Shown here: positions 1 to 64,000 of the stretch, in pieces
Numbering within the stretch: position 1 is the first letter of the stretch
How the letters are laid out: each line of letters starts with the position of its first letter
DNA from: a virus
Length of the DNA stretch: 64,000 bases
Virus record (IMG/VR): IMGVR_UViG_3300031951_000126
Span: 2,430 to 66,429 of that record
Strand: one strand, 5' to 3'
The notes under the pieces: model-generated
Database searches by the model: none
What the model was told of the DNA's origin: nothing
Seen by the model: the letters and a program-made list of their open reading frames with translations, nothing else
Translations under genes and position numbers: made by a program

Positions 1-2
1 AG

Positions 3-56
3 GGCCAGATGGCTAAGGCTCAATACTTGAAGCAGACTGCTAAGAAGAAGAAGTAA
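3..56 (+). CDS. C-terminus of a small Lys-rich protein (partial)
   Basis: Frame reads ...GQMAKAQYLKQTAKKKK*; the TAA overlaps the next ATG (TAATG). Confidence 0.6.
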   Translation, partial: GQMAKAQYLKQTAKKKK

Positions 57-175
57 TGGCTAAGTCACTAGGAAACGGGGCCAAGATGACCTTTGGCAAG
101 CGCAAGGAGGGGAAGCCTTTCAAGCGAAAGTCTCCCAAGGATAAGAATGTTAAACCAACAAGGGGACAGGGATAA
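56..175 (+). CDS. small basic protein, 39 aa (not in ORF track)
   Basis: MAKSLGNGAKMTFGKRKEGKPFKRKSPKDKNVKPTRGQG*; TAATG coupling at both ends. Confidence 0.7.
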   Translation: MAKSLGNGAKMTFGKRKEGKPFKRKSPKDKNVKPTRGQG

Positions 176-330
176 TGGCAAAAGCAGGATTATACGCAAA
201 CATCAACGCCAAGCGCAAGAGAATTGCTGCTGGATCAGGCGAGAAGATGAGGGAACCCGGCAGCAAGGGTGCGCCTAAGTTGAAGGACTTTATCAAGTCC
301 AAGCTGACCGCTAAAAAGAAAAACAAATAA
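175..330 (+). CDS. small basic phage protein, 51 aa (GLYANINAKRKRI type; not in ORF track)
   Basis: MAKAGLYANINAKRKRIAAGSGEKMREPGSKGAPKLKDFIKSKLTAKKKNK*; recognisable motif of aquatic-phage basic proteins. Confidence 0.8.
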   Translation: MAKAGLYANINAKRKRIAAGSGEKMREPGSKGAPKLKDFIKSKLTAKKKNK

Positions 331-347
331 TCTAAAAATCGAACACA

Positions 348-614
348 ATGGCAATTCGCAAAGCAAAACAGACGGATCCAAAAAAAACTAATAGCTCTAG
401 CGCTACCTCTAATACAAAACCAACTTATCAAACACCTCCAGATATTCGTTCAAAATACGATCAAATGAGGTCTGAGAACACACAAAAAGCGCTTCAAAAG
501 TCTAGAGAAACTTCATCATCAGCCCCCAAGAAGCAACTAATGAAGAAGACTGTTAAGGTTTCTGGGTCTACTCCAAAGAAACAATTGATGATGAAAACAA
601 CAAAGGTAAAATAA
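348..614 (+). CDS. small basic low-complexity protein
   Basis: K/S/T-rich with a duplicated PKKQLM(K/M)KT motif; TAATG coupling to next gene. Confidence 0.7.
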   Translation: MAIRKAKQTDPKKTNSSSATSNTKPTYQTPPDIRSKYDQMRSENTQKALQKSRETSSSAPKKQLMKKTVKVSGSTPKKQLMMKTTKVK

Positions 615-877
615 TGGCCAAGTCACCAGCATGGCAACGTAAGGAAGGCAAGAATCCCGAAGGAGGTTTGAACGCTAAGGGTCGAGCTGCTTACAAGCGA
701 GAGACTGGAGGTACGTTGAAACCGCCGGTGTCTGCTAAACAGGCCAAGAAATCACCCAAGTCTGCTGCTCGTCGTAAGTCGTTCTGTGCAAGGATGGGTG
801 GTATGCCTGGTCCCATGAAGAAACCAAATGGCAAACCCACTCGGAAGGCGTTAGCTCTTCGCAAGTGGGATTGTTAA
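614..877 (+). CDS. small basic phage protein (DUF6321-like)
   Basis: AWQRKEGKNPEGGLNAKGRA...RRKSFCARM...ALRKWDC signature. Confidence 0.85.
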   Translation: MAKSPAWQRKEGKNPEGGLNAKGRAAYKRETGGTLKPPVSAKQAKKSPKSAARRKSFCARMGGMPGPMKKPNGKPTRKALALRKWDC

Positions 878-920
878 AGATGCACGGGTTGTGTAGACGG
901 CCCGTTGTAGTTACGACTAA

Positions 921-945
921 AGCCGGGGTAATTCCCGGTTTTTTT
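921..945 (+). terminator. intrinsic terminator after the basic-protein cluster
   Basis: GCCGGG-GTAATT-CCCGGT followed by a T-run; convergent genes follow. Confidence 0.8.
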
Positions 946-1036
946 ATTTGTCAGACCGCTCTACGATCTTGACGATTGCGTATGCTAGAATATACAGGGC
1001 GCACATGGCCATTAGTCCCGTGATGTAAATGTCCAT
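944..1036 (-). CDS. 30-aa single-TM micro-protein
   Basis: MDIYITGLMAMCALYILAYAIVKIVERSDK*. Confidence 0.55.
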   Translation of the reverse strand: MDIYITGLMAMCALYILAYAIVKIVERSDK

Positions 1037-1131
1037 ATGAAGAGGATGTAGATTAGGGTTAGGATGAGGTAGTAAATGACCACGGTGACCCAGTGGGGCT
1101 TGTTGAGTTCCCACCGGACCATCCGGAGCAT
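1012..1131 (-). CDS. 39-aa single-TM micro-protein
   Basis: MLRMVRWELNKPHWVTVVIYYLILTLIYILFIWTFTSRD*. Confidence 0.55.
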   Translation of the reverse strand: MLRMVRWELNKPHWVTVVIYYLILTLIYILFIWTFTSRD

Positions 1132-1136
1132 TTTTC

Positions 1137-1259
1137 TTACATTAGATTTACACATACTTGAATGAGGTAGAATGTTGCAACCCCTAGGGCAATCATGACC
1201 AGGTAGGGGATCAGGGTTTCAAATTCCCGGCTGTTAAAAAAGTTATACTTCTTGTTCAT
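1137..1259 (-). CDS. 40-aa single-TM micro-protein
   Basis: MNKKYNFFNSREFETLIPYLVMIALGVATFYLIQVCVNLM*; A-rich initiation region AAAAACAAACGAAATG. Confidence 0.6.
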   Translation of the reverse strand: MNKKYNFFNSREFETLIPYLVMIALGVATFYLIQVCVNLM

Positions 1260-1331
1260 TTCGTTTGTTTTTGTAACAAATCTGGTAAAAATTTGTTACA
1301 GGTTTTGTTACAATTCTTCAAATATTTGTGA

Positions 1332-1544
1332 CTACATCTTCATAATCTTCTTGAGATACAGTGCCAGATCAAGCGCCTCCTCGTATGCGTGTTGAATCCA
1401 CTCTTTCTGATTTAGGTCATTCCGGTCCATTGTCTTCTTGTACTCGGAGTATCCCTTCTTCTCACGCATGATCAAGTCTACAACCACTTCATTGAGAAGG
1501 TCCGATGCGTGTTTTATCGGCTTATCGTTGCTTGTATGTCCCAT
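1332..1544 (-). CDS. small all-alpha protein, MazG/dNTP pyrophosphohydrolase-like
   Basis: REKKGYSEY..TMDRNDL...WIQHAYEEALDLALYL motif. Confidence 0.55.
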   Translation of the reverse strand: MGHTSNDKPIKHASDLLNEVVVDLIMREKKGYSEYKKTMDRNDLNQKEWIQHAYEEALDLALYLKKIMKM

Positions 1545-1702
1545 CTGTATTTATGCCAGTTTCGTTCAGTTCCCATCATTTTATCCAGCTTCCAGCAGTC
1601 GTTGAGGGCCTTGGATTTGGCCAGTTCGGGGGTCTTAGCCCTTGCCTTGGCGTTGTGAACTAGCGTATCGCCGTCCCAAACCGTTATTACGTAATTATTC
1701 AT
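1514..1702 (-). CDS. hypothetical protein
   Basis: Start reassigned to MNNYVITV; overlaps flanking genes as in an operon. Confidence 0.55.
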   Translation of the reverse strand: MNNYVITVWDGDTLVHNAKARAKTPELAKSKALNDCWKLDKMMGTERNWHKYRWDIQATISR

Positions 1703-1886
1703 GTATCTCGTAGGTTGAATTTTTCCACACACGCACCTGATCGCTGGTAAAGTGCTTGATTTCCCCTCCATTTAGGAGAACGACCGTTATCTCGTCATTT
1801 TCCAGCATCCCCCCTGCCGTTATGTAGAGGATGTATCCGTCTCCAAGGGGAGTCGTAACTGGGATTGGTGAAGGGGGAAAGGTCAT
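1695..1886 (-). CDS. hypothetical protein (small beta-barrel-like)
   Basis: PIPVTTPLGDGYILY...GEIKHFTSDQVR; recurrent small phage family. Confidence 0.6.
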   Translation of the reverse strand: MTFPPSPIPVTTPLGDGYILYITAGGMLENDEITVVLLNGGEIKHFTSDQVRVWKNSTYEIHE

Positions 1887-1894
1887 CCTTGCAC

Positions 1895-2368
1895 TTAATG
1901 AGTAGATTCTCCACTTCGTCCATCTTCATCGACTTCAATCCCGGCAGGTTGTTCTTCACCACCGTGGTGATCAGATCCTGATCCATCTGTGGTCTCCACT
2001 CCGTTAGCTGCTGGATTAGATGCTCCTTCAGCGCTTGCTTGGTTCTTTTCATCTATTTGTCGTTTTATGTCCGAAATTCCTTGATTTACTACCTCCCAAT
2101 ACTCTACCTGCAAGGTTGCGAGGTTCTGGAGCGTGATTTCCATCAAATCTACCGTCTTTAGGTACGCATCACCACCCTCAATGTCTCCCATGAGCTTAAA
2201 CACGGGCATAAGCTCGCGTTCCAGCTTAGAAATAAGGTTTTTTGAGTGCATTTTGAGGTCATGCTTGAAGAAATTCAAGTCTACACACTCGTCGTGACAC
2301 TGGGCATAGATTTGTTGTGCGCCTAATGCGGTCACAATCAGTCGTTTTTTTCTTTCGAGATCGTTCAT
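1895..2368 (-). CDS. hypothetical protein with acidic tail
   Basis: 157-aa ORF with A-rich initiation region. Confidence 0.7.
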   Translation of the reverse strand: MNDLERKKRLIVTALGAQQIYAQCHDECVDLNFFKHDLKMHSKNLISKLERELMPVFKLMGDIEGGDAYLKTVDLMEITLQNLATLQVEYWEVVNQGISDIKRQIDEKNQASAEGASNPAANGVETTDGSGSDHHGGEEQPAGIEVDEDGRSGESTH

Positions 2369-2427
2369 TTCGTTTAATTATGTGGCGAATTTACAACACG
2401 AGAGGAGTTAATGCAAGGATTTTAACA

Positions 2428-2682
2428 TTAATTTGCGCTAAACATAAAGCTCACGTCGCTCATAATGATCTCGTCTACCTGTTCCATAGAAAGCCCTACG
2501 ATAAAGTCGTCACCACCGGAACTTACCATACATAGGTTCTTGTAATTTTGATAGGGTCGTACATTATCGATGCTGTAGAATATAGCAGGCTCGCATTCGT
2601 ACTTATCGGGAGTAACCCCAACCAAGTCAGCCAACCGTTTTTCTTCGGTATCAATCACCACAGGTAGTATGACTCTCAGCAT
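2428..2682 (-). CDS. hypothetical protein
   Basis: 84-aa ORF abutting the upstream gene. Confidence 0.65.
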   Translation of the reverse strand: MLRVILPVVIDTEEKRLADLVGVTPDKYECEPAIFYSIDNVRPYQNYKNLCMVSSGGDDFIVGLSMEQVDEIIMSDVSFMFSAN

Positions 2683-2683
2683 A

Positions 2684-2926
2684 TTAGTCCAAATTTACTC
2701 GTCTGTAACCAAGCGCCCATAAGAAGTCTGAGATTTTTATCCCGTACTCTTCAACATACTGCTCATCCCAATGTTTGAACTCGTGATGAAGATATTCGTG
2801 GATTATTACCTCTAGATGTTCCTTTGCGGGGAGACGCGGATCAATTTCAATCAAGCCGTCCTCATGGTAAAGACCCCTAGCCTTTTCCCTGCCCAACTTG
2901 CGATATTTGATCCTCGGATTCTCCAT
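2684..2926 (-). CDS. minimal zincin-like (HExxH) protein
   Basis: G.YH..GLIEIDPRL...IIHEYLHH...E..VE pattern. Confidence 0.65.
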   Translation of the reverse strand: MENPRIKYRKLGREKARGLYHEDGLIEIDPRLPAKEHLEVIIHEYLHHEFKHWDEQYVEEYGIKISDFLWALGYRRVNLD

Positions 2927-2993
2927 ACTGCAAAATACAGAAAAAAATTCCACCGGCCCGTAACAAAAACACGCACAAAAATGTTACGAGAGA

Positions 2994-4016
2994 TTATTTA
3001 ATTCTACCCTCTACGATGCGGTAGTTTGTTACCTCAAAATCCTCATTATCAAATACTTTTACGTGTGCAAATCCGTGTGTAAATTTGTTAATTGGCATAT
3101 AGTCAGGGTGGAGTTCGCACAGGCAGGCCACCGACCAGCAGGTTGTAACCTTCCCGTTGATGTTTGGCTCGGTATGCTCCGATGTCTGGTGGTGGTGTCC
3201 GCAGATTGCGTTGTCCTTGGCCCGGAGATAAAGTCCACGAGCGATGTTTACTGGGCTGAACATACTTGAGCCGAATTCGTGTCCATGTAACGCCACCAGC
3301 TTGCCCATTTTAACAAGTTGCTTGTCTGGAATGAACGTGATGTTCAATTTATCCAGATGTAGGATAGATTGCAGGGAAAACTCCTCAATTCCTACAAGGT
3401 CCGATGCGTTATTGATCAGGTAGTGGTCCCAGCGGATATCGTGGTTTCCTGCTTTGAAGTATATTGCTTGTGTAGGGAACAGTCGTCGCAAGGTGTAGAG
3501 AAAGTCTCTTGCCATGTAGATTTCTGTGGCGAGGTCCCTTTTGCGCGGGTCTTTTTGGAAACGGCTGATCGCGTAGAAGTCGATGAGGTCCCCATTAATG
3601 TAGATTGTGTTGACCTCATTTTCAAGGCCGTACTTGAGTGCAGCTGTGAGGGCAGGAATGTTGTGATATGGTACGTGAATGTCGGTGAGAAATAGGATAT
3701 CATTATGATTGACTGGAAATTTATACGGATTGTATTTGTTCTCCTTTGAATCTGGAAGACCCAAGGGATTATTTTCGGGCATCAGCTCATTAATGATTTC
3801 CTCGAATGCGTTTACTATTGCTTGTGGTTTTAGTCGAGCCTTTTTTACCGGCTCTTTATGTGAGTTTTTCTTTTTCCATGCCATAAAAGATCTCTTAAAG
3901 GAATCTAGGCTACATCCAGTTTCGGTTTTGTGCCATTCCTCTTCAAGTTTTTTGTTCTGACTTAGGTCTCGCGAATCGTTGAGAATGTTCAGATAGTTTT
4001 GTACGTTATTTTTCAT
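2994..4016 (-). CDS. calcineurin-like metallophosphoesterase
   Basis: DIH, GDLID, GNHD, HGH and GHHH motifs in canonical order. Confidence 0.9.
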   Translation of the reverse strand: MKNNVQNYLNILNDSRDLSQNKKLEEEWHKTETGCSLDSFKRSFMAWKKKNSHKEPVKKARLKPQAIVNAFEEIINELMPENNPLGLPDSKENKYNPYKFPVNHNDILFLTDIHVPYHNIPALTAALKYGLENEVNTIYINGDLIDFYAISRFQKDPRKRDLATEIYMARDFLYTLRRLFPTQAIYFKAGNHDIRWDHYLINNASDLVGIEEFSLQSILHLDKLNITFIPDKQLVKMGKLVALHGHEFGSSMFSPVNIARGLYLRAKDNAICGHHHQTSEHTEPNINGKVTTCWSVACLCELHPDYMPINKFTHGFAHVKVFDNEDFEVTNYRIVEGRIK

Positions 4017-4052
4017 TTAGTTGATATATTGCAAATATAATCACCATCACCG

Positions 4053-4135
4053 AAAAAAAACCGCCCCTAATCAGGAGCGGTTCACACAAACGAAATGATT
4101 AAAACAAACTGAACTTGCGCCACAACAACGCAACT
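4053..4135 (-). ncRNA. candidate small antisense RNA with its own promoter and terminator
   Basis: TACATTTG promoter (4139-4146, minus), 5' hairpin, U-rich core, terminator ACCGCTCCT-GATT-AGGGGCGGT plus U-run; no ORF. Confidence 0.55.
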
Positions 4136-4167
4136 CAGCAAATGTATCAACAAACATTTTAGTTTGC

Positions 4168-4377
4168 TCATTTTCTTTTGATTACGATGACTTTTTGCTT
4201 TTTATTTTCTGACCTCATTCCCCTCTTCCAAGCCATGTATTTGATTGGGAGTATTGATCCAATCGTTAATGCACAGCCCAATGCACTTGCATAGTTTTTT
4301 TGCACAATAGAAAGTGCAAAACCAATAAAAAATGCAACAAGGAATGACGTGAGTGTAATGTTGGGAAGCTCCAACAT
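4168..4377 (-). CDS. small two-TM membrane protein
   Basis: Two hydrophobic segments and a basic tail; start uncertain. Confidence 0.55.
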   Translation of the reverse strand: MLELPNITLTSFLVAFFIGFALSIVQKNYASALGCALTIGSILPIKYMAWKRGMRSENKKQKVIVIKRK

Positions 4378-4582
4378 ATGTCGAATAAATGATTTTTTTA
4401 GTTCCAAAATATGAATTGTGTTTTTGGGGTTATGTCTCCCATTATGATCAATGTCGCTGGGACGCAAATATACATCGTTTTATTTTCTCCATTTTCAACC
4501 CAGGTAAACCGCTCGAATATCCGTGACTCAATGATTGACATTATGGGGTGATTTTAATTTATCTTTGCTAAAACTAGTGGCT

Positions 4583-4873
4583 ATGAGAAATAAACTTGCC
4601 GGTAAATCTTTGGGGAAATCTAAGTCTGCCAAGCATTATGCAAGTAATGCAGAGTCCAGAGAAAAGAAAGCCGATTATGATAAAAAATATCACTCGACTG
4701 AAGAAAGGAAAAAGTACCGAGCATCCCTTAACCGCGCCAACCGCAAGGCAAATACCTACGGTAATGGCGACGGAAAGGATATGTCCCACACCAAGTCCGG
4801 TAAGATAGTTAAGGAAAAGCAATCTTCTAATAGGGCTAGGAATGGTCATAACGGAAAGTCTTCTAAGAAATAA
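4583..4873 (+). CDS. small basic HNH-like protein (T7 gp7.7-like)
   Basis: R...NRA.R.....GDGKDMSH......SSNRARNG; TATCTTTG promoter at 4560-4567. Confidence 0.65.
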   Translation: MRNKLAGKSLGKSKSAKHYASNAESREKKADYDKKYHSTEERKKYRASLNRANRKANTYGNGDGKDMSHTKSGKIVKEKQSSNRARNGHNGKSSKK

Positions 4874-5141
4874 GTCCGTAGTTTAGCTTATCGTATTGGT
4901 CAAGATTAATCAACTTGCCATCGAATTTTCCACGGTAGGTACAATCGATAATCTCACAATCTCCACTAGTTCCCCAAGCCAAAGCCATTGCGCGGATATG
5001 TTTCTTAACGGCCTCAGTGCTATTGAGTATTTCTGAGGTTTGCAATATTTCGTTGTTTTCCCCAATTGTTCTAACACGAAAGGCGTTAATCTTTTTACCG
5101 TCAATTGTTCGTCTTGCATCTTTGATTTCAATTCTGCCCAT
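4863..5141 (-). CDS. YegP/DUF1508-like protein
   Basis: FRVRTIGENNEILQTSEIL.S..AV...I resembles DUF1508. Confidence 0.5.
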   Translation of the reverse strand: MGRIEIKDARRTIDGKKINAFRVRTIGENNEILQTSEILNSTEAVKKHIRAMALAWGTSGDCEIIDCTYRGKFDGKLINLDQYDKLNYGLIS

Positions 5142-5397
5142 CTTCTATTTTTTTAAGTTCGTTAAATTGTCCACCAAGCCAAAGGTACATATCCTTACCT
5201 GTAAGTTCATACAGTCGCTTATTAATCAACCTCATAAGGCTGTAATCTCTCTTGTAATCTCTAGATGGCTTGTACACACCCTTCTTTTTAGGGTATTTGG
5301 CGTCAGCCTTCAGCATTTTATGCCTTAGTTTCCGAAGGTGCTGTAACTCGGTCGATGTCGATGGAGTAGGAGGCAAGGATATCTGGATTCCGTTCAT
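5128..5397 (-). CDS. hypothetical basic protein
   Basis: 89-aa ORF in the operon. Confidence 0.55.
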   Translation of the reverse strand: MNGIQISLPPTPSTSTELQHLRKLRHKMLKADAKYPKKKGVYKPSRDYKRDYSLMRLINKRLYELTGKDMYLWLGGQFNELKKIEDGQN

Positions 5398-5803
5398 TGA
5401 AAAAGTCTAATAAAAGTTCTTGTTTGGTTGGATCTAGGTCGGCAATGAAGTGACGTATTTTATTGCGGCGTACCGCGTTGTATGAGTAATCACCCCTCAC
5501 GGTTTTGATTGCGTGACAGACAGTTGAATGATCTTTGTTAACTGTTCTGGCAACCTCTGCTAAACTCTTGGTAGAGCAAACTTTTACAGCAGCCATGTAT
5601 ACATGGCGAGCCAAAACTATGTCAGCATAACGCTTATCACTCTTGATATCCGCAGTAACAACATTGAAGTGTTTGCTAACCTTTTCTAATATTTCATTTT
5701 CATGCGGATTATCTACCTTGTGTAGGTATTCGTAAATCTTCGTGAACTCCGCTCGTCTTGTAACCGGAACCATGTCCACTAGGTCTTTGAATGTATATCT
5801 CAT
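5318..5803 (-). CDS. DnaA C-terminal (domain IV)-like HTH DNA-binding protein
   Basis: VSKHFNV...DIKS.KR...IVLARHVYM...SLAEVAR..NKDHSTVCHAIKTV. Confidence 0.85.
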   Translation of the reverse strand: MRYTFKDLVDMVPVTRRAEFTKIYEYLHKVDNPHENEILEKVSKHFNVVTADIKSDKRYADIVLARHVYMAAVKVCSTKSLAEVARTVNKDHSTVCHAIKTVRGDYSYNAVRRNKIRHFIADLDPTKQELLLDFFNERNPDILASYSIDIDRVTAPSETKA

Positions 5804-5821
5804 TGTTCGTTTGTTTAGTTA

Positions 5822-5862
5822 AGCCGTGGCGGGTTTGCTTGCATTTATCCCCCGCCACGACT
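5822..5862 (-). other. intergenic 12-bp hairpin between SSB and the DnaA-C gene
   Basis: AGTCGTGGCGGG...CCCGCCACGGCT; no U-tract. Confidence 0.5.
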
Positions 5863-5873
5863 CTTGGTTAAGA

Positions 5874-6509
5874 TTAGAATGGCAATCCGTCATCGTCCGG
5901 ATCTTCAACCACCTGCGGGGCAGCATATGAATCCAACTTTTTTACAGAGCTAACCGCCTTTACTTGGGGAAGGAAAATATCGTTGAGGTGCTTCTCAAAG
6001 AACTCCTGGCGCTCTGAGTCATCCCACACAACCTGTCCCTTTACCTTGATCTGTTTCATTTCAGGCATATTGCCTGGGTTGTCCTTAGTCCAACCCCACT
6101 TGATGTCTTCCTGGCCATGACGCAGGTACAACATGGTACGTGTCTTTCCGTCGATCTCCTTTGACCACGGGGTAAGAGTAATCTCCTTACCTGCATCAAT
6201 GTTAGGCATTGACAAAAAGAAACCTGATGAGTAACGTGAACTCCACGGCATCTGAATCTGATACTCGTTGTCACCATCTTTCAGAACAACACAGAGCTGA
6301 TCGCCATACCCTTGCTCGGACACTCGCTTGAACACGTCTGTAATATATCCTGACAGAGATGTGTAACGCTCTTCGTACCAAATCTTAGTACCGTCTTTGC
6401 TGTTACACTTAATTGAGCCTGCCGTGCCTTCTGCGACACGCTTGGCAATCTTACCGTTAGAAATACTAAGGTAAGTACGGTTTGATGAACCACCTTGATT
6501 TAATCCCAT
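5874..6509 (-). CDS. single-stranded DNA-binding protein (putative)
   Basis: beta-rich core, acidic C-terminus DPDDDGLPF, next to the helicase. Confidence 0.7.
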   Translation of the reverse strand: MGLNQGGSSNRTYLSISNGKIAKRVAEGTAGSIKCNSKDGTKIWYEERYTSLSGYITDVFKRVSEQGYGDQLCVVLKDGDNEYQIQMPWSSRYSSGFFLSMPNIDAGKEITLTPWSKEIDGKTRTMLYLRHGQEDIKWGWTKDNPGNMPEMKQIKVKGQVVWDDSERQEFFEKHLNDIFLPQVKAVSSVKKLDSYAAPQVVEDPDDDGLPF

Positions 6510-6588
6510 AGATTTTTTGATTAATTAATTGGTTATATTTGCAAATGTAGCATATGTGTTTCTTTTGTGCAAGAAAAAAAATGTTAAA

Positions 6589-8529
6589 TTATTCCCAAGC
6601 CTCCTTGTATCCGTTTGGATGCTGGATATCCTCGTTCCATTCCTTGGCCTCCTTAGAGTCGGTCCAGTTTCTATTTGGTTTAATCGCAGAGGTCTTTGGT
6701 TCCTCAATAGCGGCCTGCACATATCTGCCGTCAATCGCCTGCTGTAGGTAATCAACCCCATCAAACGTAAACCTGCGGGTATTCCTTTGCAACTGAAACT
6801 CAAAGAAGCCCTTTATACCCACGATCTTTTGTCGGCGGATCTTCTTACTGTGGAACTCGCAGATCGGGCTTTCTGGGGCTGTCTGAGCGAACGGACGGTG
6901 GTATATTAGGATGTTATCAGCCTTGTTGTTCCACATCGCACCGTCTGCAAGGTCAAATACCTCCGGACATGGGTAGTTGCCGTCATCACCCTTCCTCATC
7001 TTGTGAGGGTGGACCACGATGTCGAAGTATACGTTGTTCTTTCGTGCGAACCGGGTACAATCCGACAGGAACGTCTCCAGGTACTTGTCGCTGCGTCCTC
7101 CTCCCTTCGTATAATCATTTGCCATTTGATTGAACGGGTCGATGACAACTCGCTCCACACCATGCTTGACGATGAGGGTAAGGAATACCTCCTTAACGTA
7201 TTCGGGAGTAGGGCTTACACTCTTGGGATAAACCATAAAGATGTGTTCCCCAATCATCTTGTACACCTTCATGTACATATCGTATGACGGACGGTTAGGG
7301 TTGTTGGGTGTGCAGTCTTTCCCAAAATAGATCTCCACAAGGTCATGGTAGAACTGCTCCGCCGGTAATTCCTCAGGAGTAAATATGGCCACCTTCTCCC
7401 CGAATCTGACTATTCGGAACACCATCTCCCACTTCATGAACGACGACTTACCATAGTTCCCTATACCGGAAACAATTGTTAAATCGCCCTTCACTCTTTT
7501 GAAGTGTTTGTCAAGTAGTGGAACACCCAGAGGTTGAGCTGCACGATATCCGTGTAAGTAAATGTCGGAAGCCTGCTCCATAACTTCTTCCGCATAAATC
7601 ACGTCATTCGCCGCAATATTCTCCGCATCTTCTGCGGTAATTACAATGTCAACCTCCACTCGGTTAGTCTTACTAACCAACTGATCCTTGGTAAACTCGG
7701 CTGTGTTCCATTGGTTCATATTGGCCCTGTATGCGCTACGAATAGCCTGTCTACACTCGCGTTGGCTGAAACTAGCATCAGGCACAACGTAGGTCATCAT
7801 CATGTTGTAACAGGTCTCCTCAAGCATCCCGAACCGGCAGCAGCTTGCAGCCAACTTGAACACAAAGTGATTCCTTTCCCCCTCGCGGAACGCATCACCC
7901 TTTGATGTCATCCACGTAAGAAGGTTTTGGAATATCTTGTCGTCGTCGTTAATCGTTTCCGTAGTTGTGCTTTGGGGCAACCTTTTATCGGCCTTATTTA
8001 CCGGCAACTTGGAGTAGACCTCTGCGTTCGGGTTGTAATAAAGCTCTGTGTCATACGACTCGAAGCAGAGGCGGGAAACATTACGGCCAGTCTTATCAAT
8101 GTCTGGAAACTCCACCATTAAGGCATCAAAATGCTCTTTATGTTTTGTTTTCCATTCAATTTCGACCAAAGCCTTCAGCCCCTTTCCGGAAGGTGACACC
8201 CAAACAGCCGTGATGTAACTTATAAGTGACAATTCATTTCTCTTTTGGGCAATATTTGTCACATTATCGAAATCAAGCACGATGTATCCGGAGTGTTCGA
8301 CAAGTTCGGAGTCCTTTCTTTTGGAGAATGTGCCACTAAAACATACAGCGGGGAGTTTTTTCTTTAAATCGTCGGCCTCCTTCTTAGTCTTGGCTTCCCT
8401 CGCCTGTTCGACAAGTACCTTTGATTTTCCAGTCCGAATTCGTTCAAGTGCGCCCAGCACAGTAATTTGGTGTCCTTGCAGGTCGTTGAAGTCTTTGTAG
8501 ATTGATACCTTACCATGTATTGTTGTCAT
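6589..8529 (-). CDS. primase-helicase: VirE-N/BT4734-like + PriCT + SF4 (DnaB-like) helicase
   Basis: KKKLPAVCFSGTF, LDFD, SPSGKGLK; GERN (PriCT); Walker A GIGNYGKS, VIDPFN, VVHPHK, WNNKAD. Confidence 0.9.
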   Translation of the reverse strand: MTTIHGKVSIYKDFNDLQGHQITVLGALERIRTGKSKVLVEQAREAKTKKEADDLKKKLPAVCFSGTFSKRKDSELVEHSGYIVLDFDNVTNIAQKRNELSLISYITAVWVSPSGKGLKALVEIEWKTKHKEHFDALMVEFPDIDKTGRNVSRLCFESYDTELYYNPNAEVYSKLPVNKADKRLPQSTTTETINDDDKIFQNLLTWMTSKGDAFREGERNHFVFKLAASCCRFGMLEETCYNMMMTYVVPDASFSQRECRQAIRSAYRANMNQWNTAEFTKDQLVSKTNRVEVDIVITAEDAENIAANDVIYAEEVMEQASDIYLHGYRAAQPLGVPLLDKHFKRVKGDLTIVSGIGNYGKSSFMKWEMVFRIVRFGEKVAIFTPEELPAEQFYHDLVEIYFGKDCTPNNPNRPSYDMYMKVYKMIGEHIFMVYPKSVSPTPEYVKEVFLTLIVKHGVERVVIDPFNQMANDYTKGGGRSDKYLETFLSDCTRFARKNNVYFDIVVHPHKMRKGDDGNYPCPEVFDLADGAMWNNKADNILIYHRPFAQTAPESPICEFHSKKIRRQKIVGIKGFFEFQLQRNTRRFTFDGVDYLQQAIDGRYVQAAIEEPKTSAIKPNRNWTDSKEAKEWNEDIQHPNGYKEAWE

Positions 8530-9151
8530 CTTGAATAGGTGTTTGTTTTATTGTTTTATTTTGTGTTTCGTCTTCCCATCTTCTGTCACGAAGGTATCGT
8601 ACAGGGTCTTTCCAATACTTGGGTTCGCGACCCGATTTATGGTTACCCACGCCTTCTACAGCAAGTATGCGATCCTCAGCAGAGAGTTTGTTCCATACAG
8701 TTAAGGTCTGTTTCTTATCCACCTTCTTGTTGTATGCTTGCCAAAAATCCTCAAAAGAGTATTTATATGTTATTTCTTTTTTTGTATTATCTATATATGT
8801 AGTGGCGGGTTTTCGGATATCGGGTTTTCCGCTTTCCGTTAAACCGCTCTCGGTTGGCTCGTAGTAGACGATGTAATTAAATCCCCTTGACAACCCATCA
8901 TTACCAATTATACGCACCGAATGTATGTACCCTAAAAGCTCCAACTCGTCCCAAGCGCTAGATATTGAATCCTTACCATCTAGCGAGTAATCGGTCAATT
9001 TGCTTTTGTAAATAACCCAATCATGGGGGAGGGACAACAGAAATGACAATAGCCCCTTTGCTTTTAGGCTTATTGACTTGTCCCTTAAAAATTCAGTAGG
9101 AACCATCGCAAAAGGCACGTTCCTGGTTTTAACAATTTGTCCTGTATTCAT
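8510..9151 (-). CDS. replication initiator, N-terminal winged HTH (lambda O-like)
   Basis: FLRDKSISLKAKGLLSFLLSLPHDW...ELELLGYI; C-terminal FEDFWQAYNKKVDK...DPVRYL..RRWEDE. Confidence 0.85.
   Translation of the reverse strand: MNTGQIVKTRNVPFAMVPTEFLRDKSISLKAKGLLSFLLSLPHDWVIYKSKLTDYSLDGKDSISSAWDELELLGYIHSVRIIGNDGLSRGFNYIVYYEPTESGLTESGKPDIRKPATTYIDNTKKEITYKYSFEDFWQAYNKKVDKKQTLTVWNKLSAEDRILAVEGVGNHKSGREPKYWKDPVRYLRDRRWEDETQNKTIKQTPIQDDNNTW
8760..8865. repeat. putative replication origin: 15-bp-period iterons plus AT-rich tract inside the initiator gene
   Basis: Units at 8806, 8821, 8836, 8851 (CGGGTTTTCGGATAT / CGGGTTTTCCGCTTT / CCGTTAAACCGCTCT / CGGTTGGCTCGTAGT) next to AT-rich 8760-8800. Confidence 0.5.
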
Positions 9152-9156
9152 AAAAT

Positions 9157-9265
9157 AAAAAAAGCTCGCAAGAACCACTTTGCGAGCCTTTAGGTTGGTA
9201 AGAGCAATTCATTACCTTCCAACCCTCGTTTACTGTGGTTCTTTAGCAAACGAGGAGTGAAATAT
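9157..9265 (-). promoter_or_regulatory. structured attenuator-like 5' leader of the replication operon
   Basis: TATGTTTG promoter (9270-9277), hairpins 9224-9255 and 9193-9224, terminator 9164-9187 with U-run directly before the ATG. Confidence 0.7.
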
Positions 9266-9296
9266 TGGGCAAACATAAACTAACCACGCGAGGTTG

Positions 9297-9488
9297 TCAA
9301 GTGTTTTCTTCATTATTTTTTATATGCCAGGTTTCGCAATCCCAGCACATATAGACTTTTTGGTCGTAATCACAATGAGACTCAGCCTCTTTGCGAGTTT
9401 TATAGGTCCGCTTTCCGCAGCCATAAATAGAGTTCTTCATCATGAACCAAATGCAAAATATTGTAAGTACGATAGAAACGATAAACAT
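9297..9488 (-). CDS. small zinc-ribbon protein
   Basis: CGKRTYKTRKEA...YMCWDCETWH; hydrophobic N-terminus. Confidence 0.55.
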   Translation of the reverse strand: MFIVSIVLTIFCIWFMMKNSIYGCGKRTYKTRKEAESHCDYDQKVYMCWDCETWHIKNNEENT

Positions 9489-9552
9489 AGCGCAAATTTA
9501 CACTGTTTAATCTTATTTCCAAGCAAGAACTTGACACAGTGTTGTTTTTCTG

Positions 9553-9560
9553 TATATTTG
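9553..9560 (+). promoter_or_regulatory. Bacteroidota sigma70 -7 element (TAnnTTTG) opening the packaging/morphogenesis operon
   Basis: TATATTTG just before ATG 9565. Same element at 4032, 4465, 4560, 6542, 9493, 14247, 29096, 42532, 43016, 54514, 57476 and 59713. Confidence 0.7.
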
Positions 9561-9564
9561 CAGC

Positions 9565-9786
9565 ATGACAAACTTGAGACCACCAGACGGAAAAATATTT
9601 GTTGACGTTCTTGAAAAAGAAAAGGGCAACGTAACAGCTGTAATTACCCACGTTGGAAAAGAGGTAGATGAAGAAATAGCGATCGGTAAAAAAGTTTCGC
9701 TTGCCAAACTTCCAGACATGGTTGAATTGCAGGGAGTTGAAATGTATTCAATCCACTCATCATACGTACAGTTTATTTATGAATAA
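9565..9786 (+). CDS. GroES-like co-chaperonin (short mobile loop)
   Basis: LRPPDGKIFV...AVITHVG..V.EEIAIGKKV...VELQG.EM..I. Confidence 0.65.
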   Translation: MTNLRPPDGKIFVDVLEKEKGNVTAVITHVGKEVDEEIAIGKKVSLAKLPDMVELQGVEMYSIHSSYVQFIYE

Positions 9787-10081
9787 GGTAGACAACTGGA
9801 AAAGGGCGATATCTATTATCAATACAATGATTGATGAGAAGATTGAGATTTACGAGGTGATGAAGATTTTCACCCCAATGGCATCTTCTGCTCGTAGAAA
9901 TCTTTTGTATTGCAATCCAAGCATCAGTTCTGATGATTTGGATCAGGTTGAAAAGGCCATTTCGAGATACAAGAATACGTTGGAAGAAATAGGAAAAACA
10001 CAAGTTGAGACTCGCATTAAGCGATCAACTTATTTTCAAAAACTGAAAGAGCATTATGATAAGGACAAAGACAAAAAATAA
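9779..10081 (+). CDS. hypothetical protein
   Basis: Start reassigned to MNKVDNW; operon coupling. Confidence 0.6.
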   Translation: MNKVDNWKRAISIINTMIDEKIEIYEVMKIFTPMASSARRNLLYCNPSISSDDLDQVEKAISRYKNTLEEIGKTQVETRIKRSTYFQKLKEHYDKDKDKK

Positions 10082-10307
10082 TTACCATAAGATCATTGAG
10101 GTTTATCAATACTACATAGACCGCGAGAACGTGGATATGAAAGATGTTGAGCGATTGATGAGTAATTGGGACGCAATAAATTTATTTGGCACATATTCAT
10201 CACTCAGACGAGGCGTGAATAAGATAAAAAAGAAGATGCCAGTAGGTAAAAAGAATTTTGATACACAAAAAGCCCTATTTGACATTTATAAAAAATCAAC
10301 AAAATGA
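10056..10307 (+). CDS. hypothetical protein
   Basis: 83-aa ORF overlapping its neighbours. Confidence 0.6.
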   Translation: MIRTKTKNNYHKIIEVYQYYIDRENVDMKDVERLMSNWDAINLFGTYSSLRRGVNKIKKKMPVGKKNFDTQKALFDIYKKSTK

Positions 10308-11107
10308 ATTTTAACGGTATAGATGTAAACACCATAAGGTTGATAAATGGAGAGTGCCTGGTTCAAATCCATTCTATGACTGAAGACGAGATAGATTTTA
10401 ACGGAGGCAAACTAAAGCTGGTTCATTCCCTGAAGTCTGAAACTGGGGATTTCAATCCTAATGAAATTAGAAGTCTTGTTGACTCAATGAAAAAAAGCCA
10501 TTACAAGGATAAGGAGGCTAAGAAAAAGTACATGGAACTGTATGGGAAGCAAATACAGGAGGCGGATGATAAGAAGGAGGACCACAGGATGAAGCAGGCC
10601 GTTAGAAGGGGTGTTATTGTAAGGCTTCCAGAAAAAGATCCCAATAACGGTGGATGGGATTTTAACTGCGAGTTTGATGGGGTTGTTGGTGATGAGGTTT
10701 GGTTTGACTCTATGTCCACAAGGGAGAAAATAGAAAGCGGAGAAGGAGGTATTGTGATCGGAGACAAAACCTACATAAGTGTACCGACCAGAACAGTCCT
10801 TGCCGCAAAGCGTGGTGATGAAATAATTGGTCTTAATGGGTACATAATTGGGAGAAGGTTGTCAAACGACATAAAGTTTGGTTCCATATACCTGCCAGAT
10901 TCTAATATAGCCAGGGTGGAAGTTGTATCGCCTCCACAAAGAAATCCATCTTATACTAACAAGATATTGTGGACTAACACTTCTGTAAAGAAGGGGGATA
11001 TTGTGTGTTTAAATAAGAATCACGCAATAAAGTTGGATTCTACCATGGCTGAATCAACTGACTTGGTTAGGTTTCAGTCAAGGGTAATACTTGCATTTGA
11101 AGAATGA
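10304..11107 (+). CDS. tandem GroES-like domain protein
   Basis: RGVIVRLP...VVGDEVWF and LNGYIIG...GSIYLPD...VKKGDIV. Confidence 0.6.
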   Translation: MNFNGIDVNTIRLINGECLVQIHSMTEDEIDFNGGKLKLVHSLKSETGDFNPNEIRSLVDSMKKSHYKDKEAKKKYMELYGKQIQEADDKKEDHRMKQAVRRGVIVRLPEKDPNNGGWDFNCEFDGVVGDEVWFDSMSTREKIESGEGGIVIGDKTYISVPTRTVLAAKRGDEIIGLNGYIIGRRLSNDIKFGSIYLPDSNIARVEVVSPPQRNPSYTNKILWTNTSVKKGDIVCLNKNHAIKLDSTMAESTDLVRFQSRVILAFEE

Positions 11108-11757
11108 TAAAACTGGACTTTAGTAAAATATCGTACAACATTGAAGGCATCCCAGATGACGAGTCGGTAATATACCGTTTCTCGGACTTGGCCAGTCAAG
11201 CCCATATTCTCGATAGGTCAGATGATCTTCCAGAAGGGGTTAGCGCCGACAAGGTTGTTCGATATCTCATATATATGTTCGCTCCAGGTACTCCCGTTAA
11301 GGATGCGTATCCGGACATCAACCAGCGCAAACGATATACTCTGAACAAGCTGAACATCATGGTTGATGACACGGATCCAGACAACGGGTACGCCCAGCTC
11401 TGCATGATGAATGTAGACTGGGCGGTGGAGCGTTACATCACGTTCACGCGCCTACAGTGTTCGGAGGATTACTCGATTATGAGTACCGCCGACATCCGAA
11501 TAGCCGCCCTGCAACGTGCACTCTTGACTCAGCCTGTGGACAGGTCTAATGATGACAAGAACTTCCAGGCAGGTCTTGAGAGCTGGAGACAGACCCTTGT
11601 GGATGCCCGTAGCAGGATAATGAACGACGAGGTTAGCATCACGCTACAGAAAGCAATTACCTTCTCTGTACGCGCTGAGAACCTCGGTATTCAACCCGAA
11701 CACTATGCGCGGGTATGGCGTGAGAAGAAAGAAATATTCCCGGAGGTAATACCATGA
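11104..11757 (+). CDS. putative terminase small subunit / packaging-associated protein
   Basis: Helical protein immediately upstream of and overlapping TerL. Confidence 0.45.
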   Translation: MIKLDFSKISYNIEGIPDDESVIYRFSDLASQAHILDRSDDLPEGVSADKVVRYLIYMFAPGTPVKDAYPDINQRKRYTLNKLNIMVDDTDPDNGYAQLCMMNVDWAVERYITFTRLQCSEDYSIMSTADIRIAALQRALLTQPVDRSNDDKNFQAGLESWRQTLVDARSRIMNDEVSITLQKAITFSVRAENLGIQPEHYARVWREKKEIFPEVIP

Positions 11758-14216
11758 AGTACGAATACGACGAGGAGGATAAGTACGTTACGTTCCACGA
11801 GGACGACGATGAGTTGGACACGATCAGGATTCCGCTGCCGCGTCTTGAGGAGTGGTATTCCCACCATTTAAAGAGAGAGGTTACAAGGGAAGAGGCTTTT
11901 ACATATGTTGACGGGTATGGAATCGCCCCAAAAGAGCAAAAGTTCCAGTACCAAGAGGTCCCTGAGAAGATAAAGTTAATCTACGAGGTTGTGTTCAATA
12001 AGAAGCACGCTACCAACAAGTCCAAGTATAAGGAGGTTGGAGACGTCCGTCTTGAGGACATCTACGAGGAGGTAGAGTCTAATCAGAAGTATTATGCGAT
12101 GGAGATTGAATGGATCAAGCTCCAAATCAAGCGCAGATATGTTGGGTACTGGTGTTTCATTAAAGGGAAACCTACCTACATCAATGGAGCAAACTATTTC
12201 TTTCTGAACTTCTGGACTGTAAAGAATTTTGGTAAAAACAATAACCGTCCAGACTACAGAGATTACCAGCGCAAGATGTTCCACCTGTTCATGTATGCGT
12301 ACAGCACAGAGGATGCATTCTACAAGCACAAGATTATATATCGCGAAGATGGTGTTGTGAAAACAAAGTATTCAAACCAAGACGTCAAGAACGTAGTGGA
12401 CGAAATGAACGAAATGGGAGTTGAGTATTTTGTAGAACCAAACATAAACATCACAGTAAAGAAGGGAAAGCGAACGGTTCACGGAATCAACTTTGTTTCT
12501 GGACGACGTATCGCAAAGACAGCTATTGCTTGTTGCTTCTGCACATGGGGTACACTCAATATGCCCGACCAGACCTTTATCATCCAGGCGATGAACGAGG
12601 ATCAGGCAGTCAACAAGATATTCATCAAACAAATTCAAACACCTGTAAGCAAACTTCCTTTCTTTTTCCGCCCCTATTACAGAGGCCGTATAGAAGCAAA
12701 GGAGGGTTTGCGATTCCAGTATGAAGGAGCAATCGCATCAGCAGCAAGAGCGGGAATCGTCCCCGAACAAATGGAGTGCTTTATCACGCCGTTGCCTTCG
12801 ACGGAGAAAGCGGCGGACGGTGAGGCGGAAATCGCATTTGTTTATCGTGACGAGCCGGCGAAGAAGACGGATGCGAAAGCGGCGGACCAAAACATCCCGA
12901 CGTGGTGGTATAACACGATGAAGCCAGCGATTGAACGCGGGGAGAACATACGAGGGTTCTGCATCATGCCTTCTACAGTGGGTGACATGGACACAGGGGG
13001 TGGAGCGCAGTTCTTTGATATTGCCAATGACTCGCACTTCTCTGACCGCAACGAGAACGGTACAACTCCATCTGGACTCATCAACTTCTTCCTGCCCGGT
13101 TACTACGCGGTAGAAGGATACATCGACGAGTACGGGGCGAGCATTATTGATGATCCAAAGGAACCTGTGATGTCCAACGAGGGCAAGTGGATTACCAAGG
13201 GAGCTAAGTCTTACTTGTTAAACCAGGCGGACTATTTCGAGCGCAAGCGTGAGTGGCAGAAGCTAATTAAGTTACAGCAGAACTTCCCAATGAGCTGGAA
13301 GCAAGCCTTCGCCGTGATTCCCAAGGATATGGGTATGCCTATCGAAAAGATGCGTGACCGCATATCTGAACTCAAGTTTTCACGCACTCCAATCACCACG
13401 AATATCAACTTCAAGTGGATGGGGGACAAGTTTGGTGGAGATGTATTTGTGGATAATGATCCAAAGGGAAGTTGGACTATGAGCTATTTGCCCCCGCACG
13501 AACAGCGTAACAGAAAAACTGTTGTTACCCCAGAGGAGGGATACATCCCGCCAAAAGCACGTGGACCGATATATGCTCCAGATCCATCGGTAATGAATAA
13601 GTTTTTCCTCTGTTGTGACCCCGTTAAATTCCACAAGCGAAACACTGTTGGTAAGAAGAAGTCTAACGCAGCCGCAGCGGTTTTCTATAAGCGAGACAGT
13701 CAGGTAGATCCAGATAACAAGCCTAGAAACGAATGGGTGAGTAATGACTGGATTTTGATTTATAACAGACAAACTGAAGATAAGGCCGAGTATCACGAGG
13801 AGTGGTTAAAGGCTGCCGTTTTTCTTGGTGCATACGTATACCCAGAATGGCCTGACGGAGAGGCTTTAGTTGAGTACTTTAGGGATAATGGATTTGATGG
13901 ATACCTTCTCAAGGATATAGGATCAGATGGCAAACAGGATAATAGGCCGGGTGTTTGGGCGGGCGAGGCAGAGAAAAATGAAATGGCTGGAGACATCATG
14001 ACATTCTTCAATAACAATGTTAAGTATGTGAAAATGTGGGAGATAGTTGAGGAGTGGAGTCAGATGAGGGGTATAGATGACTTGACAAACCATGACTTGT
14101 GCGCCGCAACCGGTTGGTGCATGAGGGCCATAAAAAGCAGAATGCCAGATCTTTACAAGGAGGTTTATCAACCCATAGATATAAAGGGAAGTTTTACAAT
14201 GTTTGATGTAGAATGA
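11754..14216 (+). CDS. terL: terminase large subunit (crAss-like)
   Basis: YINGANYFFLN, PDYRDYQR, Walker A-like GRRIAKT, Walker B VYRDE, nuclease CCDPV and HD. Confidence 0.9.
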   Translation: MKYEYDEEDKYVTFHEDDDELDTIRIPLPRLEEWYSHHLKREVTREEAFTYVDGYGIAPKEQKFQYQEVPEKIKLIYEVVFNKKHATNKSKYKEVGDVRLEDIYEEVESNQKYYAMEIEWIKLQIKRRYVGYWCFIKGKPTYINGANYFFLNFWTVKNFGKNNNRPDYRDYQRKMFHLFMYAYSTEDAFYKHKIIYREDGVVKTKYSNQDVKNVVDEMNEMGVEYFVEPNINITVKKGKRTVHGINFVSGRRIAKTAIACCFCTWGTLNMPDQTFIIQAMNEDQAVNKIFIKQIQTPVSKLPFFFRPYYRGRIEAKEGLRFQYEGAIASAARAGIVPEQMECFITPLPSTEKAADGEAEIAFVYRDEPAKKTDAKAADQNIPTWWYNTMKPAIERGENIRGFCIMPSTVGDMDTGGGAQFFDIANDSHFSDRNENGTTPSGLINFFLPGYYAVEGYIDEYGASIIDDPKEPVMSNEGKWITKGAKSYLLNQADYFERKREWQKLIKLQQNFPMSWKQAFAVIPKDMGMPIEKMRDRISELKFSRTPITTNINFKWMGDKFGGDVFVDNDPKGSWTMSYLPPHEQRNRKTVVTPEEGYIPPKARGPIYAPDPSVMNKFFLCCDPVKFHKRNTVGKKKSNAAAAVFYKRDSQVDPDNKPRNEWVSNDWILIYNRQTEDKAEYHEEWLKAAVFLGAYVYPEWPDGEALVEYFRDNGFDGYLLKDIGSDGKQDNRPGVWAGEAEKNEMAGDIMTFFNNNVKYVKMWEIVEEWSQMRGIDDLTNHDLCAATGWCMRAIKSRMPDLYKEVYQPIDIKGSFTMFDVE

Positions 14217-14279
14217 TTGTTTTCAACTATTTAATAAAAAATTTACTACATTTGTCGTGGTTAACTAAATTCGTAAAAT

Positions 14280-16679
14280 ATGATATTGCCCCAATTAGCT
14301 GGTGGGATGTTGTTTCCTAATGACAACGTACCAGAAGTTGACAAGTTAAAGCCTGATTTTGGATTGCGATGTGCGAGAGCGCTTTATTCACGTTATTGTA
14401 GTGGCGGAACTTATTTTACTTATAGCCAACTTCCTGATATGCAGGAGACAAGAAATTATGGCGCCGGGATGCAGTCAAGTGACAAGTACAAAAACTGGTT
14501 TACTAACGGATCTCCAACCGGCCCTAAAAGCGTGAACTCAGCGGCTGATACTGGAGGCACAAGGGGAGGTATGACTAAGGCTCAGAGAAAAGCAATGGCT
14601 AACATTAGCTATGACATTTTCTCTCCAATGCGAAAACTATCGAATGTTCTTTTATCAATTCTTGCAGATAACGATTATAAACTTGACTGTGTTTCTCTTG
14701 ATAAAAATATCATCAATAAAAAGAAGCGCAACAAGTATGATATCTACGCTAAAGCGAATTTTACGAATCCGCTGATGAAAGAGCTTGGGCTTCCTGAGTT
14801 CAAGTTGCCATTTGTCCCTAAGGACGAGACCATGCTAGAGATGGCAGAACGTCTTGGTTTTTTTAAAACTAAGTATGAGGTTGCCTTGGAGAAACTTGCT
14901 GAGTCAGGTTTCAGGGCGTCAAATTGGGCTGGAGAGCGCATGGAGTTTAACCGTGATGCTATTGACTTCCACTTTAGAATTGCTAAACTCTATAACGATT
15001 CAATTACAGGACAGGTTAAGTTTCATTATGTAGACCCTGCTCGCACGGTTATGCTTTGGAATGAAGACAACCAAGATGAGCCTGTTGCAATTGGTCACAT
15101 TCAAGTTGAGACGATTCAATCAATATACAGTGAACTAAAAGAAGCTGGCTTTGGAGATGAAGAAATCCAATCGATGGCTAAATCTTACGTTCCATATCAA
15201 TTGAATGTATCAAACATTCCGCAGTGGGCATTTGAAAGAAAGGACGCAACAACTAACCGTTGGGTGTGGATGGACTTCAAGGTTTACGTATTGAAGTTTG
15301 AGTATCTTTCTACTGACTATAAGCAGTATGTAGAAAGAACAAACAAGCAGGGTTACACTAGCTATCTACGAAACAATAAGCCCGTAGAGGACAAGAAAAA
15401 GAATCCAAATGACACTTATGAAGAGGTGTCTTGTAACTACTGGTACGAGGGTTCTTATATTATTTCAGGTACGGGTCAAGACCGCATTTATGGATGGAAA
15501 AAGAAACCTAACCAGATGCAGAAGGGTCTTTCTCCAATGAGTTCTTACGTTGTTCACAGAATCAATGGGCAGTCCCCCACACGTAGCGTGAAAGGATTGC
15601 TTGATGATTTGATGTTTGCTGTACTAAAATTACGAGCAGCTGTATGGGCTGCTGCTCCAAAGGGATATAGAATTGATGTCGGTGAGGCCGCTAACATCAA
15701 GATTGGGGGTGTAGAGTACGATCTATTCGATCTCATGCACGTCCACCGTCAGAACGGTATTCAGATTGTCGCAACTAAGTTTAATGCGGCTACCGGTAAG
15801 TACGTTTCTCAACCACTTACCGAAATGGACAATGGTCTTGGCCCTCAGGGTCAGGAGTGGCTTTCTCAGATTGCCAACATCCAGATGATGATTAAGGATT
15901 TGATGGGTATTCCTGATGCAATGGCCGCAAGTCCCGATCAGTCAGCAGAGCGATTGGTTGGGGTAATGGAAGCTGATTACGTTGCCGGAAATCACGCCAA
16001 CTGGCCTCTTCGAGAGTCAGAGCGTCAATTTAAACAGAAACTTGGTGAAAGAATTATACACCAGGCGCGTATAGATATTGAATTTGACCCAAAGGTAAGA
16101 GAGTTCTACGAAAGTATTATTGGAGAGACCATGGTAAACGCCCTTGACGATATTGAGGGTCTGTCATTGGATCAGCTCGCTATATCATGCAAGGTTCTTC
16201 CAAATGAGAAAGAAAAGAGCGCCATCCTCCAACGCGCCATGCAGATGTCTCAGATGCCAACCAAAGACGGCGCTGTACTTCTTAGCCCTTCAAGCGTAGA
16301 GCGTGTGGCTCAAATGCTGAAGAACGGCGATGTAGATGAGGCGCTATGGTTTATGGCAGCTGAAGAGACAGAAGCTCGCCAGCGTGAGGAACAACACGCT
16401 CAGATGATGCTCCAACAGACAATACAAGGTCAGCAGCAGTCAGCCATGATGACCGAGCAAGCCAAGCGTGAAACCGCGATGCAGCTTGCTCAGATTGAAA
16501 TCATGAAGCAGCGCGAGATGGCTAACATGGAACTTATGAAGGAACAGCAGCTTGCTAAGATTAAGGCTGACTCAAACTATCAAGTTCAACTTCTCAAGGG
16601 TCAGCAAGCGCTACAAGAGATACAACTCGAAGCACAACTAGAGTCAGAATTAGGAAACGAAATCACAGGTAGAGTATAA
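14280..16679 (+). CDS. portal protein
   Basis: 799 aa after TerL; YVDPA motif, Q/E-rich coiled-coil C-terminus. Confidence 0.85.
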   Translation: MILPQLAGGMLFPNDNVPEVDKLKPDFGLRCARALYSRYCSGGTYFTYSQLPDMQETRNYGAGMQSSDKYKNWFTNGSPTGPKSVNSAADTGGTRGGMTKAQRKAMANISYDIFSPMRKLSNVLLSILADNDYKLDCVSLDKNIINKKKRNKYDIYAKANFTNPLMKELGLPEFKLPFVPKDETMLEMAERLGFFKTKYEVALEKLAESGFRASNWAGERMEFNRDAIDFHFRIAKLYNDSITGQVKFHYVDPARTVMLWNEDNQDEPVAIGHIQVETIQSIYSELKEAGFGDEEIQSMAKSYVPYQLNVSNIPQWAFERKDATTNRWVWMDFKVYVLKFEYLSTDYKQYVERTNKQGYTSYLRNNKPVEDKKKNPNDTYEEVSCNYWYEGSYIISGTGQDRIYGWKKKPNQMQKGLSPMSSYVVHRINGQSPTRSVKGLLDDLMFAVLKLRAAVWAAAPKGYRIDVGEAANIKIGGVEYDLFDLMHVHRQNGIQIVATKFNAATGKYVSQPLTEMDNGLGPQGQEWLSQIANIQMMIKDLMGIPDAMAASPDQSAERLVGVMEADYVAGNHANWPLRESERQFKQKLGERIIHQARIDIEFDPKVREFYESIIGETMVNALDDIEGLSLDQLAISCKVLPNEKEKSAILQRAMQMSQMPTKDGAVLLSPSSVERVAQMLKNGDVDEALWFMAAEETEARQREEQHAQMMLQQTIQGQQQSAMMTEQAKRETAMQLAQIEIMKQREMANMELMKEQQLAKIKADSNYQVQLLKGQQALQEIQLEAQLESELGNEITGRV

Positions 16680-16684
16680 AACAT

Positions 16685-17758
16685 ATGGAAACGAACGAAT
16701 TAGAAAATCAAAACGAACAAGTGAACGATCAAGTAAACGATCAAGTAGCAGAACAAGTAAACGAACAAGTTAACGAAGAGGTTAACCCGGTAGATTCGCC
16801 GTGGTTTTCCGCTTACGGGTACGACAGCGAAGACTCATTTAAGACCGAGTTCGAACAACTCCGTTCTTATAAAGGTTTAGCACAGGAGTTGGCTGAAAAG
16901 CAGAAAGATATTGAAGAGGGAATTGCTTTGCTCCAAGAAGCGGACGATCCGTTTGGTGGTATTGAGGAGGCTAAGACAATGGTAGCTTTTGGCAAGAAGG
17001 GAATTAATTCCACAATTGCCAATCAAATTGTATCTTCTACAGCGGACAGTTTGATGGAAGATCCTCTCAAGGCCTTGGTGCTTGCTGAGGCTGTAAAGAA
17101 CCCAGATAAATTCAAGCGTCTTGGCCAATCGACTATCGAGGAAGCCATTCGTGAAAAATATAACTTAGGTGAAGGTGAGTATTACGCTACAGCCCTTTTA
17201 AAGTCTGATGCAATCGACGCGATCGAAATGCTTGAAAAGACTAAAAAAGATGTTGAAACTGTTAAAAATCCCTTTACCTTTGCAAAAGAGCTAAAGAGCC
17301 AAAATCAAAAACAGATTGCGGAAAGACAGACATTAGCATTTAGCGAGGCAGAGTCCTATGCTAAACAGCTAAAGGAGGTCCCCTACAAATTCGGCGATAC
17401 GGAAGTTTCGTTAAAAGTTTCAAACGAAGAGGTCGAATCGATTTTGAAGTCGCAGTATGCAGGTTATTTAGGTCAAGCCTTTGATACTACCACAAAGGAA
17501 GGTAAACAAGCGGTACGTGACTGGTTAGCGAACCAGGTCCTCATTCATAAGGTTCAGTCTGGGGATCTAGGAGTTCAAATAGCCAAATCACTGACGGCTC
17601 AAACCGAAAAAAAGGTGGTACGCGATGTCTACAACGGTCAACCTAAAACGGTTAACCGAGCAGGCAAAAATTCTGTTGATAGCAGGGATTTAACTCCAGC
17701 GCAAAAAGATCTAATCGCTAGAGGACTTCCATTGCCATCACAGACAATAAAATCATAA
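16685..17758 (+). CDS. capsid scaffolding protein (putative)
   Basis: Acidic helical protein between portal and capsid; N-terminal (E/D)QVN 12-nt tandem repeats. Confidence 0.7.
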   Translation: METNELENQNEQVNDQVNDQVAEQVNEQVNEEVNPVDSPWFSAYGYDSEDSFKTEFEQLRSYKGLAQELAEKQKDIEEGIALLQEADDPFGGIEEAKTMVAFGKKGINSTIANQIVSSTADSLMEDPLKALVLAEAVKNPDKFKRLGQSTIEEAIREKYNLGEGEYYATALLKSDAIDAIEMLEKTKKDVETVKNPFTFAKELKSQNQKQIAERQTLAFSEAESYAKQLKEVPYKFGDTEVSLKVSNEEVESILKSQYAGYLGQAFDTTTKEGKQAVRDWLANQVLIHKVQSGDLGVQIAKSLTAQTEKKVVRDVYNGQPKTVNRAGKNSVDSRDLTPAQKDLIARGLPLPSQTIKS

Positions 17759-17782
17759 TAACTATTAAAAAAGCTAAATAAA

Positions 17783-19207
17783 ATGGCATTTGTACAGAGT
17801 CCCCCTATCCAACCGTTGTCAACGGGTGCGATGACTTTTGGTGGTATCCAAAACAACTGGGACGCAATTAAAGAAGACTTTGACGCAGTAGCGTATCTCC
17901 CATTCGGTGACGAATATTGGAGCGCTATGAACCAAATCATGAACGGTATTGGTAACCGCGAAATCGCTACCAACCCACGTGTTCGTTGGTTTGAATTGAC
18001 TCGTATGGAAGTTCCTATGACAGTAGACACTGGAGCAACATTTACTGCTGGTGCATCTAATGACATTGTTCTTGTAACTACTGACGCTCAGGAATTGCCA
18101 GCTGGTTCTGGTAACTTCTACTCTTGGTGCGCGGTTCACGAGATTTGGCGTGATGCAGCAACTGGTATCCTTTATCAAATTATTGCTAAAGATCCAGATG
18201 CTGTTACTATCACCCTTCAGCCTGTGAATCCTCCTGTAACTGGTGGAGTTGTAGGTAACGTGATAATTGCTAATGACGCAACTTTGTTCTACGTTGGTGT
18301 ATCAGTTCCTGAAAACTCTACAGCACAAGCTGGTAAGTTCATGTTCGATGATGTTTACACATCATACTTGCAAACAATGCGTCACGACATCGTGACTAGC
18401 TCTGAGTCATTGTATAACGAATTGTGGTACTCTCAACTTGAGAATGGTACTGCAACTCCATACTCTAACTCACGCGACATCATTTACTTGCAGCGTGAAC
18501 ACCAAGTGGCTATCGTTAACAGCTTCATGGCTGGTAGCCAGACTACTAACACCGCTTTGGTAACAAACGGTCCTACTGCTACTTCATTCCAAACTACTCC
18601 AGGTTTGATTCCATCAATCTTTGAGCGTGGTCAAACATTTGACTACGCTGGTACTTTGGATGAAGCTGCTATCTATGCACTGGAAGCCCTTTTGACTACC
18701 CAGGATGGTTCTGTAAAGAACTACATGGTTTGGACAACTGGTGTTACTTCAGCTGCCCTTGAGCAAGCATTGTTGGTTCACAACCAGAACGCTAACATCA
18801 GCATCAACAAAGTTGCTATGGAGAAGACTTTCTGGGGTGAAGGCTCATATGCTGACTTGATGTCTTCAACATACTCATTCAACACTGTTGTGTTCAATAA
18901 CAAGAACTTCAACCTCGTTCGTATGGGTATCTTTGATAACCCACAAACTTTCGCTACCCCAGGTTCAACATGGAGCAACTACGCTGTGTTCTTGCCAATG
19001 GCTCCTGGTAACGTAGACGACGGTATGGGTAATCTTGGTAAGTATATCCGTATGGCTCACAAGCCTGGTGCTTTCATGAATATGTGGCAAACAGGTGGTC
19101 GTGCGGCAGCTAACAAGACTGATGCATGGCAGTTGGGAGTTCACATCGTATCTGAAGTTGCGTTCAAGTTCATTAACGCAAACAAATACGGTCTGCTCTA
19201 CTCTTAA
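17783..19207 (+). CDS. major capsid protein
   Basis: 474 aa, strong codon bias, VRWFE and TTPGLIPSI motifs, followed by a terminator. Confidence 0.85.
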   Translation: MAFVQSPPIQPLSTGAMTFGGIQNNWDAIKEDFDAVAYLPFGDEYWSAMNQIMNGIGNREIATNPRVRWFELTRMEVPMTVDTGATFTAGASNDIVLVTTDAQELPAGSGNFYSWCAVHEIWRDAATGILYQIIAKDPDAVTITLQPVNPPVTGGVVGNVIIANDATLFYVGVSVPENSTAQAGKFMFDDVYTSYLQTMRHDIVTSSESLYNELWYSQLENGTATPYSNSRDIIYLQREHQVAIVNSFMAGSQTTNTALVTNGPTATSFQTTPGLIPSIFERGQTFDYAGTLDEAAIYALEALLTTQDGSVKNYMVWTTGVTSAALEQALLVHNQNANISINKVAMEKTFWGEGSYADLMSSTYSFNTVVFNNKNFNLVRMGIFDNPQTFATPGSTWSNYAVFLPMAPGNVDDGMGNLGKYIRMAHKPGAFMNMWQTGGRAAANKTDAWQLGVHIVSEVAFKFINANKYGLLYS

Positions 19208-19221
19208 TCTAATCAATAATA

Positions 19222-19251
19222 AAAAGGGAGGGGTGAAAGCCCCTCTCTTTT
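19222..19251 (+). terminator. intrinsic terminator after the capsid gene
   Basis: AAAAGGGAGGGGT-GAAA-GCCCCTCTCTTTT. Confidence 0.8.
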
Positions 19252-19270
19252 AAAAAAAAAACAAACCGAT

Positions 19271-20200
19271 ATGATTTTTGAATTAAACACAAACCAACCA
19301 ATGTCTGTCCCAGATTGGGCAGAAAAAGAACTAAGAGAAACATTTCCTTCTTTTTTTAAGGGTTCACCAATAAAAATAAAGGCCGTTCCAGGTGCAATGA
19401 GACAAATTCACAAAGTGGCTTCTTCAGATAGAGATGCTGGTTCGAGAATGTTAGTCACAGCCCCAAATCCACGACCTATGAAGGCTTCTGGGTATTATTA
19501 TGATCCAGAGTACGGGGATCAAGTTTTTGTTCAGTATTCTGAAGTTGCTCCAAAAATGACTCGTGAAGGAGTGAAGTTTACATATCCATCAGGGATTATT
19601 ACAATGAAAAGTGGAATGGTGATAAATCCAAATCAAAAGGATTTGTTGTTTTATTTCCACTACTTGTGTCCAATTATTAAGGACAACAAATGCTCATACG
19701 CAAAAGAGTCAATTTTTGAATACGACAAGCCACAAGAGGCTGCTCAAAACAAAATTAACACGGCCCGCGAAACACGTGAGTTTGAAAACCTTATCTATTT
19801 CGACACGGCTTACGATGTCGTTTTGAAGGCGATAGATGGTCTTGGGATGAAGCGCATGAAGACAGAAGAGGAAAACCGAGTTGCTCTTCACGATTCAATT
19901 AAGCGTGGTAACGAGACATTCAAGAAAAACGCTTACGAAATCCTCAACTCAGCAAAGCCGGTACAAACTAAATCAGCAGAGGGTGAAACTATCCACGAGT
20001 TGGTAAACCGACTTTTAAGTGAGAATTTTATCAAAAATGAAGACGGAATGTGGTATATTCGCGACCGTAGAGGCGATGGAACAAAGTGGTTGAAATCACC
20101 ATTTTTTGAGTCAGCGCAAACAGGTAGCGAGGCTGCATTTGCATTGATTGACCATCTCAAGGTAAATGAAGAATTATTAGGTAAATTAAGAAAACTATAA
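19271..20200 (+). CDS. conserved protein downstream of the capsid gene (crAss-like head module)
   Basis: Synteny; 309 aa. Confidence 0.55.
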   Translation: MIFELNTNQPMSVPDWAEKELRETFPSFFKGSPIKIKAVPGAMRQIHKVASSDRDAGSRMLVTAPNPRPMKASGYYYDPEYGDQVFVQYSEVAPKMTREGVKFTYPSGIITMKSGMVINPNQKDLLFYFHYLCPIIKDNKCSYAKESIFEYDKPQEAAQNKINTARETREFENLIYFDTAYDVVLKAIDGLGMKRMKTEEENRVALHDSIKRGNETFKKNAYEILNSAKPVQTKSAEGETIHELVNRLLSENFIKNEDGMWYIRDRRGDGTKWLKSPFFESAQTGSEAAFALIDHLKVNEELLGKLRKL

Positions 20201-20204
20201 AAAG

Positions 20205-22580
20205 ATGATTAGCACCGTAACCCTTTCGTTTGACTTAACGTACACCAACCCAGTCACGGGTGCGTTACAGCCGCGAGGTATTGTTATAGATTCAACTGAT
20301 TATACTAGTTTAGGAATCGATGTTCTTATTGCGGAGGCAAAGGGGTTGGGCATTATCACCTTTAATGGTGATATTATTGTCGATTTGAATACTGTTGGAA
20401 CTCCCATGATTGACTTGCAAAACTGGGATTTTGTCAATGATGGGGTTCCTACTTACACTTTTGATTTACCACTTGATCTTAATGGTAACGTGGCTAATGG
20501 TGTTTATTCAATTCAATATTCATTAAGGCTTACGGGAACCAATTATCAATTATTTTCTATAACTCTTCCTAATACAATAGTTACCGATGGTAATTTTTGG
20601 TTGGCTAATTTCCTTGAGGCAGGAGATACACTTATTTTAGAAGGTCCTGTTGATCAGCCTGTTGTCATTGCTTCTATTACCCCTGTTGATCCAATTGTAG
20701 ATCCGGGTGTCGAAATAATAACATCGACTGTTATTAACCCTCCATTCGATTCTTTCGGTTTTGATATAACAAACATTCAACTTAATGGCGTATATCCATA
20801 TACTGGATGTACACAGGTCAACGCGGATGTTAGCTTTATTTATGATTGCGAAGTAGGAGACAGTGGGACATGGTCTGTTGCAAATACAACTCCTCTTGCT
20901 GCTAATGAAGTAGTGGCGAGTTTGAACTGTACGATTAACTACCCATCATGGGCTACTCTTAGCCCAACGTTCCCAGGCAATGTGGTAGTTACATCGCTTC
21001 CGTATCCTAGCGCTCCAGGCGTGGAAACACCGCTTGCAACAGGTACGTATACGGTTTCATTGACACAACAAATCCAACAGACTCAAACGAGTGGTCTTAT
21101 TGTTCTTTACTCAAGATCAGTCATTAAAGAGTTTCAAGTAAGTTGTGCGGGAACCCTTTGTGGACTTGTTCCTTGTATTGAGAACCTTCGAGCTGCTCAT
21201 CAAGCGGAACTTGTTCGTAACAGAATCTCTAAGTACCAAGTATTTGTAGACAATGTTTTGATGTATTACATCGAGGCAATGAACTATAGGTCTTGTGGGG
21301 AGCTTGATAAGTACAGGGCTGCAATTGCTTGTCTTCAGGCTCAACTTGACGCTTCTGGATGCGATTGCGCTTGTTGTGATGATGAGACTTACTATTGGGT
21401 TTCAAATAACTCTGGGGTTTCAGTAATCGAAAGTTTGATTGCTTCGTTTCAGTTTCGACTCTTTAATGGCATTCCAGGAATCACTGAAGATGTTACTCAA
21501 GGTGTTCAAATTGGCGCACTATGGCAAGATTTTAATACGGGTATTATTTATCGTTGTACGAGTAATACGGAAGGTGCAGCTGTATGGGAAGAATATTATG
21601 CGCCAGGCGTAGCACCTAATGCAATAGATGTACCGGCTGTTCCGAGTCCTAACTTCCTTACAGCCAATAATGTTCAACTTCAATTAAATCAGGTTGATGC
21701 CCTTGCGGTGTTTGGTGGTACAAATGGTTTGAATAAGGTTGGAAATGATGTCCTTCTCGGTGGAGCTCTTGATATATCTACTACAATAAATGTAAACGGA
21801 AACGACTTTATATTTACGAGTGATGACTCTACATTAGAGGTAATAGCTACAGGTGGTGTTCCTCTTTTGTTAAATGTAAACCAACCATTTTCTGGCGTAG
21901 GCATAAATGCTATTTTGACTACAACAAACACCGCTGGAGTTGGAGCGAATGGCATTGGAAGTTCTATTCAATTTGTCGCCGAAAACGCAGCAGGAAGTAC
22001 ATCTTTAACCTCCACGGTAAGAAGTACATGGGTGAATGCTGCGGCAAGTAATTCAAACTTCCAAATAACCACTAAAAACGCCAACGTAGAAAGCCCCGCA
22101 TTGACATTGAACTTTAATGGTTCAGCAACTTTAAATGAGTATGGTCAAGGCAACTTTATTGAAGCTAACCCCACGTACTTCTTGTCGTTAAATTCTAGTG
22201 GTTCGGGCCAGGTTACTGAAACGGCCTTAGTTGTTCCAAAAATTTATACCGCAATATTAACCCAATCTGGATCAGCCGACCCTACAGCCACAGTTGTATT
22301 AAATACAACGGGGGAAACAATTTTGTGGAGAAGAGTTGCTGCTGGTTTATATCGATGTGAAGCTACTGGAAGTCCATTCAAGATAAATAAAACGACTGTA
22401 TTTGTAAATTACGGAGGGGGAGGCTCCACTAGTTATATCGGCTCGATACAGGGCGTGAGAACTGCCGATAATTATGTTATAGTCGGAACATTAGGGGCTG
22501 GTGCAACTGGAGCTGGGCCACTAAATTATGAAGACGGCTTATTAGTATTGGCGTCAATAAAAATTGAAGTTTACCCATAA
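20205..22580 (+). CDS. virion structural protein, tail hub / fibre-like
   Basis: Ig-like N-terminal region, Cys cluster (CGLVPC...GCDCACCD), fibre-type C-terminal half (NGLNKVGNDVLLGG, LNEYGQG, KIYTAILTQSG). Confidence 0.65.
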   Translation: MISTVTLSFDLTYTNPVTGALQPRGIVIDSTDYTSLGIDVLIAEAKGLGIITFNGDIIVDLNTVGTPMIDLQNWDFVNDGVPTYTFDLPLDLNGNVANGVYSIQYSLRLTGTNYQLFSITLPNTIVTDGNFWLANFLEAGDTLILEGPVDQPVVIASITPVDPIVDPGVEIITSTVINPPFDSFGFDITNIQLNGVYPYTGCTQVNADVSFIYDCEVGDSGTWSVANTTPLAANEVVASLNCTINYPSWATLSPTFPGNVVVTSLPYPSAPGVETPLATGTYTVSLTQQIQQTQTSGLIVLYSRSVIKEFQVSCAGTLCGLVPCIENLRAAHQAELVRNRISKYQVFVDNVLMYYIEAMNYRSCGELDKYRAAIACLQAQLDASGCDCACCDDETYYWVSNNSGVSVIESLIASFQFRLFNGIPGITEDVTQGVQIGALWQDFNTGIIYRCTSNTEGAAVWEEYYAPGVAPNAIDVPAVPSPNFLTANNVQLQLNQVDALAVFGGTNGLNKVGNDVLLGGALDISTTINVNGNDFIFTSDDSTLEVIATGGVPLLLNVNQPFSGVGINAILTTTNTAGVGANGIGSSIQFVAENAAGSTSLTSTVRSTWVNAAASNSNFQITTKNANVESPALTLNFNGSATLNEYGQGNFIEANPTYFLSLNSSGSGQVTETALVVPKIYTAILTQSGSADPTATVVLNTTGETILWRRVAAGLYRCEATGSPFKINKTTVFVNYGGGGSTSYIGSIQGVRTADNYVIVGTLGAGATGAGPLNYEDGLLVLASIKIEVYP

Positions 22581-23335
22581 TGACTACTAACCTCGGTGAA
22601 ATATACGATGAGCTTCTCTTCAGAGCCGGAAAGGATCTGAGGGGCGGCTACATCACGCCCGATGACTTTAATCGGGCTATCAAGATTGTTAATCAGCGTT
22701 ATCTCAATACGCTCGTAGACAACTTTGAGGAAAACCGAGAGATTACTAGTGATCTTCAGACATTTATCAAGACATTGGGTTCTCCGCAATATCCAGCACT
22801 GTCTTTTACCGCTGTATTGCCAGGGCGACCTGAGCGCGGTGGATATGCGAACATTCCTGCTGATATTTGGTATCAAGCAACTGCGAGTTTCCTTGAGATA
22901 CTCAACGAGAACTGCTCTTATGACACAAACTATCGAAGCATTGAGTTTGTGAGCCAACATGAGTTCGACGCCAAGATGCGTAACTCAATCATAAGCCCAG
23001 TAGAAAACCCGCAGGAGAACGACCCGATTTTAGTCACACGAAACAATCAGTATTTTATTTATCCGTATATGCCACGGATAACCTTTACTTACATACGAGA
23101 ACCGATTCAACCTGTATTTGACTACGACATTATTAACGGAATTCCCGTATATTTACCTCCGGGTTCTGTTCACGTCAACAATACTGTAGCAGCTCCAGGT
23201 GATCCAAGTTTGAGTGTTGAATTTGAGTATCCAGAAAGCTGTGTAGACCACTTGACAGATTTGATCAAGACCTACGTTGGAATTGGTAATGAAAACCAAT
23301 GGAATATTCAGACTCAAATGCCAAGTAAAGTATGA
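22580..23335 (+). CDS. tail ring (tubular) protein
   Basis: KDLRGGYITPDDFN...YIREP...EFEYPE pattern. Confidence 0.7.
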   Translation: MTTNLGEIYDELLFRAGKDLRGGYITPDDFNRAIKIVNQRYLNTLVDNFEENREITSDLQTFIKTLGSPQYPALSFTAVLPGRPERGGYANIPADIWYQATASFLEILNENCSYDTNYRSIEFVSQHEFDAKMRNSIISPVENPQENDPILVTRNNQYFIYPYMPRITFTYIREPIQPVFDYDIINGIPVYLPPGSVHVNNTVAAPGDPSLSVEFEYPESCVDHLTDLIKTYVGIGNENQWNIQTQMPSKV

Positions 23336-23952
23336 TAACCAAGCGCCAAGCCATAGAATTAATACAGCACAGGTTGACTGGCGGGGACACCCCGGAAGAC
23401 TTGCGCCGCTTGTACCCACGTTCAATCATTTCAAGGGTATTGAACATGGCACTTGCCGACATCGTTTCACGCGATCCTTACGAGGCAAGCGACATGGCGG
23501 TTCCGTATACATTTACTCCTGCTACTGACGCCAATGGTTACTACGTAACCTTGAGTCCACAACCCATCGCGGGGACTATGGCTATCTTTAGTGTAGAGGA
23601 CCAAACCACAGGGGACAACGGTTATATCGTTCAAACGAAGGCTGAAGCCACGGCAATTAACATCTTGCGTGGAGGAAACAATTCGGGAGCAATCCTTTTC
23701 AAGGATAAGTTACGTTTTAACAAAAAGCCTACGGGAGATGTGACTGTTACAATGGTTCCCAACGTCTACCAAATGGAGGATGATGATGTTTTGATCGTCC
23801 CAAGCGATGAGACAGGCAAGGGGGAAACCATGCTATTCCAAATGTGTTTGCAGATCCTGTCAACACAAGGATATCAAGATGACTTAAACAATGACTCTAT
23901 CGACGCCCAGAAACTGGCGAGAGATACGTCAAGAATGTATACTAATCAATGA
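23332..23952 (+). CDS. tail ring protein
   Basis: Synteny; TKRQAIELIQHRLTGG N-terminus. Confidence 0.6.
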   Translation: MITKRQAIELIQHRLTGGDTPEDLRRLYPRSIISRVLNMALADIVSRDPYEASDMAVPYTFTPATDANGYYVTLSPQPIAGTMAIFSVEDQTTGDNGYIVQTKAEATAINILRGGNNSGAILFKDKLRFNKKPTGDVTVTMVPNVYQMEDDDVLIVPSDETGKGETMLFQMCLQILSTQGYQDDLNNDSIDAQKLARDTSRMYTNQ

Positions 23953-24680
23953 CGATTAAGAACATAAAATATATTGCTACCTCAGCCCTATACCGTTTGG
24001 GCAAGAATCCTGTTGGCCGAGAGTTGACATGGATGACTCAGGTGGCTATTGATTATTTGAGTGAAAAGTCTCCCCTTGATGGCAACGTATCGCTCAGAAC
24101 TATTTACGGTAAGATTGACACTGGGGCGCGGGTGTTTACCATGCCCGGAGATTGCATGAGAATTTCCAAGGTGGGGTTGAAGTCAGGTCGTCGTATTTGG
24201 ACGTTGACACCAGATACTTCATTGACCTATCCTGAGGAGTTCTTCCAGTGCGAAAGTGACAAGAACGATGACGTTGTTTTAGATGGCTTCTTTCCAACTG
24301 GTTACTTTGGCTATTTTAACAACTTCCCAAGCTACACTGTGGGCGGGGGTCGAAACGAGAACTACTATCGTATAGATGGTAACAATATTATTTTCAGTCA
24401 CAATATACCCGACGGTCAATTGGTAATAGAATACTTCTCCAATGGGCCTGAGGTAAATGAAAATACACTGATTGACACAGCCTATGCCGAGCCTTTCCGT
24501 TTGTACTTGATGAGTGAATACTGCTTTCACAAAGGAGGTAGCGAGGATAAGGCTAAGTACAAAGAATTACAGATTCAATACGAGGCAGCTCAGTGGAGCG
24601 CAAACTTGCTTGTCAAGGCTCCACGACTCAGTGAAATGATTGATGCTCTTGCTCAAAGCTCTGAATTTAACTTAGGATAA
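23949..24680 (+). CDS. tail ring protein
   Basis: MPGDCMRISKVG, YYRID.N.I.FS, VIEY motifs. Confidence 0.65.
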   Translation: MTIKNIKYIATSALYRLGKNPVGRELTWMTQVAIDYLSEKSPLDGNVSLRTIYGKIDTGARVFTMPGDCMRISKVGLKSGRRIWTLTPDTSLTYPEEFFQCESDKNDDVVLDGFFPTGYFGYFNNFPSYTVGGGRNENYYRIDGNNIIFSHNIPDGQLVIEYFSNGPEVNENTLIDTAYAEPFRLYLMSEYCFHKGGSEDKAKYKELQIQYEAAQWSANLLVKAPRLSEMIDALAQSSEFNLG

Positions 24681-27600
24681 TGCAGTTCAACGAGATCATA
24701 ACCTTTGAAGGTGGAATAAACACCGACGACACCCCGCAGGGAATGCCCAAGGGTGACTACCGTGACTTTTCGTATTGCCGACTTGGATACAATTCTGGTA
24801 ATGCTTACGCGGTAGAAACTTCTGATGGCACTCTTGTAATCCCGAATCCTCCGGCGACGATAGAGATTCAGGATCAAATTATAGGGGCTACTCAGTGGCA
24901 AAAAGAAAATTCCATTGTATACTTCGTTTTCAAAGCTGATCTCATTCACGAGATATGGGTTTACGACATTACTAATCAGACTCACACTCGTGTTATACAG
25001 AGTACCGAACTTAATTTCAGTCGCGATTGGCCAGTTTTTCACGCTAATGTCATAGATGATATTTTAAAGTGGACGGACGGTCGATGGGATCCATTGATGT
25101 ATGATTCTGATGGAAATCGATTATTCAATCCTCCTTATCAAATCAATCTACGCAAGGCTCTTGATGGTTACTATCCTATATTTAATTTACGAACCATTGA
25201 CGCCGTTAAATGGCCGATGGAGCCGCCAGTAGTAACTTATTTTACTGATCCAACAAGGAATGATAACAAGTTAAGAAACAAACTCTTTAAGTTCATCATT
25301 CAGCCAATATACGAAAACGGGGAGGTAGGTGTTTGGTCAATGTATTCAAATCTTGATTTGCCTAATCAATCGGAACTCGTTTCTGGAACAAACTGGGTTT
25401 TTTTAAATAACGACAATGGTATTAGCATTCAGTTTAATACAGGTCCTTCCATAATCAGAAAATTCAATCTTGCCGTACAGCAATACGATAGGGAGTCTGA
25501 AGGTGCTGAGGTTCCTTTCGGGGTTTTCTTGCAGCTTGACAAAGATTTAGATAGTCTGGCTGACAATGATATTTATTTCGTAGATTTTTACGGAGACGCG
25601 GCAACTGGTCCAGCAATGGATTTTTCAAAAAATTACGACAGGCTTCCAATAGTGGCTGATTGTCAAGAATATCTTCCAACTAATCAGTTGGCGTATATTA
25701 ATTTTAGAGAGGGGTATGATAAGCCTACTGAGGAGCCTTTTATTGTTGATGCGTCAATGAGCTATGACGTAACTGAATTGGTGTGGAGGCCTAGGGCTTT
25801 AGAACCCGTTTGGCAAGTTCTCGTTAACACAGTGACAGCTGATTTCGTTATGAGGTTTAACGCCTCTGCCGTACCTTCTCTAGATGTAAATAACTTTTTT
25901 GTTTTTGAGCCTGGAATGGTTATTTCAATTGCAACTCCAAACAACATATTTCCAGCCGAATATAGAAATGTATTTTTATATTTTTATGTGACACAAGGTC
26001 TTATAAACGAAGCCCTTACTCAACCAACTATTTTTGATCAAAACGCTTTCGTATTTGAAGCAGTGGGAAATTCTTTTGTAACTCAATGGGATCCCACCTT
26101 ATTTATTGTCCCAGGGTCGATTACATCGCTCGGAGCGCTCGGTATGGAATACCAAGCCGCTAATAATCCGGGGTCTTCAGTTATAACCAACTGGATTCCT
26201 GCAACAGCCATTTTAGAAAACAGGACAACTGACGCGCTACCTAGTTTGAAGGTGGGTGCAACGCATGAATTCGGTATAGTTTATGGCGATCGAGCGTATA
26301 GAGATAGCACGGTCTACACTTTAGATTCATTAAAACTTTTTGTTCCGTGGTTCGCAGATGAGCCAGCTAGGTCTACTTTTGTAGATGGCCGCAGTCCGTA
26401 CACAGTAACCCCTAGAATGAGGATTGACCACATCCCTCCAGTTTGGGCTACTAAATACTGGGTTGTTGCCAAGCCAGCCACGGAGATATTGAGCTTTGGC
26501 CAGTATATCTCGAACAATAACCAGGACGGAGCGGCAGCCGGATCGGGGTACGTTCAGTCTATTAAACTCGACGCAGTAACAAATAATAGATACATAATCT
26601 ATATTGATAATTATTACGAAAATCAAAACCTAGGAGCCACCATAAAGCACGAGATTAAGATTGGCGATAAGTTAAGATTTGTAAGACAAAGCCTCTTTGG
26701 TACAGGGGCCGTGTACTTAGATTACTTAGAGTTAGATATCATAGATATTGACACGACCATCGGAACAGACGGCAGGATAGCAGTATACACAAATTTGTTT
26801 GATCTTGCCTTAGTAGAACCAGAGCCACCGGAAACGTCTGGTTTTGTGTTTGGTCAAATGATTGAGATATATACACCTAGGCCATCAACTGATAGCACAG
26901 GAAATATTTTCATATCTACATGGGAAGATGTAACTGAAGCTATACCAATCAGAAATCCTCATACCGAAGATAGATCTCATAATGTTCCTCCATTGCATTA
27001 TCTATATGTAACAGAAGTATTTGCGCCCGGAAATTATAGGTTTAGCATGAATGGAGACCAAACTTCGTTGATTGGAGAAACATTTAATTACACCATTTAC
27101 AATGATGACGGCACTACAATTACTGGATTAACAGATGTTGTAAATGCTCTTTACATTTCATCTTCTAACATTACAGCGTTCCTTAGCTTGGTTGGTATAA
27201 CCGCTGTTCCAAGTATGTCTTATATGACATTTGATGGAAGCGCTGTATTTGGTTATCAAAGACAAGTTGTAAGTAATTTGACGTCATTTACACCGGCGGT
27301 TTTCACTATTGATTACGGAGATGTTTATGTGAGAAAAAGAAACTGGAATACTGGTCTTGGTGGACTTGAGGAAGAGGCTTATTATTTCATGGAGGACCCT
27401 CATTATTCTGATTACTGGAACAGTGATATTCATAACACGGGAAGAACAAGAATAGAGGATGTTAATGCTAGAATGACTCACCGTCAATCTACTGCAATAC
27501 ACTCAGACTCGTTTATCGTAGGCACTCAAATCAATGGTCTTTCTTCATTTGCTTTAGATAATCAGAACATAGAGGACATGAACCCGATCTTTGGTCCTGT

Positions 27601-29098
27601 TACCAGGGCTTATATGTCGGGTAGAGAGGGTAAGACGCTTAAATGCTTACAGCCTAAAAAAGAAAACTCTATTTACATTCAGTATTATCCAAATGAAGTT
27701 GGCTCTGACTCAACAGTGCGCGTATCGAATAAAACATTCGCTTCGTGGTTTGACTACAAGAGTTTGCTAGGATGTTCTAATGCCGGAGCTACCGCAATCC
27801 TACCAAATGGATCGACAATGTATTTTGATAATAATGCAGGGGTGTTTGTTTACTCAGGCGGAAACGGTCAAATACAAGTAAGTGAAATTGATCCCGATAC
27901 AAAGACTGACTACAAGTTCAGAACAAAGACTAAGGCTTTGGCAGCGGCATACAACGCTAGTTCAGCTCCAATGGTCCGTACTTACGTCAATGAGTCTGTG
28001 GGCGAGGTTGGGTTTGCGTTTCGTTTTGATTCCCCATATTCAGGGGAAGCATTGGGTGGATTTAACCCTGCGGTTGGTCAGGTATTGGAGGTATTCATTT
28101 TGCAAGGAGGTAATTTTGAATATCTATATGGGTATGATATGTTCTTTTATTTTAATGGAACTGGAAACGTATACCAGGGTACAGTTAATTTAGTAGACTA
28201 TGTACCAATTTTCAATTACACACGCATAGGTCTTGAGGGTGTTACTCCAGATATAGCCGATTTTGATGAACCTGGTTATTACTACACGACAAGTGGTTTG
28301 TCATACGACCATGTTGTATTCGATTATGTAAACATGAGATGGAGGTCCACTTATGACTACAATTTCCAACAGTATTGCAATCTAGGTCAAACTTTAGTAG
28401 GATGGGGCGCAGATAATCAATTATATCTACATAACCAACCTAATCAATGGAACTTCCACGGAGACCCATTTGTTCAGCAAGTTTCTTTCGTTTCAAATGA
28501 AAGCCCGTTAGCTCTGAAGCGATATCAGGACATTGGTTTAGTTTCAGATGATTTGTTTTCTATAACAGCTGAGTCAGAACCTAACAGGAGCTACCCACGC
28601 GGAATGAAAACAACTATGCCCACCAACTTAATCAGCACCTACGAGGGGTATGGTAAGGTCAATTACAGAAAGAATCTGTATGACCCCAAGTTTTTCATCG
28701 ATTCAAATACCTCTGCTACTTCTTACGCGCCTCCTTTGTTTCCTACAAATGGATGGACTTTGGCTGGAGATCAGACCGGTTTATTGAATGACCCTTTGGC
28801 TGTACCACCAATACCCGCAGATACGATTACCATAATTCAACTTGATGGCAACATTTACACCGGACAAGTTGATACCGCCGTATACGACGCTATTTTAGAC
28901 GTTACAACAATCACTCTAGTAGGCTCAGAACCAAGCACATTTGGAGTAAATGGAAGTTGGTACTTTACTGAACGAGCGCTTTGTAATGGAGAGGATATTA
29001 GGGCTAATGCTTTGACTCATACCTTAGAGTATGACCCAGCAATTAACAACACTCCTTCTATTCTTTTCTCAGTTGGAATTAGGGGTGTTTTGTCATAA
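24680..29098 (+). CDS. tail muzzle / stabilisation protein
   Basis: FEGGINTDD...PKGDYRD, LAYINFREGYD, SLKVGATHEFGIVYGD; 1472 aa beta-rich. Confidence 0.8.
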   Translation: MQFNEIITFEGGINTDDTPQGMPKGDYRDFSYCRLGYNSGNAYAVETSDGTLVIPNPPATIEIQDQIIGATQWQKENSIVYFVFKADLIHEIWVYDITNQTHTRVIQSTELNFSRDWPVFHANVIDDILKWTDGRWDPLMYDSDGNRLFNPPYQINLRKALDGYYPIFNLRTIDAVKWPMEPPVVTYFTDPTRNDNKLRNKLFKFIIQPIYENGEVGVWSMYSNLDLPNQSELVSGTNWVFLNNDNGISIQFNTGPSIIRKFNLAVQQYDRESEGAEVPFGVFLQLDKDLDSLADNDIYFVDFYGDAATGPAMDFSKNYDRLPIVADCQEYLPTNQLAYINFREGYDKPTEEPFIVDASMSYDVTELVWRPRALEPVWQVLVNTVTADFVMRFNASAVPSLDVNNFFVFEPGMVISIATPNNIFPAEYRNVFLYFYVTQGLINEALTQPTIFDQNAFVFEAVGNSFVTQWDPTLFIVPGSITSLGALGMEYQAANNPGSSVITNWIPATAILENRTTDALPSLKVGATHEFGIVYGDRAYRDSTVYTLDSLKLFVPWFADEPARSTFVDGRSPYTVTPRMRIDHIPPVWATKYWVVAKPATEILSFGQYISNNNQDGAAAGSGYVQSIKLDAVTNNRYIIYIDNYYENQNLGATIKHEIKIGDKLRFVRQSLFGTGAVYLDYLELDIIDIDTTIGTDGRIAVYTNLFDLALVEPEPPETSGFVFGQMIEIYTPRPSTDSTGNIFISTWEDVTEAIPIRNPHTEDRSHNVPPLHYLYVTEVFAPGNYRFSMNGDQTSLIGETFNYTIYNDDGTTITGLTDVVNALYISSSNITAFLSLVGITAVPSMSYMTFDGSAVFGYQRQVVSNLTSFTPAVFTIDYGDVYVRKRNWNTGLGGLEEEAYYFMEDPHYSDYWNSDIHNTGRTRIEDVNARMTHRQSTAIHSDSFIVGTQINGLSSFALDNQNIEDMNPIFGPVTRAYMSGREGKTLKCLQPKKENSIYIQYYPNEVGSDSTVRVSNKTFASWFDYKSLLGCSNAGATAILPNGSTMYFDNNAGVFVYSGGNGQIQVSEIDPDTKTDYKFRTKTKALAAAYNASSAPMVRTYVNESVGEVGFAFRFDSPYSGEALGGFNPAVGQVLEVFILQGGNFEYLYGYDMFFYFNGTGNVYQGTVNLVDYVPIFNYTRIGLEGVTPDIADFDEPGYYYTTSGLSYDHVVFDYVNMRWRSTYDYNFQQYCNLGQTLVGWGADNQLYLHNQPNQWNFHGDPFVQQVSFVSNESPLALKRYQDIGLVSDDLFSITAESEPNRSYPRGMKTTMPTNLISTYEGYGKVNYRKNLYDPKFFIDSNTSATSYAPPLFPTNGWTLAGDQTGLLNDPLAVPPIPADTITIIQLDGNIYTGQVDTAVYDAILDVTTITLVGSEPSTFGVNGSWYFTERALCNGEDIRANALTHTLEYDPAINNTPSILFSVGIRGVLS

Positions 29099-29109
29099 AT
29101 TTGCAGCTA

Positions 29110-29544
29110 ATGGATACCAAAATATCCTATAGCGCTATTTGTGCGGCTTTTGAAGGGGATGAGGATATAGTTAGTTATTGCGACCCAAGCAATGTCAATC
29201 CAACACCAAAGGGTGTGATTGAAGATGTTTTTGAAAAATTAGTTCAATACGAAACTTTGGTTGATGGGGTATTCAGAACCATTCTGTTTGACGACAAAGA
29301 GATTGGTTTTATTTACTACTTTGATGATGTTCTTGTTAGCTTTGGTATAAACAAAGGGTACAGAACTAAAGAGTTTTTGACTGGGTTTTTTGAAGATGTA
29401 AAAAAATGGTTGGGGAATGATTTTGTAACCTATATGTGGGAAAGAAACGAAAGAGCCGTAAGATGGTTTGAAAAGTGCGGTATGGAAAGAGAAGATGTGG
29501 ATTTAGATAAAATTGTTAAGTTAAGATATAAGTCATGCCAATAA
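29110..29544 (+). CDS. GNAT acetyltransferase-like protein
   Basis: FGINKGYR and NERAVRWFEKCGM motifs; precedes the ejection proteins. Confidence 0.7.
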   Translation: MDTKISYSAICAAFEGDEDIVSYCDPSNVNPTPKGVIEDVFEKLVQYETLVDGVFRTILFDDKEIGFIYYFDDVLVSFGINKGYRTKEFLTGFFEDVKKWLGNDFVTYMWERNERAVRWFEKCGMEREDVDLDKIVKLRYKSCQ

Positions 29545-30335
29545 CAGCAGCAGTAATAGCCACCGCAGCCATAGCCGCCGGAAAAGGTGTACAAAGCGGT
29601 GTACGCGCTCGTCGGGCTAAAAAGGAGATTGAGTCTCTTCAAAAGGATTTGAAGGAGCCTACTTACGAACTACCCCAGGAGCTTGTTGACGCTTATAACA
29701 GACAGCTCGGTCAAAGGACTGATATGCCGGGTAGGGCCTTGGCTCAGTATGGTTTAGATTTGTCTTACAGTAACGCTCTGGGTAATGCTAGTCGTGCCGC
29801 AACAAGCTCTCAAGATCTTTTATCAGTAGCTACTGGGCTTGGCGAACAAAAAATGATGGGTGGTTTGCAACTTGCTGAAACAGCCGCTCAATATCAAGGT
29901 CAAGCGGAACAGAGAAAAATGCAAGGGATACAACAAGCAGCTGCTCAACTGGCTCCTTATAGAGATACCATGTATGAACAGAATGAATTGAATCCTTTTT
30001 TGAGAACGTCAGCAGCGATTTCTGCCCTTCGCGAGAAGAGGTATCAAGAATCTAACAATATGTTTGATGCATTTGGAAATGTTGCTGGAACTTTGATTGG
30101 TGGTTTTGGTGGCGGAGGCGGAGGAGGAGGGATGACCGGTGCAATGCCAGGTGTTCAAGCTAATGCCGCTGCAAATGCTATAACAAATGCCACTTCTATG
30201 CAGGCAAGTCAGTTCGGTAATTACGGCAATCCAGCCGGCGGTTCTGGAATGGGAGCTAATTGGCAAGGTCAAATAGGGGGATCGTTTGGAGGTGGATACT
30301 ATGATCCTAATTTACAAACGTGGATTCCAGGATAA
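29535..30335 (+). CDS. internal virion (ejection/cargo) protein
   Basis: A/G-rich N-terminus, Q-rich coiled coil, G-rich tail. Confidence 0.65.
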   Translation: MPITAAVIATAAIAAGKGVQSGVRARRAKKEIESLQKDLKEPTYELPQELVDAYNRQLGQRTDMPGRALAQYGLDLSYSNALGNASRAATSSQDLLSVATGLGEQKMMGGLQLAETAAQYQGQAEQRKMQGIQQAAAQLAPYRDTMYEQNELNPFLRTSAAISALREKRYQESNNMFDAFGNVAGTLIGGFGGGGGGGGMTGAMPGVQANAAANAITNATSMQASQFGNYGNPAGGSGMGANWQGQIGGSFGGGYYDPNLQTWIPG

Positions 30336-30348
30336 AAAATAAATTAAA

Positions 30349-31593
30349 ATGGGAGTACCAAGTGCGGCAATAGTTTATACAGGAGAATCTGGCAATATGC
30401 CGGGTTCAGGAAGGGGTGCGGCCTATGCTGAGGATGTAAGCTCTACACTAGAGAATACAAATCAATGGCTAAAGGATATTCGTGAAAACGAAAAACTGAA
30501 AAAGAAAGAGGCTCAACAAAAGGCCAACGCATGGAATTCCATGCTTGAGGAAAATCCTGATGTATGGAATATTGACTTTGAGAAGGTTAGAGAAAAAGCC
30601 GAGGTTTATAACAATTATGTTATTGGTCTAAAGGAGCAGGGATACGACCCGTACAACCTTCCTCCAAGCGAGATGAAGGAACTCAATAAGCTACAATCAG
30701 AACTTGTCCGAGAAACTAACGCAGCTAAGGCCAATAAGGAATGGTGGGACAAGAACACATTCAACATCAATGAAGATGCTGGTAAAACTTGGGATCAGGG
30801 CCATGCTACAGAATGGTTTAAGCAATATGCAGATCCTAATTTAAGCCCGGTTGAAAGGGCTAAAATGCGTCAGGAAGGTAATCCATATCTTAAAAATGTA
30901 GACCTTGTAGATATCGTTTCTGATCTTACCAATAAAATGGAAGAGCAAAAACTGACTCAGGGTGGGTACGATATAACTCAAAAAACTGAGGAAGACTTTA
31001 AGAACCTGGTTTCTATTTATTTTGCCGACCAAGCGGGTATGGATGACTACGAGGCGCTTATGGGAAGTGGTAAATACAAAACCGAAGACGACCTTATTAA
31101 TGAGGCCGTTTCTATATTTAATAGTCTTTATCAGCCAAGTAAAGTAAAGAGAGGTGGAAGTGGCGGTGGAGGTAGCGGTAGCGGCGGAACCAAAAAAGAA
31201 CCAGATGTTTTGATTACTGGTCAAAGCAAAGAAACTGATCCAAAATGGGATCAGTCTTATAGCGTTAACAAGATAGCCCTTGGTAAAACAAAGCCTGTTT
31301 ACGTATACGATGTTAACGGAAATCCTGTAATGAATTTCGTTCCGGCTGACGGTTTTTATCTGAAGCCTGGAGGAGCTGTGGCGGCTGTGGGTTACGGAAC
31401 TATTGAAGAGGTTCAATTAGATGGAACCAAACTCGCTAAGCAAATTCAAGTAGAAATCGATTACAATAAAAACAAAGGTAACTTTGATGCTCAAGGATAT
31501 CCCAATATCTTTGACGAGTTTAGAACCAGGACATCAAGTACTAGTTCTGCTACCGGAAAAACATTTACAGGCGTACCACAAGGAGGATTCTAA
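30349..31593 (+). CDS. internal virion (cargo) protein
   Basis: Helical protein with G/S linker; synteny. Confidence 0.6.
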   Translation: MGVPSAAIVYTGESGNMPGSGRGAAYAEDVSSTLENTNQWLKDIRENEKLKKKEAQQKANAWNSMLEENPDVWNIDFEKVREKAEVYNNYVIGLKEQGYDPYNLPPSEMKELNKLQSELVRETNAAKANKEWWDKNTFNINEDAGKTWDQGHATEWFKQYADPNLSPVERAKMRQEGNPYLKNVDLVDIVSDLTNKMEEQKLTQGGYDITQKTEEDFKNLVSIYFADQAGMDDYEALMGSGKYKTEDDLINEAVSIFNSLYQPSKVKRGGSGGGGSGSGGTKKEPDVLITGQSKETDPKWDQSYSVNKIALGKTKPVYVYDVNGNPVMNFVPADGFYLKPGGAVAAVGYGTIEEVQLDGTKLAKQIQVEIDYNKNKGNFDAQGYPNIFDEFRTRTSSTSSATGKTFTGVPQGGF

Positions 31594-34500
31594 TGGAAAT
31601 CAACCCTATATACAAATTCATGAAGGACAATGGTCTCACCCAAAAGGATGAGGCCACTTTTGTATCTGAATATTCTAACCCACAAAAGTCAGCTGAACTT
31701 CATAAGTTTATGACTGACAATGGTTTAACCACAAAGGGTGCGGATGATTTCTATAGCGAGTATTTCGCTGGTTCAAAAAAAAAAGAACCTACTACAACAG
31801 GTTCAGAGCAGCCTGGCAAGCCTTCTGCGCCGAGTTTTGGGCAGAAGCTAACTGAGAAGATAACCAAGTCTGCAATAGAGGTTCCATACAGGGCTGAAGA
31901 AAAACCTGTTAAAGAAAAGCAGCAGACTAAACCTCAGTCAAAATACTTTGAGGTTGATGTAGCTGAAAAGGCTGATGCTACCAAGGTTCCTGTAATTGAA
32001 AGTCCTGTTGAGATAGCGAAAAAAGAGGCAGCGGCAAAAGGTGTAAAAAGATTAGAAACCAAAGCCGCAGACGATCAGTTTAATCGAAATGTCCTTGAAA
32101 AAGAAGTATTTCAAATGCCGACTCGCGGTGAGTCTGAAGAGTACGCCTCTGATATAACTAAGGACTACCTTCAATACGTCAAGTCAGTTGACCCAAACAA
32201 GGGTGAGTATTACGAGTCTAAATACAACCAGTTAAAATCAAAAAGCAAGAAAGATAGAATCTCAGAGGATGAAAGTTTTTTGAGACAAATTGAGCTTGAG
32301 GCGATAGACAAGGCTTACGATTCTAACTACTCTAGGTTGGATTTGCTTGCTCGCAATATTGATGAACTTGAAAAGATGGCCGTTACTCCATCGGACAAGA
32401 GCCGGTTGAATTATATGTACGGTGAGTACGCTGATATCAAAAATAACATAAGGGGTATCGCTGCTACGTATAGTCAAAACGCGCTACAGTACGGCAAAAT
32501 AGCAGGAGAGGAATCGCAAATTGAAGAAGGCAAGAGGAAAAGGTTTGAGGCGATACAGGCAGGAGACGGTAAGACGGTCGAGTTCTTTAAAAAACTCGGA
32601 GACGCTAGTGTAGACCTAGCGTTGAGTCCGTATAAAGTAGCCAAAGTTTTTGGTGATCTTACTGGCGATACAGACTATGATGTTTTTGACAAGATGTACG
32701 ATAGCGTCATGGGGGCTGAAAGAACCTTAGAGGAAGATTTTGGCGCACCATTACCTGCGGGGAAGAGGATGTCTGACCTACCATTTTCCGCTCGTTTAGC
32801 TGTTATTGGTGGTAACGCAATAGGTTCTGCTGGAGTGCTTGCACTTGGAGGAGCTGCTGGTGGAGCGACAAAAATAGGCAGACTTGCATCGCAATTTGGA
32901 ACAGGATTTTTAACCGCAGAAGGTAACTATTACCAAGAGGCATTAGACGCTGGTATGTCTCCTGAAGACGCGGCTTGGGCTGGAACTTATTTAGCAGCTC
33001 AACAGTCGGCATTAGAGTTGATGATTCCTGATTTTAAGTATCTTGAAGCGGGAGCTGCTAGAGCTAGTATTTGGCAAGGCTTCAAGTCTGGAATAGGGAA
33101 GGGTTTACCAGCTAAAGAAGCCCTGAAAACATCTGTACAAGGCATATTAAGGGCGGCTCCTGGGTCAATTGGATCATACGGTAAGGTTGGTACAAAAGAA
33201 GCGGGAGAAGAAGTTATTAGTCAAAGCGCAGAAGACATTACTAAGGAAGCAATCAACCTAATAGGTGAACGCGAATATTTCAACGATACATTTAATCCGG
33301 AGGCTTACACTGACGCCATTCTTGGTGGATTTATAGCTGGTCCTGGTATGTCAGCCGTATTTTCTCGTCCAACTCAAAAGAGTCCAGTTCAGGCGGAGGT
33401 CATGCGGGAAATCGTTGAGAGACGTCCTCACGAAAAAATGAAAGGTACTGCTTCTGATAAAATAAACAAAGTAGACCTAAGCAACATAGAAGAGGCTGTT
33501 GTGATTTATGAGTCTATGAGTTCTCATAGTGCTTGGAATCAAATGGGACGTGAGGAACAGAACCAAGCTCTTGCCTTGGCCCAACAGATTGAGGTGATGA
33601 AGAAGGAGCAGGAGCGTATGAAAGAACTGCGTATTCCTGATGAAAGAAAAGATGCCGAGATTAAGAGACTTGAGGATGAGGTGAACGAGATGTTCTCCAT
33701 TCAAATGGAGCAGGATAAGCAGAAGGCCAAGGACGCAAAGCTCAAGGCCATCGAAGACGAGTTCAACAAGTCTATGGAGGGTGAAGAGTTCCCGGTGCAA
33801 GAGGACGAGCGCGACCAGGAGATCGTAGAACTTCAAAAGCAGCGCGAGGAAAAGGGTGTAAGCGAACTCGATACATTCCTCGGTGACATGAAGCCAATGG
33901 TTCCATTCGCGGTGGAAAGAACAGAACAAGGATTGCCTGTGGCTCAGTCTGTAAAGCAGGCTGCGTCAAACTATCTATATAAGAAGTACAAGGAGTTGAC
34001 CGACATGAAGTCCGATCCAAACCGGATGATGACTCGTCAGCAAATTGCAAGCGTTCAAAAACAATTAGAGCAGGACATTCGTACACTCGAAGGAACTGCC
34101 GAAACAAAAACAGAAGCACGTGATCAAGAAAACATCCAAGGGATACCAAGTCAAGTCCGAGAAGGGCAAGAACCTGTCGCAGCCCAACCTGTCGAAGTCC
34201 CAAGCGCAGAAGCGGTTGAAACAGGTGGAGTTCTTCAAGCACAAGAAGAAGTAACTCCCGAAGTCACAGCCGAACCAACCGTCAAGCCTAGCCGCCGTGA
34301 GCGTCTGGCAAAGATGTTTGAAACATCCGACGGAGAGATTGCCGCTGAGAAGGTGGCTAGTTTCCTTGGAGAGGCAAACATCGGAGTTGAGGTTCTCGAT
34401 CCTAAATCATTTGAAGAAAAGGGTAAGCAACGTAACTTCGAGGGTGGTGCTGACGGTATATTCTTAGTAGATAATAACACTGGTAAGATTTACCTCAACA

Positions 34501-37500
34501 AGGAGAGAATCAAGGGCGCGGAAGGTAAGACGATCGCATTCCACGAGGGTATCCACCCAGTGGTAAACATCATTCGCAATACCAACCCGAAACTATACAG
34601 CGCCATTGTTGATGGTCTGAAAGCAGAGGCTGTTAAGAACGCTGGAGTGGCTGAGGCTGCTGAGGCTGTCGCTTCTTCTGAATACTACCAAGAGCAAGGT
34701 CCTTCAGCAATCGAAGACGAAACCGTAGTAGAAACTATGGCTCGTGTAGCTGCCGGGGATATTGACATCGATACATTCGAGCCGAGCTTCCGTGAGAAGT
34801 TCATCGAGTTCATGAACAAGCTGGCCAAGATGCTTGGACTGAAGGCTATTGCGGTAAACTCTCCACGAATGGAAGTGAAGCGTTTGGCTGATCAGTTGTC
34901 AAAGGCACTGAATGAAGGCGGCAAGCTGAGTGATATTGTTGGGAAGGAGAATGTGGGTAAGTTCCAGGATAAAGTTGGCGCTCAAAAAAGAGCAGTTAGC
35001 ATCGCTAAAGGCAAGGAAAGCCTTGTTAAGTATGGACTGAAAAAAGGTGTCAATACCACTAGAAAGATTGGAGAGGCCCTTGAGAAAAGATCAAGAGAGT
35101 TGTATGGGATTATATCCAGAGAGGACAGATCTGAAAAGGCTTTAAAGGCGATATCATCTTTCATGGCTGATGAGGTTAGATTTTTTGTGGAAGAGTTTGG
35201 TGAAAACAGCGGTAAGGGTTGGTATGGTGAAAAGTTCCAAAAAGGACTTGATGCGATGGCTGCGGTTTTCCCAGAAATGAAAGATGATCAAAATGCAAGA
35301 GATCTCTTTACGATGTTGGTTGCTATAACTTCAGATGGAACTGAGGTTATGCAAAACTTCCAGCAAGCTAGTTTGGCGTACAAGAATTACAAGGAAACAG
35401 GCAAGATGCCTACAGCAGCAAAGGCTCAACGTGCGGAATCTTACCTAGTTAACTTTAACAACATCCAGACACTGCTTGATAAATACAATGGCGATATTCA
35501 AGCTATTAAAAAAGAATTGTTGACCATAGGGTCGATATCTGAATTAAATCAACAAAGAAAAGCCCAGGGTCTTGAGAAACTTGACACGAAGTGGCCAGCT
35601 TCTTTCAAGGTTCCTTTGGCAGCTTCTATTTTTGGCCCTAAACTCGGGATGTTCTACGCCAACCTAAGCGGCATGGAACAGTATCCAACCCTTGACAGAT
35701 GGTGGTCTCGAACATTCAATAGATATCGAGGCACTCTTATTCCTCAAATAACCAGAGGTTACAACAAAAAAGGAGAAGCGTTAGGTATAGATAGATATCG
35801 CGAAATTGCTGGATTAAAAGATGCTTCAGAAGAAGAGGTGTTAGCCAGGATCGTTCAAGATCACGATACTTATGAAGATAAGGGATACAAGAAAGGTACT
35901 CCAGCTGAAAAAGCTGCTAATACTCTTTACAAGAAATTATATGTAGAATTGAACGATGCTCCTTTTGGAGCTAAAGATCGTCAATTCATGTATGACGCAT
36001 TTATTGAAACGCAAAAGAAATTAAAGCGATCTGGAATAAATGTTACCATAGCTGATATCCAGGCTATATTGTGGTATTTCGAGAAAAACCTATACAAAAA
36101 ACTTGGGGTTACCAAGCCAATCCAGGGTATAAGTTATGAGGATGCTGCAAACAAAACATACGAAAAGTGGAAAAACTCAGGCAACTCATTTAATTACACG
36201 ATCAAAGATTCTGAGCAAGGTGAAACTATAGATGAGGTAGATATAGATGAAGAAACTGCTCCAACAGTTCAGCCGTCCAAGGGCATCAAGCGCGGAAGCA
36301 ATCTTGTAAAGGATACCTACTACGAATCAGGTCTGACAGAAGACAAGAACGATTACGTATTCTTCCACGTCTCGTCAGCCCCGGAAGCATCGATCAGAAA
36401 GGGCATCGACAGCACGAAGTACACCTCACTTAGAACTGCAAGGGAAGAGAAAGGTCTTCAGTATGGAGTTGCTTCCTACTACACTCGTCCAGAGGATGGA
36501 GAGAGAATGGTAGGTGGAGAGAAGTATGCCGTGCGTGTTCCTAAGGCCAAGGTTTATCCGATCGACTCCGATCCACTTGGATACGGCGAGAAGGCGGAGG
36601 CTAAAATTCCACAAGGCACTCCATTCCGTGGTGAGGCTGTGAAGCGTGAAATCGCAGACATGGCCAAGAAGAACGGCTATGAGATGATCGTCGGAGAGTG
36701 GTCCTACAGCAGAACAGGCAAGCCAGCTGGTGAACTCCCAGAGTTTCGTGCAGATGCCCTAGTTCCACTCAAGCCAACTAAAGAGAAGCCGGATTCATTT
36801 ACATCCAACGCCGAGAAGGGCATGGAGCGTATTCCATTCCCAAGCCAGCAGAGCGAACAGGCCAAGCAAGAGCTTGAGTCTATTGCCTCCGAGGTGCGTG
36901 ATATCATGTCTTCTAAGAAGAAGTTCTCAAGCAAGGAATACCAGCTTGCGGATAGCGTATACATGAACGGTCAGGTTACCGAGAACAAGGACGAGGATAA
37001 CGAATTCAAGCGCGACATTACTCCTGAGGAGTACGATACGATGACCAAGGTTCTTCCTAAGTCAATGCAGGCAGATGCTGCTCGTGTTCGCGGATTGTTG
37101 TTCGGTAAAAAAGGTCAGGCTTCTATTGGCATTCCTCGTAGTGTGAAACAGTTCTCTGATAATGTATCAGAAACCGTTGACCGCATCAAGACCGCTACAA
37201 GCGAGGATGGCGCAACACTGAACCTCGACGGTAGTACATATGAGGACGGAGGTCTTGTGGTTCCCGCTGGTTCAATTAACGTGGCTCAGGATGACGTTAG
37301 CGCAGAGGGATTGTTTGAGTTCTTGAAGGATAACGAGGGGAATATTTCCAGCGATATCTTCAAGATTGGTTTGTACAGGTTCCCGGATCGTCCGGAAGTT
37401 TCATACGACTTGAACATCGTAATCCCAAGGGAGTACCGCGATGTGGCATTGAAGTTTGGCGAACTCGCTGGTCAGGAATCGCTTTTCGATCTTGATACGT

Positions 37501-38360
37501 TTGAGAACATCAAAACCGGCTCGGACGGTAAGAACCCGCGCAAATTCACGGCTCAAGAGCTTGCTGAGATTGCTAAGGACTTGTCTGAGGGTAGATTGCC
37601 AAAGATTGTTTCACAAGAAGAGATTGATAGGAAGTGGGGAGAGAAAAAAATGATCGCTTTAACTAAGCGAGAGGATTTTGGAACAAAGAATGACAGAGAA
37701 ATTGCTTCATATGCTTCTAAATATCTGAATAAATTCGGACCATATACCAAGGCCAATGTTATTCAGATTATGAATATGTCTTCTGAAGAGAAAATCAAAC
37801 TCATCAACGACACATTCAATGCTAGGGTCAAGAAAATGACAGGCACTAAAGAGCCTGGAAATTATTTTTATGATGAAGCAGTTAAGGCTAGGGATCAAGT
37901 ATTAGATCTAGTTGCATCTGAAAATACAAAAAGAGGCCAACCATCAATGGTCAAGCGTACCTCAGCCGAGGTTCAGCAATTGATGGGAGACTCAATGGAC
38001 GCTGTTGACCAGGATATTGCTGACGGAGTTGATGCTCAGACAGCTGTAGAAGACAACATAACCAGCCAGGATTGGTACGGTGAGTTGACTCCAAAGCAGA
38101 AGCAGCAGTTCGATGAAATTATCAAGGATGAGTTCGGCGTAACACCAAAGGCTCCGGTGGCAAAGCCTACTGGAATCAAGGCTACGATTGCAAACATCAT
38201 CGACAATTACTACAAGGGAGACAGACAATCTAAGCTGGATAACAAGCAGATTTTGGAGTCTGACCCTAAGTTGAAGTATATTTACGACAATATTTCAAGT
38301 ATTAACAAACAACTGCAATCCGCAGGTGTGATAACAGATAAAACCGACGGTTGCCCGTAA
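31593..38360 (+). CDS. large polyvalent ejection protein (2255 aa)
   Basis: G/A-rich membrane-like region, zincin HEGIH, HhH-glycosylase-like, ART-like and a SAM-lyase-like domain. Confidence 0.75.
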   Translation: MEINPIYKFMKDNGLTQKDEATFVSEYSNPQKSAELHKFMTDNGLTTKGADDFYSEYFAGSKKKEPTTTGSEQPGKPSAPSFGQKLTEKITKSAIEVPYRAEEKPVKEKQQTKPQSKYFEVDVAEKADATKVPVIESPVEIAKKEAAAKGVKRLETKAADDQFNRNVLEKEVFQMPTRGESEEYASDITKDYLQYVKSVDPNKGEYYESKYNQLKSKSKKDRISEDESFLRQIELEAIDKAYDSNYSRLDLLARNIDELEKMAVTPSDKSRLNYMYGEYADIKNNIRGIAATYSQNALQYGKIAGEESQIEEGKRKRFEAIQAGDGKTVEFFKKLGDASVDLALSPYKVAKVFGDLTGDTDYDVFDKMYDSVMGAERTLEEDFGAPLPAGKRMSDLPFSARLAVIGGNAIGSAGVLALGGAAGGATKIGRLASQFGTGFLTAEGNYYQEALDAGMSPEDAAWAGTYLAAQQSALELMIPDFKYLEAGAARASIWQGFKSGIGKGLPAKEALKTSVQGILRAAPGSIGSYGKVGTKEAGEEVISQSAEDITKEAINLIGEREYFNDTFNPEAYTDAILGGFIAGPGMSAVFSRPTQKSPVQAEVMREIVERRPHEKMKGTASDKINKVDLSNIEEAVVIYESMSSHSAWNQMGREEQNQALALAQQIEVMKKEQERMKELRIPDERKDAEIKRLEDEVNEMFSIQMEQDKQKAKDAKLKAIEDEFNKSMEGEEFPVQEDERDQEIVELQKQREEKGVSELDTFLGDMKPMVPFAVERTEQGLPVAQSVKQAASNYLYKKYKELTDMKSDPNRMMTRQQIASVQKQLEQDIRTLEGTAETKTEARDQENIQGIPSQVREGQEPVAAQPVEVPSAEAVETGGVLQAQEEVTPEVTAEPTVKPSRRERLAKMFETSDGEIAAEKVASFLGEANIGVEVLDPKSFEEKGKQRNFEGGADGIFLVDNNTGKIYLNKERIKGAEGKTIAFHEGIHPVVNIIRNTNPKLYSAIVDGLKAEAVKNAGVAEAAEAVASSEYYQEQGPSAIEDETVVETMARVAAGDIDIDTFEPSFREKFIEFMNKLAKMLGLKAIAVNSPRMEVKRLADQLSKALNEGGKLSDIVGKENVGKFQDKVGAQKRAVSIAKGKESLVKYGLKKGVNTTRKIGEALEKRSRELYGIISREDRSEKALKAISSFMADEVRFFVEEFGENSGKGWYGEKFQKGLDAMAAVFPEMKDDQNARDLFTMLVAITSDGTEVMQNFQQASLAYKNYKETGKMPTAAKAQRAESYLVNFNNIQTLLDKYNGDIQAIKKELLTIGSISELNQQRKAQGLEKLDTKWPASFKVPLAASIFGPKLGMFYANLSGMEQYPTLDRWWSRTFNRYRGTLIPQITRGYNKKGEALGIDRYREIAGLKDASEEEVLARIVQDHDTYEDKGYKKGTPAEKAANTLYKKLYVELNDAPFGAKDRQFMYDAFIETQKKLKRSGINVTIADIQAILWYFEKNLYKKLGVTKPIQGISYEDAANKTYEKWKNSGNSFNYTIKDSEQGETIDEVDIDEETAPTVQPSKGIKRGSNLVKDTYYESGLTEDKNDYVFFHVSSAPEASIRKGIDSTKYTSLRTAREEKGLQYGVASYYTRPEDGERMVGGEKYAVRVPKAKVYPIDSDPLGYGEKAEAKIPQGTPFRGEAVKREIADMAKKNGYEMIVGEWSYSRTGKPAGELPEFRADALVPLKPTKEKPDSFTSNAEKGMERIPFPSQQSEQAKQELESIASEVRDIMSSKKKFSSKEYQLADSVYMNGQVTENKDEDNEFKRDITPEEYDTMTKVLPKSMQADAARVRGLLFGKKGQASIGIPRSVKQFSDNVSETVDRIKTATSEDGATLNLDGSTYEDGGLVVPAGSINVAQDDVSAEGLFEFLKDNEGNISSDIFKIGLYRFPDRPEVSYDLNIVIPREYRDVALKFGELAGQESLFDLDTFENIKTGSDGKNPRKFTAQELAEIAKDLSEGRLPKIVSQEEIDRKWGEKKMIALTKREDFGTKNDREIASYASKYLNKFGPYTKANVIQIMNMSSEEKIKLINDTFNARVKKMTGTKEPGNYFYDEAVKARDQVLDLVASENTKRGQPSMVKRTSAEVQQLMGDSMDAVDQDIADGVDAQTAVEDNITSQDWYGELTPKQKQQFDEIIKDEFGVTPKAPVAKPTGIKATIANIIDNYYKGDRQSKLDNKQILESDPKLKYIYDNISSINKQLQSAGVITDKTDGCP

Positions 38361-38366
38361 TAAAAC

Positions 38367-38858
38367 ATGAAACCTCATAGCTTAGACAAAGGTGTAGTAG
38401 ACCTATTAGCGCCACGTCATCTTGACGAGATGGACGCATTTTATTTCTATCGTGCCGCCAGCAACTGGTGTCAGGGTGTTGGATACTTCAAGGCTGCTGA
38501 ATTCTTCGCTGCCGAGTCTCAAGACGAACTCGAACACGCTGGCAAGATTGAGAAGTACTTGGTAGACTGGAACATCACAGTTTCGCTCCCAAGCGTAGCC
38601 AAGCCACAGGTAGAGTTCTCTGGACTTTTGGAAATTCTGGAAGAGGCTTACAAGATCGAGTACGATCTATACGAAGCATACGAAGAAACATCAAAGAAAC
38701 TTTTCAACATGGACCTTTGCACGTTTGACTTCTTGCAGCAGTTCCGTCTTATCCAGACCAAGTCTGTGGCGGAATACAGCGACAAGCTGAACCTGCTTGA
38801 AGACGTAGATGGCAAGGATAAATTCAAGTTGTTACTTCTCGAAGAAAAACTGTTCTAA
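38367..38858 (+). CDS. ftnA: ferritin (non-haem, FtnA-like)
   Basis: EMDAFYFYRAASNWC...FF..ESQDELEHA.KI..YL; E..E and Q...E ferroxidase residues. Confidence 0.9.
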   Translation: MKPHSLDKGVVDLLAPRHLDEMDAFYFYRAASNWCQGVGYFKAAEFFAAESQDELEHAGKIEKYLVDWNITVSLPSVAKPQVEFSGLLEILEEAYKIEYDLYEAYEETSKKLFNMDLCTFDFLQQFRLIQTKSVAEYSDKLNLLEDVDGKDKFKLLLLEEKLF

Positions 38859-41800
38859 TGGCAGCACCCTGTAAGGTAACCATAAAAACATCCCCAAATG
38901 CAGCTCCCAAGGAAATGTCCTATGAGGAGTACATGGAGATGCTCTATAACGGAGGGCTGGAGCAGTTCATTAAAGATGGATTTGTAAGCGTAGACGGCCT
39001 TAAAGGAGATAGTCCATTCGAGGCTAAGACGCCACCAAAGGCTGGGCCTACCAAGAGACGTGGTTTTGTCAAGTCTGTAGAAGACAACGACGACATCCCG
39101 GACAACGTGAAGGCTGCCTTCTCCGAGGATCGTGTGAATTACGAAGTTCTTCCTAATGATTTATCGGTATCTGCTGCCAACGGAATTATAGATTCGGTTG
39201 GAATAGATGAGGCAGAGAAGATTGCCCTTACAGGAAGTAAAAATATGCCCACGGCATTTAGAGTGGCACTTGCTCAGGTATTGATTAAGCGATTCTCAGC
39301 AAGCGGTGAAACCCAACGTGCGGTTGAGCTTGTAGAGAGTATTGCTGAATTGGCAACTGACTTTGGTCAGGCCATTCAAGCATTATCGTTGTTTGCTCGC
39401 CTAACCCCAGAAGGGGCGGTGCTTGCGGTTACTCGTCAGATTAAGAAGTCTCGCGAGAAACAGCTGGCTAAATACAAGTCAAATGTCAAGAAGATTCAAA
39501 AGGAATTAAACGACATCAATAAAGATGCGGCTAAACAGGTTGCTAATATTGTAGAAAAGGATGTAGAGAAGACTACAACCACGGTTCGTATGCCTAAGCG
39601 CCCTGCTGCGTATGGGGCCAAGAACAAAATCGTAAGCAAGGAGCGTTACGAAAAGGCTAGACAAAGCCTAAAGGGAAAAATGTTTAGTGCTGTGGCTCCT
39701 CCGCCCGAACTGGTTGAGGTGGCGATGTTCCACATTGAGGCTGGAGCTAGAAACTTTGCAGACTTTGCACAGCGCATGGCTGAAGACTTTGGTGACAAAG
39801 TTTCTGAGTACTTACAGTCTAGTTATGATGCGGCTACCGATCGTTTGAACGCGGAGGCTGCACAGAAAGAGATTGACAAGAATGTAAAGAAGTTTGGGAC
39901 TATGATGTCCCAGCAGCTTCCCAAGCAACCAGACAGAAGATCTAAGATAGAGAAGTTGCAAGAAATGGCTGACGCCATCGATGCGGCTACCGGTAATGAT
40001 GCGTTCAATCAAATCCTAAATGACTACAAAGCGATTCTGGCCCAGGAGCAGCTTGACAAAGATGCTGTAAAGGCCCAGAAGAAACTTGACAAGCTGGTGG
40101 CTTACATGGCTACCGAGGCCGGAGTTAAGAAGGGCTTGAAGGAAATGAACGTGAAGATTAGTGACTTGATCAAAAAGCACTATTCCGAAGTTGAAGCTAC
40201 CAAGCAAGATCTGGTAGATAAGTTTGTTAACGAGGCTGGTTTGACTGGGGCGGAGGCTGATGCCCTTGCCGATAAGGTGCAAGCAGAATTTGAAAAGATC
40301 GTAAAGGAAAGAAAGGAAAGTGCCATAAAAAGATATATGCCACGCAAGGGCGAACCTTCCAAGAAGAAGGAAGCCTTTGAGAAGTTGGTTGAAGCATCTA
40401 ACCTTGGTGCGGTAACCGAGGCTATGGTTAATGACGCCCTTGCTGAGTCACTGGGTATCGAAGGATTGTCCGCTGATGATGCTAAGAATATACAAGACTT
40501 GGCCAACAAGGTGCAGGAAGCCGAGACAGAGCGTGAGGAGTTGAGGGCAGTTCAGGATCTTTTGACCTACCAGGAGAACATGAAGGGCTTCTCATGGTTT
40601 GACGCAACTCAGGCTGTATGGATGGCAAGCATCCTTTCTGGTTGGAAGACTCAGACTATTAACGCGATAGCAAACTTGTACAATACAGGAGCGCTATTCA
40701 TAACTGCTTCTGCTCAAAAGAACACAAGCCGCAGAATGCTTGCAAAAGGTCTGGCAGTTGGTTGGAAGAGGGGATTCTTCGAAGGATTGGATACCTTGAA
40801 AACAGGATACAGTCCTATTCGCGATAAGTCTGAAACGCCTACCATTCTTGAAAGAACTAAGTTCAAGGGCGGTAAATTCAACCCACTTAACTACGCGAAA
40901 TACGTTCGTCGTCTTATGACCGCTGTAGACGTTGTGGCCTTTGAGGGTCTTCGTCAAATGCGATCATTCCAAATGGCTTACAAGAAGGCTGCTGCTGAGA
41001 ACGAGGGGATGTCTCGAAAGGATTTGCGTGACAAGACTCTTGAGATATTGAATCGTAATGATGAGACTTTGAATAATGCAATTGCTCAGGCAGAAAAAGA
41101 ACGTAAGGATAAAGAAACTCAACTTAATCAACAGCTTGCCAATGGTGAAATAACCAAAGAAGAGTTCAAAAAACAGATGGACTTTGCTCGTACAGATGAG
41201 CGTTTCCGAATCCACGAACTTCTTGAAGAGGGTCGTCCGGAAGAAATCATGCAGGAGGCTAAAGACTATGCTGCAAGGGGAACATTCAACTACCAGCCAA
41301 CTGGACTGCTTGGAATGCTTTCCACTTACATGAACTCTGCTTCCAGAGATTTTCCACCGCTTAAATTTGTGATCCCATTCGTTAACGTAATTTCTAACGT
41401 GGCTAACGAGACGCTGAATTACACGCCAGTTGGATTTGTTAGAGGGGCTAGAGAGGGAGGTACTATTACCGGTCTCAAACCTCAAAGGGACTGGAACGCT
41501 CAGCACAGGACCGAGCTTATGATCAAAGCCACCATGGGTACAGCTTTGATGGCTACGGTTTATCTATTGACCAAATTAAATGACGATGATGACGAGCCGA
41601 TTCTGGAGATTACCACCAACGGATTTGGTGAGTACAAAAAGAATAAGGAGCTTGCAGAAACAGGTTGGCAGCAGTATTCATTGCGTATTAAGAATCCAAT
41701 AACCGGCGAGTACTCTGCTTGGATGTCGTACAAGACAACTCCATTCATGGTTGGCCTTTCTTACATCGGGGCATTGAATGATGCTGAGAAGTATAGAGGA

Positions 41801-42523
41801 GAGGACATATCCGAGAACGGATACGCTAAGGCCGGTTTTGCTACGACAGCTCTCATGAGGTCATTCCTTGACCAAACATTCTTATCAAGCGGCGAGGATT
41901 TCTTGTCGGCCATGTTTGATGAGAAGGATGAGAACTTACTTGATAACGTGGGAGAATCACTCAAGAAAACAGCTGGAGCTATTCTTCTTCCAAACATCTA
42001 CACTCAGACCGCTCAGAAGATTTCTGAAATCATGGAGATCCCACAGAAGGATATCAAGGAAACATACCTAGGTCGTATGCTACGTGATGTTCCTGTTGCA
42101 AGGGATAAGTACAACAACATGATTAATGCCTTAGGTGATGAGGTTACTTACGATACCGACTTAATGTTCAGCACCGAAAAAGGTAAGCCAGAAGATAAAC
42201 TTTGGAAACTTGTCATCGATAAGAAGCAGACCATCGGTACTGCTACAGCTCCTGAAACTTATGTAGACAAGAGTGGGAAAGAAGTTCAAGTAACTGATGA
42301 TCAAGCGTATCAATTTACGAAGATCCGTGGTGGCTATATCAAGAAGTCTTTGGAAAAGAATTACGATAAGCTCGCCAAAATGGATAATAAAGACTTTGCT
42401 GAGTATCTCAAGAATGTAAAATCAAAGGCAACCAATTTTGCAAAGGCTTCTTTTAGTGCAGACAAAGCACAGCTAGAAAAATTCATGGAAGATTATGTAA
42501 AAAAACCACTGGACGAACAATAG
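38858..42523 (+). CDS. large helical polyvalent/ejection protein (1221 aa)
   Basis: MAAPC start, GQAIQALS, SILSG.KT, VIPFVNVISN motifs typical of large polyvalent proteins. Confidence 0.7.
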   Translation: MAAPCKVTIKTSPNAAPKEMSYEEYMEMLYNGGLEQFIKDGFVSVDGLKGDSPFEAKTPPKAGPTKRRGFVKSVEDNDDIPDNVKAAFSEDRVNYEVLPNDLSVSAANGIIDSVGIDEAEKIALTGSKNMPTAFRVALAQVLIKRFSASGETQRAVELVESIAELATDFGQAIQALSLFARLTPEGAVLAVTRQIKKSREKQLAKYKSNVKKIQKELNDINKDAAKQVANIVEKDVEKTTTTVRMPKRPAAYGAKNKIVSKERYEKARQSLKGKMFSAVAPPPELVEVAMFHIEAGARNFADFAQRMAEDFGDKVSEYLQSSYDAATDRLNAEAAQKEIDKNVKKFGTMMSQQLPKQPDRRSKIEKLQEMADAIDAATGNDAFNQILNDYKAILAQEQLDKDAVKAQKKLDKLVAYMATEAGVKKGLKEMNVKISDLIKKHYSEVEATKQDLVDKFVNEAGLTGAEADALADKVQAEFEKIVKERKESAIKRYMPRKGEPSKKKEAFEKLVEASNLGAVTEAMVNDALAESLGIEGLSADDAKNIQDLANKVQEAETEREELRAVQDLLTYQENMKGFSWFDATQAVWMASILSGWKTQTINAIANLYNTGALFITASAQKNTSRRMLAKGLAVGWKRGFFEGLDTLKTGYSPIRDKSETPTILERTKFKGGKFNPLNYAKYVRRLMTAVDVVAFEGLRQMRSFQMAYKKAAAENEGMSRKDLRDKTLEILNRNDETLNNAIAQAEKERKDKETQLNQQLANGEITKEEFKKQMDFARTDERFRIHELLEEGRPEEIMQEAKDYAARGTFNYQPTGLLGMLSTYMNSASRDFPPLKFVIPFVNVISNVANETLNYTPVGFVRGAREGGTITGLKPQRDWNAQHRTELMIKATMGTALMATVYLLTKLNDDDDEPILEITTNGFGEYKKNKELAETGWQQYSLRIKNPITGEYSAWMSYKTTPFMVGLSYIGALNDAEKYRGEDISENGYAKAGFATTALMRSFLDQTFLSSGEDFLSAMFDEKDENLLDNVGESLKKTAGAILLPNIYTQTAQKISEIMEIPQKDIKETYLGRMLRDVPVARDKYNNMINALGDEVTYDTDLMFSTEKGKPEDKLWKLVIDKKQTIGTATAPETYVDKSGKEVQVTDDQAYQFTKIRGGYIKKSLEKNYDKLAKMDNKDFAEYLKNVKSKATNFAKASFSADKAQLEKFMEDYVKKPLDEQ

Positions 42524-42547
42524 TCATTAACTATATTTGTAAGCGCA

Positions 42548-42760
42548 ATGCAGCATGATATCAATCATACAGAGATGACAGGACAGGGATATGTAGATGG
42601 ATTGGCGTCGGTTTTGTTAACCAGCTTCGCCGCCGTAGTTTCATGGCAAGAGCAGGCTGAATGGGCCTTCCGTATCTTCTCTCTATTCCTCGCTTGCACT
42701 GTGTCTATGGTGGTTCTTTACGGCCACTACAAGAAGAGCAAGAAAAAGCCTCGTTCCTAG
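42548..42760 (+). CDS. small holin-like membrane protein
   Basis: Two hydrophobic segments, basic C-terminus, own TATATTTG promoter. Confidence 0.55.
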   Translation: MQHDINHTEMTGQGYVDGLASVLLTSFAAVVSWQEQAEWAFRIFSLFLACTVSMVVLYGHYKKSKKKPRS

Positions 42761-42794
42761 TAAAATTCTCCCGATTGTTTTTGTATACCTTCTG

Positions 42795-42868
42795 AAAACA
42801 CAGAGGGCGGTGATCAGCCCGCCCTCAAAGTTCTCGTCTCCCGACTGCACTAACATGCGCGAACTTGC
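42795..42868 (-). ncRNA. candidate small RNA (three-way junction + terminator)
   Basis: TATATTTG promoter (42873-42880, minus); AAGTTC/GAACTT closing stem around two short hairpins; GAGGGCGG/CCGCCCTC hairpin followed by TGTGTTTT. Confidence 0.5.
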
Positions 42869-42942
42869 GGGACAAATATACAACAAATCTTAATTAATAC
42901 AAAATAATTTGGTCTATGCAAAATCTGCACATACCTTCGCCC

Positions 42943-43013
42943 CGGTTTTGGTAATACACGTATTTAGTATTTATTGTTGGATAACCCAGGCAACGGCTTG
43001 GGTTTTCTTTTTT
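42943..43013 (+). ncRNA. candidate U-rich small RNA with terminator
   Basis: TACCTTCG promoter variant (42932-42939); terminator AACCCAGGC-AACG-GCTTGGGTT plus T-run. Confidence 0.4.
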
Positions 43014-43040
43014 AGTATATTTGCACCACAACGAAATGAT

Positions 43041-43688
43041 ATGATTGAACTAAAATTAGCGGATCCAACCCCGCACGAATTAGGAGAATATAGAGAGTTA
43101 ATTAAGGAACTGAAAAACAAGTTACCGGAAGCCTGGGTGATGGTTGATCGAGGGGCTAGTGATTACGCTATATGTACTACATCAATTTGGATAGAAGATG
43201 ATCGAAAAACTGACTGGCACTCCGCTATCTACCCCTCGGTTCCCAACCGGGGAACAGCGCAAATCAAGGCGGATATTCTCGCCCTTACCTTCGCTATGCG
43301 CGAACTTGGGTTTGATATCAAGTTTTTGGACAGCGATCCGCCGGTTCGTGAGAAGGTTTCGATAACCCGTGGGAGGCTCGATGGCTGCGTTTCCTTGCGT
43401 CAATTAGTGGAGCTGCTCGAAGATGCGAACCACGAAAAGTTGTCGGAGGTAAAGACGATGATAGAGAACAAGCGCAAGGAGGGCGGGCGTCCAAGCAAGA
43501 GGTCGGTCATTGATTTTATCTTTTCGGGCGCCAAGGAAGAAAAGCGGGCGCAGCCTGTACGAACCGGCCCAGAGTGGGCGCGTGTCAAGATGGAATGGCG
43601 CGATAAATTTGCATCTTCTAAGTATGCGAAAATGTATAAAAGTCTCGACGAGTTTTGTACCTTTGCTTCTGAAGAAGAATGTAAATAA
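43041..43688 (+). CDS. hypothetical protein
   Basis: Start reassigned to MIELKLAD after promoter 43016; TAATG-coupled to the tail fibre. Confidence 0.65.
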   Translation: MIELKLADPTPHELGEYRELIKELKNKLPEAWVMVDRGASDYAICTTSIWIEDDRKTDWHSAIYPSVPNRGTAQIKADILALTFAMRELGFDIKFLDSDPPVREKVSITRGRLDGCVSLRQLVELLEDANHEKLSEVKTMIENKRKEGGRPSKRSVIDFIFSGAKEEKRAQPVRTGPEWARVKMEWRDKFASSKYAKMYKSLDEFCTFASEEECK

Positions 43689-46600
43689 TGGCTACAAGAC
43701 AAGCAGTTAACAATACTAGGGCGATTACTCCGGTTAGCGTTCCTGAAATTACTCGAATACAAGTAGAGGGTAACGACACCGTGTCTTTCCTGTATGGTGT
43801 AACTCCACCGTATCAATGGGTGCGGGGCATGAGCCAGATCATGGATCAGAATCCTGCCTACATCTCGTATCGTTATGATACGATCACAATTTCGCAGGTA
43901 GCTGGCGAGTCTTTTACATTCACGACCTATAGCATTACAGACGTTGGAGGTAATACGTTTACCGCTCTAACTTCGTTTGATACATCTGATGTTGTAGCCA
44001 GAAAGACACAGGAAGTCTACCGACTGCTTGTAACTGCTATATTCAAAGGTTGTTGCGAGTGTGGTAACACCGAGCCAGAGTGTTCCATTCAATATACTTC
44101 GGGCAACGGAGTTGATCCCGGTACTTTGTTGATTGACGGATCAGATACTAGAATAAACTACTTCACCGCCAACAACCAAGACTTCACTGGCTTCTGGCCA
44201 ATCATACAGGACGGTTCTTGGATATTCATATTCAGTAAAACAGACCCAACGGTATACGGCGTATTTCAACTATCTAGTTACTTTGACGGAGGAACGTTTG
44301 CTCAATTTAGTATAACCCTTCTTGCAGGTACAGACACCTTCCCAGAAGGCACTGAGCTTTGTGTAGACGTAACTAGCGTTGGTGGATCTCTTGTTCAAGG
44401 ATGGCAGGACACCTTGATTGTTGATTCTGTGTTGACTCAAGACAACACGGTTGATGGAGGAAACTTTGACTTTGTATTTAATAACAATAACTCCTTTACA
44501 GTCAACTCACCAGGGGGCTCCCTTGAGATTAATTCGGGCGGATCGTCTTTGGTTTCGGGTTCTCAGTCCATAACTGTTAACGCAAGTTATATCGATATAA
44601 TCACGCCCGACTATGCGTCAGCAAGTACGGGTTGGGTGTTGGCTCTTGATGCATTGGGCCACGTAGAATACGTTGAGGCGGGTACGGGAACTATAAGTTC
44701 TATTGGACTCTTCATGCCTCCTGCCTTCACGGTAAGTACGCCAAACCCTCTCACGAGCAATGGCAGCTTCACGGTGACTGGTGCGGGAACCGATTTACAA
44801 TACATCGACGGAACAGGAAACCTTCAAACTTTTCCAACCTATACGGTAGAGAACGGTCTCCATGCCTTTGGTGGGGTTCCCGGAGAGGCTCCAGCTGATC
44901 CTTTCTTGTTCCACCTTGGGGGACTTCTTATTGAGGACACCGTTATAACCGCTACAAACGGACTAACGGAGTACGTTCTTGGAGTGGCGGGTACTGTTAA
45001 CCAAGACACTCGACAGCCTCTTGCTGTTTCTAACTTAGGTCTTGGTGGTACTGCTGTGTTTGCTGATTACGGGGCTGGATTTAGGCCAAACCCGACCGTT
45101 CAAATGCTAACGGACAATGACTTGTATCAGCCGATTCTAGAGTTGACCATGCAGGGTAACCTTCCCAACCTAGCCCCTGTCTTAGCGAATCGCATCTCGT
45201 TGTTGCGTTTGAAGTACGATGGCGCTCCGGCAAATGCTCGGACAGCTATGGATTTCTCATTTAGAAATAATGACCCAAATCCAAACCTTGATTTGTTTCC
45301 GGCGGTTCAATTGACGGCTGAGGTTACCAATTTCACGGTTAACAACGAGACAGCTAATCTTGAACTGATGATTTTCCAAGGGGGTTCACAGCAGGTGAAG
45401 CTCATCATGGAAGGTAAAGGGCAGCTTTGGTTGAACGAGTATGGTGCAGACGTTTTTTCAGACGGTAGTGATAACAGAAACAACGCCCTTACTTACGTCC
45501 TATCGGTAGATAACTTGGGCAGGGTATGGAAGAAGTTGGCTACCGGCGGAGGAACCGTTACATCCGTGGGTGCTACAGGTCTTTTGACTACGACTGCTAC
45601 CAACCCATTTACCACTTCAGGAGTCGTGACGTCTGAGATGGCAAGTGGATTCTTGGTGGGTCGTTACAGCCCTGGAACAGGCGTGTTCCAACAGATTACT
45701 ATTGGAGATGGCCTTACGTTGACAGGAGACACGTTGAGCGCGGATGGCGGAGGCGCAACTTACGATGGCGATCAGGGTGTTTATAAAGACACCGCCCTAG
45801 TCAACGACACGTTCATGCTCGGCGCCCCCATTGGGTTTGGTAGCACCATTTCATTCCAAGTCGATCGAGAGATAGACGTGGATGATAAAAAGTTTTTTAT
45901 CAACGGAGCTGAGCCTGGTTATGGCGCGGAAGGCATGGTCAATATTATAGGTAATGGATCTGGTCTTGGTGGCTCCTTGTTAAATATAGATGGTTCTACC
46001 TCAGCGGGTATACAGATTAACACTCCTAGCAACTTTGGATATGAAATCTATCAAGGATTTGGCTCATATATAGAAAACAAAAGTGATACGGAGCAAGATG
46101 TTTTATATCTATCTAGAACTACTGTTTCCTCTGCTCCTGGGTTTGACAAGAAAACCTCACTAACTTTTTATATTCCTAATCCAGCAAATGGATCAATCCC
46201 TAAAATAGCAGGTCATATTACAGCTAGGAGTGAACCAGAAGGAGCTGCTGTATTACACGCTACAAATATCGTAACAGAAGCGTATGATTTTGTTGGAAAT
46301 AGAATTGATATAACTACCTTATATGGACAAAATGGACTTGTTCAGTTTAATTTCTATGGAGACGGAACATTTTATGACGCTTCTCCAGTATGGGCTTTAG
46401 GAGTAGATGGAAGCGGTAACATAGTTGAGATTGATCCAGGCGGAGGCGGGGGAACCTACACGGTAAACAACGGTCTTTCACCACAAACACTTCCAAGTCC
46501 AGACCCCAACAACTTTCAACTGGGCGGACTGCTTATTCAAGACACAACTATAGTTGGCGCATCAAACACCTACAACATGGTGTTTGACGAGATGAAAAAC

Positions 46601-49087
46601 TTTACAGTAAACTCTAGTAACGCCAGTAAGATAATACTTAAAAACTTTGACCTAGCCGACCCTGCTAGGTTCTCTGAATTATACGCCGCTGAAGGATCAT
46701 CTTACATTCAACACGTAGAACCCGATGGCTCAGCGGCAACTGTAGTCTGTCAAGCGGCATCAGCTGACATTGGCTTTTCTGGTCCCTCAGGAATTGGTAC
46801 TGGATTAAAGGCCGAGGTAGCACAAATACTTTTATCATATTCTGACCCCATATTAGCACCGGATGCTTACACAATAGGTATTGATGTAGATGGAATAAAA
46901 ACTTTTACTCCAGCTGTTTTGGCGGGAACGGCTACTGTCGGACAAGTTTTGACATTACAAAACGCTACCACTGGAGAGGTAGAGTTTCAAAATGCAGGAC
47001 TAGGCGCAACCTACGACGGGAATGAGGGCGTGTATAAAAATACAGCGCTCGCTAATGACACGTTCCAACTTGGTTATTTGACATTGGCTGATTCAATACT
47101 CGCAGGAAACCAATTTAGTGTTGACAGATTTGTGGACACTGGAGTAAGCGTGTTTAATGTGAACGGGACTCCAAATGCGTCAAATGGAGTTATAAGGGTT
47201 GTTAATAAGTCTAGCTCAGCCTCAAATACATTTGGTGTGTATGCAAGTAATGACAGCACCGTGTCAAGAACTTCTGGCGCTATTTTTGGCCAGGGAGGTT
47301 CTGCCGGAATAGGTGTTATCGGAACTACAAATAATGTTTTGGCCACAAGTACAACCCGCGCATTTGGCGGCTCATTTGGAAGTCTTAACGCAGATACGGA
47401 TGCTACTAGACTTTTAAGGAGTCCGCTCAACGTGTTTGCTACTCGTTTAGGGGGTGGAGTTGTTGATCATGGCGCACAAATATTATACACTTTAAACAAC
47501 GATGTTGCAGCCTCTTTTGACGCGGGTGGTGTAGGGTTTTTGTCTACATCGGTAACCTCCGCTGCGGATGCTGAGACGTCTAAGTTCTTTGTTTCAACAA
47601 AAGAGTCTGGTATTGCTCTTCCTACTAACAAACTAGAAATAGATACTCTTGGTCAAGCCAGACTCAACGAGTACGGTCAAACTCCGGCCAAATTCCCAGA
47701 CGCATCTCCTGTATGGGCGCTTGGTGTTGACTCTACAGGTAAGATGGTTGAGTTTACTCCAAGTGGAGGAGGCGGTTTGAAGTCTGGAATTGCGACTCAA
47801 GTGTCTCCAGGTGTCTATGAGGCTACTATTACTGGAGTAACAGCATTAGCTGCCGGGGACACGTTCATGATTCAGTTCGATAGCGCAAACCAGGGAGCCT
47901 CTACTTTAGAGATAAACACGTTAAGCGCGTTCGATATATTCAAAAACACGGACGTCAAGATATCTAGTGGCGATATAAAGACAGACCAAGAGATCACCAT
48001 AGTATACGACGGCACGGCATTCCAAGCCATCGGACTTGTGACCAACCAACTTCTCGCATACGTTCACAATAGTGAAGCAACCGCAATTACTAAAGGTCAA
48101 GTGGTTTACGCCTTTGGTGCAAGCGGGGACAGGATGAGCGTTAAGTTGGCTATGGCTGACGCAGACGCAACTTCGGCCAAGACCATTGGAATGGTTTACG
48201 ACTCTAGCATCGCATCTGGCGGCGAGGGTTACATCATCATCCAGGGTGTCATTGAGGGAATTAACACAGCAGCCTTTGCTGCGGGAGACACGCTATACTT
48301 GAGCGGATCTACCCCAGGCGGCTACGTTTCAACTCCTACCTATGCTCCTGTACACCGTGTATATGTCGGCATAGTTGAAAAGGCCAATGCCGGTAACGGG
48401 CAGATATATGTCCGCTGTCAGAACGGATATGAGTTGGATGAAATTCATGACGTGGATCTTATAACAACCCCTCCAGTCAACAACGACGTGCTTGTGTTTG
48501 ACACAAGTACAACTCCTGACCTTTGGGTAGCCAAGAGCATTCCAACAATATTGGGAGCAACCACCGTGGGGCTTGAACTAGTAACTCTACCTAACCCTAG
48601 TGCGGTTCGTTACATACGAATTAACGCGGACAATACCGTTGACGCAATTACAGCGGCAACTTTAAAATCTGAATTGCTTGCCACTACTCCCTACGGGGTG
48701 GTTGCTTATGGAACTGCATTTGTGGCAACAGTGTTAGCAGGTACTACTACTTATGGTGTTGTTACCTCAGGGACTCTTGCATTCAATACTAATTTTAATA
48801 ACCGCGAGTTTACTATACCATTTGGAGGAACAGTCAAAAATCTATATTTACACACTTCAAATCAACAAGGTGCTGGCGGATCATTAGAAGTTAGTGTTGC
48901 AAAAAACGGAGTCAATACTGCGTTATCGATTAGTGTCCCCGCCTTGGGATTAAGTGGTGTACGCAGCAATACAACCGACACTTTTACGGCTGTAGCTGGA
49001 GATAAGTTGGTCTTTAGATTACAAAACAATCACACCAACGTAAGCGCAGTCGTAGTTTCAGTATCATTTATAATTGAACAATTATGA
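43688..49087 (+). CDS. long tail fibre / receptor-binding protein (1799 aa)
   Basis: G/T/S-rich with internal repeats, N-terminal CCEC, capsid-cement-like AITKGQVVY...GDTLYLS domain. Confidence 0.8.
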   Translation: MATRQAVNNTRAITPVSVPEITRIQVEGNDTVSFLYGVTPPYQWVRGMSQIMDQNPAYISYRYDTITISQVAGESFTFTTYSITDVGGNTFTALTSFDTSDVVARKTQEVYRLLVTAIFKGCCECGNTEPECSIQYTSGNGVDPGTLLIDGSDTRINYFTANNQDFTGFWPIIQDGSWIFIFSKTDPTVYGVFQLSSYFDGGTFAQFSITLLAGTDTFPEGTELCVDVTSVGGSLVQGWQDTLIVDSVLTQDNTVDGGNFDFVFNNNNSFTVNSPGGSLEINSGGSSLVSGSQSITVNASYIDIITPDYASASTGWVLALDALGHVEYVEAGTGTISSIGLFMPPAFTVSTPNPLTSNGSFTVTGAGTDLQYIDGTGNLQTFPTYTVENGLHAFGGVPGEAPADPFLFHLGGLLIEDTVITATNGLTEYVLGVAGTVNQDTRQPLAVSNLGLGGTAVFADYGAGFRPNPTVQMLTDNDLYQPILELTMQGNLPNLAPVLANRISLLRLKYDGAPANARTAMDFSFRNNDPNPNLDLFPAVQLTAEVTNFTVNNETANLELMIFQGGSQQVKLIMEGKGQLWLNEYGADVFSDGSDNRNNALTYVLSVDNLGRVWKKLATGGGTVTSVGATGLLTTTATNPFTTSGVVTSEMASGFLVGRYSPGTGVFQQITIGDGLTLTGDTLSADGGGATYDGDQGVYKDTALVNDTFMLGAPIGFGSTISFQVDREIDVDDKKFFINGAEPGYGAEGMVNIIGNGSGLGGSLLNIDGSTSAGIQINTPSNFGYEIYQGFGSYIENKSDTEQDVLYLSRTTVSSAPGFDKKTSLTFYIPNPANGSIPKIAGHITARSEPEGAAVLHATNIVTEAYDFVGNRIDITTLYGQNGLVQFNFYGDGTFYDASPVWALGVDGSGNIVEIDPGGGGGTYTVNNGLSPQTLPSPDPNNFQLGGLLIQDTTIVGASNTYNMVFDEMKNFTVNSSNASKIILKNFDLADPARFSELYAAEGSSYIQHVEPDGSAATVVCQAASADIGFSGPSGIGTGLKAEVAQILLSYSDPILAPDAYTIGIDVDGIKTFTPAVLAGTATVGQVLTLQNATTGEVEFQNAGLGATYDGNEGVYKNTALANDTFQLGYLTLADSILAGNQFSVDRFVDTGVSVFNVNGTPNASNGVIRVVNKSSSASNTFGVYASNDSTVSRTSGAIFGQGGSAGIGVIGTTNNVLATSTTRAFGGSFGSLNADTDATRLLRSPLNVFATRLGGGVVDHGAQILYTLNNDVAASFDAGGVGFLSTSVTSAADAETSKFFVSTKESGIALPTNKLEIDTLGQARLNEYGQTPAKFPDASPVWALGVDSTGKMVEFTPSGGGGLKSGIATQVSPGVYEATITGVTALAAGDTFMIQFDSANQGASTLEINTLSAFDIFKNTDVKISSGDIKTDQEITIVYDGTAFQAIGLVTNQLLAYVHNSEATAITKGQVVYAFGASGDRMSVKLAMADADATSAKTIGMVYDSSIASGGEGYIIIQGVIEGINTAAFAAGDTLYLSGSTPGGYVSTPTYAPVHRVYVGIVEKANAGNGQIYVRCQNGYELDEIHDVDLITTPPVNNDVLVFDTSTTPDLWVAKSIPTILGATTVGLELVTLPNPSAVRYIRINADNTVDAITAATLKSELLATTPYGVVAYGTAFVATVLAGTTTYGVVTSGTLAFNTNFNNREFTIPFGGTVKNLYLHTSNQQGAGGSLEVSVAKNGVNTALSISVPALGLSGVRSNTTDTFTAVAGDKLVFRLQNNHTNVSAVVVSVSFIIEQL

Positions 49088-49344
49088 GAAATATACAACC
49101 TTTGGACATTTGGAGTAATGGCGATGTAAAGACAGCTGTTACCTTGAGCCTTTACATTAGTTATGACGACCTATCAACCCAAGCGGCCTTGATATACAAG
49201 CTACTGGATGTAGATGGTTCGTCTATTTATGAAGGGCAAATATTTTTTAAAGACCAGACCTACATTGATTGGGGAAGCAGCGGCGACTCTAATTCAGAGG
49301 CTTACACGCTTGCGGCAGCTCAATTAAACCTAACGCTTATATGA
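49084..49344 (+). CDS. tail-fibre-associated small protein
   Basis: IQP..IW.NG...YIDWG...AY..AA.QLNL, family commonly found after fibres. Confidence 0.6.
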   Translation: MRNIQPLDIWSNGDVKTAVTLSLYISYDDLSTQAALIYKLLDVDGSSIYEGQIFFKDQTYIDWGSSGDSNSEAYTLAAAQLNLTLI

Positions 49345-49739
49345 AAAAGATTCTTCGCAAACTTCAACTCTTCGACGGGATATGGACTATCCCCCTAGCG
49401 TTCTTTTTATTCCTACTCGCGGGGTCCTACAGCGCGGAATATTTCGGCGACGGACTCATCTCCACGGAGTACATACAGCAGGTTCTTCTTGCCGTACTTA
49501 TCATGATTATTGGTAACTTTGTGGTGTTCCTAGGATCGTTCATGAACTTCCGTGGAATACAGAACTACTTCTACTCCAAGGAGGCGAAGAAAGAGGTTGA
49601 ATATTCCGCATCACCATGGGAAAGAATAAAATTATATCTACTTGTTTACTTTGGGCTTTTCTTGCTCTTCCTATTCACATTGTGGCTGATAATGACGGCT
49701 ACTGCGTCCGCGCCACTGCCGCATCTTTTGTCGGAGTAA
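49341..49739 (+). CDS. holin-like protein, 3 TM
   Basis: Three hydrophobic helices; overlaps the endolysin. Confidence 0.6.
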   Translation: MKKILRKLQLFDGIWTIPLAFFLFLLAGSYSAEYFGDGLISTEYIQQVLLAVLIMIIGNFVVFLGSFMNFRGIQNYFYSKEAKKEVEYSASPWERIKLYLLVYFGLFLLFLFTLWLIMTATASAPLPHLLSE

Positions 49740-50203
49740 AGGAGAAGGGAGGCAACAACCAAGGCTTTGGAGATAAAGAACTCCAGAAGATGATGGCTGC
49801 TGTAGGGTGGAAACCCGGTCATGCTTGGTGTGCCTATTTTGTCAGGGCCATTTTGGATGAATGTGGAATACCAAGCAACATAACAGGCTGGTCACCAACG
49901 GCTTACAATAAACAGGATGTTGTCTTCACTGACGGTAAATTTTACAGGTTATTCCAAGATGGCGATGTTCTTGTTGCTACATTTACGTACTCTAACTTTA
50001 AGGGCAAACGATTTAAGGGCATTGGTCATACCGGGATTGTAGACAGGATTGGCGAGCATTCCATAAGGACGATTGAGGGAAACACAAACGAGCAGGGGAT
50101 GCGAGACAGCCGTTCACGAGACGGGGTTTACATCAAGATAAGACCATTATCCAAGAATACACACATAACGAGGTGGAAGAAAGCCACTCGTTTTAGAGGG
50201 TAA
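49616..50203 (+). CDS. CHAP-domain endolysin with N-terminal signal/SAR
   Basis: VGVKE.GGNN.G, AWCAYFV, GHTGIV, TIEGNT. Confidence 0.9.
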   Translation: MGKNKIISTCLLWAFLALPIHIVADNDGYCVRATAASFVGVKEKGGNNQGFGDKELQKMMAAVGWKPGHAWCAYFVRAILDECGIPSNITGWSPTAYNKQDVVFTDGKFYRLFQDGDVLVATFTYSNFKGKRFKGIGHTGIVDRIGEHSIRTIEGNTNEQGMRDSRSRDGVYIKIRPLSKNTHITRWKKATRFRG

Positions 50204-50219
50204 ACATAAAAACAAAATA

Positions 50220-52265
50220 ATGAGTTTAAATTCAGTAAAATTCAAGGACAAGGCGTCCTTTGAGAAAAACAAAAACAAACCGAACGTGGTTGAGGTGCAT
50301 GAGCCATTTGGCATCATCGTGTTCCGTGACGAGCAACCAGTAACTCCAGATCCTGCCAAGGTATCTCAGTCTAACAGCGTGGACGAATCGCTTGACCACA
50401 TCGACACAGGTATGGCGATTGTAATTGCCAAGGACTTTGATCAGGCGCAAAAGTACTTTGCCGCTAGTGGTATCGTTGTGAAGGATTCATTTGAAATGTC
50501 CAAGACATTCTTCGTGGAAACCCCAGCATTCGCCACATTCGATTCATTCTACGGCAGCCTTATGGCTACAGGTCATTTCATTAGCGTGGAGCCTGACTAC
50601 ATCGTGTCTATGACTGCACACGCTGAGTACGAATACTCTGCACACTGGCATCTTCCAAACATGAAGTGTCAAGAGGCATGGGATCAAATCAACACAGACT
50701 TCGTTGGTGACGTGGCCGTACTCGACATTGCTTGCGAGACAAACCACGAGGACTTGGCTGGTATGATTAGCTCTGCTAGTTGGAACTGCGTGACTGACGC
50801 TGCTGACGTTAATCCTATTTCAGAATTCGAAAAGCACGGAACAGCTTGCTCCGGAGTTATCGCAGCCAACACTGGCAACGGTATCGGAGTAAAGGCCATT
50901 GGTAACAACCACTTGAAGGTGCAGTTCCTCCACATCGGGTACGACAGCACTTCGGGAGGTAGCTTCCGAACATCGGACACAATCATTACCCGTGCGGTAA
51001 ACAAGGCTATTGCAAATCCTAATTGTGTTGCCATGTCTATGTCTTGGGGTAGCCTTGGTTCTGGGTATCCAATGTTCAGCAACGCTTTGACAGCGGCACG
51101 TACATCTGCCCGTAACGGAAAGGGTATTCCACTCTTCGCCTCTTCGGGTAATCAGTCTCAGTCAGACTTCATTCAGCTTCCTGCCTCTTACCCATCGGTA
51201 ATGGCTGTTGGTGCAAGCACTCAAAACAATACCCGTGCTTCTTTCAGTAACTACGGCCCTAAGTTATTCGCTGCTGCTCCCGGAGCGGCCTTGTTGACTG
51301 TGGATCGTACAGGAGCTGATGGTTACGGCCCAGATTCATATCGTGGATTTAGCGGTACGTCTGCTTCATGCCCTGCTATGGCTGCTGTTGCTGGTCTTGT
51401 ACTCGTTAAGAACCCTGACCTTACAGAGGTGCAGGTGCGTGATATTCTGAAGAACTCATCTCGCAAGGTGGGTGGATATGCTTACGATGCCACCGGAAGA
51501 TCAGCAGAGCTTGGCTTCGGTGTGATTGACGCTAATACTGCCGTGTCTCTTGCCGCAGGTACAACTCCTCCACCTCCACAGATTGTGTTCAATGCATATG
51601 GAGTAATCAGTTCTGCTGCTAACGCAGAGGCTGGAACTACAACTAGCGTTTCTTACTCTGTACTGGTGGATAAGCCATTGTCAGGAGACTTGCTTGCCCC
51701 TATCGTGATCTCATTTAAGAATCCGAACGGCGCTATCTTGAACTTCTACACCGGAACCGTGACAATACCAAAAGGTCAGACCTCTTTCACGGCTAACATT
51801 CCTTACACAGTGCCTAACAATATCAGCGGAGTTTGTCAGTTTGTATTGACCATTGATCCTAACAATGCGGTCAATGAATCAAACGAGAACGACAACATTG
51901 CTCAGACTGCAATCACCGTGTTTACTCCAACCCCTCCTACACAGAGCCTAGATGCACAGGCTGAGGTTACGGGCTTTGAGTGGCTTGACACAACCCGTGT
52001 ACGTATTCGATACAAGATAACCAACAGAGGAACTGCCCCAATCACTTCATGGAAGGCTGTGGTAGGATTTGATGGTCAGTGGCAAAGCACATGGAACCGT
52101 ACTGAGACAATACTCCCAGGACGTTCAACCACGGGTGGAACCGTGTGGTCATCTAGCGTGCAGGGTACGCTTCCAAACACATGGAGAATCCGTGTGACTG
52201 AGTTGAATGGTTTGCCTGACAGCAATCCGGCTAACAACGAGGCGAGCATCCTTGTGACTCGATAA
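50220..52265 (+). CDS. subtilisin-like S8 serine protease with prodomain and CARDB/Ig domains
   Basis: Catalytic VAVLD, HGTACSG and GTSASCP; oxyanion SSGN; IDPNNAVNESNENDN (CARDB). Confidence 0.92.
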   Translation: MSLNSVKFKDKASFEKNKNKPNVVEVHEPFGIIVFRDEQPVTPDPAKVSQSNSVDESLDHIDTGMAIVIAKDFDQAQKYFAASGIVVKDSFEMSKTFFVETPAFATFDSFYGSLMATGHFISVEPDYIVSMTAHAEYEYSAHWHLPNMKCQEAWDQINTDFVGDVAVLDIACETNHEDLAGMISSASWNCVTDAADVNPISEFEKHGTACSGVIAANTGNGIGVKAIGNNHLKVQFLHIGYDSTSGGSFRTSDTIITRAVNKAIANPNCVAMSMSWGSLGSGYPMFSNALTAARTSARNGKGIPLFASSGNQSQSDFIQLPASYPSVMAVGASTQNNTRASFSNYGPKLFAAAPGAALLTVDRTGADGYGPDSYRGFSGTSASCPAMAAVAGLVLVKNPDLTEVQVRDILKNSSRKVGGYAYDATGRSAELGFGVIDANTAVSLAAGTTPPPPQIVFNAYGVISSAANAEAGTTTSVSYSVLVDKPLSGDLLAPIVISFKNPNGAILNFYTGTVTIPKGQTSFTANIPYTVPNNISGVCQFVLTIDPNNAVNESNENDNIAQTAITVFTPTPPTQSLDAQAEVTGFEWLDTTRVRIRYKITNRGTAPITSWKAVVGFDGQWQSTWNRTETILPGRSTTGGTVWSSSVQGTLPNTWRIRVTELNGLPDSNPANNEASILVTR

Positions 52266-52286
52266 TAAACTCAATGTTTTAAATCA

Positions 52287-52321
52287 AAAAGGGAGACCAC
52301 GCTTGGCCTCCCTTTTCTTTT
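52287..52321. terminator. bidirectional terminator between convergent operons
   Basis: AAAAGGGAGACCA-CGCT-TGGCCTCCCTTTT. Confidence 0.8.
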
Positions 52322-52342
52322 AACAATAAACAATAAACACAA

Positions 52343-52759
52343 CTATAACAACAACAAATACAACGAAACACCAGACAAGGTGATCGTTGTACATTTCCAA
52401 AATATCTTTCTTCTACGCTCCTTTTTCATTTCTGATCTCATGTCGGTGTACTGAATCTTGAGGAAGCGAATCTCAGCGAGTTGGTTTTGTCTTACCTCTT
52501 CGCACAGGTCACCATTCTGTATAGCAAGGTCGAGTGCTACTTGAGCAGCCTCGATTTGGTCTTTCATCATTTGAATACGCTGCGAACGGGACTCGATCGT
52601 CACCTTGTCCTGACGGATGGTCTCGGCAGCAGCAGATATGACCTCCTGAGCCTCCCTAGGAAGCTGTGGGGTACTAGTTGGCTGGGCGTAACTTCCCATT
52701 ACGATACTCATTGAGAAGATAATTCCAAGAGCTAACGTATAAAGTCTTGAGCGAGTCAT
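52343..52759 (-). CDS. spanin-like protein (signal peptide, coiled coil, C-terminal TM)
   Basis: MTRSRLYTLALGIIF...SYA/Q; coiled coil; C-terminal hydrophobic tail. Confidence 0.5.
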   Translation of the reverse strand: MTRSRLYTLALGIIFSMSIVMGSYAQPTSTPQLPREAQEVISAAAETIRQDKVTIESRSQRIQMMKDQIEAAQVALDLAIQNGDLCEEVRQNQLAEIRFLKIQYTDMRSEMKKERRRKIFWKCTTITLSGVSLYLLLL

Positions 52760-53081
52760 TGGGTAGGTGAGGTATTCGTGAAACAATTTTTTGTGATCTC
52801 TCTATGCGTTCCTGTTCAAGCATGAACTGCTGCTGGTCCTGTACCATAAACGAGTCAAGTGCTGCCTTGGTTGCCGTTACTACGAGCAGGTTAGAGTCCA
52901 TCTGTGCTACGTACTTTTCGTTTATTTCGTTTAGGCGTTCAATGGCCACGGCCTCGTTCTCTGAACTATTGTGGAGAATACCCATCCGGAATACCATAAA
53001 GAATACTCCGAATAGGATCACCACGCTCAGCGCAAGAATAATTAAGGTATATATATTTTTGGTCTTGTCCATGTCATTCAA
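52674..53081 (-). CDS. i-spanin-like protein (N-terminal TM + coiled coil)
   Basis: Single N-terminal TM; overlaps the next gene as in Rz/Rz1 pairs. Confidence 0.5.
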   Translation of the reverse strand: MNDMDKTKNIYTLIILALSVVILFGVFFMVFRMGILHNSSENEAVAIERLNEINEKYVAQMDSNLLVVTATKAALDSFMVQDQQQFMLEQERIERSQKIVSRIPHLPNDSLKTLYVSSWNYLLNEYRNGKLRPAN

Positions 53082-53120
53082 AGTTAGCGTAACCTAGGTC
53101 TTCCCAAGTCGGTGGATCAA

Positions 53121-53660
53121 TCATTTTTTTATCTCTTTTACTTTGTCCTTGTATTGATATATCAATTCTTTTATCATGTCAAGCGGTAGGCTGAGCCTTC
53201 CGTTTCTTTGGGCGTGTAGTTCTTCCAGTCTTCCCTTCCCGATCCTCTTCTCAATCCGGATGCCGTATTCGATCAGGTTACCGTGTTTGTGTTGGTTACA
53301 CTCCACGCACTGGCCGTGTACGTTGTCCTCATGGAATCTCAGGTTTGGGTACGAGCCGACACTGAAATAGTGACCGGCATCGTACTTACCCTGTAGCTTC
53401 TTTCCGCAGGATATACACCCCTTCCCTTGGTCACGAAGCCTAATGAATTGGTTAAACACCTGCTGTAGTTCCTTGCGCCATTGTGATACGGATTTGTTCC
53501 GCTCCTTCATGACCTTCAGGTCTCGTTTAACCTTCCTATCTTTCTGCTTGGAGGAATAGGCGAGCATACATTCTATGTTCTCGCACGTTGCCTGCATTGT
53601 GCTGTACTTGGGAATGAATTCCTGTCTACAGATCCGGCACTTCTTATTCCTCACCTTCAT
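53121..53660 (-). CDS. ninG: NinG/Rap Holliday-junction endonuclease
   Basis: CxxC, FNQFIRLRD, CISCG, DAGHY, RFHEDNVHGQCVECN. Confidence 0.92.
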   Translation of the reverse strand: MKVRNKKCRICRQEFIPKYSTMQATCENIECMLAYSSKQKDRKVKRDLKVMKERNKSVSQWRKELQQVFNQFIRLRDQGKGCISCGKKLQGKYDAGHYFSVGSYPNLRFHEDNVHGQCVECNQHKHGNLIEYGIRIEKRIGKGRLEELHAQRNGRLSLPLDMIKELIYQYKDKVKEIKK

Positions 53661-53668
53661 ACGCTATA

Positions 53669-53947
53669 TTATTTTTCGGCAGGTTTCCACACTGCCTGTT
53701 CTTTAGCCAAGTTCGCCTTGACGGTCTCTTTGAGAGTGCCAACCGCAAAGTCCTGCGCCTCGCTGCATCCCTCAAAGTGTTCATAGAATTGTGCTTCATC
53801 GATTTCTACGTCAAAGGTAGTGACTCCGTTCGTTGTACGCAAGACCGTGAACGTCCATTCCTTGTTTTTAACATCAGGAAAAGACATGGTAATTGTGCCG
53901 GCAAAGTACTCGACTTGCTTGGATGGCTTGTTGGATATGTTTATCAT
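53669..53947 (-). CDS. hypothetical protein
   Basis: Operon-coupled ORF. Confidence 0.6.
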   Translation of the reverse strand: MINISNKPSKQVEYFAGTITMSFPDVKNKEWTFTVLRTTNGVTTFDVEIDEAQFYEHFEGCSEAQDFAVGTLKETVKANLAKEQAVWKPAEK

Positions 53948-54159
53948 AGTTTGATGTTGTTTTGTTCAAGTAGTCTGTAAAATTCTTGGTATATCTCATC
54001 GCACAGCTCCCACTTGTCGGCTGGCATCTCCTCGTACTTGACCTTGCGTCGGAGGTATTCCTTCACGTCGTTGAGTGCGTGTGACATCTCCTGAGCCTTG
54101 TTGCATAGGTCGTACTCGGCCTGATCGTCCGGTAGGTTAAATTCGATTGTCGCTTTCAT
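53944..54159 (-). CDS. conserved small phage protein
   Basis: MKATIEFNLPDDQAEY signature. Confidence 0.7.
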   Translation of the reverse strand: MKATIEFNLPDDQAEYDLCNKAQEMSHALNDVKEYLRRKVKYEEMPADKWELCDEIYQEFYRLLEQNNIKL

Positions 54160-54406
54160 AGGAGTAAACGATTTTAGGTGATGTATTTACAATCTCTCTT
54201 TTTGTTTCTGTCCCGTCATACCAACACAGGTTTTCTTGGGCTTCTTCCAAGGTGTCGTATAAAGTCCTCAGGCATTCGTCATCCCAAAGGCTTGCCTCTT
54301 TCCACTTATAGCCGCCAAAGAAACGTTTTTTCTTCTGTTCGATGGTGTAGTATTCTCGGCCATTGGGCAGCGTGGTCTTTATGATTCGGCATTCTTTTTT
54401 ACTCAT
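54137..54406 (-). CDS. hypothetical protein
   Basis: RIIK...YYTIEQKK..F..YKW pattern. Confidence 0.65.
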   Translation of the reverse strand: MSKKECRIIKTTLPNGREYYTIEQKKKRFFGGYKWKEASLWDDECLRTLYDTLEEAQENLCWYDGTETKREIVNTSPKIVYSYESDNRI

Positions 54407-54498
54407 TGCTCACCTCCTTTTTTTATTTGGTTAGACAGGTCTCGCAATGCGAGAGCGATTATCCACAGGGGGATTGATACTATTATTGCGCTTATCAT
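54403..54498 (-). CDS. 31-aa TM micro-protein (not in ORF track)
   Basis: MISAIIVSIPLWIIALALRDLSNQIKKGGEQ*; after promoter 54514, ATGA-coupled to next gene. Confidence 0.6.
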   Translation of the reverse strand: MISAIIVSIPLWIIALALRDLSNQIKKGGEQ

Positions 54499-54587
54499 GG
54501 CTGTTTATTTTTACAAATATAACTCGTGTGTATTGTTAATGCAATTATTTTTTTTGACTTCCGGAGTGTGACCTCCATACATTTGTC

Positions 54588-54692
54588 CTGTTCTCACATT
54601 GCAGTGTCTGGTAGCAGTGCAATGTGGGAAGATGAGAAATCTAATTCTCAACTCAAAACGCCCTCGGACTACCAGACGAGGGCTTTTTTTTT
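54588..54692 (+). ncRNA. three-hairpin small RNA ending in a terminator
   Basis: TACATTTG promoter 54578-54585; 13-bp hairpin 54591-54630; hairpin 54633-54650; terminator 54660-54683 plus T9. Confidence 0.65.
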
Positions 54693-54882
54693 ACCCGTCC
54701 CCCATCCATCCGAATCTGCCTTGTCGGTGCAATAGGCCACACTTCATGCGAGAGTATGTTGGATCAGACACCTGCCCCTATGCGGGGCGGAGATGTTTGT
54801 TTTTCACGGGGGGAGGCTTTTTCTTTTCTTCTCTTTAGGTTTCTTCTTGACTTGTTTCTTTTCTCTGTCTTTTCTTTTGAAA

Positions 54883-55329
54883 TCACCCAATCTCTAGCTG
54901 TTCATTAGGATCGGGTATGTACAAATCAAGTGTCTCAGCAGCGAACTGCTTGACGTGTTCAAGGTAATCCATAAACTCGCCTGTTGCAAGTTCCGACGTT
55001 TTGCGTGGGATTTTCATCAACTCACCGGTATTCGGGTCGGTGAGTTCAGAGTAAAGGAACCGGCCTTTGAGAAACTCATGCGCGAGGTCACGGTCAACGT
55101 CATGGCCAAGCTCCCTGAGCCTTTCCACTATCATCGCTATGACCACGCCCCAGTAGTATGCGTTCTGCACGTCTGACCGGAACCTGCGTTTCAGTTTGAC
55201 TTCGATGGTCACAGCCAAGTCCTTTTCACGGGACATGGCTCTGACTTCCTCATCGAAGAGGGGGCGATTGTAGATTCGCAATGCCCCCTGTGGTGTGATT
55301 ACTCCGTTGTGCTTCATTTTATCCTCCAC
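54883..55329 (-). CDS. NinB/Orf-like recombination protein
   Basis: RSDVQNAYYWGVV, HEFLK, TSELATGEFMDYLE. Confidence 0.75.
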   Translation of the reverse strand: MEDKMKHNGVITPQGALRIYNRPLFDEEVRAMSREKDLAVTIEVKLKRRFRSDVQNAYYWGVVIAMIVERLRELGHDVDRDLAHEFLKGRFLYSELTDPNTGELMKIPRKTSELATGEFMDYLEHVKQFAAETLDLYIPDPNEQLEIG

Positions 55330-55544
55330 GTTCTAACTCCGGTATCGAATACTTTGGTAGAGAACTTGACTCCGTGCTTCTTGGCATAGGCACAGGCTGC
55401 TGCCGACACACGGCCACGTTCATGCTCGGGGAAGGATGACTTCATGAAGAAGCTATCGCCCACTTCCATAGTTGCGAATGGGTACTTGGCACGGGCTGTC
55501 GATCGGGTTGGTGCGGGGTATCCGCTTTCTACTTTGATTTTCAT
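55314..55544 (-). CDS. small putative DNA-binding phage protein
   Basis: KYPFATMEVGDSF...GVRTWR signature. Confidence 0.65.
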   Translation of the reverse strand: MKIKVESGYPAPTRSTARAKYPFATMEVGDSFFMKSSFPEHERGRVSAAACAYAKKHGVKFSTKVFDTGVRTWRIK

Positions 55545-55759
55545 AATTGGTCGATTAGTTGTTGGCGTGAGTTAAATACTTTGTGGGGACGTATCACTAC
55601 GGAGTTGTGGTCTTTTGTTTTAACAAACAGGAATGCGCTTTGACCATCTTCATCAAGAGTTGCGTCTATTCTGTAGATAGTGCCTGCTGTGATTTTGTCG
55701 TTGTGTATGAAGTACACAAAGTCTCCCAAGTTGTGGGTTGTTTCTAATTGGATTGTCAT
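55541..55759 (-). CDS. small SH3-like hypothetical protein
   Basis: ETTHNLGDFVYF...VFNSRQQLI. Confidence 0.6.
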   Translation of the reverse strand: MTIQLETTHNLGDFVYFIHNDKITAGTIYRIDATLDEDGQSAFLFVKTKDHNSVVIRPHKVFNSRQQLIDQL

Positions 55760-56076
55760 TTGGTTGATGTATAAAAATGATTATTGATTACTAAAAAATT
55801 GTACAGGTCAGGCAGTGTCTGACATATCTCGTTCTTGTTCTCATCCCATGCCTTCATGTCCTCCTTGAGTTCGTACAGGTATGCCTTCTCGTACATGAAC
55901 CATGAGAACCAGTCGTATCCTTCCGGAGTCAGGATGACGCTCCACAGGTGTTGAACCACCCAATGCTCGTCATCCATAAACTCGTGCAGGTCGATGTTGA
56001 GTTTGTATACTGCGTCTATGTTGTTGGATGCTGTCTTCATCCTTTCACAACACTTCATGAACATATCTTTTGTCAT
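55756..56076 (-). CDS. hypothetical protein
   Basis: DWFSWFMYE...DLYNFL pattern. Confidence 0.65.
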   Translation of the reverse strand: MTKDMFMKCCERMKTASNNIDAVYKLNIDLHEFMDDEHWVVQHLWSVILTPEGYDWFSWFMYEKAYLYELKEDMKAWDENKNEICQTLPDLYNFLVINNHFYTSTK

Positions 56077-57068
56077 GCTTCGTCCTCCTCTTCGGTTACG
56101 CCAAACTGCTTGGCTTGTTCTACGATTTGATTAAAGTTATATCCGGCTGTTTCGATCTCAGTGCGTACCTCTTCGTTCTTTGCTGTAATCTTATCGCCCT
56201 TGGCATAACGTGCAATGACGCGAGTCCAACGTGCGACCTGAGACTTGACTGAGTCAGCGTAGTCACGGGGTTCTTCGAAGTCGTACAGGAACTTGAGGTA
56301 GTTGGAGTATTCGATGCCGAAGTTCTTCTTGAACTTACCATCCTCAACCATGATGTGGTTCTCAAGTGGCGGGCGTTCTGACTTGTTGAAGTAGTAGGTT
56401 ATCTTCTCAAGGTCTGCTAGGTACTCAGCCTCTAGTTCAGCCGATGGCTCGTACTGGAAGCACATCATTCGTAGGTCGTCCTTGCAGATGTACACGAGTT
56501 CGCCATTGAGACCGAGTCCCTTCATGTAGTGGAAGAGTTGGAGGCGGTGGTGTTTGATAGGCTTCTCAGTCTTCTCCATCATGTCCATGACAAAGGATGA
56601 GCAGGACTTAATCTCTAGGACTTTCTTCTCAAGCTCCTTGTCACCGAACTTCTCATGCAGCTTCTCTGCGATGTACAGGGAGGACGCTTGGATAGATTCC
56701 GGCAGGTGCGATGAGGTGATGTCCTGCTTGGCACGTTCGATGTCAATCTTGCCACCGGCTAGGAAGTCGAGGCGACCCGATACCTTGAGCATATTGGGGT
56801 ACTCGACCATCACACGTTCTTGGGTGTTGTTGATGAGTCCTGCACGTTCGAGAACGTAGCGCACTACCCACTCTACAAGGTTGCCGGCCTCGAACTTGCG
56901 GAGGCTTCTCATGTTGGGTGGGTTGGTTGGTGTAACGGCTTTCATCTTGAGGTAGCGGTCAACCAAAGGCTGTCCGATTTCAGATGCATAGCAGTAGTCG
57001 CGTGGTTCAAGCGCACGCTGTTGGGAATAAACGCATTCATTCCATAGTTGTTGGAGATTCCAATTCAT
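56073..57068 (-). CDS. PD-(D/E)XK (Cas4/RecB-like) exonuclease
   Basis: YASEIG, FEAGN, SGRLD, LEIKS, HRLQLFHYM. Confidence 0.8.
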   Translation of the reverse strand: MNWNLQQLWNECVYSQQRALEPRDYCYASEIGQPLVDRYLKMKAVTPTNPPNMRSLRKFEAGNLVEWVVRYVLERAGLINNTQERVMVEYPNMLKVSGRLDFLAGGKIDIERAKQDITSSHLPESIQASSLYIAEKLHEKFGDKELEKKVLEIKSCSSFVMDMMEKTEKPIKHHRLQLFHYMKGLGLNGELVYICKDDLRMMCFQYEPSAELEAEYLADLEKITYYFNKSERPPLENHIMVEDGKFKKNFGIEYSNYLKFLYDFEEPRDYADSVKSQVARWTRVIARYAKGDKITAKNEEVRTEIETAGYNFNQIVEQAKQFGVTEEEDEA

Positions 57069-57283
57069 GATTGTTGTGTTATTTGATTTGTAAATTGTAA
57101 GTTGTGGTAATCGCAGAACTCCTTGGCCACGTTCTCATTCTCGATGAGCATAAACATCAGCCCATTGGGTTTGAGGTTCATGTTGCGCCAATAGTTCCAT
57201 GCGTCAGGGTATGACCCGAAGGTTTCGATGTTGCCGGTCAGGTTAGGGTTAATCGAGATAACCCAATACGGAGGATTATTCAT
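57065..57283 (-). CDS. hypothetical protein
   Basis: Start reassigned to MNNPPYW. Confidence 0.55.
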   Translation of the reverse strand: MNNPPYWVISINPNLTGNIETFGSYPDAWNYWRNMNLKPNGLMFMLIENENVAKEFCDYHNLQFTNQITQQS

Positions 57284-57467
57284 TGCGTTGGATGTTAAAG
57301 AATATTGTTTTGATTTCATTTGGTATACTCTTGAGCAGTCGCCCGCTCGATTGATAGCTTGATGATACCTTGCCCACATACTTGACGTGCTTGCCTGTGA
57401 TTGCATAAACGTCACGCGAATGTTTGACAACTTCATAGCCATCTTTGGTTTTGTACAGCCGTGTCAT
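57276..57467 (-). CDS. hypothetical protein
   Basis: First gene after promoter 57476. Confidence 0.6.
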   Translation of the reverse strand: MTRLYKTKDGYEVVKHSRDVYAITGKHVKYVGKVSSSYQSSGRLLKSIPNEIKTIFFNIQRNE

Positions 57468-57515
57468 TTAGATTGCAAATATAGTGTAACTTCTAGGTTC
57501 TCAACTAAATTCAAA

Positions 57516-57836
57516 CTAATTAGTGTTAATTAGCGGCTCTGAAAGCACCTGTTCTAGTACTTCTGCGAGGTCTGCCTCTTCCGATCGGGATAGCAGTCTC
57601 CGGAATGAACGAGCATCGACCCACCATATGTTGTCGGTCTTCTCGTCGTTCATATCGCATACAGGACACTTTGTAAATCTCCTGTCAGATTTCAAACCTA
57701 TGTCCACAACGAAGATGCATCCACAGCTATTCCTTTGCAGGGCAATAGCCGTGAACACATCCCCCTTGAAGAACACACCCTGAGAGTGGTCTCTGATGGC
57801 GATGATGTCGTCGCCTGTTCGATAGTCTAATATCAT
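57516..57836 (-). CDS. hypothetical protein with Cys motifs
   Basis: CGC and CPVC motifs. Confidence 0.6.
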   Translation of the reverse strand: MILDYRTGDDIIAIRDHSQGVFFKGDVFTAIALQRNSCGCIFVVDIGLKSDRRFTKCPVCDMNDEKTDNIWWVDARSFRRLLSRSEEADLAEVLEQVLSEPLINTN

Positions 57837-57884
57837 TTGTCAATATCTTTAAGAAGCCACATCATTAGAGTGAACACGATGGAA

Positions 57885-58256
57885 TCAACGATTCGTCTCA
57901 TCTTGTACAATCTTTAGGATTTTGGAATGAACCTGCTCGAACTCCGCGTAGAACTCCTGCATGGTGATGTACTCGAAGTTTTCGTAGTTGGACTTGACTC
58001 TATCAATCTCGCTGTACACGTCCTCAACATAGGTCTCGATTTCGTCAATGTCTATCGTTCTGAGTCCTCCGATATTCCATATCTTGATGTCGTATCCTGA
58101 GGTAGTAATCATGCCGTAGAAGTGTCTCCTGTTCCATTTCATTTGGTACTTGAAATAGATTGGCTCTTCAATGCGAGGCTTGGTGTCCTCGGTGTAGTGT
58201 CCATCGTCATCGGGATTGGACAACTTCCATTCGTCGTAGTTGTGGTAGTATGTCAT
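57885..58256 (-). CDS. early hypothetical protein
   Basis: YDEWKLSNP N-terminal signature. Confidence 0.65.
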   Translation of the reverse strand: MTYYHNYDEWKLSNPDDDGHYTEDTKPRIEEPIYFKYQMKWNRRHFYGMITTSGYDIKIWNIGGLRTIDIDEIETYVEDVYSEIDRVKSNYENFEYITMQEFYAEFEQVHSKILKIVQDETNR

Positions 58257-58627
58257 AGCGTTTGAGTTGCTTGGTTAATTGAATTTGCGATGTCTTCTAT
58301 GATGTAGTCACCTGAAAGGATTGTATCAAGGATGGCGTATGCATCGTCATCGTTCATATCCTTCAAGCCCTTCACGTCATCGACGTGCCACAGGTTGTCA
58401 ACGTAGTAGCCGGCATCCTTGAGGATGGCCTTGGCTTGGTTGACTGAGGTCTCTAGCTGATTGAGGATAGTGGTATAGATGTACACCTTCTCCTTCTCTA
58501 CTGCGATGCAGTCCTCGATGATTTGGTCGTGACCGATCGTTCTCAGTTGTTCTTCATAGTTCATCACGGCTTTCCATGAAAGCATGATTTGGTTTTGCAC
58601 GTGTGCAATTGATTTATTGTTGCTCAT
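58253..58627 (-). CDS. early hypothetical protein
   Basis: GYYVDNLWHVDDV motif. Confidence 0.65.
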   Translation of the reverse strand: MSNNKSIAHVQNQIMLSWKAVMNYEEQLRTIGHDQIIEDCIAVEKEKVYIYTTILNQLETSVNQAKAILKDAGYYVDNLWHVDDVKGLKDMNDDDAYAILDTILSGDYIIEDIANSINQATQTL

Positions 58628-58628
58628 A

Positions 58629-58877
58629 TTACTTAGTTATTTCGATGTCTAGTTGATACTCTTCGATTGCTGTGTCAGCGTCCTCTTCTACCTCGAACCT
58701 ATCCATGTAGGAGAAGAAGTCAAGGAAGTCCTCGAATTGGTCGTAGGCATAAGCGCTGACGATGCCGTCCTCGTTATCCTCCTCCACCCGAAGCGTAATC
58801 TTCGAGTGGGGGGTGTCTTTTGCTGTCCGCTTCACGAACGTAGCGAAGCTAGAGTTGTGGTAGTTTGAATCAAGCAT
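58629..58877 (-). CDS. early acidic hypothetical protein
   Basis: Very D/E-rich 82-aa ORF. Confidence 0.6.
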   Translation of the reverse strand: MLDSNYHNSSFATFVKRTAKDTPHSKITLRVEEDNEDGIVSAYAYDQFEDFLDFFSYMDRFEVEEDADTAIEEYQLDIEITK

Positions 58878-59349
58878 GGCCGGTGAGGATTTTGTGTGAG
58901 ATTGCTGTTGCTGTCATCTTAGCGTAGTCGAGCGCCTGAGTCATTGTGCCGTGAGTCTGACCTTCGGGCAGTTCGATTGACTCGTCTCGGTTGAAGTCGT
59001 AGATGGCCTTCTGATTGTTCAGGATGCCGAATAAGACAGCATCGTAGAGTCCATCGAACACGCGGGTCACATCGAGGTAGATGTTGCCTTCATGAGTCCA
59101 TGCTCCGATGTAATCCCATGCAGTCTCTAGCTGAGTCCCGTTGGTTACGATGAAGTCAAGGACGTGCTGCTTGATGTACATTCCCCTGTCACTGCTCGAC
59201 ATGGAATCCCATGTGTCAGGAAGATTGATGACCTTCTCGTGTCCCTGCATTGATGCGGCATAGCCTGAGTTTGGGCTGTCGCCTGTCGTGATGTTGTAGG
59301 TTGCTCCACCCGTGGTAGCAATCTGCGTTGTAAATTGTGCTAAGTTCAT
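58870..59349 (-). CDS. early protein, possible SAM-lyase-like fold
   Basis: GGATYN...GY...IGAW...YLD...AVLFG...QKAIYD. Confidence 0.55.
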   Translation of the reverse strand: MNLAQFTTQIATTGGATYNITTGDSPNSGYAASMQGHEKVINLPDTWDSMSSSDRGMYIKQHVLDFIVTNGTQLETAWDYIGAWTHEGNIYLDVTRVFDGLYDAVLFGILNNQKAIYDFNRDESIELPEGQTHGTMTQALDYAKMTATAISHKILTGHA

Positions 59350-59354
59350 ATTGA

Positions 59355-59690
59355 TTATTTATTTTTGATTTCATTCATTTCGTTGGCTAGTGCTGCTAGG
59401 TTATCCTCGTCGGATTGGAGAGCAAGTTGTCTGAGCATCTGCTCTTCCATGCCGAAGGCTCTAGTGACTAGCTCCATTGTTTCGCCATCCATGGATTGAA
59501 TATCCTTCCATGCATCAGACTCCGTGTCTTCTAGGTCTGCTGCGATTTGGATGTTTGACAGGTGTGTGTACCCGTCGTCAGCAAAGCCCGTGAATTCGCT
59601 CATGTCTTTGCCTGACTCTAGGTGTAGAAGTAAACGACTCGCGTCATCGATGATGAACAGGAGCCTGCGTTTGATTTGTTCTTGCGTCAT
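59355..59690 (-). CDS. early hypothetical protein
   Basis: First gene after promoter 59713. Confidence 0.65.
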   Translation of the reverse strand: MTQEQIKRRLLFIIDDASRLLLHLESGKDMSEFTGFADDGYTHLSNIQIAADLEDTESDAWKDIQSMDGETMELVTRAFGMEEQMLRQLALQSDEDNLAALANEMNEIKNK

Positions 59691-59756
59691 GTTGCTGTTG
59701 TTTTAAGTGGTACAAAAGTATATTAAAGTTTAAATTACACTTGTTAAGAAATGTTA

Positions 59757-59827
59757 ACTCACAGGTAGGGAGGGTGCGAGCCGTTGCCGCTCCCCTCCCC
59801 TCGTTGCATTACGAGCCTGCTGTGAGC
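59757..59827 (-). ncRNA. GC-rich three-way-junction RNA element
   Basis: GCTCACAG/CTGTGAGT closing CTCGT/ACGAG and GGGAGGG/CCCTCCC helices. Confidence 0.5.
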
Positions 59828-59831
59828 AGAG

Positions 59832-59876
59832 AACATGGCAGGGGATTCGAACCCCCGCTTGCTCCATAGCCATGTT
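59832..59876 (-). ncRNA. minimal tRNA-like element C (acceptor stem + T-arm, no anticodon)
   Basis: AACATGGC-TATGGAGCAAGC-GGGGG-TTCGAAT-CCCCT-GCCATGTT. Confidence 0.7.
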
Positions 59877-60060
59877 AGTTGTGCCAACCGCACCCGCCAT
59901 TGTCATGGCGCACCCAATTCTGAGTCGGTGCTGACCGCAGGTGGTCTTGGTAGTTGTTATGACGCGAGGTACTGCATGAACTCATGAGTACAGCCGCTGT
60001 AATGATTGCGGCGATGTAGGCGAGCCAAAGGAGTGGCTCAATGCGAAGTGTGTGTTTCAT
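59875..60060 (-). CDS. small lipoprotein
   Basis: Hydrophobic signal with lipobox LMSS/C. Confidence 0.65.
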   Translation of the reverse strand: MKHTLRIEPLLWLAYIAAIITAAVLMSSCSTSRHNNYQDHLRSAPTQNWVRHDNGGCGWHN

Positions 60061-60287
60061 TTTAGTTGGTCGTTATAGGTGAATATTCCGGAATTAATGT
60101 ACTGCTTGACCTCGGCCTCGTAAGCGTAATGGATGGTCGTGTCAGGAAGAATGATAGTGAACATCGCTCTGCCTGTGTCCTCGTCCTCCCCTTCGTACAC
60201 GATTGTGCCGTCGTCCTGCATCTCTTTGAAGCGCATTTCAGCGTTGTGCTCGTGCAGCATCATGGCTGCGAAGAATAGTATTTTCAT
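60057..60287 (-). CDS. early hypothetical protein
   Basis: 76-aa ORF with A/C-rich initiation region. Confidence 0.6.
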   Translation of the reverse strand: MKILFFAAMMLHEHNAEMRFKEMQDDGTIVYEGEDEDTGRAMFTIILPDTTIHYAYEAEVKQYINSGIFTYNDQLK

Positions 60288-60298
60288 TTGCGTTGTGT

Positions 60299-60532
60299 TT
60301 ATTGTGCTAGTTCATATTGAGCGCTGTGATTACCCTTTGCTTTGTACACGGGTAGCTTTGTTTTGAAGAATTGTTGGATTTTATACACGCTCATCCATTG
60401 AACGTGTTCGTAATAGCCATGAGTAGTTTTTATGTATAGCGTCCACATGTTTTCATTCGACCAATCGCTTGTGTCTTTTACTGCTTGGAGGTTGCCTTCT
60501 ACAACCTCGAATGGTTTGATTCCGTTGTTCAT
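60299..60532 (-). CDS. early hypothetical protein
   Basis: 77-aa ORF. Confidence 0.6.
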   Translation of the reverse strand: MNNGIKPFEVVEGNLQAVKDTSDWSNENMWTLYIKTTHGYYEHVQWMSVYKIQQFFKTKLPVYKAKGNHSAQYELAQ

Positions 60533-60545
60533 AGCTGTGTTGTTT

Positions 60546-60692
60546 TTAAAATGAATTGAGGTGTTCGATTTCGTCGTCGGCTAGGTAGATGATAAGCCCG
60601 TTGCCTAGCTTAATCCAATTCTCGCCTGTGCTTTCGATTGTGAGTCCTACCAACATATCGTTGGCCTGCTCGTTGAGTTTCTGGGTTGTCAT
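60546..60692 (-). CDS. 48-aa early protein (not in ORF track)
   Basis: MTTQKLNEQANDMLVGLTIESTGENWIKLGNGLIIYLADDEIEHLNSF*. Confidence 0.65.
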   Translation of the reverse strand: MTTQKLNEQANDMLVGLTIESTGENWIKLGNGLIIYLADDEIEHLNSF

Positions 60693-60706
60693 GTTATTGT
60701 GTTATT

Positions 60707-60761
60707 GGTAAAGACCACAGGAGACCTGTGGTTTCGGCTATTGAAGCCTCATCAGTTTACC
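60707..60761 (-). ncRNA. hammerhead ribozyme (type I)
   Basis: GGUAAA-CUGAUGA-GGCU(UCAAU)AGCC-GAAA-CCACAGG(UCU)CCUGUGG-UC-UUUACC; complete catalytic core, GUC site. Confidence 0.95.
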
Positions 60762-61094
60762 TTATAGCTCCTGCATGAGCAAGGCGTAGCCAACCTTTGC
60801 CCTTTCCTGCTCGACCTCGCGTGACTTGTTCCTAGCCCAACTGCGGTCTCTAATCCACCATTGGACTAATTCCCTGTTGTCGTCGCTGTTGCTTGCGCCC
60901 CACGTCATAACGTAAGCCCCGTGGAAAGATACCCGCAGGGTCATTTGCAGTGGCATAGCGTCGTCCTTCAGGAGCATCTCGCTTATCTCGACGCGGTAGG
61001 TTATCTCTAGGCCATTGGCCATGTAGATGGTGTCGTTCTCATACTTTGCGACCTGCATTGCGGTCAGTTGCTTAATGAATTCTTGTGTTGTCAT
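60762..61094 (-). CDS. early hypothetical protein
   Basis: 110-aa ORF; stop codon abuts the ribozyme. Confidence 0.7.
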   Translation of the reverse strand: MTTQEFIKQLTAMQVAKYENDTIYMANGLEITYRVEISEMLLKDDAMPLQMTLRVSFHGAYVMTWGASNSDDNRELVQWWIRDRSWARNKSREVEQERAKVGYALLMQEL

Positions 61095-61098
61095 GTTG

Positions 61099-61353
61099 TT
61101 ATAGATTTTGATATTGATATGAATTGATTAGTGCGGGTAGCCATGCTACCTCTACCCCTATCTCGTTGCCCGATTCGAGAGCCTTGTCGAGATGTTCGCG
61201 GGTAAGTATTAGGTCGGCCAACGAACTGCTTTCAGAATCGCTGTCTTCAAAGATTTCGTAGATAGCAAGCGCTCCCGATGAGAATAGTTCCTTGGCTGAG
61301 TCGGTTACGATGAGCCACACGAAGCCTTCTTCTGTGATTTTGATGTTGTCCAT
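61099..61353 (-). CDS. early protein, paralogue of 61522-61761
   Basis: MDNIKITEEGFVWLIVTD...GNEIGVEV. Confidence 0.75.
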   Translation of the reverse strand: MDNIKITEEGFVWLIVTDSAKELFSSGALAIYEIFEDSDSESSSLADLILTREHLDKALESGNEIGVEVAWLPALINSYQYQNL

Positions 61354-61357
61354 GTTG

Positions 61358-61525
61358 TTATTGGTTTGGGTATGTTCCGTATACTTTGTAGTAGCACTGC
61401 TCGCAGTCTGCGTCAGTGCCTTCGCTCTGCTGTACGCATTCATGCAGCAGGACTTCCTTGTCTAGGGAAGAGCCAACCCACAGCCCCGCTGTGAGTATGG
61501 CTACAAAAATGATCGATAGTCTCAT
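61358..61525 (-). CDS. 55-aa exported/TM Cys-containing protein (not in ORF track)
   Basis: MRLSIIFVAILTAGLWVGSSLDKEVLLHECVQQSEGTDADCEQCYYKVYGTYPNQ*; ATGA-coupled. Confidence 0.65.
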   Translation of the reverse strand: MRLSIIFVAILTAGLWVGSSLDKEVLLHECVQQSEGTDADCEQCYYKVYGTYPNQ

Positions 61526-61761
61526 TTCCCGTGTTGGTATTTGTACGAGTCCACGAGAGATGATAATGGCGCAATCTCGACCCCGATGTCGTTGCCTACT
61601 GCCAATGCATCTTGCAGGTCTCTGAAGTTCTCAATAAGCGCCTCAGTGCCGTCATCGTACAGGCGGTAAACCTGCATAGCGTTGCTGTAGTAAAGTTTCT
61701 CTGCTACGTCCGTGACGATGAGCCACACGAAGCCGTCTGCTGTGATTTTGATGTTGTCCAT
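61522..61761 (-). CDS. early protein, paralogue of 61099-61353
   Basis: MDNIKITADGFVWLIVTD...GNDIGVEI. Confidence 0.75.
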   Translation of the reverse strand: MDNIKITADGFVWLIVTDVAEKLYYSNAMQVYRLYDDGTEALIENFRDLQDALAVGNDIGVEIAPLSSLVDSYKYQHGK

Positions 61762-61773
61762 ATTGCTTAGTTG

Positions 61774-62076
61774 TTATTGTTTCCAAAATAGGTTGCTGTT
61801 CATGTTAACTTCGACCTTGCTGTTGTCGGTACATTCATACCATACTCCATCGTGCTTCTCATACCACTCGCCCTCGTCTTCCCAATCCCATTCGGTGTAG
61901 CAGTACGCGCCATCGTCGTATGCCTTGTCAAGGTCTTCGTAGCCAATCTCGTTGGCGTAATTCAGTGCGTCATGCTCATCGATGAAGTACATGAGGTTCT
62001 CTTCGAACAGGTAGCCCTCGTTCATGCCCTCGTTGGTTGCACTGCATATGCGTGCGAATCTCTCAGTTGTTTCCAT
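61774..62076 (-). CDS. early acidic hypothetical protein
   Basis: ARICSATNEGMNEGY...YCYTEW signature. Confidence 0.7.
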   Translation of the reverse strand: METTERFARICSATNEGMNEGYLFEENLMYFIDEHDALNYANEIGYEDLDKAYDDGAYCYTEWDWEDEGEWYEKHDGVWYECTDNSKVEVNMNSNLFWKQ

Positions 62077-62088
62077 AGTGTTGTTGGT

Positions 62089-62376
62089 TTATTGGGCGCA
62101 TAGCGACCATGATTCATATTGTTTCATTGTACGTCCGTTGATGTCTAGCGTAGAGCAGATGAACTTGGCTAGCTTGATTCGGTCTGACTTGGTGTACAAC
62201 CTGTCAGTGCCGATAGCCAATACAACCTCGCGAGGACTCATGCCTAGCACTCGGTAGCAGAACTTAACGTCCTGCCCTAGGAAGAAGTGCTTGGTTGCCT
62301 TGGGTGTTGAACACACTAGCGTCCAATTGTGTTCGAACCCGTAGTTCGATGATGTGATTTCGATTGTTGCTTTCAT
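62089..62376 (-). CDS. early hypothetical protein
   Basis: FFLGQDVKFCYRVLG motif. Confidence 0.7.
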   Translation of the reverse strand: MKATIEITSSNYGFEHNWTLVCSTPKATKHFFLGQDVKFCYRVLGMSPREVVLAIGTDRLYTKSDRIKLAKFICSTLDINGRTMKQYESWSLCAQ

Positions 62377-62377
62377 A

Positions 62378-62563
62378 TTAGTTGATATAGATTGATGTGT
62401 CAGTCATTACTACGTCGTAGCTGTCAAGGTGCAGTCCTTTGGCTATCTTGAGCCATTCTGCCTTGGATTGCTTGATGTGGATGCCGCAGTCAGCGTTGAT
62501 TGCTACGTAGGCATAGAGTGTGCGCTTGGAGCGCAGTGCTTGGATGAATTCTGCGTGGTTCAT
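62378..62563 (-). CDS. early hypothetical protein
   Basis: Start reassigned to MNHAEFI. Confidence 0.6.
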   Translation of the reverse strand: MNHAEFIQALRSKRTLYAYVAINADCGIHIKQSKAEWLKIAKGLHLDSYDVVMTDTSIYIN

Positions 62564-62567
62564 GTTA

Positions 62568-62777
62568 TCAGTATTTGCGACCCCCGTATGAGAGTCTAGT
62601 GTTTTTGAATTGATAGAGCGAAGAGTACTCCGCGCTGTATACCTCAGGTGCAACTACCTCGTAGCCCTTACGCACCATGGAGGCGATGAAGTTTGCTTCA
62701 TGCCTGTCGTCGTTGATTGTCACCACCATGTCGAATGCGAATTTCGACGGGCGGCGGAAGAAGAATCTCTTTCTCAT
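62568..62777 (-). CDS. early hypothetical protein
   Basis: 69-aa ORF in the tiled operon. Confidence 0.6.
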   Translation of the reverse strand: MRKRFFFRRPSKFAFDMVVTINDDRHEANFIASMVRKGYEVVAPEVYSAEYSSLYQFKNTRLSYGGRKY

Positions 62778-62778
62778 G

Positions 62779-62940
62779 TTACTTGGAATTATGAATTTGC
62801 ACGAATAGGTTCAGGCTCAGGTTCAGGCACAGGATAGTCAGCGGCAGTAAGAACCAAATGCCGGCCATTGGCGCAACTATCGAGGTCAGGAAGAAGAACA
62901 GCACCATTGCGAATGATGCGAGGGATTGGAGTGTTTTCAT
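62779..62940 (-). CDS. 53-aa two-TM protein (not in ORF track)
   Basis: MKTLQSLASFAMVLFFFLTSIVAPMAGIWFLLPLTILCLNLSLNLFVQIHNSK*; exactly fills the gap. Confidence 0.65.
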   Translation of the reverse strand: MKTLQSLASFAMVLFFFLTSIVAPMAGIWFLLPLTILCLNLSLNLFVQIHNSK

Positions 62941-63119
62941 TCTTCTCTATCTTTATTAAGTTTGATACGAACGTCGGGTGTGATTTCATTTCGAAGGAAG
63001 TGGAGGAATGCATCCACATATCGCCAATCAATTGGCTCGTTGTTTCTTGCTTTCTTGAATAGCACCTCTTGGTACTGCTCGATGACCGTAGTCAGTTGTT
63101 CTCTCTTTGCTTTTGTCAT
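62937..63119 (-). CDS. early hypothetical protein
   Basis: Start reassigned to MTKAKREQ, downstream of tRNA-like element B. Confidence 0.65.
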   Translation of the reverse strand: MTKAKREQLTTVIEQYQEVLFKKARNNEPIDWRYVDAFLHFLRNEITPDVRIKLNKDREE

Positions 63120-63143
63120 AGCTGTTGATTTTTTAAGTGTTAG

Positions 63144-63187
63144 AAACAGGAGGGGGAATCGAACCCCCTCTTGCACCATGCCTGTTT
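63144..63187 (-). ncRNA. minimal tRNA-like element B
   Basis: AAACAGG-CATGGTGCAAG-AGGGGG-TTCGATT-CCCCCT-CCTGTTT. Confidence 0.7.
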
Positions 63188-63192
63188 ATCGG

Positions 63193-63600
63193 TTATCCGT
63201 ACACCACCTCCCCTAGGAAGACGGTCTGCAATATCACGTCCGCAGTCTCTGCGTCATCGTTCTCCTCAATCAGGTTGAGAAGGTGGCGAATCGGTGTCTC
63301 AGAAATCCTGTCGTACACGTCCTGTAGCTTGATGTCGTGTCTAGTTGCCTCGTTGTAATCCATCAGGAACAACCTGTGGCCATCGCGCAGAATCTGCATC
63401 AGCACGTCCTCATAGCAGATTGCCATTTCAGGAAATGCAGGAGCACCTTCTTTGCCCTGCTTTAGCTTGCTCTTGGCTTCGTCATAGTGCTTTTGGTTGT
63501 ATCGCAGTTCTAGGTCATAACCTGCGATGTAACCTAGTCCGTTGCACATTGCGCTGTGGAAGTGTTGTTGTGCTTCCTCGTTGGTGAAAATAATCTTCAT
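63193..63600 (-). CDS. conserved early phage protein
   Basis: C-terminal DAETADVILQTVFLGEVVYG signature; start MKIIFT. Confidence 0.75.
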   Translation of the reverse strand: MKIIFTNEEAQQHFHSAMCNGLGYIAGYDLELRYNQKHYDEAKSKLKQGKEGAPAFPEMAICYEDVLMQILRDGHRLFLMDYNEATRHDIKLQDVYDRISETPIRHLLNLIEENDDAETADVILQTVFLGEVVYG

Positions 63601-63624
63601 GGTTGTTGTGTTTTTAAGAGTTAG

Positions 63625-63698
63625 AACAACGGGGGGACTCGAACCCCCTGCGAGACTAGCGACCTCGGTCATCTAGGCTTGCCGCACCATGCGTCGTT
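63625..63698 (-). ncRNA. tRNA-like element A with inserted hairpin
   Basis: AACGACG-CATGGTGC...(CTAG..GACC-GA-GGTC.CTAG)...GCA-GGGGG-TTCGAGT-CCCCC-CGTTGTT. Confidence 0.65.
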
Positions 63699-63714
63699 GC
63701 TATAGTTGTATTGA

Positions 63715-63985
63715 ATTTGCGCCGTTGCGCTGTAGTATTGATACACACAGCTACACGTTGTCACATACGCATAGCTGTGCTACTTGTTTACCGCTGTACT
63801 CATCCGCTCTCCCGTTAGGGGTCACCGCGTATAGTCCCAAGACTCGGCTTTTGTAGTCCCCTGCTATTTGCAGGGCTCTCGTTCGTTTAACCTGTAGCTC
63901 CTAACCTTGCTACTGACAGGTTGCCGAATGTTGTCGGCTATTTGCGGGCGAACTCCCGTCGCTTCGTTGCCTAAGCGCTCACCCT
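63715..63985 (-). ncRNA. long structured non-coding leader (may extend beyond the window)
   Basis: No credible ORF; serial hairpins including a 14-bp helix (63745-63780) with three G-U pairs that form only on the minus strand. Confidence 0.5.
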
Positions 63986-64000
63986 CTTTTGATTGTTGCA

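Follow-up and report, generated by a model that had tools for sequence, protein, structure and literature searches.

A candidate small RNA family of freshwater phages with an open U-rich core complementary to A-rich start regions of phage genes

Introduction

Several small phage RNAs pair with phage mRNAs, including P22 sar, lambda OOP, P1/P7 c4 and P4 CI, and two of them, c4 and sar, mask ribosome-binding sites. In enterobacteria, DapZ and MicL exemplify sRNAs that are transcribed from a promoter of their own at the 3′ end of a gene and that end at the terminator of that gene's mRNA. A related regulatory logic is provided by a protein in phage T4, where RegA stops the translation of several early mRNAs by binding to their initiation regions. 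To our knowledge, phage regulatory RNAs are known almost only from enterobacterial systems, and a full-text literature search, followed at the level of abstracts, returned no sRNA encoded by a Bacteroidota phage. In Bacteroides thetaiotaomicron itself, the sRNA GibS represses two mRNAs lacking Shine-Dalgarno (SD) sequences by means of a long unstructured seed placed on their initiation regions (PMC7366714).

Here we describe a minus-strand unit (4146–4053) in a 64,000-nt stretch of phage DNA (the window). It starts with a −7 promoter box and has an unpaired U-rich core of 31 nt between a 5′ hairpin and an intrinsic terminator. The unit resembles GibS in having a long, conserved, unstructured and A/U-rich seed with predicted pairing across SD-less start codons, and in having no obvious Hfq or ProQ dependence. 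It differs from GibS in that there is no homology of sequence or structure, in being phage-encoded, in that the proposed targets are phage genes, and in being known from sequence alone; furthermore, the phage seed is located between two hairpins, whereas that of GibS is at the 5′ end. With DapZ and MicL the unit has in common a promoter at or after the 3′ end of a gene, a common terminator, and a seed in the unpaired stretch preceding the terminator. Unlike DapZ and MicL, it is associated with another phylum and another promoter type, Hfq is not expected to be involved, and its −7 box lies 22 nt past the stop codon, such that only an invariant upstream block overlaps coding sequence.

As a small phage-encoded RNA for which pairing with phage mRNAs is proposed, the unit is similar to sar, OOP, c4, CI and the E. 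coli prophage sRNAs. However, sar and OOP overlap the gene to which they are cis-antisense, whereas the unit overlaps no opposite-strand gene. The c4 and CI RNAs are immunity RNAs of temperate elements that are processed from the target transcript; in contrast, the unit has its own promoter box and dispersed targets, and no tyrosine integrase was found in the genome, which together set it apart from the temperate immunity RNAs. In logic the proposal resembles T4 RegA (one phage factor acting at several early mRNA starts), although this is an analogy only, the factor being a protein in T4 and a base-pairing RNA in our proposal. The family appears to be previously undescribed, GibS-like in its proposed function and placed like the own-promoter sRNAs at gene 3′ ends. 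Consistent with this, a search of the whole window with Rfam release 15 gave no match at the gathering thresholds; the best sub-threshold match was DUF3800-I (25.1 bits versus a threshold of 44.2), and the Bacteroides sRNA models BTnc201 (18.5 versus 105) and BTnc049 (16.1 versus 81.9) scored far lower than required.

Results

Genome setting and probable host

The window comprises bases 2430–66429 of a virus record that is complete (66,429 bp, direct terminal repeats). There are no tRNA genes, a search for tyrosine integrases over the complete 66.4-kb genome identified none, and blastn with the region 2900–5900 gave zero matches among GenBank phages. Freshwater metagenomes contain the phage family in abundance: 17 sequencing runs include half or more of the words sampled from a 3.1-kb stretch, and the DNA runs matching the stretch carry freshwater, lake-water or ‘fungus’ metagenome labels. 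None of the RNA sequencing runs on record contains the stretch. Two runs labeled RNA-Seq (X19 and X20, flagged ‘probably DNA’) each yielded two short contigs covering exactly 4015–4155; the limits match those of the conserved block, which is what pieces of an assembly graph shared between strains would give, and the contigs are uninformative with respect to the ends, strand or level of a transcript.

The unit is embedded in a minus-strand block of replication-type genes encoding an HTH_36 protein, a primase-like protein, a 211-aa protein, a DnaA-C-like HTH protein (PF08299, E 4.4e-18) and a metallophosphoesterase. A Bacteroidota host is suggested by the BT4734-like N-terminal domain of the primase-like protein and by the presence of TAnnTTTG boxes 6–46 nt upstream of 14 called genes in the phage genome. 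This sequence is the −7 consensus of the primary sigma factor of Bacteroidota (PMC7366714).

Anatomy of the minus-strand unit

The unit follows directly on the ORF for a small membrane protein, the TGA stop codon of which occupies 4170–4168 (minus strand). It is headed by a Bacteroidota-type −7 box, TACATTTG (4139–4146, minus strand), which matches the TAnnTTTG consensus and starts 22 nt past the stop codon; within 4146–4136, 9 of 11 columns are invariant (diversity 0.018). The transcript would be expected to start near 4135, immediately before a 5′ stem-loop (4115–4133) with a 7-bp stem and a loop of 4–5 nt, which is indicated by both folding and covariation. The candidate seed is the 31-nt unpaired U-rich core (4084–4114), which includes the sequence UUUGUUUUAAUCAUUUCGUUUGUGUG singled out in the preliminary description of this DNA; its 5′ half is UUCAGUUUGUUUUA, and its 3′ half, AUCAUUUCGUUUGUG, is antisense to AAACGAAAUGA. 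The core is followed by an intrinsic terminator (4053–4083, minus strand) comprising a G+C-rich 11-bp stem (4083–4058, with six G-C pairs), a 4-nt loop and eight U residues (4060–4053), which ranks first among the 12 terminator-like sites listed by a scan of positions 1–10000. The end of the unit is marked by a tandem GGTGAT GGTGAT (GGTGATGGTGAT) and then a promoter box (together 4032–4051, minus strand); this box, TATATTTG (4039–4032), and the ATG at 4016 constitute the promoter and start of the downstream metallophosphoesterase gene.

The upstream membrane-protein gene has a box of its own, TATATTTGC (4472–4464, minus strand), so the segment is also the 3′ end of the membrane-protein mRNA, and the terminator at 4083–4053 is predicted to terminate this transcript as well. 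The opposite (plus) strand of the unit contains a 5-codon frame only, and no plus-strand TANNTTTGC box was found between 4032 and 4560.

Upstream of the −7 box, the membrane-protein ORF ends in a 27-nt block (4168–4194, minus strand) that specifies KVIVIKRK plus the stop codon and is situated at about −59 to −33 relative to the predicted start of the sRNA. Of its 27 columns, 23 are invariant (diversity 0.030), and at third codon positions the diversity is 0.052, compared with 0.488 in the body of the same ORF. The block occurs once in the window, is absent from the distant relative discussed below, and is a possible upstream promoter or activator element.

Structure and strand of the RNA

The 87-nt segment folds with an energy of −26.4 kcal/mol (z −3.54), and none of 200 shuffled sequences is as stable. 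Single-sequence folds give a hairpin, an open core and a terminator in all 38 distinct units, with the 5′ stem forming in 17 of 17 variants of the hairpin region, and the mean unpaired probability of the core is 0.81–0.96 in each of the 38 variants. In an alignment of the 38 sequences, which was fitted to a covariance model and is therefore biased towards structure, and in which the sequences are related to each other, standard pairs occupy 95.3% of 684 stem cells (96.2% for the terminator stem); sliding the 3′ partners by 1–3 columns reduces pairing to 39–57%. Two pairs change on both sides, one in the 5′ hairpin (UA/GC/UG) and one in the terminator (CG/UA/UG), accounting for 27 cells, a number matched by none of 500 column shuffles, and the inner pairs of the 5′ hairpin vary (UG/UA/CG and UA/GC/UG). 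G-U or U-G pairs are present in 82 of the 684 stem cells (summed over pairs). As these pairs correspond to A-C mismatches on the plus strand, the selected RNA is that of the minus strand.

These observations support the earlier assignment of a promoter-to-terminator unit with a single-stranded core to the minus strand, the −7 box, hairpins and terminator all being found here and kept in relatives. The counter-explanation named in the preliminary description, that the segment is the decayed initiation region of a plus-strand gene (reading MIKTN*), is excluded by the near-invariance of the core and by the 82 G-U cells.

Conservation and distribution

A protein search with the phosphoesterase identified 39 related loci (80–99% identity), and in the 36 of these whose upstream flank could be aligned, the unit always lies at the same position ahead of the metallophosphoesterase gene. 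Each of six complete genomes contains exactly one copy. In total, viral and metagenome contigs provided 38 distinct variants of the unit, and a covariance model (R1), which can be used for finding further members, was built from the unit alignment. A 21-nt core pattern matched 34 viral contigs, all but one of which were already known from the protein search, and a looser core pattern matched 44 metagenome stretches, 38 of which fit the covariance model over the whole length or up to the contig end. The other six have unrelated flanks and no covariance-model match, and are read as chance or unrelated occurrences, as is a 21-nt core match in a contig of a Chloroflexota-labeled metagenome-assembled genome (L095; flanks unrelated, model negative). 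A still wider pattern gave 35 new loci, of which only three match the model: one is on a contig of the same clade, one is truncated by a contig end, and the third is on the distant relative's contig. One wider-pattern locus (L211) has a marginal match (E 0.88).

Among 30 distinct loci, the core (4110–4084) has a diversity of 0.049, with 22 of 27 columns invariant, and the −7 box region is yet more constrained, as noted above. The corresponding values are 0.272 for the 5′ hairpin, 0.216 for the terminator stem-loop, and, at third codon positions, 0.403 for the phosphoesterase gene and 0.488 for the upstream ORF; the leader of the metallophosphoesterase gene, which is not a proposed target, likewise varies (0.214). 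Conservation of the unit is far beyond chance, and we consider it very probable that an RNA gene is present at this segment. More generally, conserved intergenic blocks of uncultured phages can be recognized as RNA genes solely on the basis of sequence.

Profile searching with the 157-aa protein family described below led to a single contig (L173) that encodes a 151-aa homolog with 48% identity, and the syntenic intergenic region of this contig scores 39.7 bits against the covariance model. L173 keeps the TACATTTG box, the 5′ hairpin and GGTGATAGTGA, and its terminator stem is wholly replaced in sequence with pairing retained. The upstream gene in L173 differs from the membrane-protein gene of the clade; since the promoter box is kept regardless, it belongs to the RNA unit. 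The L173 core reads UUCAGCUUGUUUAGUUUGUAAAGA and is without the UCAUUUCG segment, and the starts of both the 151-aa gene and a syntenic 183-aa gene are without AACGAAAUG; none of the start regions within about 15 kb in L173 complements the shorter core. The joint absence of UCAUUUCG and AACGAAAUG fits co-evolution of the 3′ seed and the start motif, as seen in a single lineage, and the 5′ half of the core, UUCAGUUUGUUUUA, which is common to L173, is the older part.

Candidate target start regions

The longest of the start-region complements in the window is at a 40-aa membrane-protein ORF (1137–1259, minus strand), where 13 nt (1256–1268) extend over the ATG (1259–1257). As previously described, this match is exact; however, it belongs to a minus-strand ORF and not to a plus-strand gene. 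AACGAAATG heads the N-terminus of the 40-aa protein in the window and in L003, L005 and L009, and 43-aa proteins in L017 and L037, judged to be related by eye, carry AACGAAGATG. The ORF for a 157-aa protein (1895–2368, minus strand) has an 11-nt exact complement over its ATG (2365–2375) and a short leader, since a degenerate −7 box sits just upstream. AACGAAATG heads this 157–160-aa family in every listed row of the family (window, L002, L004, L006, L007, L009, L012–L019, L021–L031, L033–L038 and L040), and the family is the best-ranked ortholog group in both the energy and the contiguous-match comparisons described below.

At the gene for the DnaA-C-like HTH protein (ATG 5803, minus strand), a 9-nt complement (5806–5814) is located 2 nt upstream of the start codon. 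The start reads AACGAAC(A0–2)ATG in most loci and AACGAAATG in L031 and L040; in L030 the start region is altered in sequence and has a 12-nt match to the other half of the core. A fourth site (43030–43040, plus strand) is an 11-nt complement in the short leader of a 215-aa ORF, between a TATATTTG box (43016) and the ATG (43041). This ORF precedes one of 1799 aa, and its orthologs in two other complete genomes (G002 and G005) have AAACGAA 3 nt before the ATG. The 11-nt, 11-nt and 9-nt matches at 2365–2375, 43030–43040 and 5806–5814 are all exact, as first reported. The gene for the primase-like protein (ATG 8529, minus strand) is a weaker candidate, with 10 nt (8541–8550) that are complementary to the core's 5′ half and positioned 12–21 nt upstream of the ATG, within the end of the preceding ORF; this site is present in six of six genomes, and coding constraint on the overlapping ORF could explain its conservation.

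Across the 39 loci and the window, AACGAA(N0–4)ATG heads four families with unrelated-looking N-termini: the 157–160-aa family, a 93–96-aa family (which a 111-aa form in two loci resembles), the 40–43-aa membrane proteins and the DnaA-C-like proteins. The proposal that AACGAAAUG marks a set of start regions is borne out to the extent that it is kept on several early genes across relatives. Some start regions carry a tandem AAACGAAATAAACGAAATG, and relatives with the core UUCAUUUCG have start-region matches of 12–14 nt. The motif is preceded in some cases by a promoter box and in others by the end of an upstream ORF, and is thus tied to the ATG rather than to promoters. The best non-self match in a genome-wide RNAduplex scan (about 11324–11355, corresponding to 13753–13784 of the genome from which the window is taken, G000; four of six genomes) is not considered a target because it lies inside a 217-aa ORF (11104–11757), the coding conservation of which explains its recurrence.

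Complementarity compared with chance

Over the whole window, the numbers of complementary 9- to 13-mers fall inside the range obtained with dinucleotide shuffles of the core: at least one 13-mer match occurs for 229 of 2000 shuffles, and at least five 11-mer matches for 219 of 2000. When only start regions (−22 to +8) of called genes are considered, the excess is modest, with 3–6 start regions per genome having a match of at least 9 nt, compared with 1.4–2.7 expected (P 0.014–0.164), and the summed top three matches per genome give P values of 0.000–0.090. We then compared 49 ortholog groups, each represented in at least four of six genomes, over the same region. The mean longest Watson-Crick match for the top three of the 49 groups is 9.67, compared with 7.90 ± 0.52 for shuffled cores; this score is reached by 4 of 1000 shuffles and by none of 500 shuffles that retain CAT.

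In contrast, RNAduplex energies for the same conserved start regions are no better for the real core than for dinucleotide shuffles, with 255 of 400 shuffles as good for the top group, 169 of 400 for the top three and 125 of 400 for the top five; the reversed core reaches −17.0, compared with −14.7 for the real core. In the comparison with shuffled controls, a check proposed in the preliminary description, an excess is thus seen for contiguous matches but not for duplex energies or for window-wide counts. As the contiguous-match test is positive and the energy test is at chance, the signal is one of contiguous perfect pairing at start codons. What exceeds chance is the position of the matches, at start regions, and their persistence across relatives.

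AACGAA before ATG is not uniquely enriched, being found in five ortholog groups, compared with six each for AGCAAC and TAAATA, and may be one flavor of a generic A-rich start region preferred by the hosts; A at −3 is a feature of such A-rich start regions (PMC6847099). The start regions of the relatives gave no sign of compensatory changes linking core and target: neither an A/U polymorphism in the core nor a U-to-C change (L035/L036) has a mirror change in the targets.

Discussion

Proposed mechanism

The reading that we favor, with somewhat less than even confidence in the mechanism, is that the locus encodes a trans-acting sRNA of about 85 nt, representing a new sRNA family, that occludes the start codons of phage genes. 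The sRNA would be transcribed from its own Bacteroidota sigma-type promoter, TACATTTG, just past the membrane-protein stop codon, and would end at the intrinsic terminator that it has in common with the upstream gene. The 5′ hairpin and the terminator hairpin would keep the 31-nt U-rich stretch open, allowing its 3′ half, UCAUUUCGUUUGU, to pair with A-rich starts of the form (AC)AAACGAAAUGA(A). The candidate targets are mostly early genes, namely those for the 157-aa protein, the 40-aa membrane protein (the 93–96-aa protein in relatives), the DnaA-C-like HTH protein and the 215-aa protein at 43041. A duplex over about −9 to +4 would deny the 30S subunit access to the start codon and so repress translation, perhaps with added mRNA decay. 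Repression is the expected outcome of such a duplex because the hosts initiate on unstructured A-rich leaders in a manner that does not involve SD pairing. The likely purpose would be to time or to limit early-gene expression. The transcription start, expression, pairing in vivo and direction of regulation are all predicted here from sequence features. With its short invariant seed and a small, defined set of candidate start regions, the system offers a compact test case for translational control on A-rich leaders that lack SD sequences.

Constraint is just as strong on the 5′ half of the core, UUCAGUUUGUUUUA, which probably has another partner, either a host mRNA or a protein. A far-reaching extension of our proposal, which we regard as rather unlikely, is that the RNA is a master switch of translation in a lineage lacking SD pairing, equivalent in role to T4 RegA, with the clade-specific 3′ seed silencing a AACGAAAUG regulon of early genes and the older, invariant 5′ seed, UUCAGUUUGUUUUA, reprogramming host mRNAs. 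If this were true, a single 85-nt RNA would couple phage timing to host takeover in Bacteroidota phages, with the DnaA-C-like gene in its regulon.

Alternative explanations

The alternative that survives best, which we consider unlikely though deserving of weight, accepts the sRNA as real but places its main partners in the host, with host mRNAs or a host protein (such as an RNA chaperone or ribosomal protein S1) being bound or sponged; the matches at phage start regions would in that case be secondary or incidental. The two halves of the core are equally invariant, and the 5′ half is common to L173 and has only weak complements in the phage; in addition, 31 invariant unpaired nucleotides are more than a seed of 9–13 nt needs, and the energy-based target test is at chance. 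However, such a reading does not account for the excess of contiguous matches at conserved start regions over shuffled cores, or for the exact complement at the ATG of four families with unrelated-looking N-termini, both of which favor phage targets.

An improbable alternative is that there is no independent sRNA, the segment being the 3′ UTR and terminator of the membrane-protein mRNA. It would then act in cis, in mRNA stability, in termination control or in read-through into the phosphoesterase gene, or an RNA would be released from it by processing only. The unit starts 22 nt past the stop codon with no terminator between, and read-through transcripts from the upstream TATATTTGC box (4472–4464) must include the segment. 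However, the −7 box is invariant, has fixed spacing to the hairpin, and travels with the unit in L173. The downstream phosphoesterase gene also has its own conserved promoter right after the terminator, and attenuation is therefore not needed for its control.

Coding potential was also considered, as the segment had initially been described as having no ORF. This is not the case: a 29-codon frame from an ATG at 4171, overlapping the upstream stop codon, runs through the unit. The segment could encode a small hydrophobic peptide of 29–33 aa, coupled to the upstream gene via ATGA (4171–4168), a possibility to which we attach very little weight. All 29 distinct sequences have an ATG/GTG frame that stays open over 29 codons or more, 25 of them share one frame across the core, and the A-rich invariant upstream block looks like a start region. 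In many cases +1 indels in the spacer are accompanied by −1 indels in the hairpin loop, which we regard as the one hint of a peptide. However, the N-terminal half falls in two frames (11 versus 18 of the 29 sequences) and the core is in another frame in the remaining four, and since these four are still open for 29–33 codons from an ATG, openness says little. Furthermore, substitutions in the hairpin part alter amino acids but preserve the base pairs, and in the core all three codon positions are invariant, for which coding gives no explanation.

Least credible is the idea that the 9–11-bp sequence AAACGAAATGA is a DNA operator for a phage transcription factor such as the DnaA-C-like or HTH_36 protein, present once in the sRNA region and also at several promoters: the motif does lie just downstream of the −7 boxes at the 157-aa and 215-aa genes and two HTH proteins are encoded nearby, but it is locked to the ATG and at several loci follows the end of an upstream ORF where there is no promoter box, canonical DnaA boxes show no excess (12 with at most one mismatch, compared with 16.6 expected), and the hairpin covariation, the G-U strand bias and the 31-nt invariance are left unexplained.

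Two further features of the region upstream of the sRNA were considered and set aside. In some relatives a TGTGGATAC-like sequence overlaps the sRNA promoter, which raised the idea of a DnaA box; as stated, there is no excess of canonical boxes. Between the invariant upstream block and the core, pairing amounts to only 6 bp and scattered pairs in the window. In CAAACGAAAATGA variants the pairing between block and core consists of 6+6 bp with a bulge, and an A/C polymorphism alters it strongly.

Conserved Elements Flanking the Predicted sRNA Unit

The last 27 nt of the small membrane-protein ORF that lies upstream of the predicted sRNA unit (4146–4053, minus strand) form a nearly invariant block (4168–4194, minus strand). 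Its synonymous sites are constrained as well: diversity at third positions is 0.052, compared with 0.488 for the body of the ORF. Reading CAAAAGAAAATGA in the window and CAAACGAAAATGA in some relatives, this block is similar to the motif of the A-rich start regions; the distant relative L173 lacks it. The membrane-protein gene and the sRNA unit are served by a promoter box, TATATTTGC (4472–4464, minus strand), and a second box, TATCTTTGC (4560–4568, plus strand), serves a lysine-rich ORF ending at 4873. The two boxes are divergent (4464–4568) and interrupt an early block that is otherwise on the minus strand.

On the downstream side, the sRNA terminator is separated from the phosphoesterase gene's TATATTTG box by a tandem GGTGAT GGTGAT (4040–4051, minus strand), which could act as an operator or as a promoter element; L173, although distant, also retains GGTGATAGTGA, at about 2207–2219.

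Matches and Complements to the sRNA Core

Two copies of the sRNA-complementary motif occur as a tandem duplication, AAACGAAATAAACGAAATG, in the start regions of the 93–111-aa or 40-aa genes, which are candidate targets, at eight related loci (L004, L006, L009, L017, L026, L031, L037, and L040), at offsets of approximately +2850 to +3670 relative to the core. Another candidate target, the 215-aa gene, is followed by a 1799-aa ORF (43688–49087, plus strand) with a glycine- and threonine-rich product; its length and composition lead us to guess at a tail-fibre-like structural protein.

In four of six genomes, the top-ranked non-self RNAduplex match is a stretch that complements the two halves of the sRNA core in two blocks, at about 11324–11355 on the plus strand (converted from 13753–13784 of G000, the complete 66.4-kb record). 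This complement lies within ORF 11104..11757, and its conservation is explained by that coding position. It is flanked by an inverted repeat, ATCAACCA...TGGTTGAT, and the hairpin-loop arrangement is odd.

An exact 21-nt core match is present at L095:3126–3146, in a MAG contig labelled Brevefilum; its flanks are unrelated, and this segment gave no match to the covariance model of the sRNA unit.

Relatives of the phage are present in sequencing runs X19 and X20 (labelled RNA-Seq, flagged as probably DNA), over window 4015–4155 and 4160–5334. One 976-nt contig from these runs joins 4160 directly to 5334, which implies that the small genes separating the sRNA unit from the DnaA-C-like gene, about 1.2 kb in all, are missing in some strains.

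Follow-up and report, generated by a model that had tools for sequence, protein, structure and literature searches.

Which role could be played by a short, promoter-bearing segment that lies on the plus strand of a phage genome while the genes on either side of it are all on the minus strand? At 54578-54692 of the window, by which we mean the whole stretch of 64,000 nt analysed here (bases 2430-66429 of a virus record that is 66,429 bp long and has terminal repeats), an earlier note on this DNA had described an RNA with a promoter, a 13-bp hairpin, a middle hairpin and a terminator ending in T9, with an exact 9-nt complement between the loops of the first and last hairpins. Every one of these parts is present there on the plus strand. 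The statement that no convincing gene follows also holds for the window, in which no ORF comes after the element at 54578-54692.

A Bacteroidota host is a fair inference for the phage, because the promoter is of the type used in that phylum and because the large-terminase matches all lead to phages of Flavobacteriia (87 of 87 records, at about 24% identity); no close cultured relative of the phage appears among these matches. The large terminase and the portal are of the usual kind, and neither a tRNA nor a tmRNA was found in the window or in the four loci scanned.

The orphan element and its surroundings

The features of the locus, in order of position, are listed here.

53121-53660, minus strand: NinG gene, flanking the RNA element
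54137-54406, minus strand: 89-aa ORF, flanking the RNA element
54403-54498, minus strand: 31-aa hydrophobic ORF, with a promoter-like word, TATATTTG, about 20 nt upstream on the minus strand
54553-54585, plus strand: promoter of the Bacteroidota type, with TTTG(AC) at 54553-54558, a 21-nt spacer and the −7 motif TACATTTG at 54578-54585
54591-54603 and 54618-54630, plus strand: the two arms of hairpin 1, a 13-bp stem with the 14-nt loop GTGTCTGGTAGCAG at 54604-54617
54606-54677, plus strand: loop-loop (kissing or pseudoknot) helix between the words X and X′, 9 bp in the window and 8-10 bp in relatives
54633-54650, plus strand: middle hairpin, with a 6-bp stem and a 6-nt loop
54660-54692, plus strand: intrinsic terminator, with GCCCTCG at 54660-54666 and CGAGGGC at 54677-54683 around a 10-nt loop, followed by T9 at 54684-54692
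54693-54882, plus strand: conserved non-coding stretch of about 190 nt, from a C-rich tract to the NinB stop
54883-55329, minus strand: gene of a NinB-like protein, flanking the RNA element

The RNA gene points towards the NinB unit, with which it is convergent, and would be divergent from the next transcription unit to the left if the word TATATTTG is a promoter. It lies antisense to an intergenic part of the leftward operon and overlaps none of the ORFs that we believe to be genes. ORFs that can be drawn over the element itself (54599-54838 on the plus strand, 54511-54651 on the minus strand) were rejected, being broken by indels of 1-2 nt among relatives. The 31-aa hydrophobic ORF is kept in relatives, even in those devoid of the RNA cassette.

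The consensus of Bacteroidota promoters, as given in PMC7366714, is TAnnTTTG at −7 and TTTG near −33. The locus has the primary-sigma form of this promoter, with TACATTTG at 54578-54585 and TTTG at 54553-54556, a sequence match that marks a putative start; a simple sigma-70 scan also marks 54554-54583, and the motif is kept in the alignment of all distinct homologues retrieved by BLAST (23 of 23). Inside the spacer, at 54560-54577, there is a short palindrome whose arms vary among relatives yet stay complementary (GGAG..CTCC in the window, CTACA..TGTAG in L038 and L011), and which could be an operator or a small hairpin.

The loop of hairpin 1 presents X, GTCTGGTAG, at 54606-54614, and the terminator loop holds X′, CTACCAGAC, at 54669-54677. 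The two are exact complements over 9 nt, and the terminal C of X′ doubles as the base with which the 3′ arm of the terminator begins. The latter has the make-up of an intrinsic terminator, a 7-bp stem with 6 GC pairs and then T9, and its T-run is kept in all aligned relatives; the stock terminator scan skipped 54660-54692 because its loop limit is 8 and the loop here is 10. An A-rich linker lies between the middle hairpin and the terminator stem, and with an A-tract upstream the terminator could act in both directions.

Behind T9, the stretch at 54693-54882 opens with a C-rich tract of varying sequence; a hairpin (54772-54790), the tail of which is rich in T, a G6 run and a nearly invariant polypyrimidine tract of about 75 nt come next in that order, the last of these reaching the NinB stop. 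In the window and most relatives this stretch is conserved above the flanking genes, and its indels are not multiples of 3. Its alignment is too conserved to vary and shows no covariation. The hairpin at 54772-54790 was listed as terminator-like and has U.G on the plus strand at pair 82-98 in 17 of 18. An origin, a rut-like site and a tract prone to R-loops or triplexes are candidate purposes of the 190 nt. Two coding explanations, a K/R-rich frame on the polypurine strand and a read-through of NinB, were set aside since the frame is inconsistent between relatives.

Other relatives carry a different, non-coding-looking module of about 330 nt straight after the T-run (L043:2945-3515 and L027:2945-3530; the same place in L002, L005, L017, L042, L070, L098, L102, L116 and L049). 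Its conserved blocks and hairpins are swapped whole between copies, a 74-78-aa ORF adjoins NinB, and comparing the module with Rfam, Pfam and PHROG and scanning it for tRNAs gave nothing. The ORF that begins at the T-run in these insert-type relatives is unlikely to be real: it belongs to no family, a 4-nt length difference shifts conserved DNA between frames, and all N-terminal differences between two copies (6 of 6) are non-synonymous.

Two relatives (G004, G005) have both the element and the 190-nt stretch, and three others (G001-G003) have neither; two of these three, in which the element is absent at E ≤ 1, are estimated as 100% complete. Since complete relatives lack both, the cassette is accessory.

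A plus-strand RNA with a conserved loop-loop helix

The 110-nt RNA folds with a minimum free energy of −43.6 kcal/mol (z = −5.4), and none of 200 shuffles folds as well. We described the architecture by a descriptor, a terminator whose loop has a complement of at least 7 nt in an upstream hairpin loop within 130 nt. Among the 12 terminator-like hairpins on the plus strand of the window and the 19 on the minus strand, it picked out two distinct terminators (54660-54692, plus; 9164-9187, minus), each with partner words 54-55 nt apart; over 1.32 Mb of fetched loci, with 333 terminator-like hairpins, every match was a copy of one of these two elements. The kissing observation is real and far beyond chance. 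A search of this kind had been proposed in the earlier note, together with the claim that the architecture is common to a sequence-unrelated element of the same genome, and the matches, exactly these two elements and their copies, bear the claim out. Exact copies of the 9-mer in the window are confined to X and X′ themselves; matches with one mismatch number 19, against 9.8 expected, and no conserved site came of them.

Relatives of the element were gathered from relatives of NinB (51 loci), from a promoter-pattern scan of viral contigs (34 stretches) and from the same scan of metagenome contigs (117 stretches, mostly chance matches); across the scanned loci, 91 pattern matches were without the element. 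There are 39 distinct copies in related phage contigs, 33 of which align with the window (variant A) while 6 constitute variant B. In the variant A alignment (33 sequences, 30 proposed pairs), standard pairs fill 99.1% of 990 cells, whereas column shuffles of the same alignment are 91.5% paired, with 0 of 500 reaching the observed value, and partners slid by 1-3 columns are 39-51% paired; the covariation counts given here are of sequences rather than of independent events, and the statistics ignore kinship. The covariation score for variant A was 0.302 versus 0.144.

Changes on both sides of a pair occur at 4 of the 13 pairs of the hairpin-1 stem, where 98.6% of cells are paired over the 33 sequences. 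In the middle hairpin, pair 58-74 of alignment A1 is GC in 17 sequences and AU in 16, and the terminator stem is paired in 100% of cells, with one compensatory pair and with U.G in 6 sequences at pair 90-106. The kissing helix changes on both sides at 4 of 6 scored pairs and is paired in 99.5% of cells; its column pair 35-98 is found as CG (16), UA (9), GC (5) and AU (3). On this comparative evidence, the loop-loop helix is the best-supported part of the predicted structure. By script it has at least 8 bp (8-10 bp) in 38 of the 39 distinct sequences, and the remaining one, which scored 6 because its loop was called too narrowly, holds the same 9-bp pair as three others. Loops of the same sequence pair over a mean of 9.1 bp, as against 5.2 bp for loops taken from different sequences. 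About 13 different X:X′ allele pairs exist, and a change of length in one word is matched in the other. X′ ends on the closing C of the terminator stem in every listed copy of the element except L040, L102 and L177, whose loops were called differently by the script. Variant B shares the promoter of variant A and resembles it in terminator and apical loop frame; it differs in the hairpin-1 stem and in the middle hairpin, and the loop-loop pairing persists in it through words of its own. The earlier note had seen in the two elements of the window a covariation within one genome; the shared architecture on which it relied holds, but the covariation across the genomes of relatives is far stronger evidence.

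The strand can be assigned as well. Pairs of the U.G or G.U kind, which would be C.A on the opposite strand, occur in 25 sequences at one stem pair and in 8 and 7 at two others, as well as in 6 sequences in the terminator and 3 in the kissing helix; because of these pairs, the conserved T-run and the conserved promoter, the structure is placed on the plus strand. The proposal of a structured plus-strand RNA with loop-loop pairing is therefore upheld by covariation, wobble pairs, T-run and promoter together. Contigs from RNA libraries (four of 6 libraries with small shares, at 85% likeness) cover relatives of the region at a depth of about 3 and run across the promoter and the terminator (54511-54776 in X15; 54468-54641 in X18); they carry no start, end, strand or abundance.

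The RNA falls outside any described family in Rfam, a check that had also been suggested beforehand: at the gathering threshold there were 0 matches in the 64-kb window and 0 in five related loci, and the best match in E-value mode was a miRNA model with 22.5 bits, against a gathering score of 90. A BLAST of both elements against a phage collection gave no match. A riboswitch would look different, as the only tertiary contact here is made by the most variable positions, those of the roughly 13 allele pairs, and the alignment contains no invariant pocket-like core outside the stems and the terminator.

Kissing leaders ahead of replication-initiator genes

The second element of the window has the following parts.

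9148-9300, minus strand: sister leader, with the same architecture as the orphan element and an unrelated sequence
9300-9294 and 9277-9270, minus strand: promoter, consisting of TTGACAA, 16 nt and TATGTTTG
9255-9224, minus strand: hairpin 1, whose loop shows GAACCAC, with the middle hairpin next
9187-9164, minus strand: terminator, whose loop shows GTGGTTC, followed by the T-run, TTTTTTTATTTT
9151-9149, minus strand: ATG of the gene for a DnaD-like replication-initiation protein, after which comes primase/helicase

This twin, given as 9157-9265 in the earlier note, is real and has the same architecture, but it is not a leader on the plus strand: it is the minus-strand leader of a replication-initiator gene. 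Its parts come in the same order as those of the orphan element only on the minus strand, which also holds the T-run and the promoter motif; on the opposite strand no T-run follows the hairpins, and the G.U pairs in the terminator fit the initiator-sense strand only. The leader ends 5 nt ahead of the initiator ATG. Over 18 distinct relatives, the 7 pairs of its kissing helix are 100% paired, 2 of them being compensatory, and a third allele of the leader occurs in L222 and L259. An identical loop allele is seen with initiator proteins from 97% down to 53% identity. The use of these words as operator sites of the initiator is disfavoured because the loop allele does not follow the initiator protein type.

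Upstream of the sister leader there is an 83-aa ORF (9400-9651, minus strand), the product of which is cysteine-rich in relatives and the stop of which was placed, from sequence, within the −33 element of the leader, so that the leader appears to be intercistronic with a promoter of its own. One relative (L224) has a leader 100% identical to that of the window over 172 nt and an initiator protein only 60% identical, so that a mosaic boundary lies at the start codon.

The same loop-loop logic is found in the leaders of distant initiator homologues (29-48% identity), whose sequences are unrelated. For 59 distinct leaders of 190 nt, we tested how far the last apical loop of the minimum-energy fold is complementary, in Watson-Crick pairs, to an apical loop upstream of it. 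A loop-loop match of at least 6 bp was obtained in 41 of the 59 leaders and one of at least 7 bp in 35, as compared with 2.1% and 0.3%, respectively, of 5,900 trials in which the last loop was shuffled. By script, the positive leaders come from 5 of the 13 sequence clusters; when the fold was started at the promoter word, 2 further clusters and additional members of others joined them, and in four or five clusters nothing of the kind was seen. The leader of L297, picked out by eye as an instance, was dropped because its fold is a single extended hairpin, and L285 is a doubtful case. In a cultured Bacteroides phage whose initiator is a distant homologue, the genes overlap and leave no leader. 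The covariance model of the orphan element also finds the sister leader in a relative (22 bits, E 0.0025). The loop words of distant leaders (L249-L328) resemble each other (GTCGCAG, GTTGCAG, GTGCAG, ATGCAG, GTACAG, GTTCAG), a likeness that hints at a constraint beyond complementarity.

We propose a class defined by a promoter motif, a 5′ hairpin, a terminator-like hairpin that lies 45-65 nt further down and matches the 5′ loop with a complementary loop word of 6-10 nt, and a U-run. The orphan element, the sister element and 41 of the 59 leaders of initiator homologues all have these features and belong to it, the one departure of the orphan being that no start codon comes after its U-run. Our best reading of the sequence comparisons is that self-kissing leader or attenuator RNAs of Bacteroidota phages are a new class and that the orphan copy would be released as a free RNA of about 100 nt. 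A literature search confined to the main texts of papers brought up no account of a hairpin loop at the 5′ end that kisses the terminator loop of the same RNA.

Proposed attenuation and the competing explanations

The reading that we prefer, with a probability of about 0.42, is an RNA of the attenuator type: whether the 5′ loop is available would be tied to how the terminator folds, and the orphan copy would yield a free RNA of about 100 nt with a possible action in trans. The Bacteroidota-type promoter would start a plus-strand transcript of about 100 nt, which would stop at the intrinsic terminator and fold into three hairpins locked by the 9-bp helix between the loop of the 5′ hairpin and that of the terminator. 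This helix would run directly into the 3′ arm of the terminator, with which it would share its last base (the analogue of X′ in the sister element runs into the U residues of the terminator stem), and the kissing helix and the terminator stem would either stack into one long helix or compete for the bases at the junction. In both cases the state of the 5′ loop would be coupled to terminator folding, and the sign of the effect could be either way. The attenuator reading is suggested by the other class members, which are leaders directly before initiator genes, with promoter, hairpin loop X, terminator loop X′, U-run and AUG in succession. For the orphan copy, a free RNA is the probable main product because, in place of an ORF, the element is followed by a C-rich tract and another terminator-like hairpin. 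Such an RNA would display both partner loops and could meet nascent copies in trans; as it carries both words, its action may be specific to its own allele. Nothing in the analysis speaks for a replication primer RNA, which the earlier note had offered as another possibility.

Several features speak against attenuation. A terminator stem of 7 GC-rich base pairs with an A/U extension should work without the kissing helix, and since the terminators of the distant leaders are long and stable hairpins (e.g., −44 kcal/mol), stabilisation by kissing is not obviously needed. Interference with the closure of the stem would be favoured instead, because the helix nearly fills the loop. A helix of 9-10 bp within a loop of 10-13 nt, leaving about 2 nt free, is sterically tight, and full pairing may be incompatible with a closed stem. 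In the folded monomer both loops may be occupied in cis and hence not be free for action in trans. The diversity of loop alleles fits selection for specificity and could also be neutral compensatory drift; the middle hairpin and the linkers vary too among relatives.

Some known systems resemble the one proposed here. In the control of plasmid copy number, examples are the IncI-alpha/IncB pseudoknot with Inc RNA, antisense attenuation in pT181 and pIP501 and the kissing of RNA I and RNA II in ColE1, all of which use a separate countertranscript from the opposite strand. There, as here, a structured leader precedes an initiator gene, and loop pairing decides expression while loop sequences define specificity groups; unlike there, both partners are on the sense RNA here, and no conserved antisense promoter or terminator was seen. 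Among phages, the P1/P7 c4 RNA is a leader-derived immunity RNA akin to the P4 CI RNA, and in this type matched changes between relatives set specificity. As described in PMC4825925, the P4 CI RNA is processed from a leader and pairs with seqA and seqC of the same transcript, which leads to premature termination of the replication genes; like our element, it is a short phage RNA with complementarity to sequences within the same transcript. The present element differs from the CI/c4 type in that its partners are two hairpin loops of one RNA of about 100 nt, one of them the loop of a terminator, in that no processing is implied, and in its other host phylum and lack of an Rfam match, its function being a prediction only.

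Zipper-type attenuators of pLS20-family plasmids have an upstream stem-loop, a central stem-loop and an intrinsic terminator to which the upstream part is complementary (PMC13401043). They are similar in their three segments and in the leader position that the zipper has before the first genes of a mobile-element operon. In that account, the complementary stretches lengthen the central stem into a nested antiterminator, whose formation precludes the terminator; here, in contrast, the complementary words are in two apical loops and pair crossed, as a pseudoknot compatible with both hairpins. A nested, zipper-like alternative fold of our element was ruled out by energy and topology, as it would melt 13 + 7 bp for 9 bp. 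The loops of sRNA terminators can also serve base pairing, as stated in PMC11979758, and the intrinsic-terminator loop is a pairing site in our element too; in the sRNAs covered there the target is an mRNA in trans, while here the partner is a loop of the same RNA.

Unlikely, but to be taken seriously, is a stand-alone sRNA or decoy that acts in trans on a target elsewhere, with constitutive termination and with a kissing helix that serves only compactness or nuclease resistance. Such an RNA would be well served by its own promoter, by a strong terminator backed by the C-rich tract and a second terminator-like hairpin, and by an accessory cassette without a downstream ORF, and it would agree with a pairing that is kept though nothing coding follows. 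However, the window has no further exact copy of either 9-mer, and a GU-tolerant search of the flanks of the 39 relatives for a third site pairing with either loop gave scattered, non-conserved matches only, none of them covarying. Nor would pure trans action explain the cis leaders of like design that directly adjoin the start codons of initiator genes.

Less probable still, in our judgement, is that the element serves as a regulatory domain at the 5′ end of a longer non-coding RNA, or that its transcription activates a DNA site such as an origin within the 190 nt, the short RNA then being an attenuated by-product. The 190-nt stretch invites such a proposal, being non-coding, conserved above its flanking genes and associated with the element in the five relatives tested, as does the different non-coding-looking module that takes its place right after the T-run in other relatives. 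Against it, the alignment of the 190 nt offers no covariation for an extended RNA, conserved as it is, and two complete relatives manage without the whole cassette, so that an essential origin is not located there.

We regard it as improbable that the loops pair between molecules, into head-to-tail dimers or rings acting as an assembled scaffold. The model would be the pRNA of phi29, which has two mutually complementary loops and whose relatives differ in sequence and keep the complementarity. Our element, too, is one phage RNA that displays two complementary loops whose words differ among relatives while their complementarity is kept. Pairing in cis, moreover, is tight, with 9-10 bp in a loop of 10-13 nt and some 9-12 nt plus a short hairpin as the connector. 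Unlike phi29, however, the phage has a packaging enzyme of the terminase type, with an ordinary large terminase and portal, Rfam gave no pRNA match, and the sister leaders before replication-initiator genes point to regulation.

Finally, it is very improbable that the 9-mers are inverted repeats acting as DNA (operator half-sites or a recombination site) with incidental hairpins, or that the terminator merely serves the converging NinB operon: inverted repeats do read identically on both strands and the upstream A-tract may make the terminator bidirectional, but the U.G pairs of the kissing helix (3 sequences) and the many in the stems would be mismatches in DNA or on the other strand, the words sit exactly in the loops of covarying stems with matched changes of length, and the sister loop allele is independent of the initiator type (97% to 53% identity). 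An invertible segment or recombinase site was ruled out, the repeats being hypervariable.

Within the attenuator reading, a more specific form seems doubtful to us at present but worth stating. The leader would have both kissing partners on its sense strand, the terminated RNA of about 100 nt would report gene dosage to nascent copies in an allele-specific manner, and the result would be a circuit for copy number or immunity that needs no countertranscript. The loop words, which change fast, would be labels of incompatibility between competing phages, and the element at 54578-54692 would be a trans-acting derivative of such a leader that stands by itself.

To our knowledge, the regulatory RNAs of Bacteroidota and of their phages are poorly known, and we know Bacteroidota as a group without the RNA chaperones and the Shine-Dalgarno logic that underlie most textbook mechanisms. 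The architecture described here is compact (about 100 nt), is backed by covariation and includes a contact over a long range, from loop to loop, with its own terminator; it comes back in several versions of unrelated sequence, most of them directly ahead of replication-initiator genes. If the pairing sets termination, this would be a new attenuator design, and the many allele pairs already in existence would make it a natural source of orthogonal RNA parts. If the RNA acts in trans, it would offer phages a countertranscript-free way to sense their own copy number or to exclude relatives.

What the first reader, a model, noticed from the sequence alone, without database searches (positions are those of the whole stretch)
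59757..63985. Early operon punctuated by RNA processing modules: hammerhead, tRNA-elbow mimics and structured leader
Seen: most early genes here are tightly tiled (overlapping or up to about 15 nt apart). The larger gaps are filled by structured RNA on the coding strand: a complete hammerhead (60707-60761), three tRNA-like elements (63625-63698, 63144-63187, 59832-59876), a three-way junction (59757-59827) and a hairpin-rich leader (63715-63985). The hammerhead and elements B and C start at or within a few nt of an upstream stop codon. The hammerhead and elements A and B end shortly before an A/C-rich initiation region. Known: T7 cuts its early mRNA with RNase III, and phage P4 CI and P1 C4 RNAs are matured by RNase P. 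Inference: this phage may segment its early polycistron by combining self-cleavage with host tRNA-maturation enzymes (RNase P/Z), giving mRNAs with different protected ends. I know of no description of this combined system.
Basis: partly seen in the sequence, partly recalled or inferred. Interest (0 to 1): 0.9.

Follow-up and report, generated by a model that had tools for sequence, protein, structure and literature searches.

The report
Ribozyme and tRNA-mimic punctuated phage operon
An uncultured freshwater phage separates blocks of small genes in one operon with a self-cutting hammerhead RNA and three stripped-down tRNA look-alikes that are conserved in many related phages, which probably mark where one long message is cut into pieces, although no cutting has been shown.

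Summary
On the minus strand lie a complete type I hammerhead (60707-60761) and three tRNA-like elements (TLEs): A 63625-63701, B 63144-63187, C 59832-59876. They fill the only large gaps in a tightly tiled run of small genes.

All belong to RNA families conserved in related uncultured phages. Covariation is strong:
- Mini-TLEs: 97.4% of cells paired over 50 distinct copies.
- Hammerheads: 100% paired over 12 copies.

Two parts of the observation need correcting:
- The "three-way junction" is really three conserved hairpins that always follow a C-type TLE. Its closing helix is not conserved.
- The window's end is a 127-bp assembly overlap. The leader runs on to a Bacteroidota-type promoter outside the window, about 500 nt before the first ATG.

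TLEs sit just after, or overlapping, a stop codon and 13-37 nt before the next ATG. In four protein families the same slot holds a hammerhead in some phages and a TLE in others.

This supports message punctuation by self-cleavage plus host RNase P/Z, but no cleavage is shown. The RNA data available were contigs only and told nothing about transcript ends.

Hammerheads between phage genes are published. I found no paper on tRNA-like punctuation in phages. Earlier notes of this scan report the same thing on at least seven other genomes.

The parts
63702..64000 (-). 3' part of a roughly 400-nt structured leader. It continues past the window end, across the 127-bp assembly overlap, to a Bacteroidota-type promoter-like site at genome 229-262.
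   Evidence: The promoter box and the first ~20 transcribed nt are conserved in 5 of 5 relatives that reach that far. The middle of the leader comes in two unrelated versions.
63625..63701 (-). TLE-A: a cloverleaf-like pseudo-tRNA. It has a 7-bp acceptor stem, a 3-bp D-like hairpin with a GG loop, a long arm without an anticodon loop, and a 5-bp T stem with loop UUCGAGU. It is followed by C-UAA, with the first ATG 24 nt later.
   Evidence: Consensus fold of 11 distinct copies: 27 pairs, 9 with compensatory changes. Not called by ARAGORN.
63193..63600 (-). First gene of the operon (136 aa from ATG 63600). No family found.
   Evidence: The listed 159-aa ORF starts at an in-frame ATG inside TLE-A. 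That frame relation is not kept at a B-type copy of the relative G001.
63144..63187 (-). TLE-B: an anticodon-less tRNA mimic. It has a 7-bp acceptor stem (AAACAGG/CCUGUUU), a linker C-AUGGU-G-CAAG, and a 6-bp T stem with loop UUCGAUU. It is followed by C-UAA, with the next ATG 24 nt after the discriminator.
   Evidence: R1 score 79.1 bits. Covariation.
60762..61094 (-). 110-aa gene whose TAA directly abuts the hammerhead.
   Evidence: The homologue in L022 is 81% identical and is likewise followed by a hammerhead.
60707..60761 (-). Type I hammerhead ribozyme. Cleavage is predicted after C17, between 60713 and 60712, leaving a 20-nt leader before ATG 60692.
60546..60692 (-). 48-aa gene downstream of the hammerhead. 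Its homologues in relatives are preceded by a hammerhead, by a TLE, or by nothing.
59832..59876 (-). TLE-C: a tRNA mimic (acceptor AACAUGG/CCAUGUU, linker with AUGG, T loop UUCGAAU). Its first two bases are the last two of the TAA of gene 59875-60060.
   Evidence: R1 score 40.9 bits. The acceptor covaries among C-type copies.
59757..59830 (-). Three conserved hairpins that always follow a C-type TLE: CUGC-loop-GCAG; CUCG-UAAUGCAA-CGAG; and GGGAGGG[GAGC-GGCAACG-GCUC]CCCUCCC. Function unknown.
   Evidence: All 19 distinct copies seen follow a C-type TLE (16, 3). Hairpins 1 and 3 covary; hairpin 2 never varies. No Rfam match at E up to 10.
59713..59720 (-). TACTTTTG, the first Bacteroidota-type -7 box (TAnnTTTG) on this strand downstream of the operon's promoter, 22 nt before ATG 59690. 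Probably the start of the next transcription unit.
   Evidence: no TANNTTTG on the minus strand between 59721 and 64000.

Best explanation
One transcript of about 4.7 kb starts at a Bacteroidota-type promoter just outside the window. It runs through a ~400-nt structured leader and 15 small genes.

Four modules punctuate it. The hammerhead cuts itself after C17. It stays on the 3' end of the upstream piece, and the downstream piece gets a 5'-OH and a 20-nt leader.

The three tRNA-like elements present a tRNA 'top half': an acceptor stem stacked on a canonical T arm, plus a GG-containing loop that could make the elbow contact. Host tRNA-maturation enzymes would therefore cut at their edges.
- RNase Z, or an equivalent enzyme, cuts after the conserved discriminator C. 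The downstream cistron then gets a leader of 13-37 nt, much like the one the hammerhead gives.
- RNase P probably cuts at the 5' edge. TLE-A would in this way remove the long leader from the first gene.

What is shown: the structures, their conservation, their positions, and their interchangeability.

What is inferred: that they are cut, by which enzymes, and what this does to translation or stability.
For: 1. Structure under selection.
- Mini-TLE model R1 found 59 copies (50 distinct) in 33 metagenome loci. 97.4% of 623 cells are paired, 11 of 13 pairs have compensatory changes, and 0 of 500 shuffles reach the covariation score.
- The 12 seed copies: 99.4% paired.
- A-type: 9 of 27 pairs compensatory.
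- Hammerhead: 12 distinct copies, 100% of 199 cells paired, 6 of 19 pairs compensatory.

2. tRNA identity of the conserved letters.
- G53-C61 and the loop UUCGAnU are almost invariant.
- Three copies in L036 have A54 with U58 in place of U54 with A58. This keeps the tertiary T-loop pair that I recall from tRNA structure.
- The linker keeps UGG.
- The best Rfam neighbour is mascRNA, itself an RNase P/Z product: 17.2 bits for TLE-C and 27.8 bits for a relative's A-type copy, both below its gathering score.

3. Position, over 67 distinct mini-TLEs.
- An upstream ORF's stop lies within -15 to +7 nt of the acceptor start in 61 of 67.
- By my tally of those rows, the next ORF-opening ATG is 13-37 nt after the discriminator in 46 of the 51 copies that are not C-type.
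- The base after the acceptor is C, followed by U in 55 and by A in 10 of 67.
- Hammerhead cuts would leave leaders of 15-23 nt in 12 of 12 copies (my count's output).

4. Same slot. Of 46 protein clusters with a member directly preceded by a module, 4 have hammerhead-preceded members in some phages and TLE-preceded members in others. One is the 48-aa gene downstream of this window's hammerhead.

5. One unit. There is no -7 box on this strand between the promoter and 59720. TLEs lie only in this region, both in the window and in 4 of 4 whole related records searched.

6. Generality. One 78-kb contig (L036) has 8 TLEs in 6 kb, each at a gene junction.

7. Precedent.
- Hammerheads flank genes in prophage operons and cleave in vitro and in E. 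coli (PMC3088659, passages).
- t-elements direct RNase P/Z cuts that make plant mitochondrial mRNA ends (PMC1920247, passages).
Against: - No transcript end or cleavage has been seen.
- RNA-library contigs of relatives run across TLE-B (X18 record 15, 63093-63243) and across TLE-C with its hairpins (X19 record 17, X20 record 25). These are uncut RNA or carried-over DNA. Either way they are no sign of cutting.
- In 36 of 67 copies the last two bases of the upstream stop codon are the first two of the acceptor stem, and in 45 of 67 there is some overlap. An RNase P cut at the usual place would therefore remove the stop codon of the upstream gene. That is costly unless it is intended, or unless only the 3' side is cut.
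- No CCA is encoded.
- The mini-TLE stack is 7+6 = 13 bp, not the 12 of a tRNA.
- A few copies have C54 with U58 or C58 in the T loop.
- 2 of 12 hammerheads carry C in place of the conserved U4 (L020 and L047).
- The window's hammerhead reaches only 29.1 bits against its best Rfam family, whose gathering score is 56.3. I found no conserved partner for a stem I/loop II tertiary contact.
- The modules are dispensable. 21 of the 46 clusters also have members tiled directly behind another gene with no module.
Confidence: 0.55

Rival explanations
1. The elements act in cis without being cut by tRNA enzymes. They would be compact folds that insulate neighbouring cistrons, block exonucleases, or hold ribosomes (a stand-by or re-initiation site) just upstream of Shine-Dalgarno-less start regions.
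For: The elements keep a fixed distance to the next ATG and touch the upstream stop codon. RNA-library contigs run across TLE-B and TLE-C. Cutting at the 5' edge would destroy stop codons.
Against: A plain GC hairpin would do this job. Instead the exact tRNA T-loop letters and a GG loop are conserved. A self-cleaving ribozyme fills the same slot in relatives, which points to cutting as the shared activity.
Confidence: 0.15
2. The purpose is the released small RNAs. Many tRNA top-half mimics made early in infection would soak up or mislead a host factor that recognises the tRNA elbow or acceptor end, for example a defence nuclease, a tRNA-modifying toxin or a CCA-adding enzyme. Their place between genes would be mere economy.
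For: There are several copies per operon, up to 8 in 6 kb, in what looks like the first transcribed unit. The elbow letters are conserved while the acceptor sequence varies freely. The pattern gave no true copy in one genome for each of 185,579 prokaryote species.
Against: It does not explain why a hammerhead substitutes for a TLE, nor the constant spacing to the next start codon. Release would in any case need the same RNase P/Z cuts. No anticodon loop is present, so anticodon nucleases are not the target.
Confidence: 0.1
3. They are chiefly boundaries of mobile gene cassettes: shared sequence patches at which related phages recombine and shuffle early genes. I recall promoter-stem-loop repeats in T4-type phages being described this way.
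For: Gene content between modules differs among relatives, and the same gene is found with different modules or none. Relatives' contigs lose similarity to the window at the edges of the hammerhead (loose ends at 60725 and at 60757-60764 in three runs).
Against: Recombination patches need sequence identity, not base pairing. Here the stems change by compensatory substitutions while the fold is kept. This role may be a by-product.
Confidence: 0.08
4. They are decaying remnants of phage tRNA genes and have no function.
For: The motif AUGGUGCAAG plus a T arm also occurs in a genuine phage tRNA-Gly(GCC), as the 3' anticodon-stem strand, variable loop and T arm (L019). The family may therefore descend from a tRNA.
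Against: 50 distinct copies keep 97.4% pairing with many compensatory changes and a fixed position relative to genes. Decay would not do this.
Confidence: 0.03

Closest known systems
Hammerhead ribozymes flanking genes in prophage and phage operons (Perreault et al. 2011, PMC3088659; passages read)
   Same: A consensus hammerhead core sits between small phage genes of changing identity. Some phages have several copies (two each in L031 and L043). The published idea is that long phage transcripts are cut into gene-length mRNAs.
   Different: This one is type I, with a short open stem I and no identified tertiary contact. It shares its slots with tRNA-like elements, which the passages I read do not mention.
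t-elements of plant mitochondria (Forner et al. 2007, PMC1920247; passages read)
   Same: These are non-canonical tRNA-like folds carrying the GGTTCRANYCC T-arm motif inside mRNAs precursors. Their edges coincide with mRNA 5' and 3' ends attributed to RNase Z and RNase P. For nad6 and ccmC the cut leaves the 3' end inside the reading frame, which parallels the stop-codon overlap seen here.
   Different: That system is organellar. This is a bacteriophage, its elements are much reduced (44-45 nt, no anticodon arm), they are arrayed in one operon, and no ends have been mapped here.
mascRNA / MALAT1 3' end processing (Rfam RF01684). The mechanism is recalled, not read here.
   Same: It is the best-scoring Rfam neighbour of the TLEs (17.2 bits; 27.8 bits). 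It is a small tRNA-like fold embedded in a longer RNA, cut by RNase P and RNase Z. This resembles what TLE-A would do at the end of the ~400-nt leader.
   Different: It is vertebrate and nuclear. The scores are below the gathering score of 42.5. There is no sequence relationship beyond the T arm.
Theta (HDV-like) ribozymes next to phage tRNAs (Kienbeck et al. 2024, PMC10879173; search listing and abstract only)
   Same: A phage system that links a small ribozyme with tRNA-type RNA processing.
   Different: There the ribozyme matures real suppressor tRNAs. Here the tRNA-like RNAs cannot decode, and the ribozyme is a hammerhead placed at a different junction. The hairpins behind TLE-C gave no ribozyme match in Rfam, and I could not fit an HDV-like topology to them by hand.

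Membership tests
Hammerhead ribozyme (type I) | Catalytic core C3-U4-G5-A6-N7-G8-A9 ... G12-A13-A14, A15.1-U16.1, and H17 at the cleavage site | tested here: met
   Read directly. All core positions are present, with C17 at 60713. The core is kept in 10 of 12 relatives' copies; 2 have C4.
Hammerhead ribozyme (type I) | Three helices around the core, supported by covariation; stem I open, stems II and III capped | tested here: met
   19 pairs, 100% of 199 cells paired, 6 pairs with compensatory changes, and slid controls 25-45% paired.
Hammerhead ribozyme (type I) | Reaches the curated score of an Rfam hammerhead family | tested here: not met
   The only hammerhead family listed is RAGATH-1-hammerhead (RF03152), at 29.1 bits against a gathering score of 56.3, E 0.072. 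That model has a minimal stem II, and here a 4-bp stem II was aligned as an insertion.
Hammerhead ribozyme (type I) | Self-cleavage | not testable with these tools
   Needs in vitro transcription.
tRNA | Cloverleaf with an anticodon arm and a 7-nt anticodon loop, recognised by tRNA finders | tested here: not met
   ARAGORN finds 0 genes in the window. The Rfam tRNA model gives no hit at E up to 10 in 59000-64000. B and C have no anticodon arm. A has a long arm with a 4-nt apical loop.
tRNA-like processing signals (t-elements, mascRNA kind) | Acceptor-like stem stacked on a T arm carrying the GGTTCRANYCC motif, embedded in a longer transcript | tested here: met
   GGTTCGANTCC is matched exactly three times in the window, all at the three TLEs. 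The stems are supported by covariation. The elements lie inside an operon with no -7 box nearby.
tRNA-like processing signals (t-elements, mascRNA kind) | Transcript ends coincide with the element's edges; cleavage by RNase P and RNase Z | not testable with these tools
   Only contigs of relatives were available in RNA libraries, which give no information on ends.
tmRNA tRNA-like domain | G3-U70 alanine identity pair and a tag reading frame | tested here: not met
   The third acceptor pair is A-U, C-G or G-C, and G-U in only 2 of 50 copies. ARAGORN finds no tmRNA. The Rfam tmRNA model matches only 18 nt of the T arm.
HDV-like / theta or other known self-cleaving ribozyme (for the three hairpins at 59757-59830) | Match to a known ribozyme model or its nested double-pseudoknot topology | tested here: not met
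   No ribozyme family matches at E up to 10 over this stretch. My attempt to place P1/P3 by hand failed; this is inference from the sequence.

The most novel reading that the evidence does not exclude
Tailed phages of Bacteroidota-like hosts use a modular RNA 'punctuation code'. Self-cleaving ribozymes and anticodon-less tRNA mimics would be interchangeable cassettes that hand the phage message to the host's tRNA-processing machinery.

Because the acceptor stem usually begins inside the upstream stop codon, the RNase P cut would produce stop-less upstream messages, as at plant mitochondrial nad6 and ccmC. Processing would then act as a built-in switch. It would shut off, or mark for ribosome rescue, the upstream early protein while activating the downstream one, and it would release a burst of tRNA-elbow mimics.
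Probability: 0.15. Interest if true: 0.85.

Novelty: new variant of a known kind. Interest (0 to 1): 0.72.

Why it matters
- **What ribozymes do in phages.** It has long been asked what small self-cleaving ribozymes do there. Finding that a tRNA mimic can replace a hammerhead at the same gene junction says the shared job is RNA cutting. It also makes the question testable with two independent cut mechanisms.
- **A wider reach for tRNA punctuation.** If the tRNA-like elements are cut by RNase P/Z, then 'tRNA punctuation', known from mitochondria, also operates in phages of bacteria. The stop-codon overlap would link processing with translation termination.
- **A search tool and possible parts.** The family (model R1; 50+ distinct copies) is a ready search tool for annotating such operons. 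It may also offer compact natural parts for cutting multi-gene transcripts in Bacteroidota.

Tried and rejected
- **Public RNA data.** One run search found 17 DNA runs holding at least half of the stretch's words and three RNA-labelled runs holding 5-7% of the words. Laying X18, X19, X20 and the DNA run X12 gave only short, low-depth contigs of relatives. There are no molecule starts or ends (its table 6 is empty), so processing could be neither supported nor refuted. Parts without cover mean nothing.
- **Public phage genomes.** blastn of 59600-64000 against 50,697 phage records found no match.
- **Rfam on relatives.** Rfam at E up to 1 on 9 loci of relatives missed their hammerheads, so I found them with my own pattern script. 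Rfam on six further loci and on the ORF-free stretch outside the window gave nothing credible.
- **Full promoter pattern.** TTTG-N17-23-TANNTTTG gave 3 matches against 2.25 expected, none in this region, so it is not useful. The -7 box alone was used instead.
- **GCAACG motif.** It recurs in the loops of the hairpins and the leader but is not enriched window-wide (25 matches against 24.6 expected). 10 of the 25 lie on the minus strand of 59.7-64 kb. I did not follow this up.
- **The elements as coding sequence.** In-frame ATGs inside TLE-A and TLE-B extend the listed ORFs. The frame relation is lost at a B-type copy in G001. The ATG in hairpin 2 opens into the next gene in some relatives but meets a stop here and in G001. 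I rejected this reading.
- **Alternative pairing in C-type copies.** The consensus fold of C-type copies prefers an invariant pairing GGAGCA/UGUUCU over the acceptor stem. Only the acceptor stem covaries, so I keep the tRNA-like fold and note the alternative.
- **Attachment site.** An attP (phage attachment site) reading is rejected. Each element carries its own 5' acceptor strand, there are several per genome, and the stems covary.
- **Proteins.** Pfam on 10 proteins downstream of the operon found only NinG. PHROGs on 10 large proteins found terminase, portal, primase/helicase, a protease and a phosphoesterase. None of the 20 proteins scanned matched an RNA-processing enzyme. The rest of the genome was not scanned.
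- **Literature.** Searches found no paper on tRNA-like punctuation of phage operons. A catalogue of 8,495 candidate structured RNAs from IMG/VR (PMC10690425, passages read) mentions tRNA-like candidates. Its supplementary lists, which I could not see, might include this motif.

Full report
**What the window is.** The window is bases 2430-66429 of a 66,429-base virus record. Its 'direct terminal repeat' is an exact 127-base identity of the two ends. I read this as the overlap of a circular assembly. That reading is inference from the repeat's length.

The record is a tailed phage with terminase, portal and primase/helicase. Its start regions are A/C-rich and lack Shine-Dalgarno sequences, and it carries TAnnTTTG boxes. 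These features point to a Bacteroidota host, a consensus I recall rather than tested. DNA runs that hold the stretch are labelled freshwater, lake water or 'fungus metagenome'.

**The transcription unit.** On the minus strand, the sequence past the window's end continues into genome 128 onward.
- At genome 229-262 lies TTTG-N22-TATCTTTG. This box and the next ~20 bases are conserved in all five relatives whose loci reach that far.
- From the box it is 400 nt to TLE-A and 501 nt to the first ATG.
- No TAnnTTTG occurs on this strand between there and 59721. The next one (59713-59720) sits 22 nt before ATG 59690.
- I therefore read 64000->59750 as one transcription unit with 15 small genes.
- All gaps between genes are 13 nt or less, or overlaps, except the three gaps that hold TLE-B, the hammerhead, and TLE-C with its hairpins.

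**The hammerhead.** The sequence at 60761->60707 has every core nucleotide, the A15.1-U16.1 pair and C17. It folds far better than shuffles (z -4.03).
- Rfam lists only RAGATH-1-hammerhead, at 29.1 bits, below its gathering score of 56.3.
- A pattern script found 12 distinct copies in 10 related loci. Aligned, all 199 cells of 19 pairs are paired, and 6 pairs show compensatory changes.
- Two copies (L020, L047) have C at U4, which may weaken them.
- In the relative G001 the upstream gene's TGA lies inside CUGAUGA.
- The predicted cut leaves the ribozyme on the upstream RNA. The downstream gene gets a leader of 20 nt here and 15-23 nt in all 12 copies (counted's output).

**The tRNA-like elements.** GGTTCGANTCC occurs exactly three times in the window, at the three elements.
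- *How copies were collected.* A pattern spanning the linker and the T arm found 16 stretches in viral contigs, 38 in metagenome contigs, and 1 in one genome for each of 185,579 prokaryote species. That single genome hit has no acceptor or T stem. One viral hit is a true tRNA-Gly(GCC) in a phage tRNA array.
- *Covariance model.* I built model R1 from 12 B-type copies. It found 41 matches in the window plus 19 loci, with some loci overlapping, and 59 matches (50 distinct) in 33 metagenome loci.
- *Covariation.* 97.4% of 623 cells are paired, 11 of 13 pairs have changes on both sides, and 0 of 500 shuffles reach the score. Slid controls are 45-55% paired.
- *Common plan.* A 7-bp acceptor stem of free sequence, then a linker N-AUGG(U/A)-N'-C-AAG whose flanking pair covaries (C-G, U-A). 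Next come a 6-bp T stem and the loop UUCGAnU, then the acceptor 3' strand, a conserved C, and U or A.
- *A-type.* TLE-A is a fuller version with a 7/5 stack, a 3-bp D-like hairpin and a long arm without an anticodon loop. 9 of its 27 pairs are compensatory in 11 copies.
- *Not real tRNAs.* No tRNA finder or Rfam tRNA model accepts any of them.

**Where the elements sit.** These figures cover 67 distinct mini-TLEs.
- An upstream ORF's stop lies within -15 to +7 of the acceptor start in 61.
- In 36 the stop's last two bases are the acceptor's first two. In 45 there is some overlap.
- In 46 of the 51 copies that are not C-type, the next ORF-opening ATG is 13-37 nt after the discriminator. This is my tally of the rows. 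In 8 C-type rows the ATG counted lies in hairpin 2 and is probably not a start.
- In the window and in four whole related records, the elements occur only in this one region.
- A different, 78-kb contig carries eight in 6 kb, each at a junction.

**The slot test.** I clustered all ORFs of the loci and labelled each by what lies within 45 nt upstream.
- Of 46 clusters with a module-preceded member, 4 contain both hammerhead-preceded and TLE-preceded members.
- One of these is the family of the 48-aa gene after this window's hammerhead (3 hammerhead, 2 TLE, 6 tiled).
- 21 clusters also have members tiled directly after another gene.
- The modules are thus interchangeable and optional.

**TLE-C and the 'three-way junction'.** Every one of 19 distinct copies of the conserved hairpin set follows a C-type TLE.
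- Hairpins 1 and 3 covary, and hairpin 2 (CUCG-UAAUGCAA-CGAG) never varies.
- The helix that would close a three-way junction exists only in the window, L018 and L024.
- In this window the composite ends the unit, just before the next -7 box. In other relatives a gene follows directly.
- It matches no Rfam family. Its function is open.

**The leader.** It is hairpin-rich, and several hairpins show compensatory differences between relatives (my reading of the alignment). Its overall fold is only modestly better than shuffles (z -2.2). Its middle part exists in two unrelated versions. What is constant is the promoter-proximal ~20 nt and TLE-A, with the first ATG 24 nt after the discriminator C that follows it.

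**Mechanism.** The best reading is punctuation of one message by self-cleavage plus host RNase P/Z. The closest analogues are plant mitochondrial t-elements and published hammerhead arrays in prophages.

The points against are set out under the best explanation. In short:
- no ends have been seen;
- RNA-library contigs bridge TLE-B and TLE-C;
- the stop-codon overlap makes an RNase P cut costly for the upstream gene;
- no CCA is encoded;
- the mini-TLE stack is 13 bp;
- two hammerheads have core variants;
- the modules are dispensable.

I put this reading at 0.55. That the elements are real, selected RNA structures I hold as near certain.

**Novelty.** Hammerheads between phage genes are known. 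I found no paper on anticodon-less tRNA mimics punctuating phage operons, or on their exchange with ribozymes. Unseen supplements of PMC10690425 may list the motif. Earlier notes of this scan describe the same phenomenon on at least seven other genomes, so this window is one more instance of a recurring, apparently unpublished class. I class it as a new variant of a known kind.

Noticed in passing
Outside the window: genome 128-1430 (locus L062), continuous with window 63702-64000: A stretch of about 1.3-1.4 kb has no ORF of 60 aa or more. It lies between the leftward operon's promoter and the first rightward gene. Long parts of it are conserved in the relative G001. Rfam gives no credible match. 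It could hold an origin, a packaging site or a further RNA.
   Followed up: partly
window 59832-59876 and C-type copies in relatives: C-type TLEs can form an alternative, invariant pairing GGAGCA/UGUUCU that competes with the acceptor stem. It is the minimum-energy fold here and the consensus fold of 16 copies. B-type copies cannot form it. This may be a two-state element.
   Followed up: partly
L036 (three copies) and L010/L015 copies: Three TLEs have A54 with U58 in the T loop in place of U54 with A58, a swap that would keep the tertiary pair. Two others have C54 with U58 or C58.
   Followed up: no
L019:1668-1742: A genuine phage tRNA-Gly(GCC) shares an 11-nt run (CAUGGUGCAAG) plus the T arm with B-type TLEs. 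This hints that the mimics arose from a tRNA by loss of the D arm and the 5' half of the anticodon arm.
   Followed up: no
L009:4120-4194: A relative carries a tRNA-like gene that ARAGORN calls tRNA-Cys with the odd anticodon ACA. It has an A1-U72 pair, no encoded CCA and the trailer ACAAAAC, and it lies just before a gene. It may be a full-length member of the same punctuation set.
   Followed up: no
window 59700-64000, minus strand: 10 of the window's 25 GCAACG hexamers lie here. Several are in hairpin loops of the leader, in TLE-A's acceptor strand, and in hairpins 2 and 3 behind TLE-C.
   Followed up: no
window 53121-53660 (-): A NinG-family protein (Pfam PF05766, E 1.2e-46) lies further down the same strand.
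   Followed up: no

Follow-up and report, generated by a model that had tools for sequence, protein, structure and literature searches.

Hammerhead ribozymes cleave RNA to leave 2',3'-cyclic phosphate and 5'-OH ends (PMC6765202). Prophage hammerheads flank genes and self-cleave within transcripts of ~2 kb, both in vitro and in E. coli, and the part of the 2011 report that we draw on proposes that intergenic hammerheads process polycistronic phage RNA (PMC3088659). A 2019 review, in the sections available to us, restates this processing role and still describes it as needing work; it also presents glmS as the well-understood bacterial case, in which cleavage is linked to degradation (PMC6765202). 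Beyond these two sources, our literature search for the function of phage hammerheads found no phage study, which leaves the absence of such studies unproven.

The window analyzed here is a stretch of 64,000 nucleotides, bases 2430-66429 of an IMG/VR virus record of 66,429 bp that carries direct terminal repeats and is rated complete. On its minus strand, between two small genes that we call P0001 and P0002, lies a hammerhead that resembles the prophage and phage hammerheads of Perreault et al. (2011) in its consensus core and in its position between phage genes, where those elements often occur several to a genome and flank single genes (PMC3088659). Both that set and the subfamily described below include natural core variants, and for both a role in processing polycistronic RNA has been put forward (PMC3088659). 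In its available part the 2011 report stresses type II elements with pseudoknot contacts (PMC3088659), whereas the window copy is of type I with an open stem I of 6 bp, and reading of the window copy revealed no pseudoknot partner for loop II in its flanks.

Direct reading of the minus strand returned, base for base, the hammerhead that a sequence-only reading of this DNA had placed at 60761-60707, beginning at the first base after the TAA stop codon of the upstream gene (Table 1). The element contains each class-defining position, C3-U4-G5-A6-N7-G8-A9, G12-A13-A14, the A15.1-U16.1 pair and an N-U-H triplet, here GUC. The three perfect helices claimed around a consensus core are also present, with 6 bp in stem I, 4 bp in stem II and 8 bp in stem III (the 7 bp claimed plus A15.1-U16.1), all of them Watson-Crick, and the topology is that of type I, with stem I open and stems II and III closed by loops. 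The GUC triplet places the predicted cleavage between 60713 and 60712, and hence the 20-nt leader before the ATG at 60692, where that reading had them. When the 55-mer was folded in isolation, the minimum-energy fold and the centroid fold were both the hammerhead (-19.7 kcal/mol, z -3.25), and one of 200 shuffled sequences folded as well.

Table 1. Positions, in the numbering of the window, of the hammerhead and its parts, the two flanking genes and the tRNA-like elements of the same gene array.
Feature	Position	Strand	Basis or remark
Type I hammerhead, complete, 55 nt	60707..60761	-	direct reading, fold, model R1
Unpaired A 5' of stem I, last base of the TAA stop	60762	-	conserved in family
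Stem I 5' strand, GGUAAA	60756..60761	-	pairs perfectly with 60712-60707
Catalytic core box CUGAUGA (C3-A9)	60749..60755	-	equals consensus
Stem II hairpin GGCU/AGCC, 5-nt loop UCAAU	60736..60748	-	4 bp; reading and fold
Core G12 A13 A14	60733..60735	-	reading
Stem III hairpin, A15.1-U16.1 plus 7 pairs, loop UCU	60714..60732	-	8 bp; reading and fold
Predicted cleavage site, after C17 (60713) and before U1.1 (60712)	60712..60713	-	GUC triplet of hammerhead consensus
Stem I 3' strand UUUACC, predicted 5' end of downstream RNA	60707..60712	-	reading and fold
Unpaired AA 3' of stem I	60705..60706	-	conserved in family
Predicted 20-nt leader, A-rich, no Shine-Dalgarno sequence, before ATG 60692	60693..60712	-	reading
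Upstream gene P0001, 110 aa	60762..61094	-	TAA at 60764-60762; no PHROG family
Downstream gene P0002, 48 aa	60546..60692	-	ATG 60692; no PHROG family
tRNA-like element	63625-63701	-	cloverleaf-like, 7-bp acceptor-like stem; ahead of the array's first ORF
tRNA-like element	63144-63187	-	acceptor-like stem, 11-12-nt bulge, 7-bp T stem, no anticodon arm; between ORFs
tRNA-like element	59832-59876	-	acceptor-like stem, 11-12-nt bulge, 7-bp T stem, no anticodon arm; between ORFs

By itself, the core pattern would be expected 0.01 times in the window and is found once, and a covariance model, R1, which we built from 30 equal-length phage hammerheads with the window copy left out, scored this copy at 67.7 bits (E 2.5e-16), the next-best match in the window reaching 11.8 bits; the two results together exclude a chance origin. 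R1 detected no second copy in the whole 66,429-bp genome. The Rfam hammerhead models, which the sequence-only reading had named as the check on its call, did not recover the element: at gathering thresholds the window reached no family of Rfam 15, and in a permissive local scan RAGATH-1-hammerhead scored 29.1 bits against a gathering threshold of 56.3 and Hammerhead_3 13.7 bits against 48.5. At the scale of the window the RAGATH-1 match had an E value of 0.92, and no other family gave an E value up to 1. Since none of the 20 sister loci that we examined reached a gathering score either, this failure reflects a limit of model coverage and not a defect of the window copy, which Rfam alone, with its sub-threshold scores, would have missed. 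Rfam detected no other class of ribozyme in the window, and ARAGORN no tRNA.

RAGATH-1 (RF03152), the best Rfam match, resembles the window copy in its type I topology, its CUGAUGA and GAAAC boxes, its long stem III and its GUC triplet, but its stem II consists of one pair, whereas that of the window copy has 4 bp and a 5-nt loop. We rejected membership in RAGATH-1 on account of this difference, of the score, and of the model's upstream hairpin, which was matched weakly and within coding sequence, the 5' flank of the window copy's own family being unconserved beyond one A. For the same two reasons, its position in coding sequence and the unconserved flank, a hairpin at ~60779-60766 was rejected as a part of the ribozyme. 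Judged by its sequence and structure, the window copy is thus a member of the hammerhead class and not of RAGATH-1. As the sequence-only reading had noted, hammerheads do occur in phages; intergenic ones, together with the idea that they process mRNA, have been in print since 2011, in the accessible part of that report (PMC3088659).

A scan of viral contigs with a pattern that fixed the core and the window-type stem II returned at least 125 hits, the window's own counted. Among the matches listed, 115 of 125 had a complete stem I, a full stem III, U16.1 and a base other than G at position 17, and several of the remaining 10 were cut by a contig end or had bulged stems. Stem I measured exactly 6 bp in 110 of these 115 complete hammerheads among the matches listed, and in the 97 non-identical copies among the matches listed the base before stem I was A in 95 and the base after it was A in 96. 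Over 100 sister loci (883 kb), R1 identified at least 140 copies (133 distinct). Matches were present in 98 of the loci, with one copy in 71, two in 16, three in 8, four in 2 and five in 1. When the 133 distinct copies were aligned to R1, 99.4% of the cells were paired and 14 of the 16 pairs changed on both sides, with a covariation score of 0.710 against 0.135 for shuffled alignments and at most 0.059 with slid partners. The covarying pairs included all 6 of stem I and 3 of the 4 of stem II, though the first pattern had fixed stem II. These rows were fitted to the model, and a more independent measure of the stems is the proportion of core-selected hits, 115 of 125 among the matches listed, in which stems I and III were complete.

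The unpaired positions are conserved as well. Across the 133 distinct members the core box is invariant or nearly so except at position 7, and G12 A13 A14 is invariant in 133 of 133, figures that are biased upward because most rows were chosen on an exact core. An A stands 5' of stem I in 130 of the 133 rows, the two A's 3' of it are present in 129 and 104, respectively, and loop II has U at its first position in 129 and A at its third in 122; the window copy has every one of the conserved unpaired positions. We conclude that these elements form a phage subfamily of type I hammerheads, defined by a stem I of 6 bp, closed off by a G-C pair and flanked by unpaired A's, by a 4-bp stem II with a 5-nt U-N-A-N-K loop and by a sense-strand place after a stop codon and ahead of a start codon that lies ~24 nt past the cut, and that the window copy belongs to it. 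Fast cleavage by hammerheads at physiological Mg2+ needs a tertiary contact between stem I and loop II. The conserved flanking A's and the conserved U and A of loop II are what such a contact would predict, and the two unpaired A's 3' of stem I are a candidate site for a tertiary contact with loop II.

Two cultured phages carry members of the same subfamily: Flavobacterium phage vB_FspP_elemoA_7-9A (NC_055852.1, element at L125 1199-1262; R1 52.6 bits) and Pelagibacter phage HTVC019P (NC_020483.1; R1 47.1 bits). In both, the element lies between small genes and has a 6-bp stem I, flanking A's and a UUAAU loop II. The Flavobacterium phage copy shows a compensatory change in stem II (GACU/AGUC, compared to GGCU/AGCC in the window), and the HTVC019P copy has C at position 7 and a predicted cleavage triplet of GUA. 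The ribozyme is unannotated in both records, and in NC_055852.1 an antisense CDS for a 35-aa 'hypothetical protein' has been placed over it.

Placement relative to coding sequence was determined for 100 distinct family members with enough flank, using upstream ORFs of at least 40 codons and downstream ORFs of at least 30 codons. In 85 of the 100 an upstream ORF has its stop at the ribozyme's 5' edge, in 77 a start codon lies 10-45 nt past the cut, and 64 have both, compared to 12 of 100 when these sites are read on the opposite strand and 132 of 2000 for sites picked at random. In 17 members, as in the window, the stop codon ends directly ahead of stem I; in 10 it shares one base with stem I, in 12 it makes up the final three bases of the stem I strand, and in 16 the first UGA of CUGAUGA serves as the stop. 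The predicted leader has a median length of 24 nt (quartiles 19 and 28), compared to 20 nt in the window. The subfamily is thus a sense-strand, intercistronic element. With its type I topology, almost the entire ribozyme would stay with the upstream product, the downstream one receiving only six bases along with the leader. RiboJ, which was engineered from a satellite-RNA hammerhead with an added hairpin, is used as an insulator upstream of a translation start, where it trims the upstream RNA and leaves a short defined leader. Both RiboJ and the window element are hammerheads just upstream of a start codon, but the window element is natural and intercistronic, and its leader is predicted.

The hammerhead is contained in a packed leftward array of small ORFs that begins beside the right genome end and runs from 63672 to ~52343, and in this tightly spaced array it is flanked by same-strand genes on both sides. 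A PHROG search left nine of the ten genes around the hammerhead without a family and assigned the tenth to a family of unknown function; for the next ten genes it returned only a Cas4-domain exonuclease, a primase/helicase, a portal protein, a terminase and one protein of unknown function, of which the exonuclease is encoded farther along the same array and the primase/helicase, portal and terminase elsewhere in the window. The 2 kb around the hammerhead had zero nucleotide matches in 50,697 phage records. Relatives of the terminase were identified in 87 phage records at ~24% identity, 86 of them phages of Flavobacteriia and one a Caudoviricetes record. Several genes of the window are preceded by a TAnnTTTG box, which we take to be the -7 promoter consensus of Bacteroidota, and the leaders are A-rich and lack a Shine-Dalgarno sequence. 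Based on the terminase kinship, these boxes and these leaders, the phage probably infects a member of the Bacteroidota. A sigma-70 promoter scan was uninformative, returning 15 sites where 15.9 were expected; no TAnnTTTG box occurs on the minus strand from 64000 to 59720, and no promoter was found upstream of the hammerhead on that strand within the window. That the flanking genes are early is plausible from the leftward small-ORF array, which lies beside the genome end. A virion RNA polymerase as the source of early transcription was also considered and is unsupported, a PHROG search of the giant proteins having given no polymerase family.

With a probability of roughly 75%, in our estimate, the element is a genuine cis-acting type I hammerhead in a leftward polycistronic mRNA of small phage genes, which cuts itself and so uncouples the two halves of the operon. 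The minus strand would be transcribed through P0001, and the RNA would fold into the hammerhead once RNA polymerase has passed the 3' strand of stem I and would cut itself co-transcriptionally between C60713 and U60712. The upstream product would then comprise the 110-aa gene and the RNA preceding it, with stems II and III retained and a 2',3'-cyclic phosphate end, and the downstream product the 48-aa gene and the later genes, with a 5'-OH and a short, unstructured, A-rich leader of 20 nt. Such a cut would allow the stability and the translation of the two operon halves to differ, in whichever direction. Stabilization of the downstream mRNA by its 5'-OH, at which the sequence-only reading hinted, is a reasonable expectation for decay that is stimulated by a 5'-monophosphate, but the glmS precedent is the opposite. 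glmS, as the review describes it in the part available to us, is a self-cleaving ribozyme in the 5' UTR of a bacterial mRNA, depends on a metabolite and leads to degradation when it cleaves (PMC6765202). The window element would likewise be a self-cleaving ribozyme whose cut alters the fate of the downstream message, but it is not in a 5' UTR, and nothing about it suggests a dependence on a ligand. RNA sequencing runs, in the form of assembled contigs, contained at most 0.10 of the sequence words, and the four runs that we compared gave short pieces, mostly of other phages' hammerheads. One piece (X6 record 19) spans 60703-60842 and extends only 10 nt past the predicted cut; these runs say nothing for or against cleavage or transcription.

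The junction between P0001 and P0002 could be followed in relatives of the phage. P0001 has homologues in eight other loci at 32-99% identity, and in L002, L037, L245, L247 and L250 the same upstream gene is followed by a homologue of P0002 of similar length at ~63-67% identity, which establishes the 48-aa ORF, proposed by the sequence-only reading as an unannotated gene, as a real one. In L245 (P0001 99% identical) the ribozyme carries one more U, which lies between A9 and stem II, and its stem III is longer and includes two wobble pairs; both of these are Watson-Crick in the window, and the changes thus preserve the structure. In L002 and L248 (one contig) and L249 (81%) the ribozyme is present with C at core position 4, as it is in L246 (89%), where it is cut by the contig end; these U4-to-C variants come from three distinct contigs. 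In L037 (34%) the ribozyme is intact and the upstream ORF stops at the core UGA, and in L247 and L250 (83% and 81%) there is no ribozyme: between the same two genes lies only a spacer of 23 nt, which has the leader's 3' part in common with the window. Classical mutagenesis established that changes at hammerhead U4 strongly lower activity. Natural variants of the hammerhead core range from weakly active to inactive, according to the accessible part of the 2011 report (PMC3088659). Given that relatives with the same gene pair show core variants or lack the element entirely, the ribozyme is dispensable and evolutionarily labile at this junction, and the window copy is its flawless form.

This lability raises the alternative that the hammerhead is real and probably competent to cleave but is a dispensable passenger, a cassette of ribozyme and leader that is spread and lost by recombination, may itself act as a recombination linker and has little or no adaptive role for the genes on either side. 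The clean indel at the junction and the core changes, U4-to-C in three distinct contigs and an extra U in one, are as this alternative would have it, and so is the presence of ribozyme and leader at other places: L013 has two ribozyme copies flanking other genes, one of them with an extra U, and there an unrelated 175-aa gene follows the same ribozyme and a near-identical leader of 23 nt, while in L073 an unrelated 83-aa gene follows a variant ribozyme whose leader is likewise 23 nt long. The relatives' loci are mosaic in their gene order around the elements, and in an RNA-library contig from a relative the ribozyme adjoins a homologue of another gene of the window. Against this stand the constraints on the family in structure, in unpaired nucleotides and in the placement of stop and start codons, which argue for selection on function generally, the flawless core and structure-preserving stem III changes of the window copy, and the rarity of U4-to-C, which looks exceptional at 1 of 133 family rows (100 loci; L002, L246, L248 and L249 left out). 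We regard a pure passenger as unlikely.

The element might instead act mainly as a folded RNA that need not cut, as a stabilizer of the upstream 3' end, as a pause or termination hairpin for the upstream message or as a barrier between the translation of the two cistrons. When 191 nt around it are folded, stems II and III survive in the minimum-energy structure, but part of the core pairs with upstream coding sequence and stem I does not form. This fold counts against the self-cleavage reading, although its ensemble frequency is low, at 0.012, and the calculation is purely thermodynamic, taking no account of folding during transcription, of tertiary contacts or of ribosomes that translate the upstream ORF. 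The persistence of stems II and III in this fold, the perfect helices that relatives keep around a U4-to-C core and the contact or overlap, seen throughout the family, between the upstream stop codon and the element's 5' side are all compatible with a structural role. A mere hairpin would not need the catalytic unpaired nucleotides, however, which are near-invariant even if the rows were selected in a way that favors this, and published relatives of the family cleave, according to the part of the report at hand (PMC3088659). Nor is a terminator apparent, as no U-tract follows the hammerhead on its 3' side and the terminator scan lists no site there. We judge a function in structure alone to be improbable. 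That the sequence resembles a hammerhead by chance and has no role at the RNA level, for which the missing Rfam gathering score and the best window-scale E value might speak, is effectively refuted by the R1 score and the single occurrence of the core pattern, by the same element at the same junction in relatives, by the covariation and by the fit of family features outside the core (6-bp stem I, flanking A's, loop II consensus).

The same array holds a second kind of structured RNA. Three hairpins of the minus strand that include a canonical tRNA T arm stood out in the terminator scan, and reading and folding showed them to be tRNA-like elements (Table 1). A 24-nt A-rich leader and an in-frame ATG follow the elements at 63144-63187 (ATG 63119) and 63625-63701 (ATG 63600), and at 59832-59876 the element's 5' strand opens with the stop codon of the ORF upstream. 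Rfam gave only insignificant, sub-threshold matches for these elements (mascRNA, tRNA-Sec and the tmRNA T arm). Relatives keep them with compensatory changes: in 11 rows that were selected for the acceptor-like stem and that remained after three rows misregistered by MAFFT had been dropped, 97.3% of the cells pair, and covariation scores 0.653, compared to 0.142 after shuffling. Across the window and the eight relatives' loci, a hammerhead and a tRNA-like element were never found to take each other's place at a junction.

It is possible, though doubtful, that hammerheads and tRNA-like elements are two equivalent kinds of punctuation, such that self-cleavage in the one case and cuts by host RNase P and RNase Z in the other yield monocistronic or sub-operon mRNAs with short, defined, unstructured leaders; what suggests this equivalence is the co-occurrence of the elements and their similar geometry. 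Bacteroidota initiate translation without Shine-Dalgarno pairing. If the equivalence is true, short unstructured leaders could matter in Bacteroidota hosts. The closest known analogues of the tRNA-like elements are the t-elements of plant mitochondria, proposed, in the part of the source available, to mark the ends of mRNAs for RNase P and RNase Z (PMC1920247), of which the elements described here would then be a phage counterpart. Our literature search found no phage report of tRNA-like processing elements, which does not prove that none exists.

The finding exposes a gap in annotation, a subfamily of at least 140 copies in 100 viral loci that is invisible to Rfam at its curated thresholds. 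The fixed 6-bp stem I, the unpaired A's and loop II point to a candidate tertiary contact that is structurally testable. Between the same two genes, relatives of the phage provide a natural allelic series, consisting of a consensus core, an extra U, U4-to-C and clean absence, and together with the members in cultured Flavobacterium and Pelagibacter phages this series makes the purpose of phage hammerheads directly testable. Possibly the newer lead comes from the tRNA-like elements, which raise the prospect that the RNA punctuation of phage operons may reach beyond ribozymes.

The gene array that holds the hammerhead ribozyme also contains three tRNA-like elements, all on the minus strand (see table). 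ARAGORN, run on the window, called none of the three as a tRNA, and a search of Rfam returned no significant family match for any of them; compensatory changes preserve the elements in related viral loci (L002, L013, L020, L037, L169 and others). Two of the three are followed by an ATG after a 24-nt leader. The longest-ORF starts of minus-strand ORFs 63193-63672 and 62937-63179, at 63672 and 63179, fall within the elements at 63625-63701 and 63144-63187, respectively. Translation more likely begins at two in-frame ATGs further on, 63600 and 63119, which lie 24 nt beyond the respective elements. By analogy with the t-elements of plant mitochondria, which have been proposed as such signals for mRNA ends (PMC1920247), the tRNA-like elements may be processing signals for RNase P or RNase Z.

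The third element is followed by a long hairpin, whose 5' part is kept in L002, L013, L020 and L037, and by a candidate promoter box. The segment from 59832-59876 through 59720 looks like an operon boundary, in which a 3'-end module would precede a promoter. Another highly conserved element with a T-arm motif, having a 5-bp T stem, recurs in about 30 loci among the matches listed (for example L130, L137 and L139), on contigs of similar size (~55-59 kb), and ARAGORN does not recognise it as a tRNA either.

Features of the window and of a related phage
Feature	Position	Strand	Remarks
tRNA-like element	63625-63701	-	acceptor-like stem, canonical T arm (loop UUCGANU)
tRNA-like element	63144-63187	-	acceptor-like stem, canonical T arm (loop UUCGANU); no anticodon arm
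tRNA-like element	59832-59876	-	acceptor-like stem, canonical T arm (loop UUCGANU); no anticodon arm
Long G+C-rich hairpin	59760-59825	-	directly 3' of element 59832-59876
TAnnTTTG box, Bacteroidota-type -7	59720	-	after hairpin 59760-59825; ~20 nt before ATG 59690
TAnnTTTG boxes, examples	4560, 14247, 42532, 43016	+	short distance before start codons
TAnnTTTG boxes, examples	57483, 54521, 6549, 4039	-	short distance before start codons
1221-aa protein	38858-42523	+	residues 176-337 form a DarB-like antirestriction segment (E 2.4e-17)
gp68, 35-aa 'hypothetical protein'	L125 1167-1274 (NC_055852.1)	opposite to hammerhead	RefSeq annotation

TAnnTTTG boxes, the Bacteroidota -7 promoter consensus, lie shortly upstream of many start codons on both strands of the window. 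Taken together with the terminase matches, which are to Flavobacteriia phages in 86 of 87 records, and with leaders that lack Shine-Dalgarno sequences, these boxes point to a Bacteroidota host. Among the large proteins, the 2255-aa and 1799-aa products adjoining the 1221-aa protein have no family match in PHROG.

Flavobacterium phage vB_FspP_elemoA_7-9A carries an unannotated hammerhead of the same family (L125 1199-1262) antisense to gp68; this gene call, placed on top of the ribozyme, is probably spurious. In contigs assembled from two RNA-library runs, X4 and X6, the hammerhead of relatives is directly followed by the start of a homologue of a different window gene, 62089-62376, which adds to the evidence that the unit of ribozyme and leader precedes different genes in different phages. 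Among the matches listed (sister loci L003-L122), 16 of 100 family members have an upstream ORF whose stop codon is the first UGA within the catalytic CUGAUGA box, and in 12 the stop lies inside the stem I strand. Ribosomes that terminate there must consequently sit over part of the ribozyme, and upstream translation may be linked to ribozyme folding in this hammerhead family.
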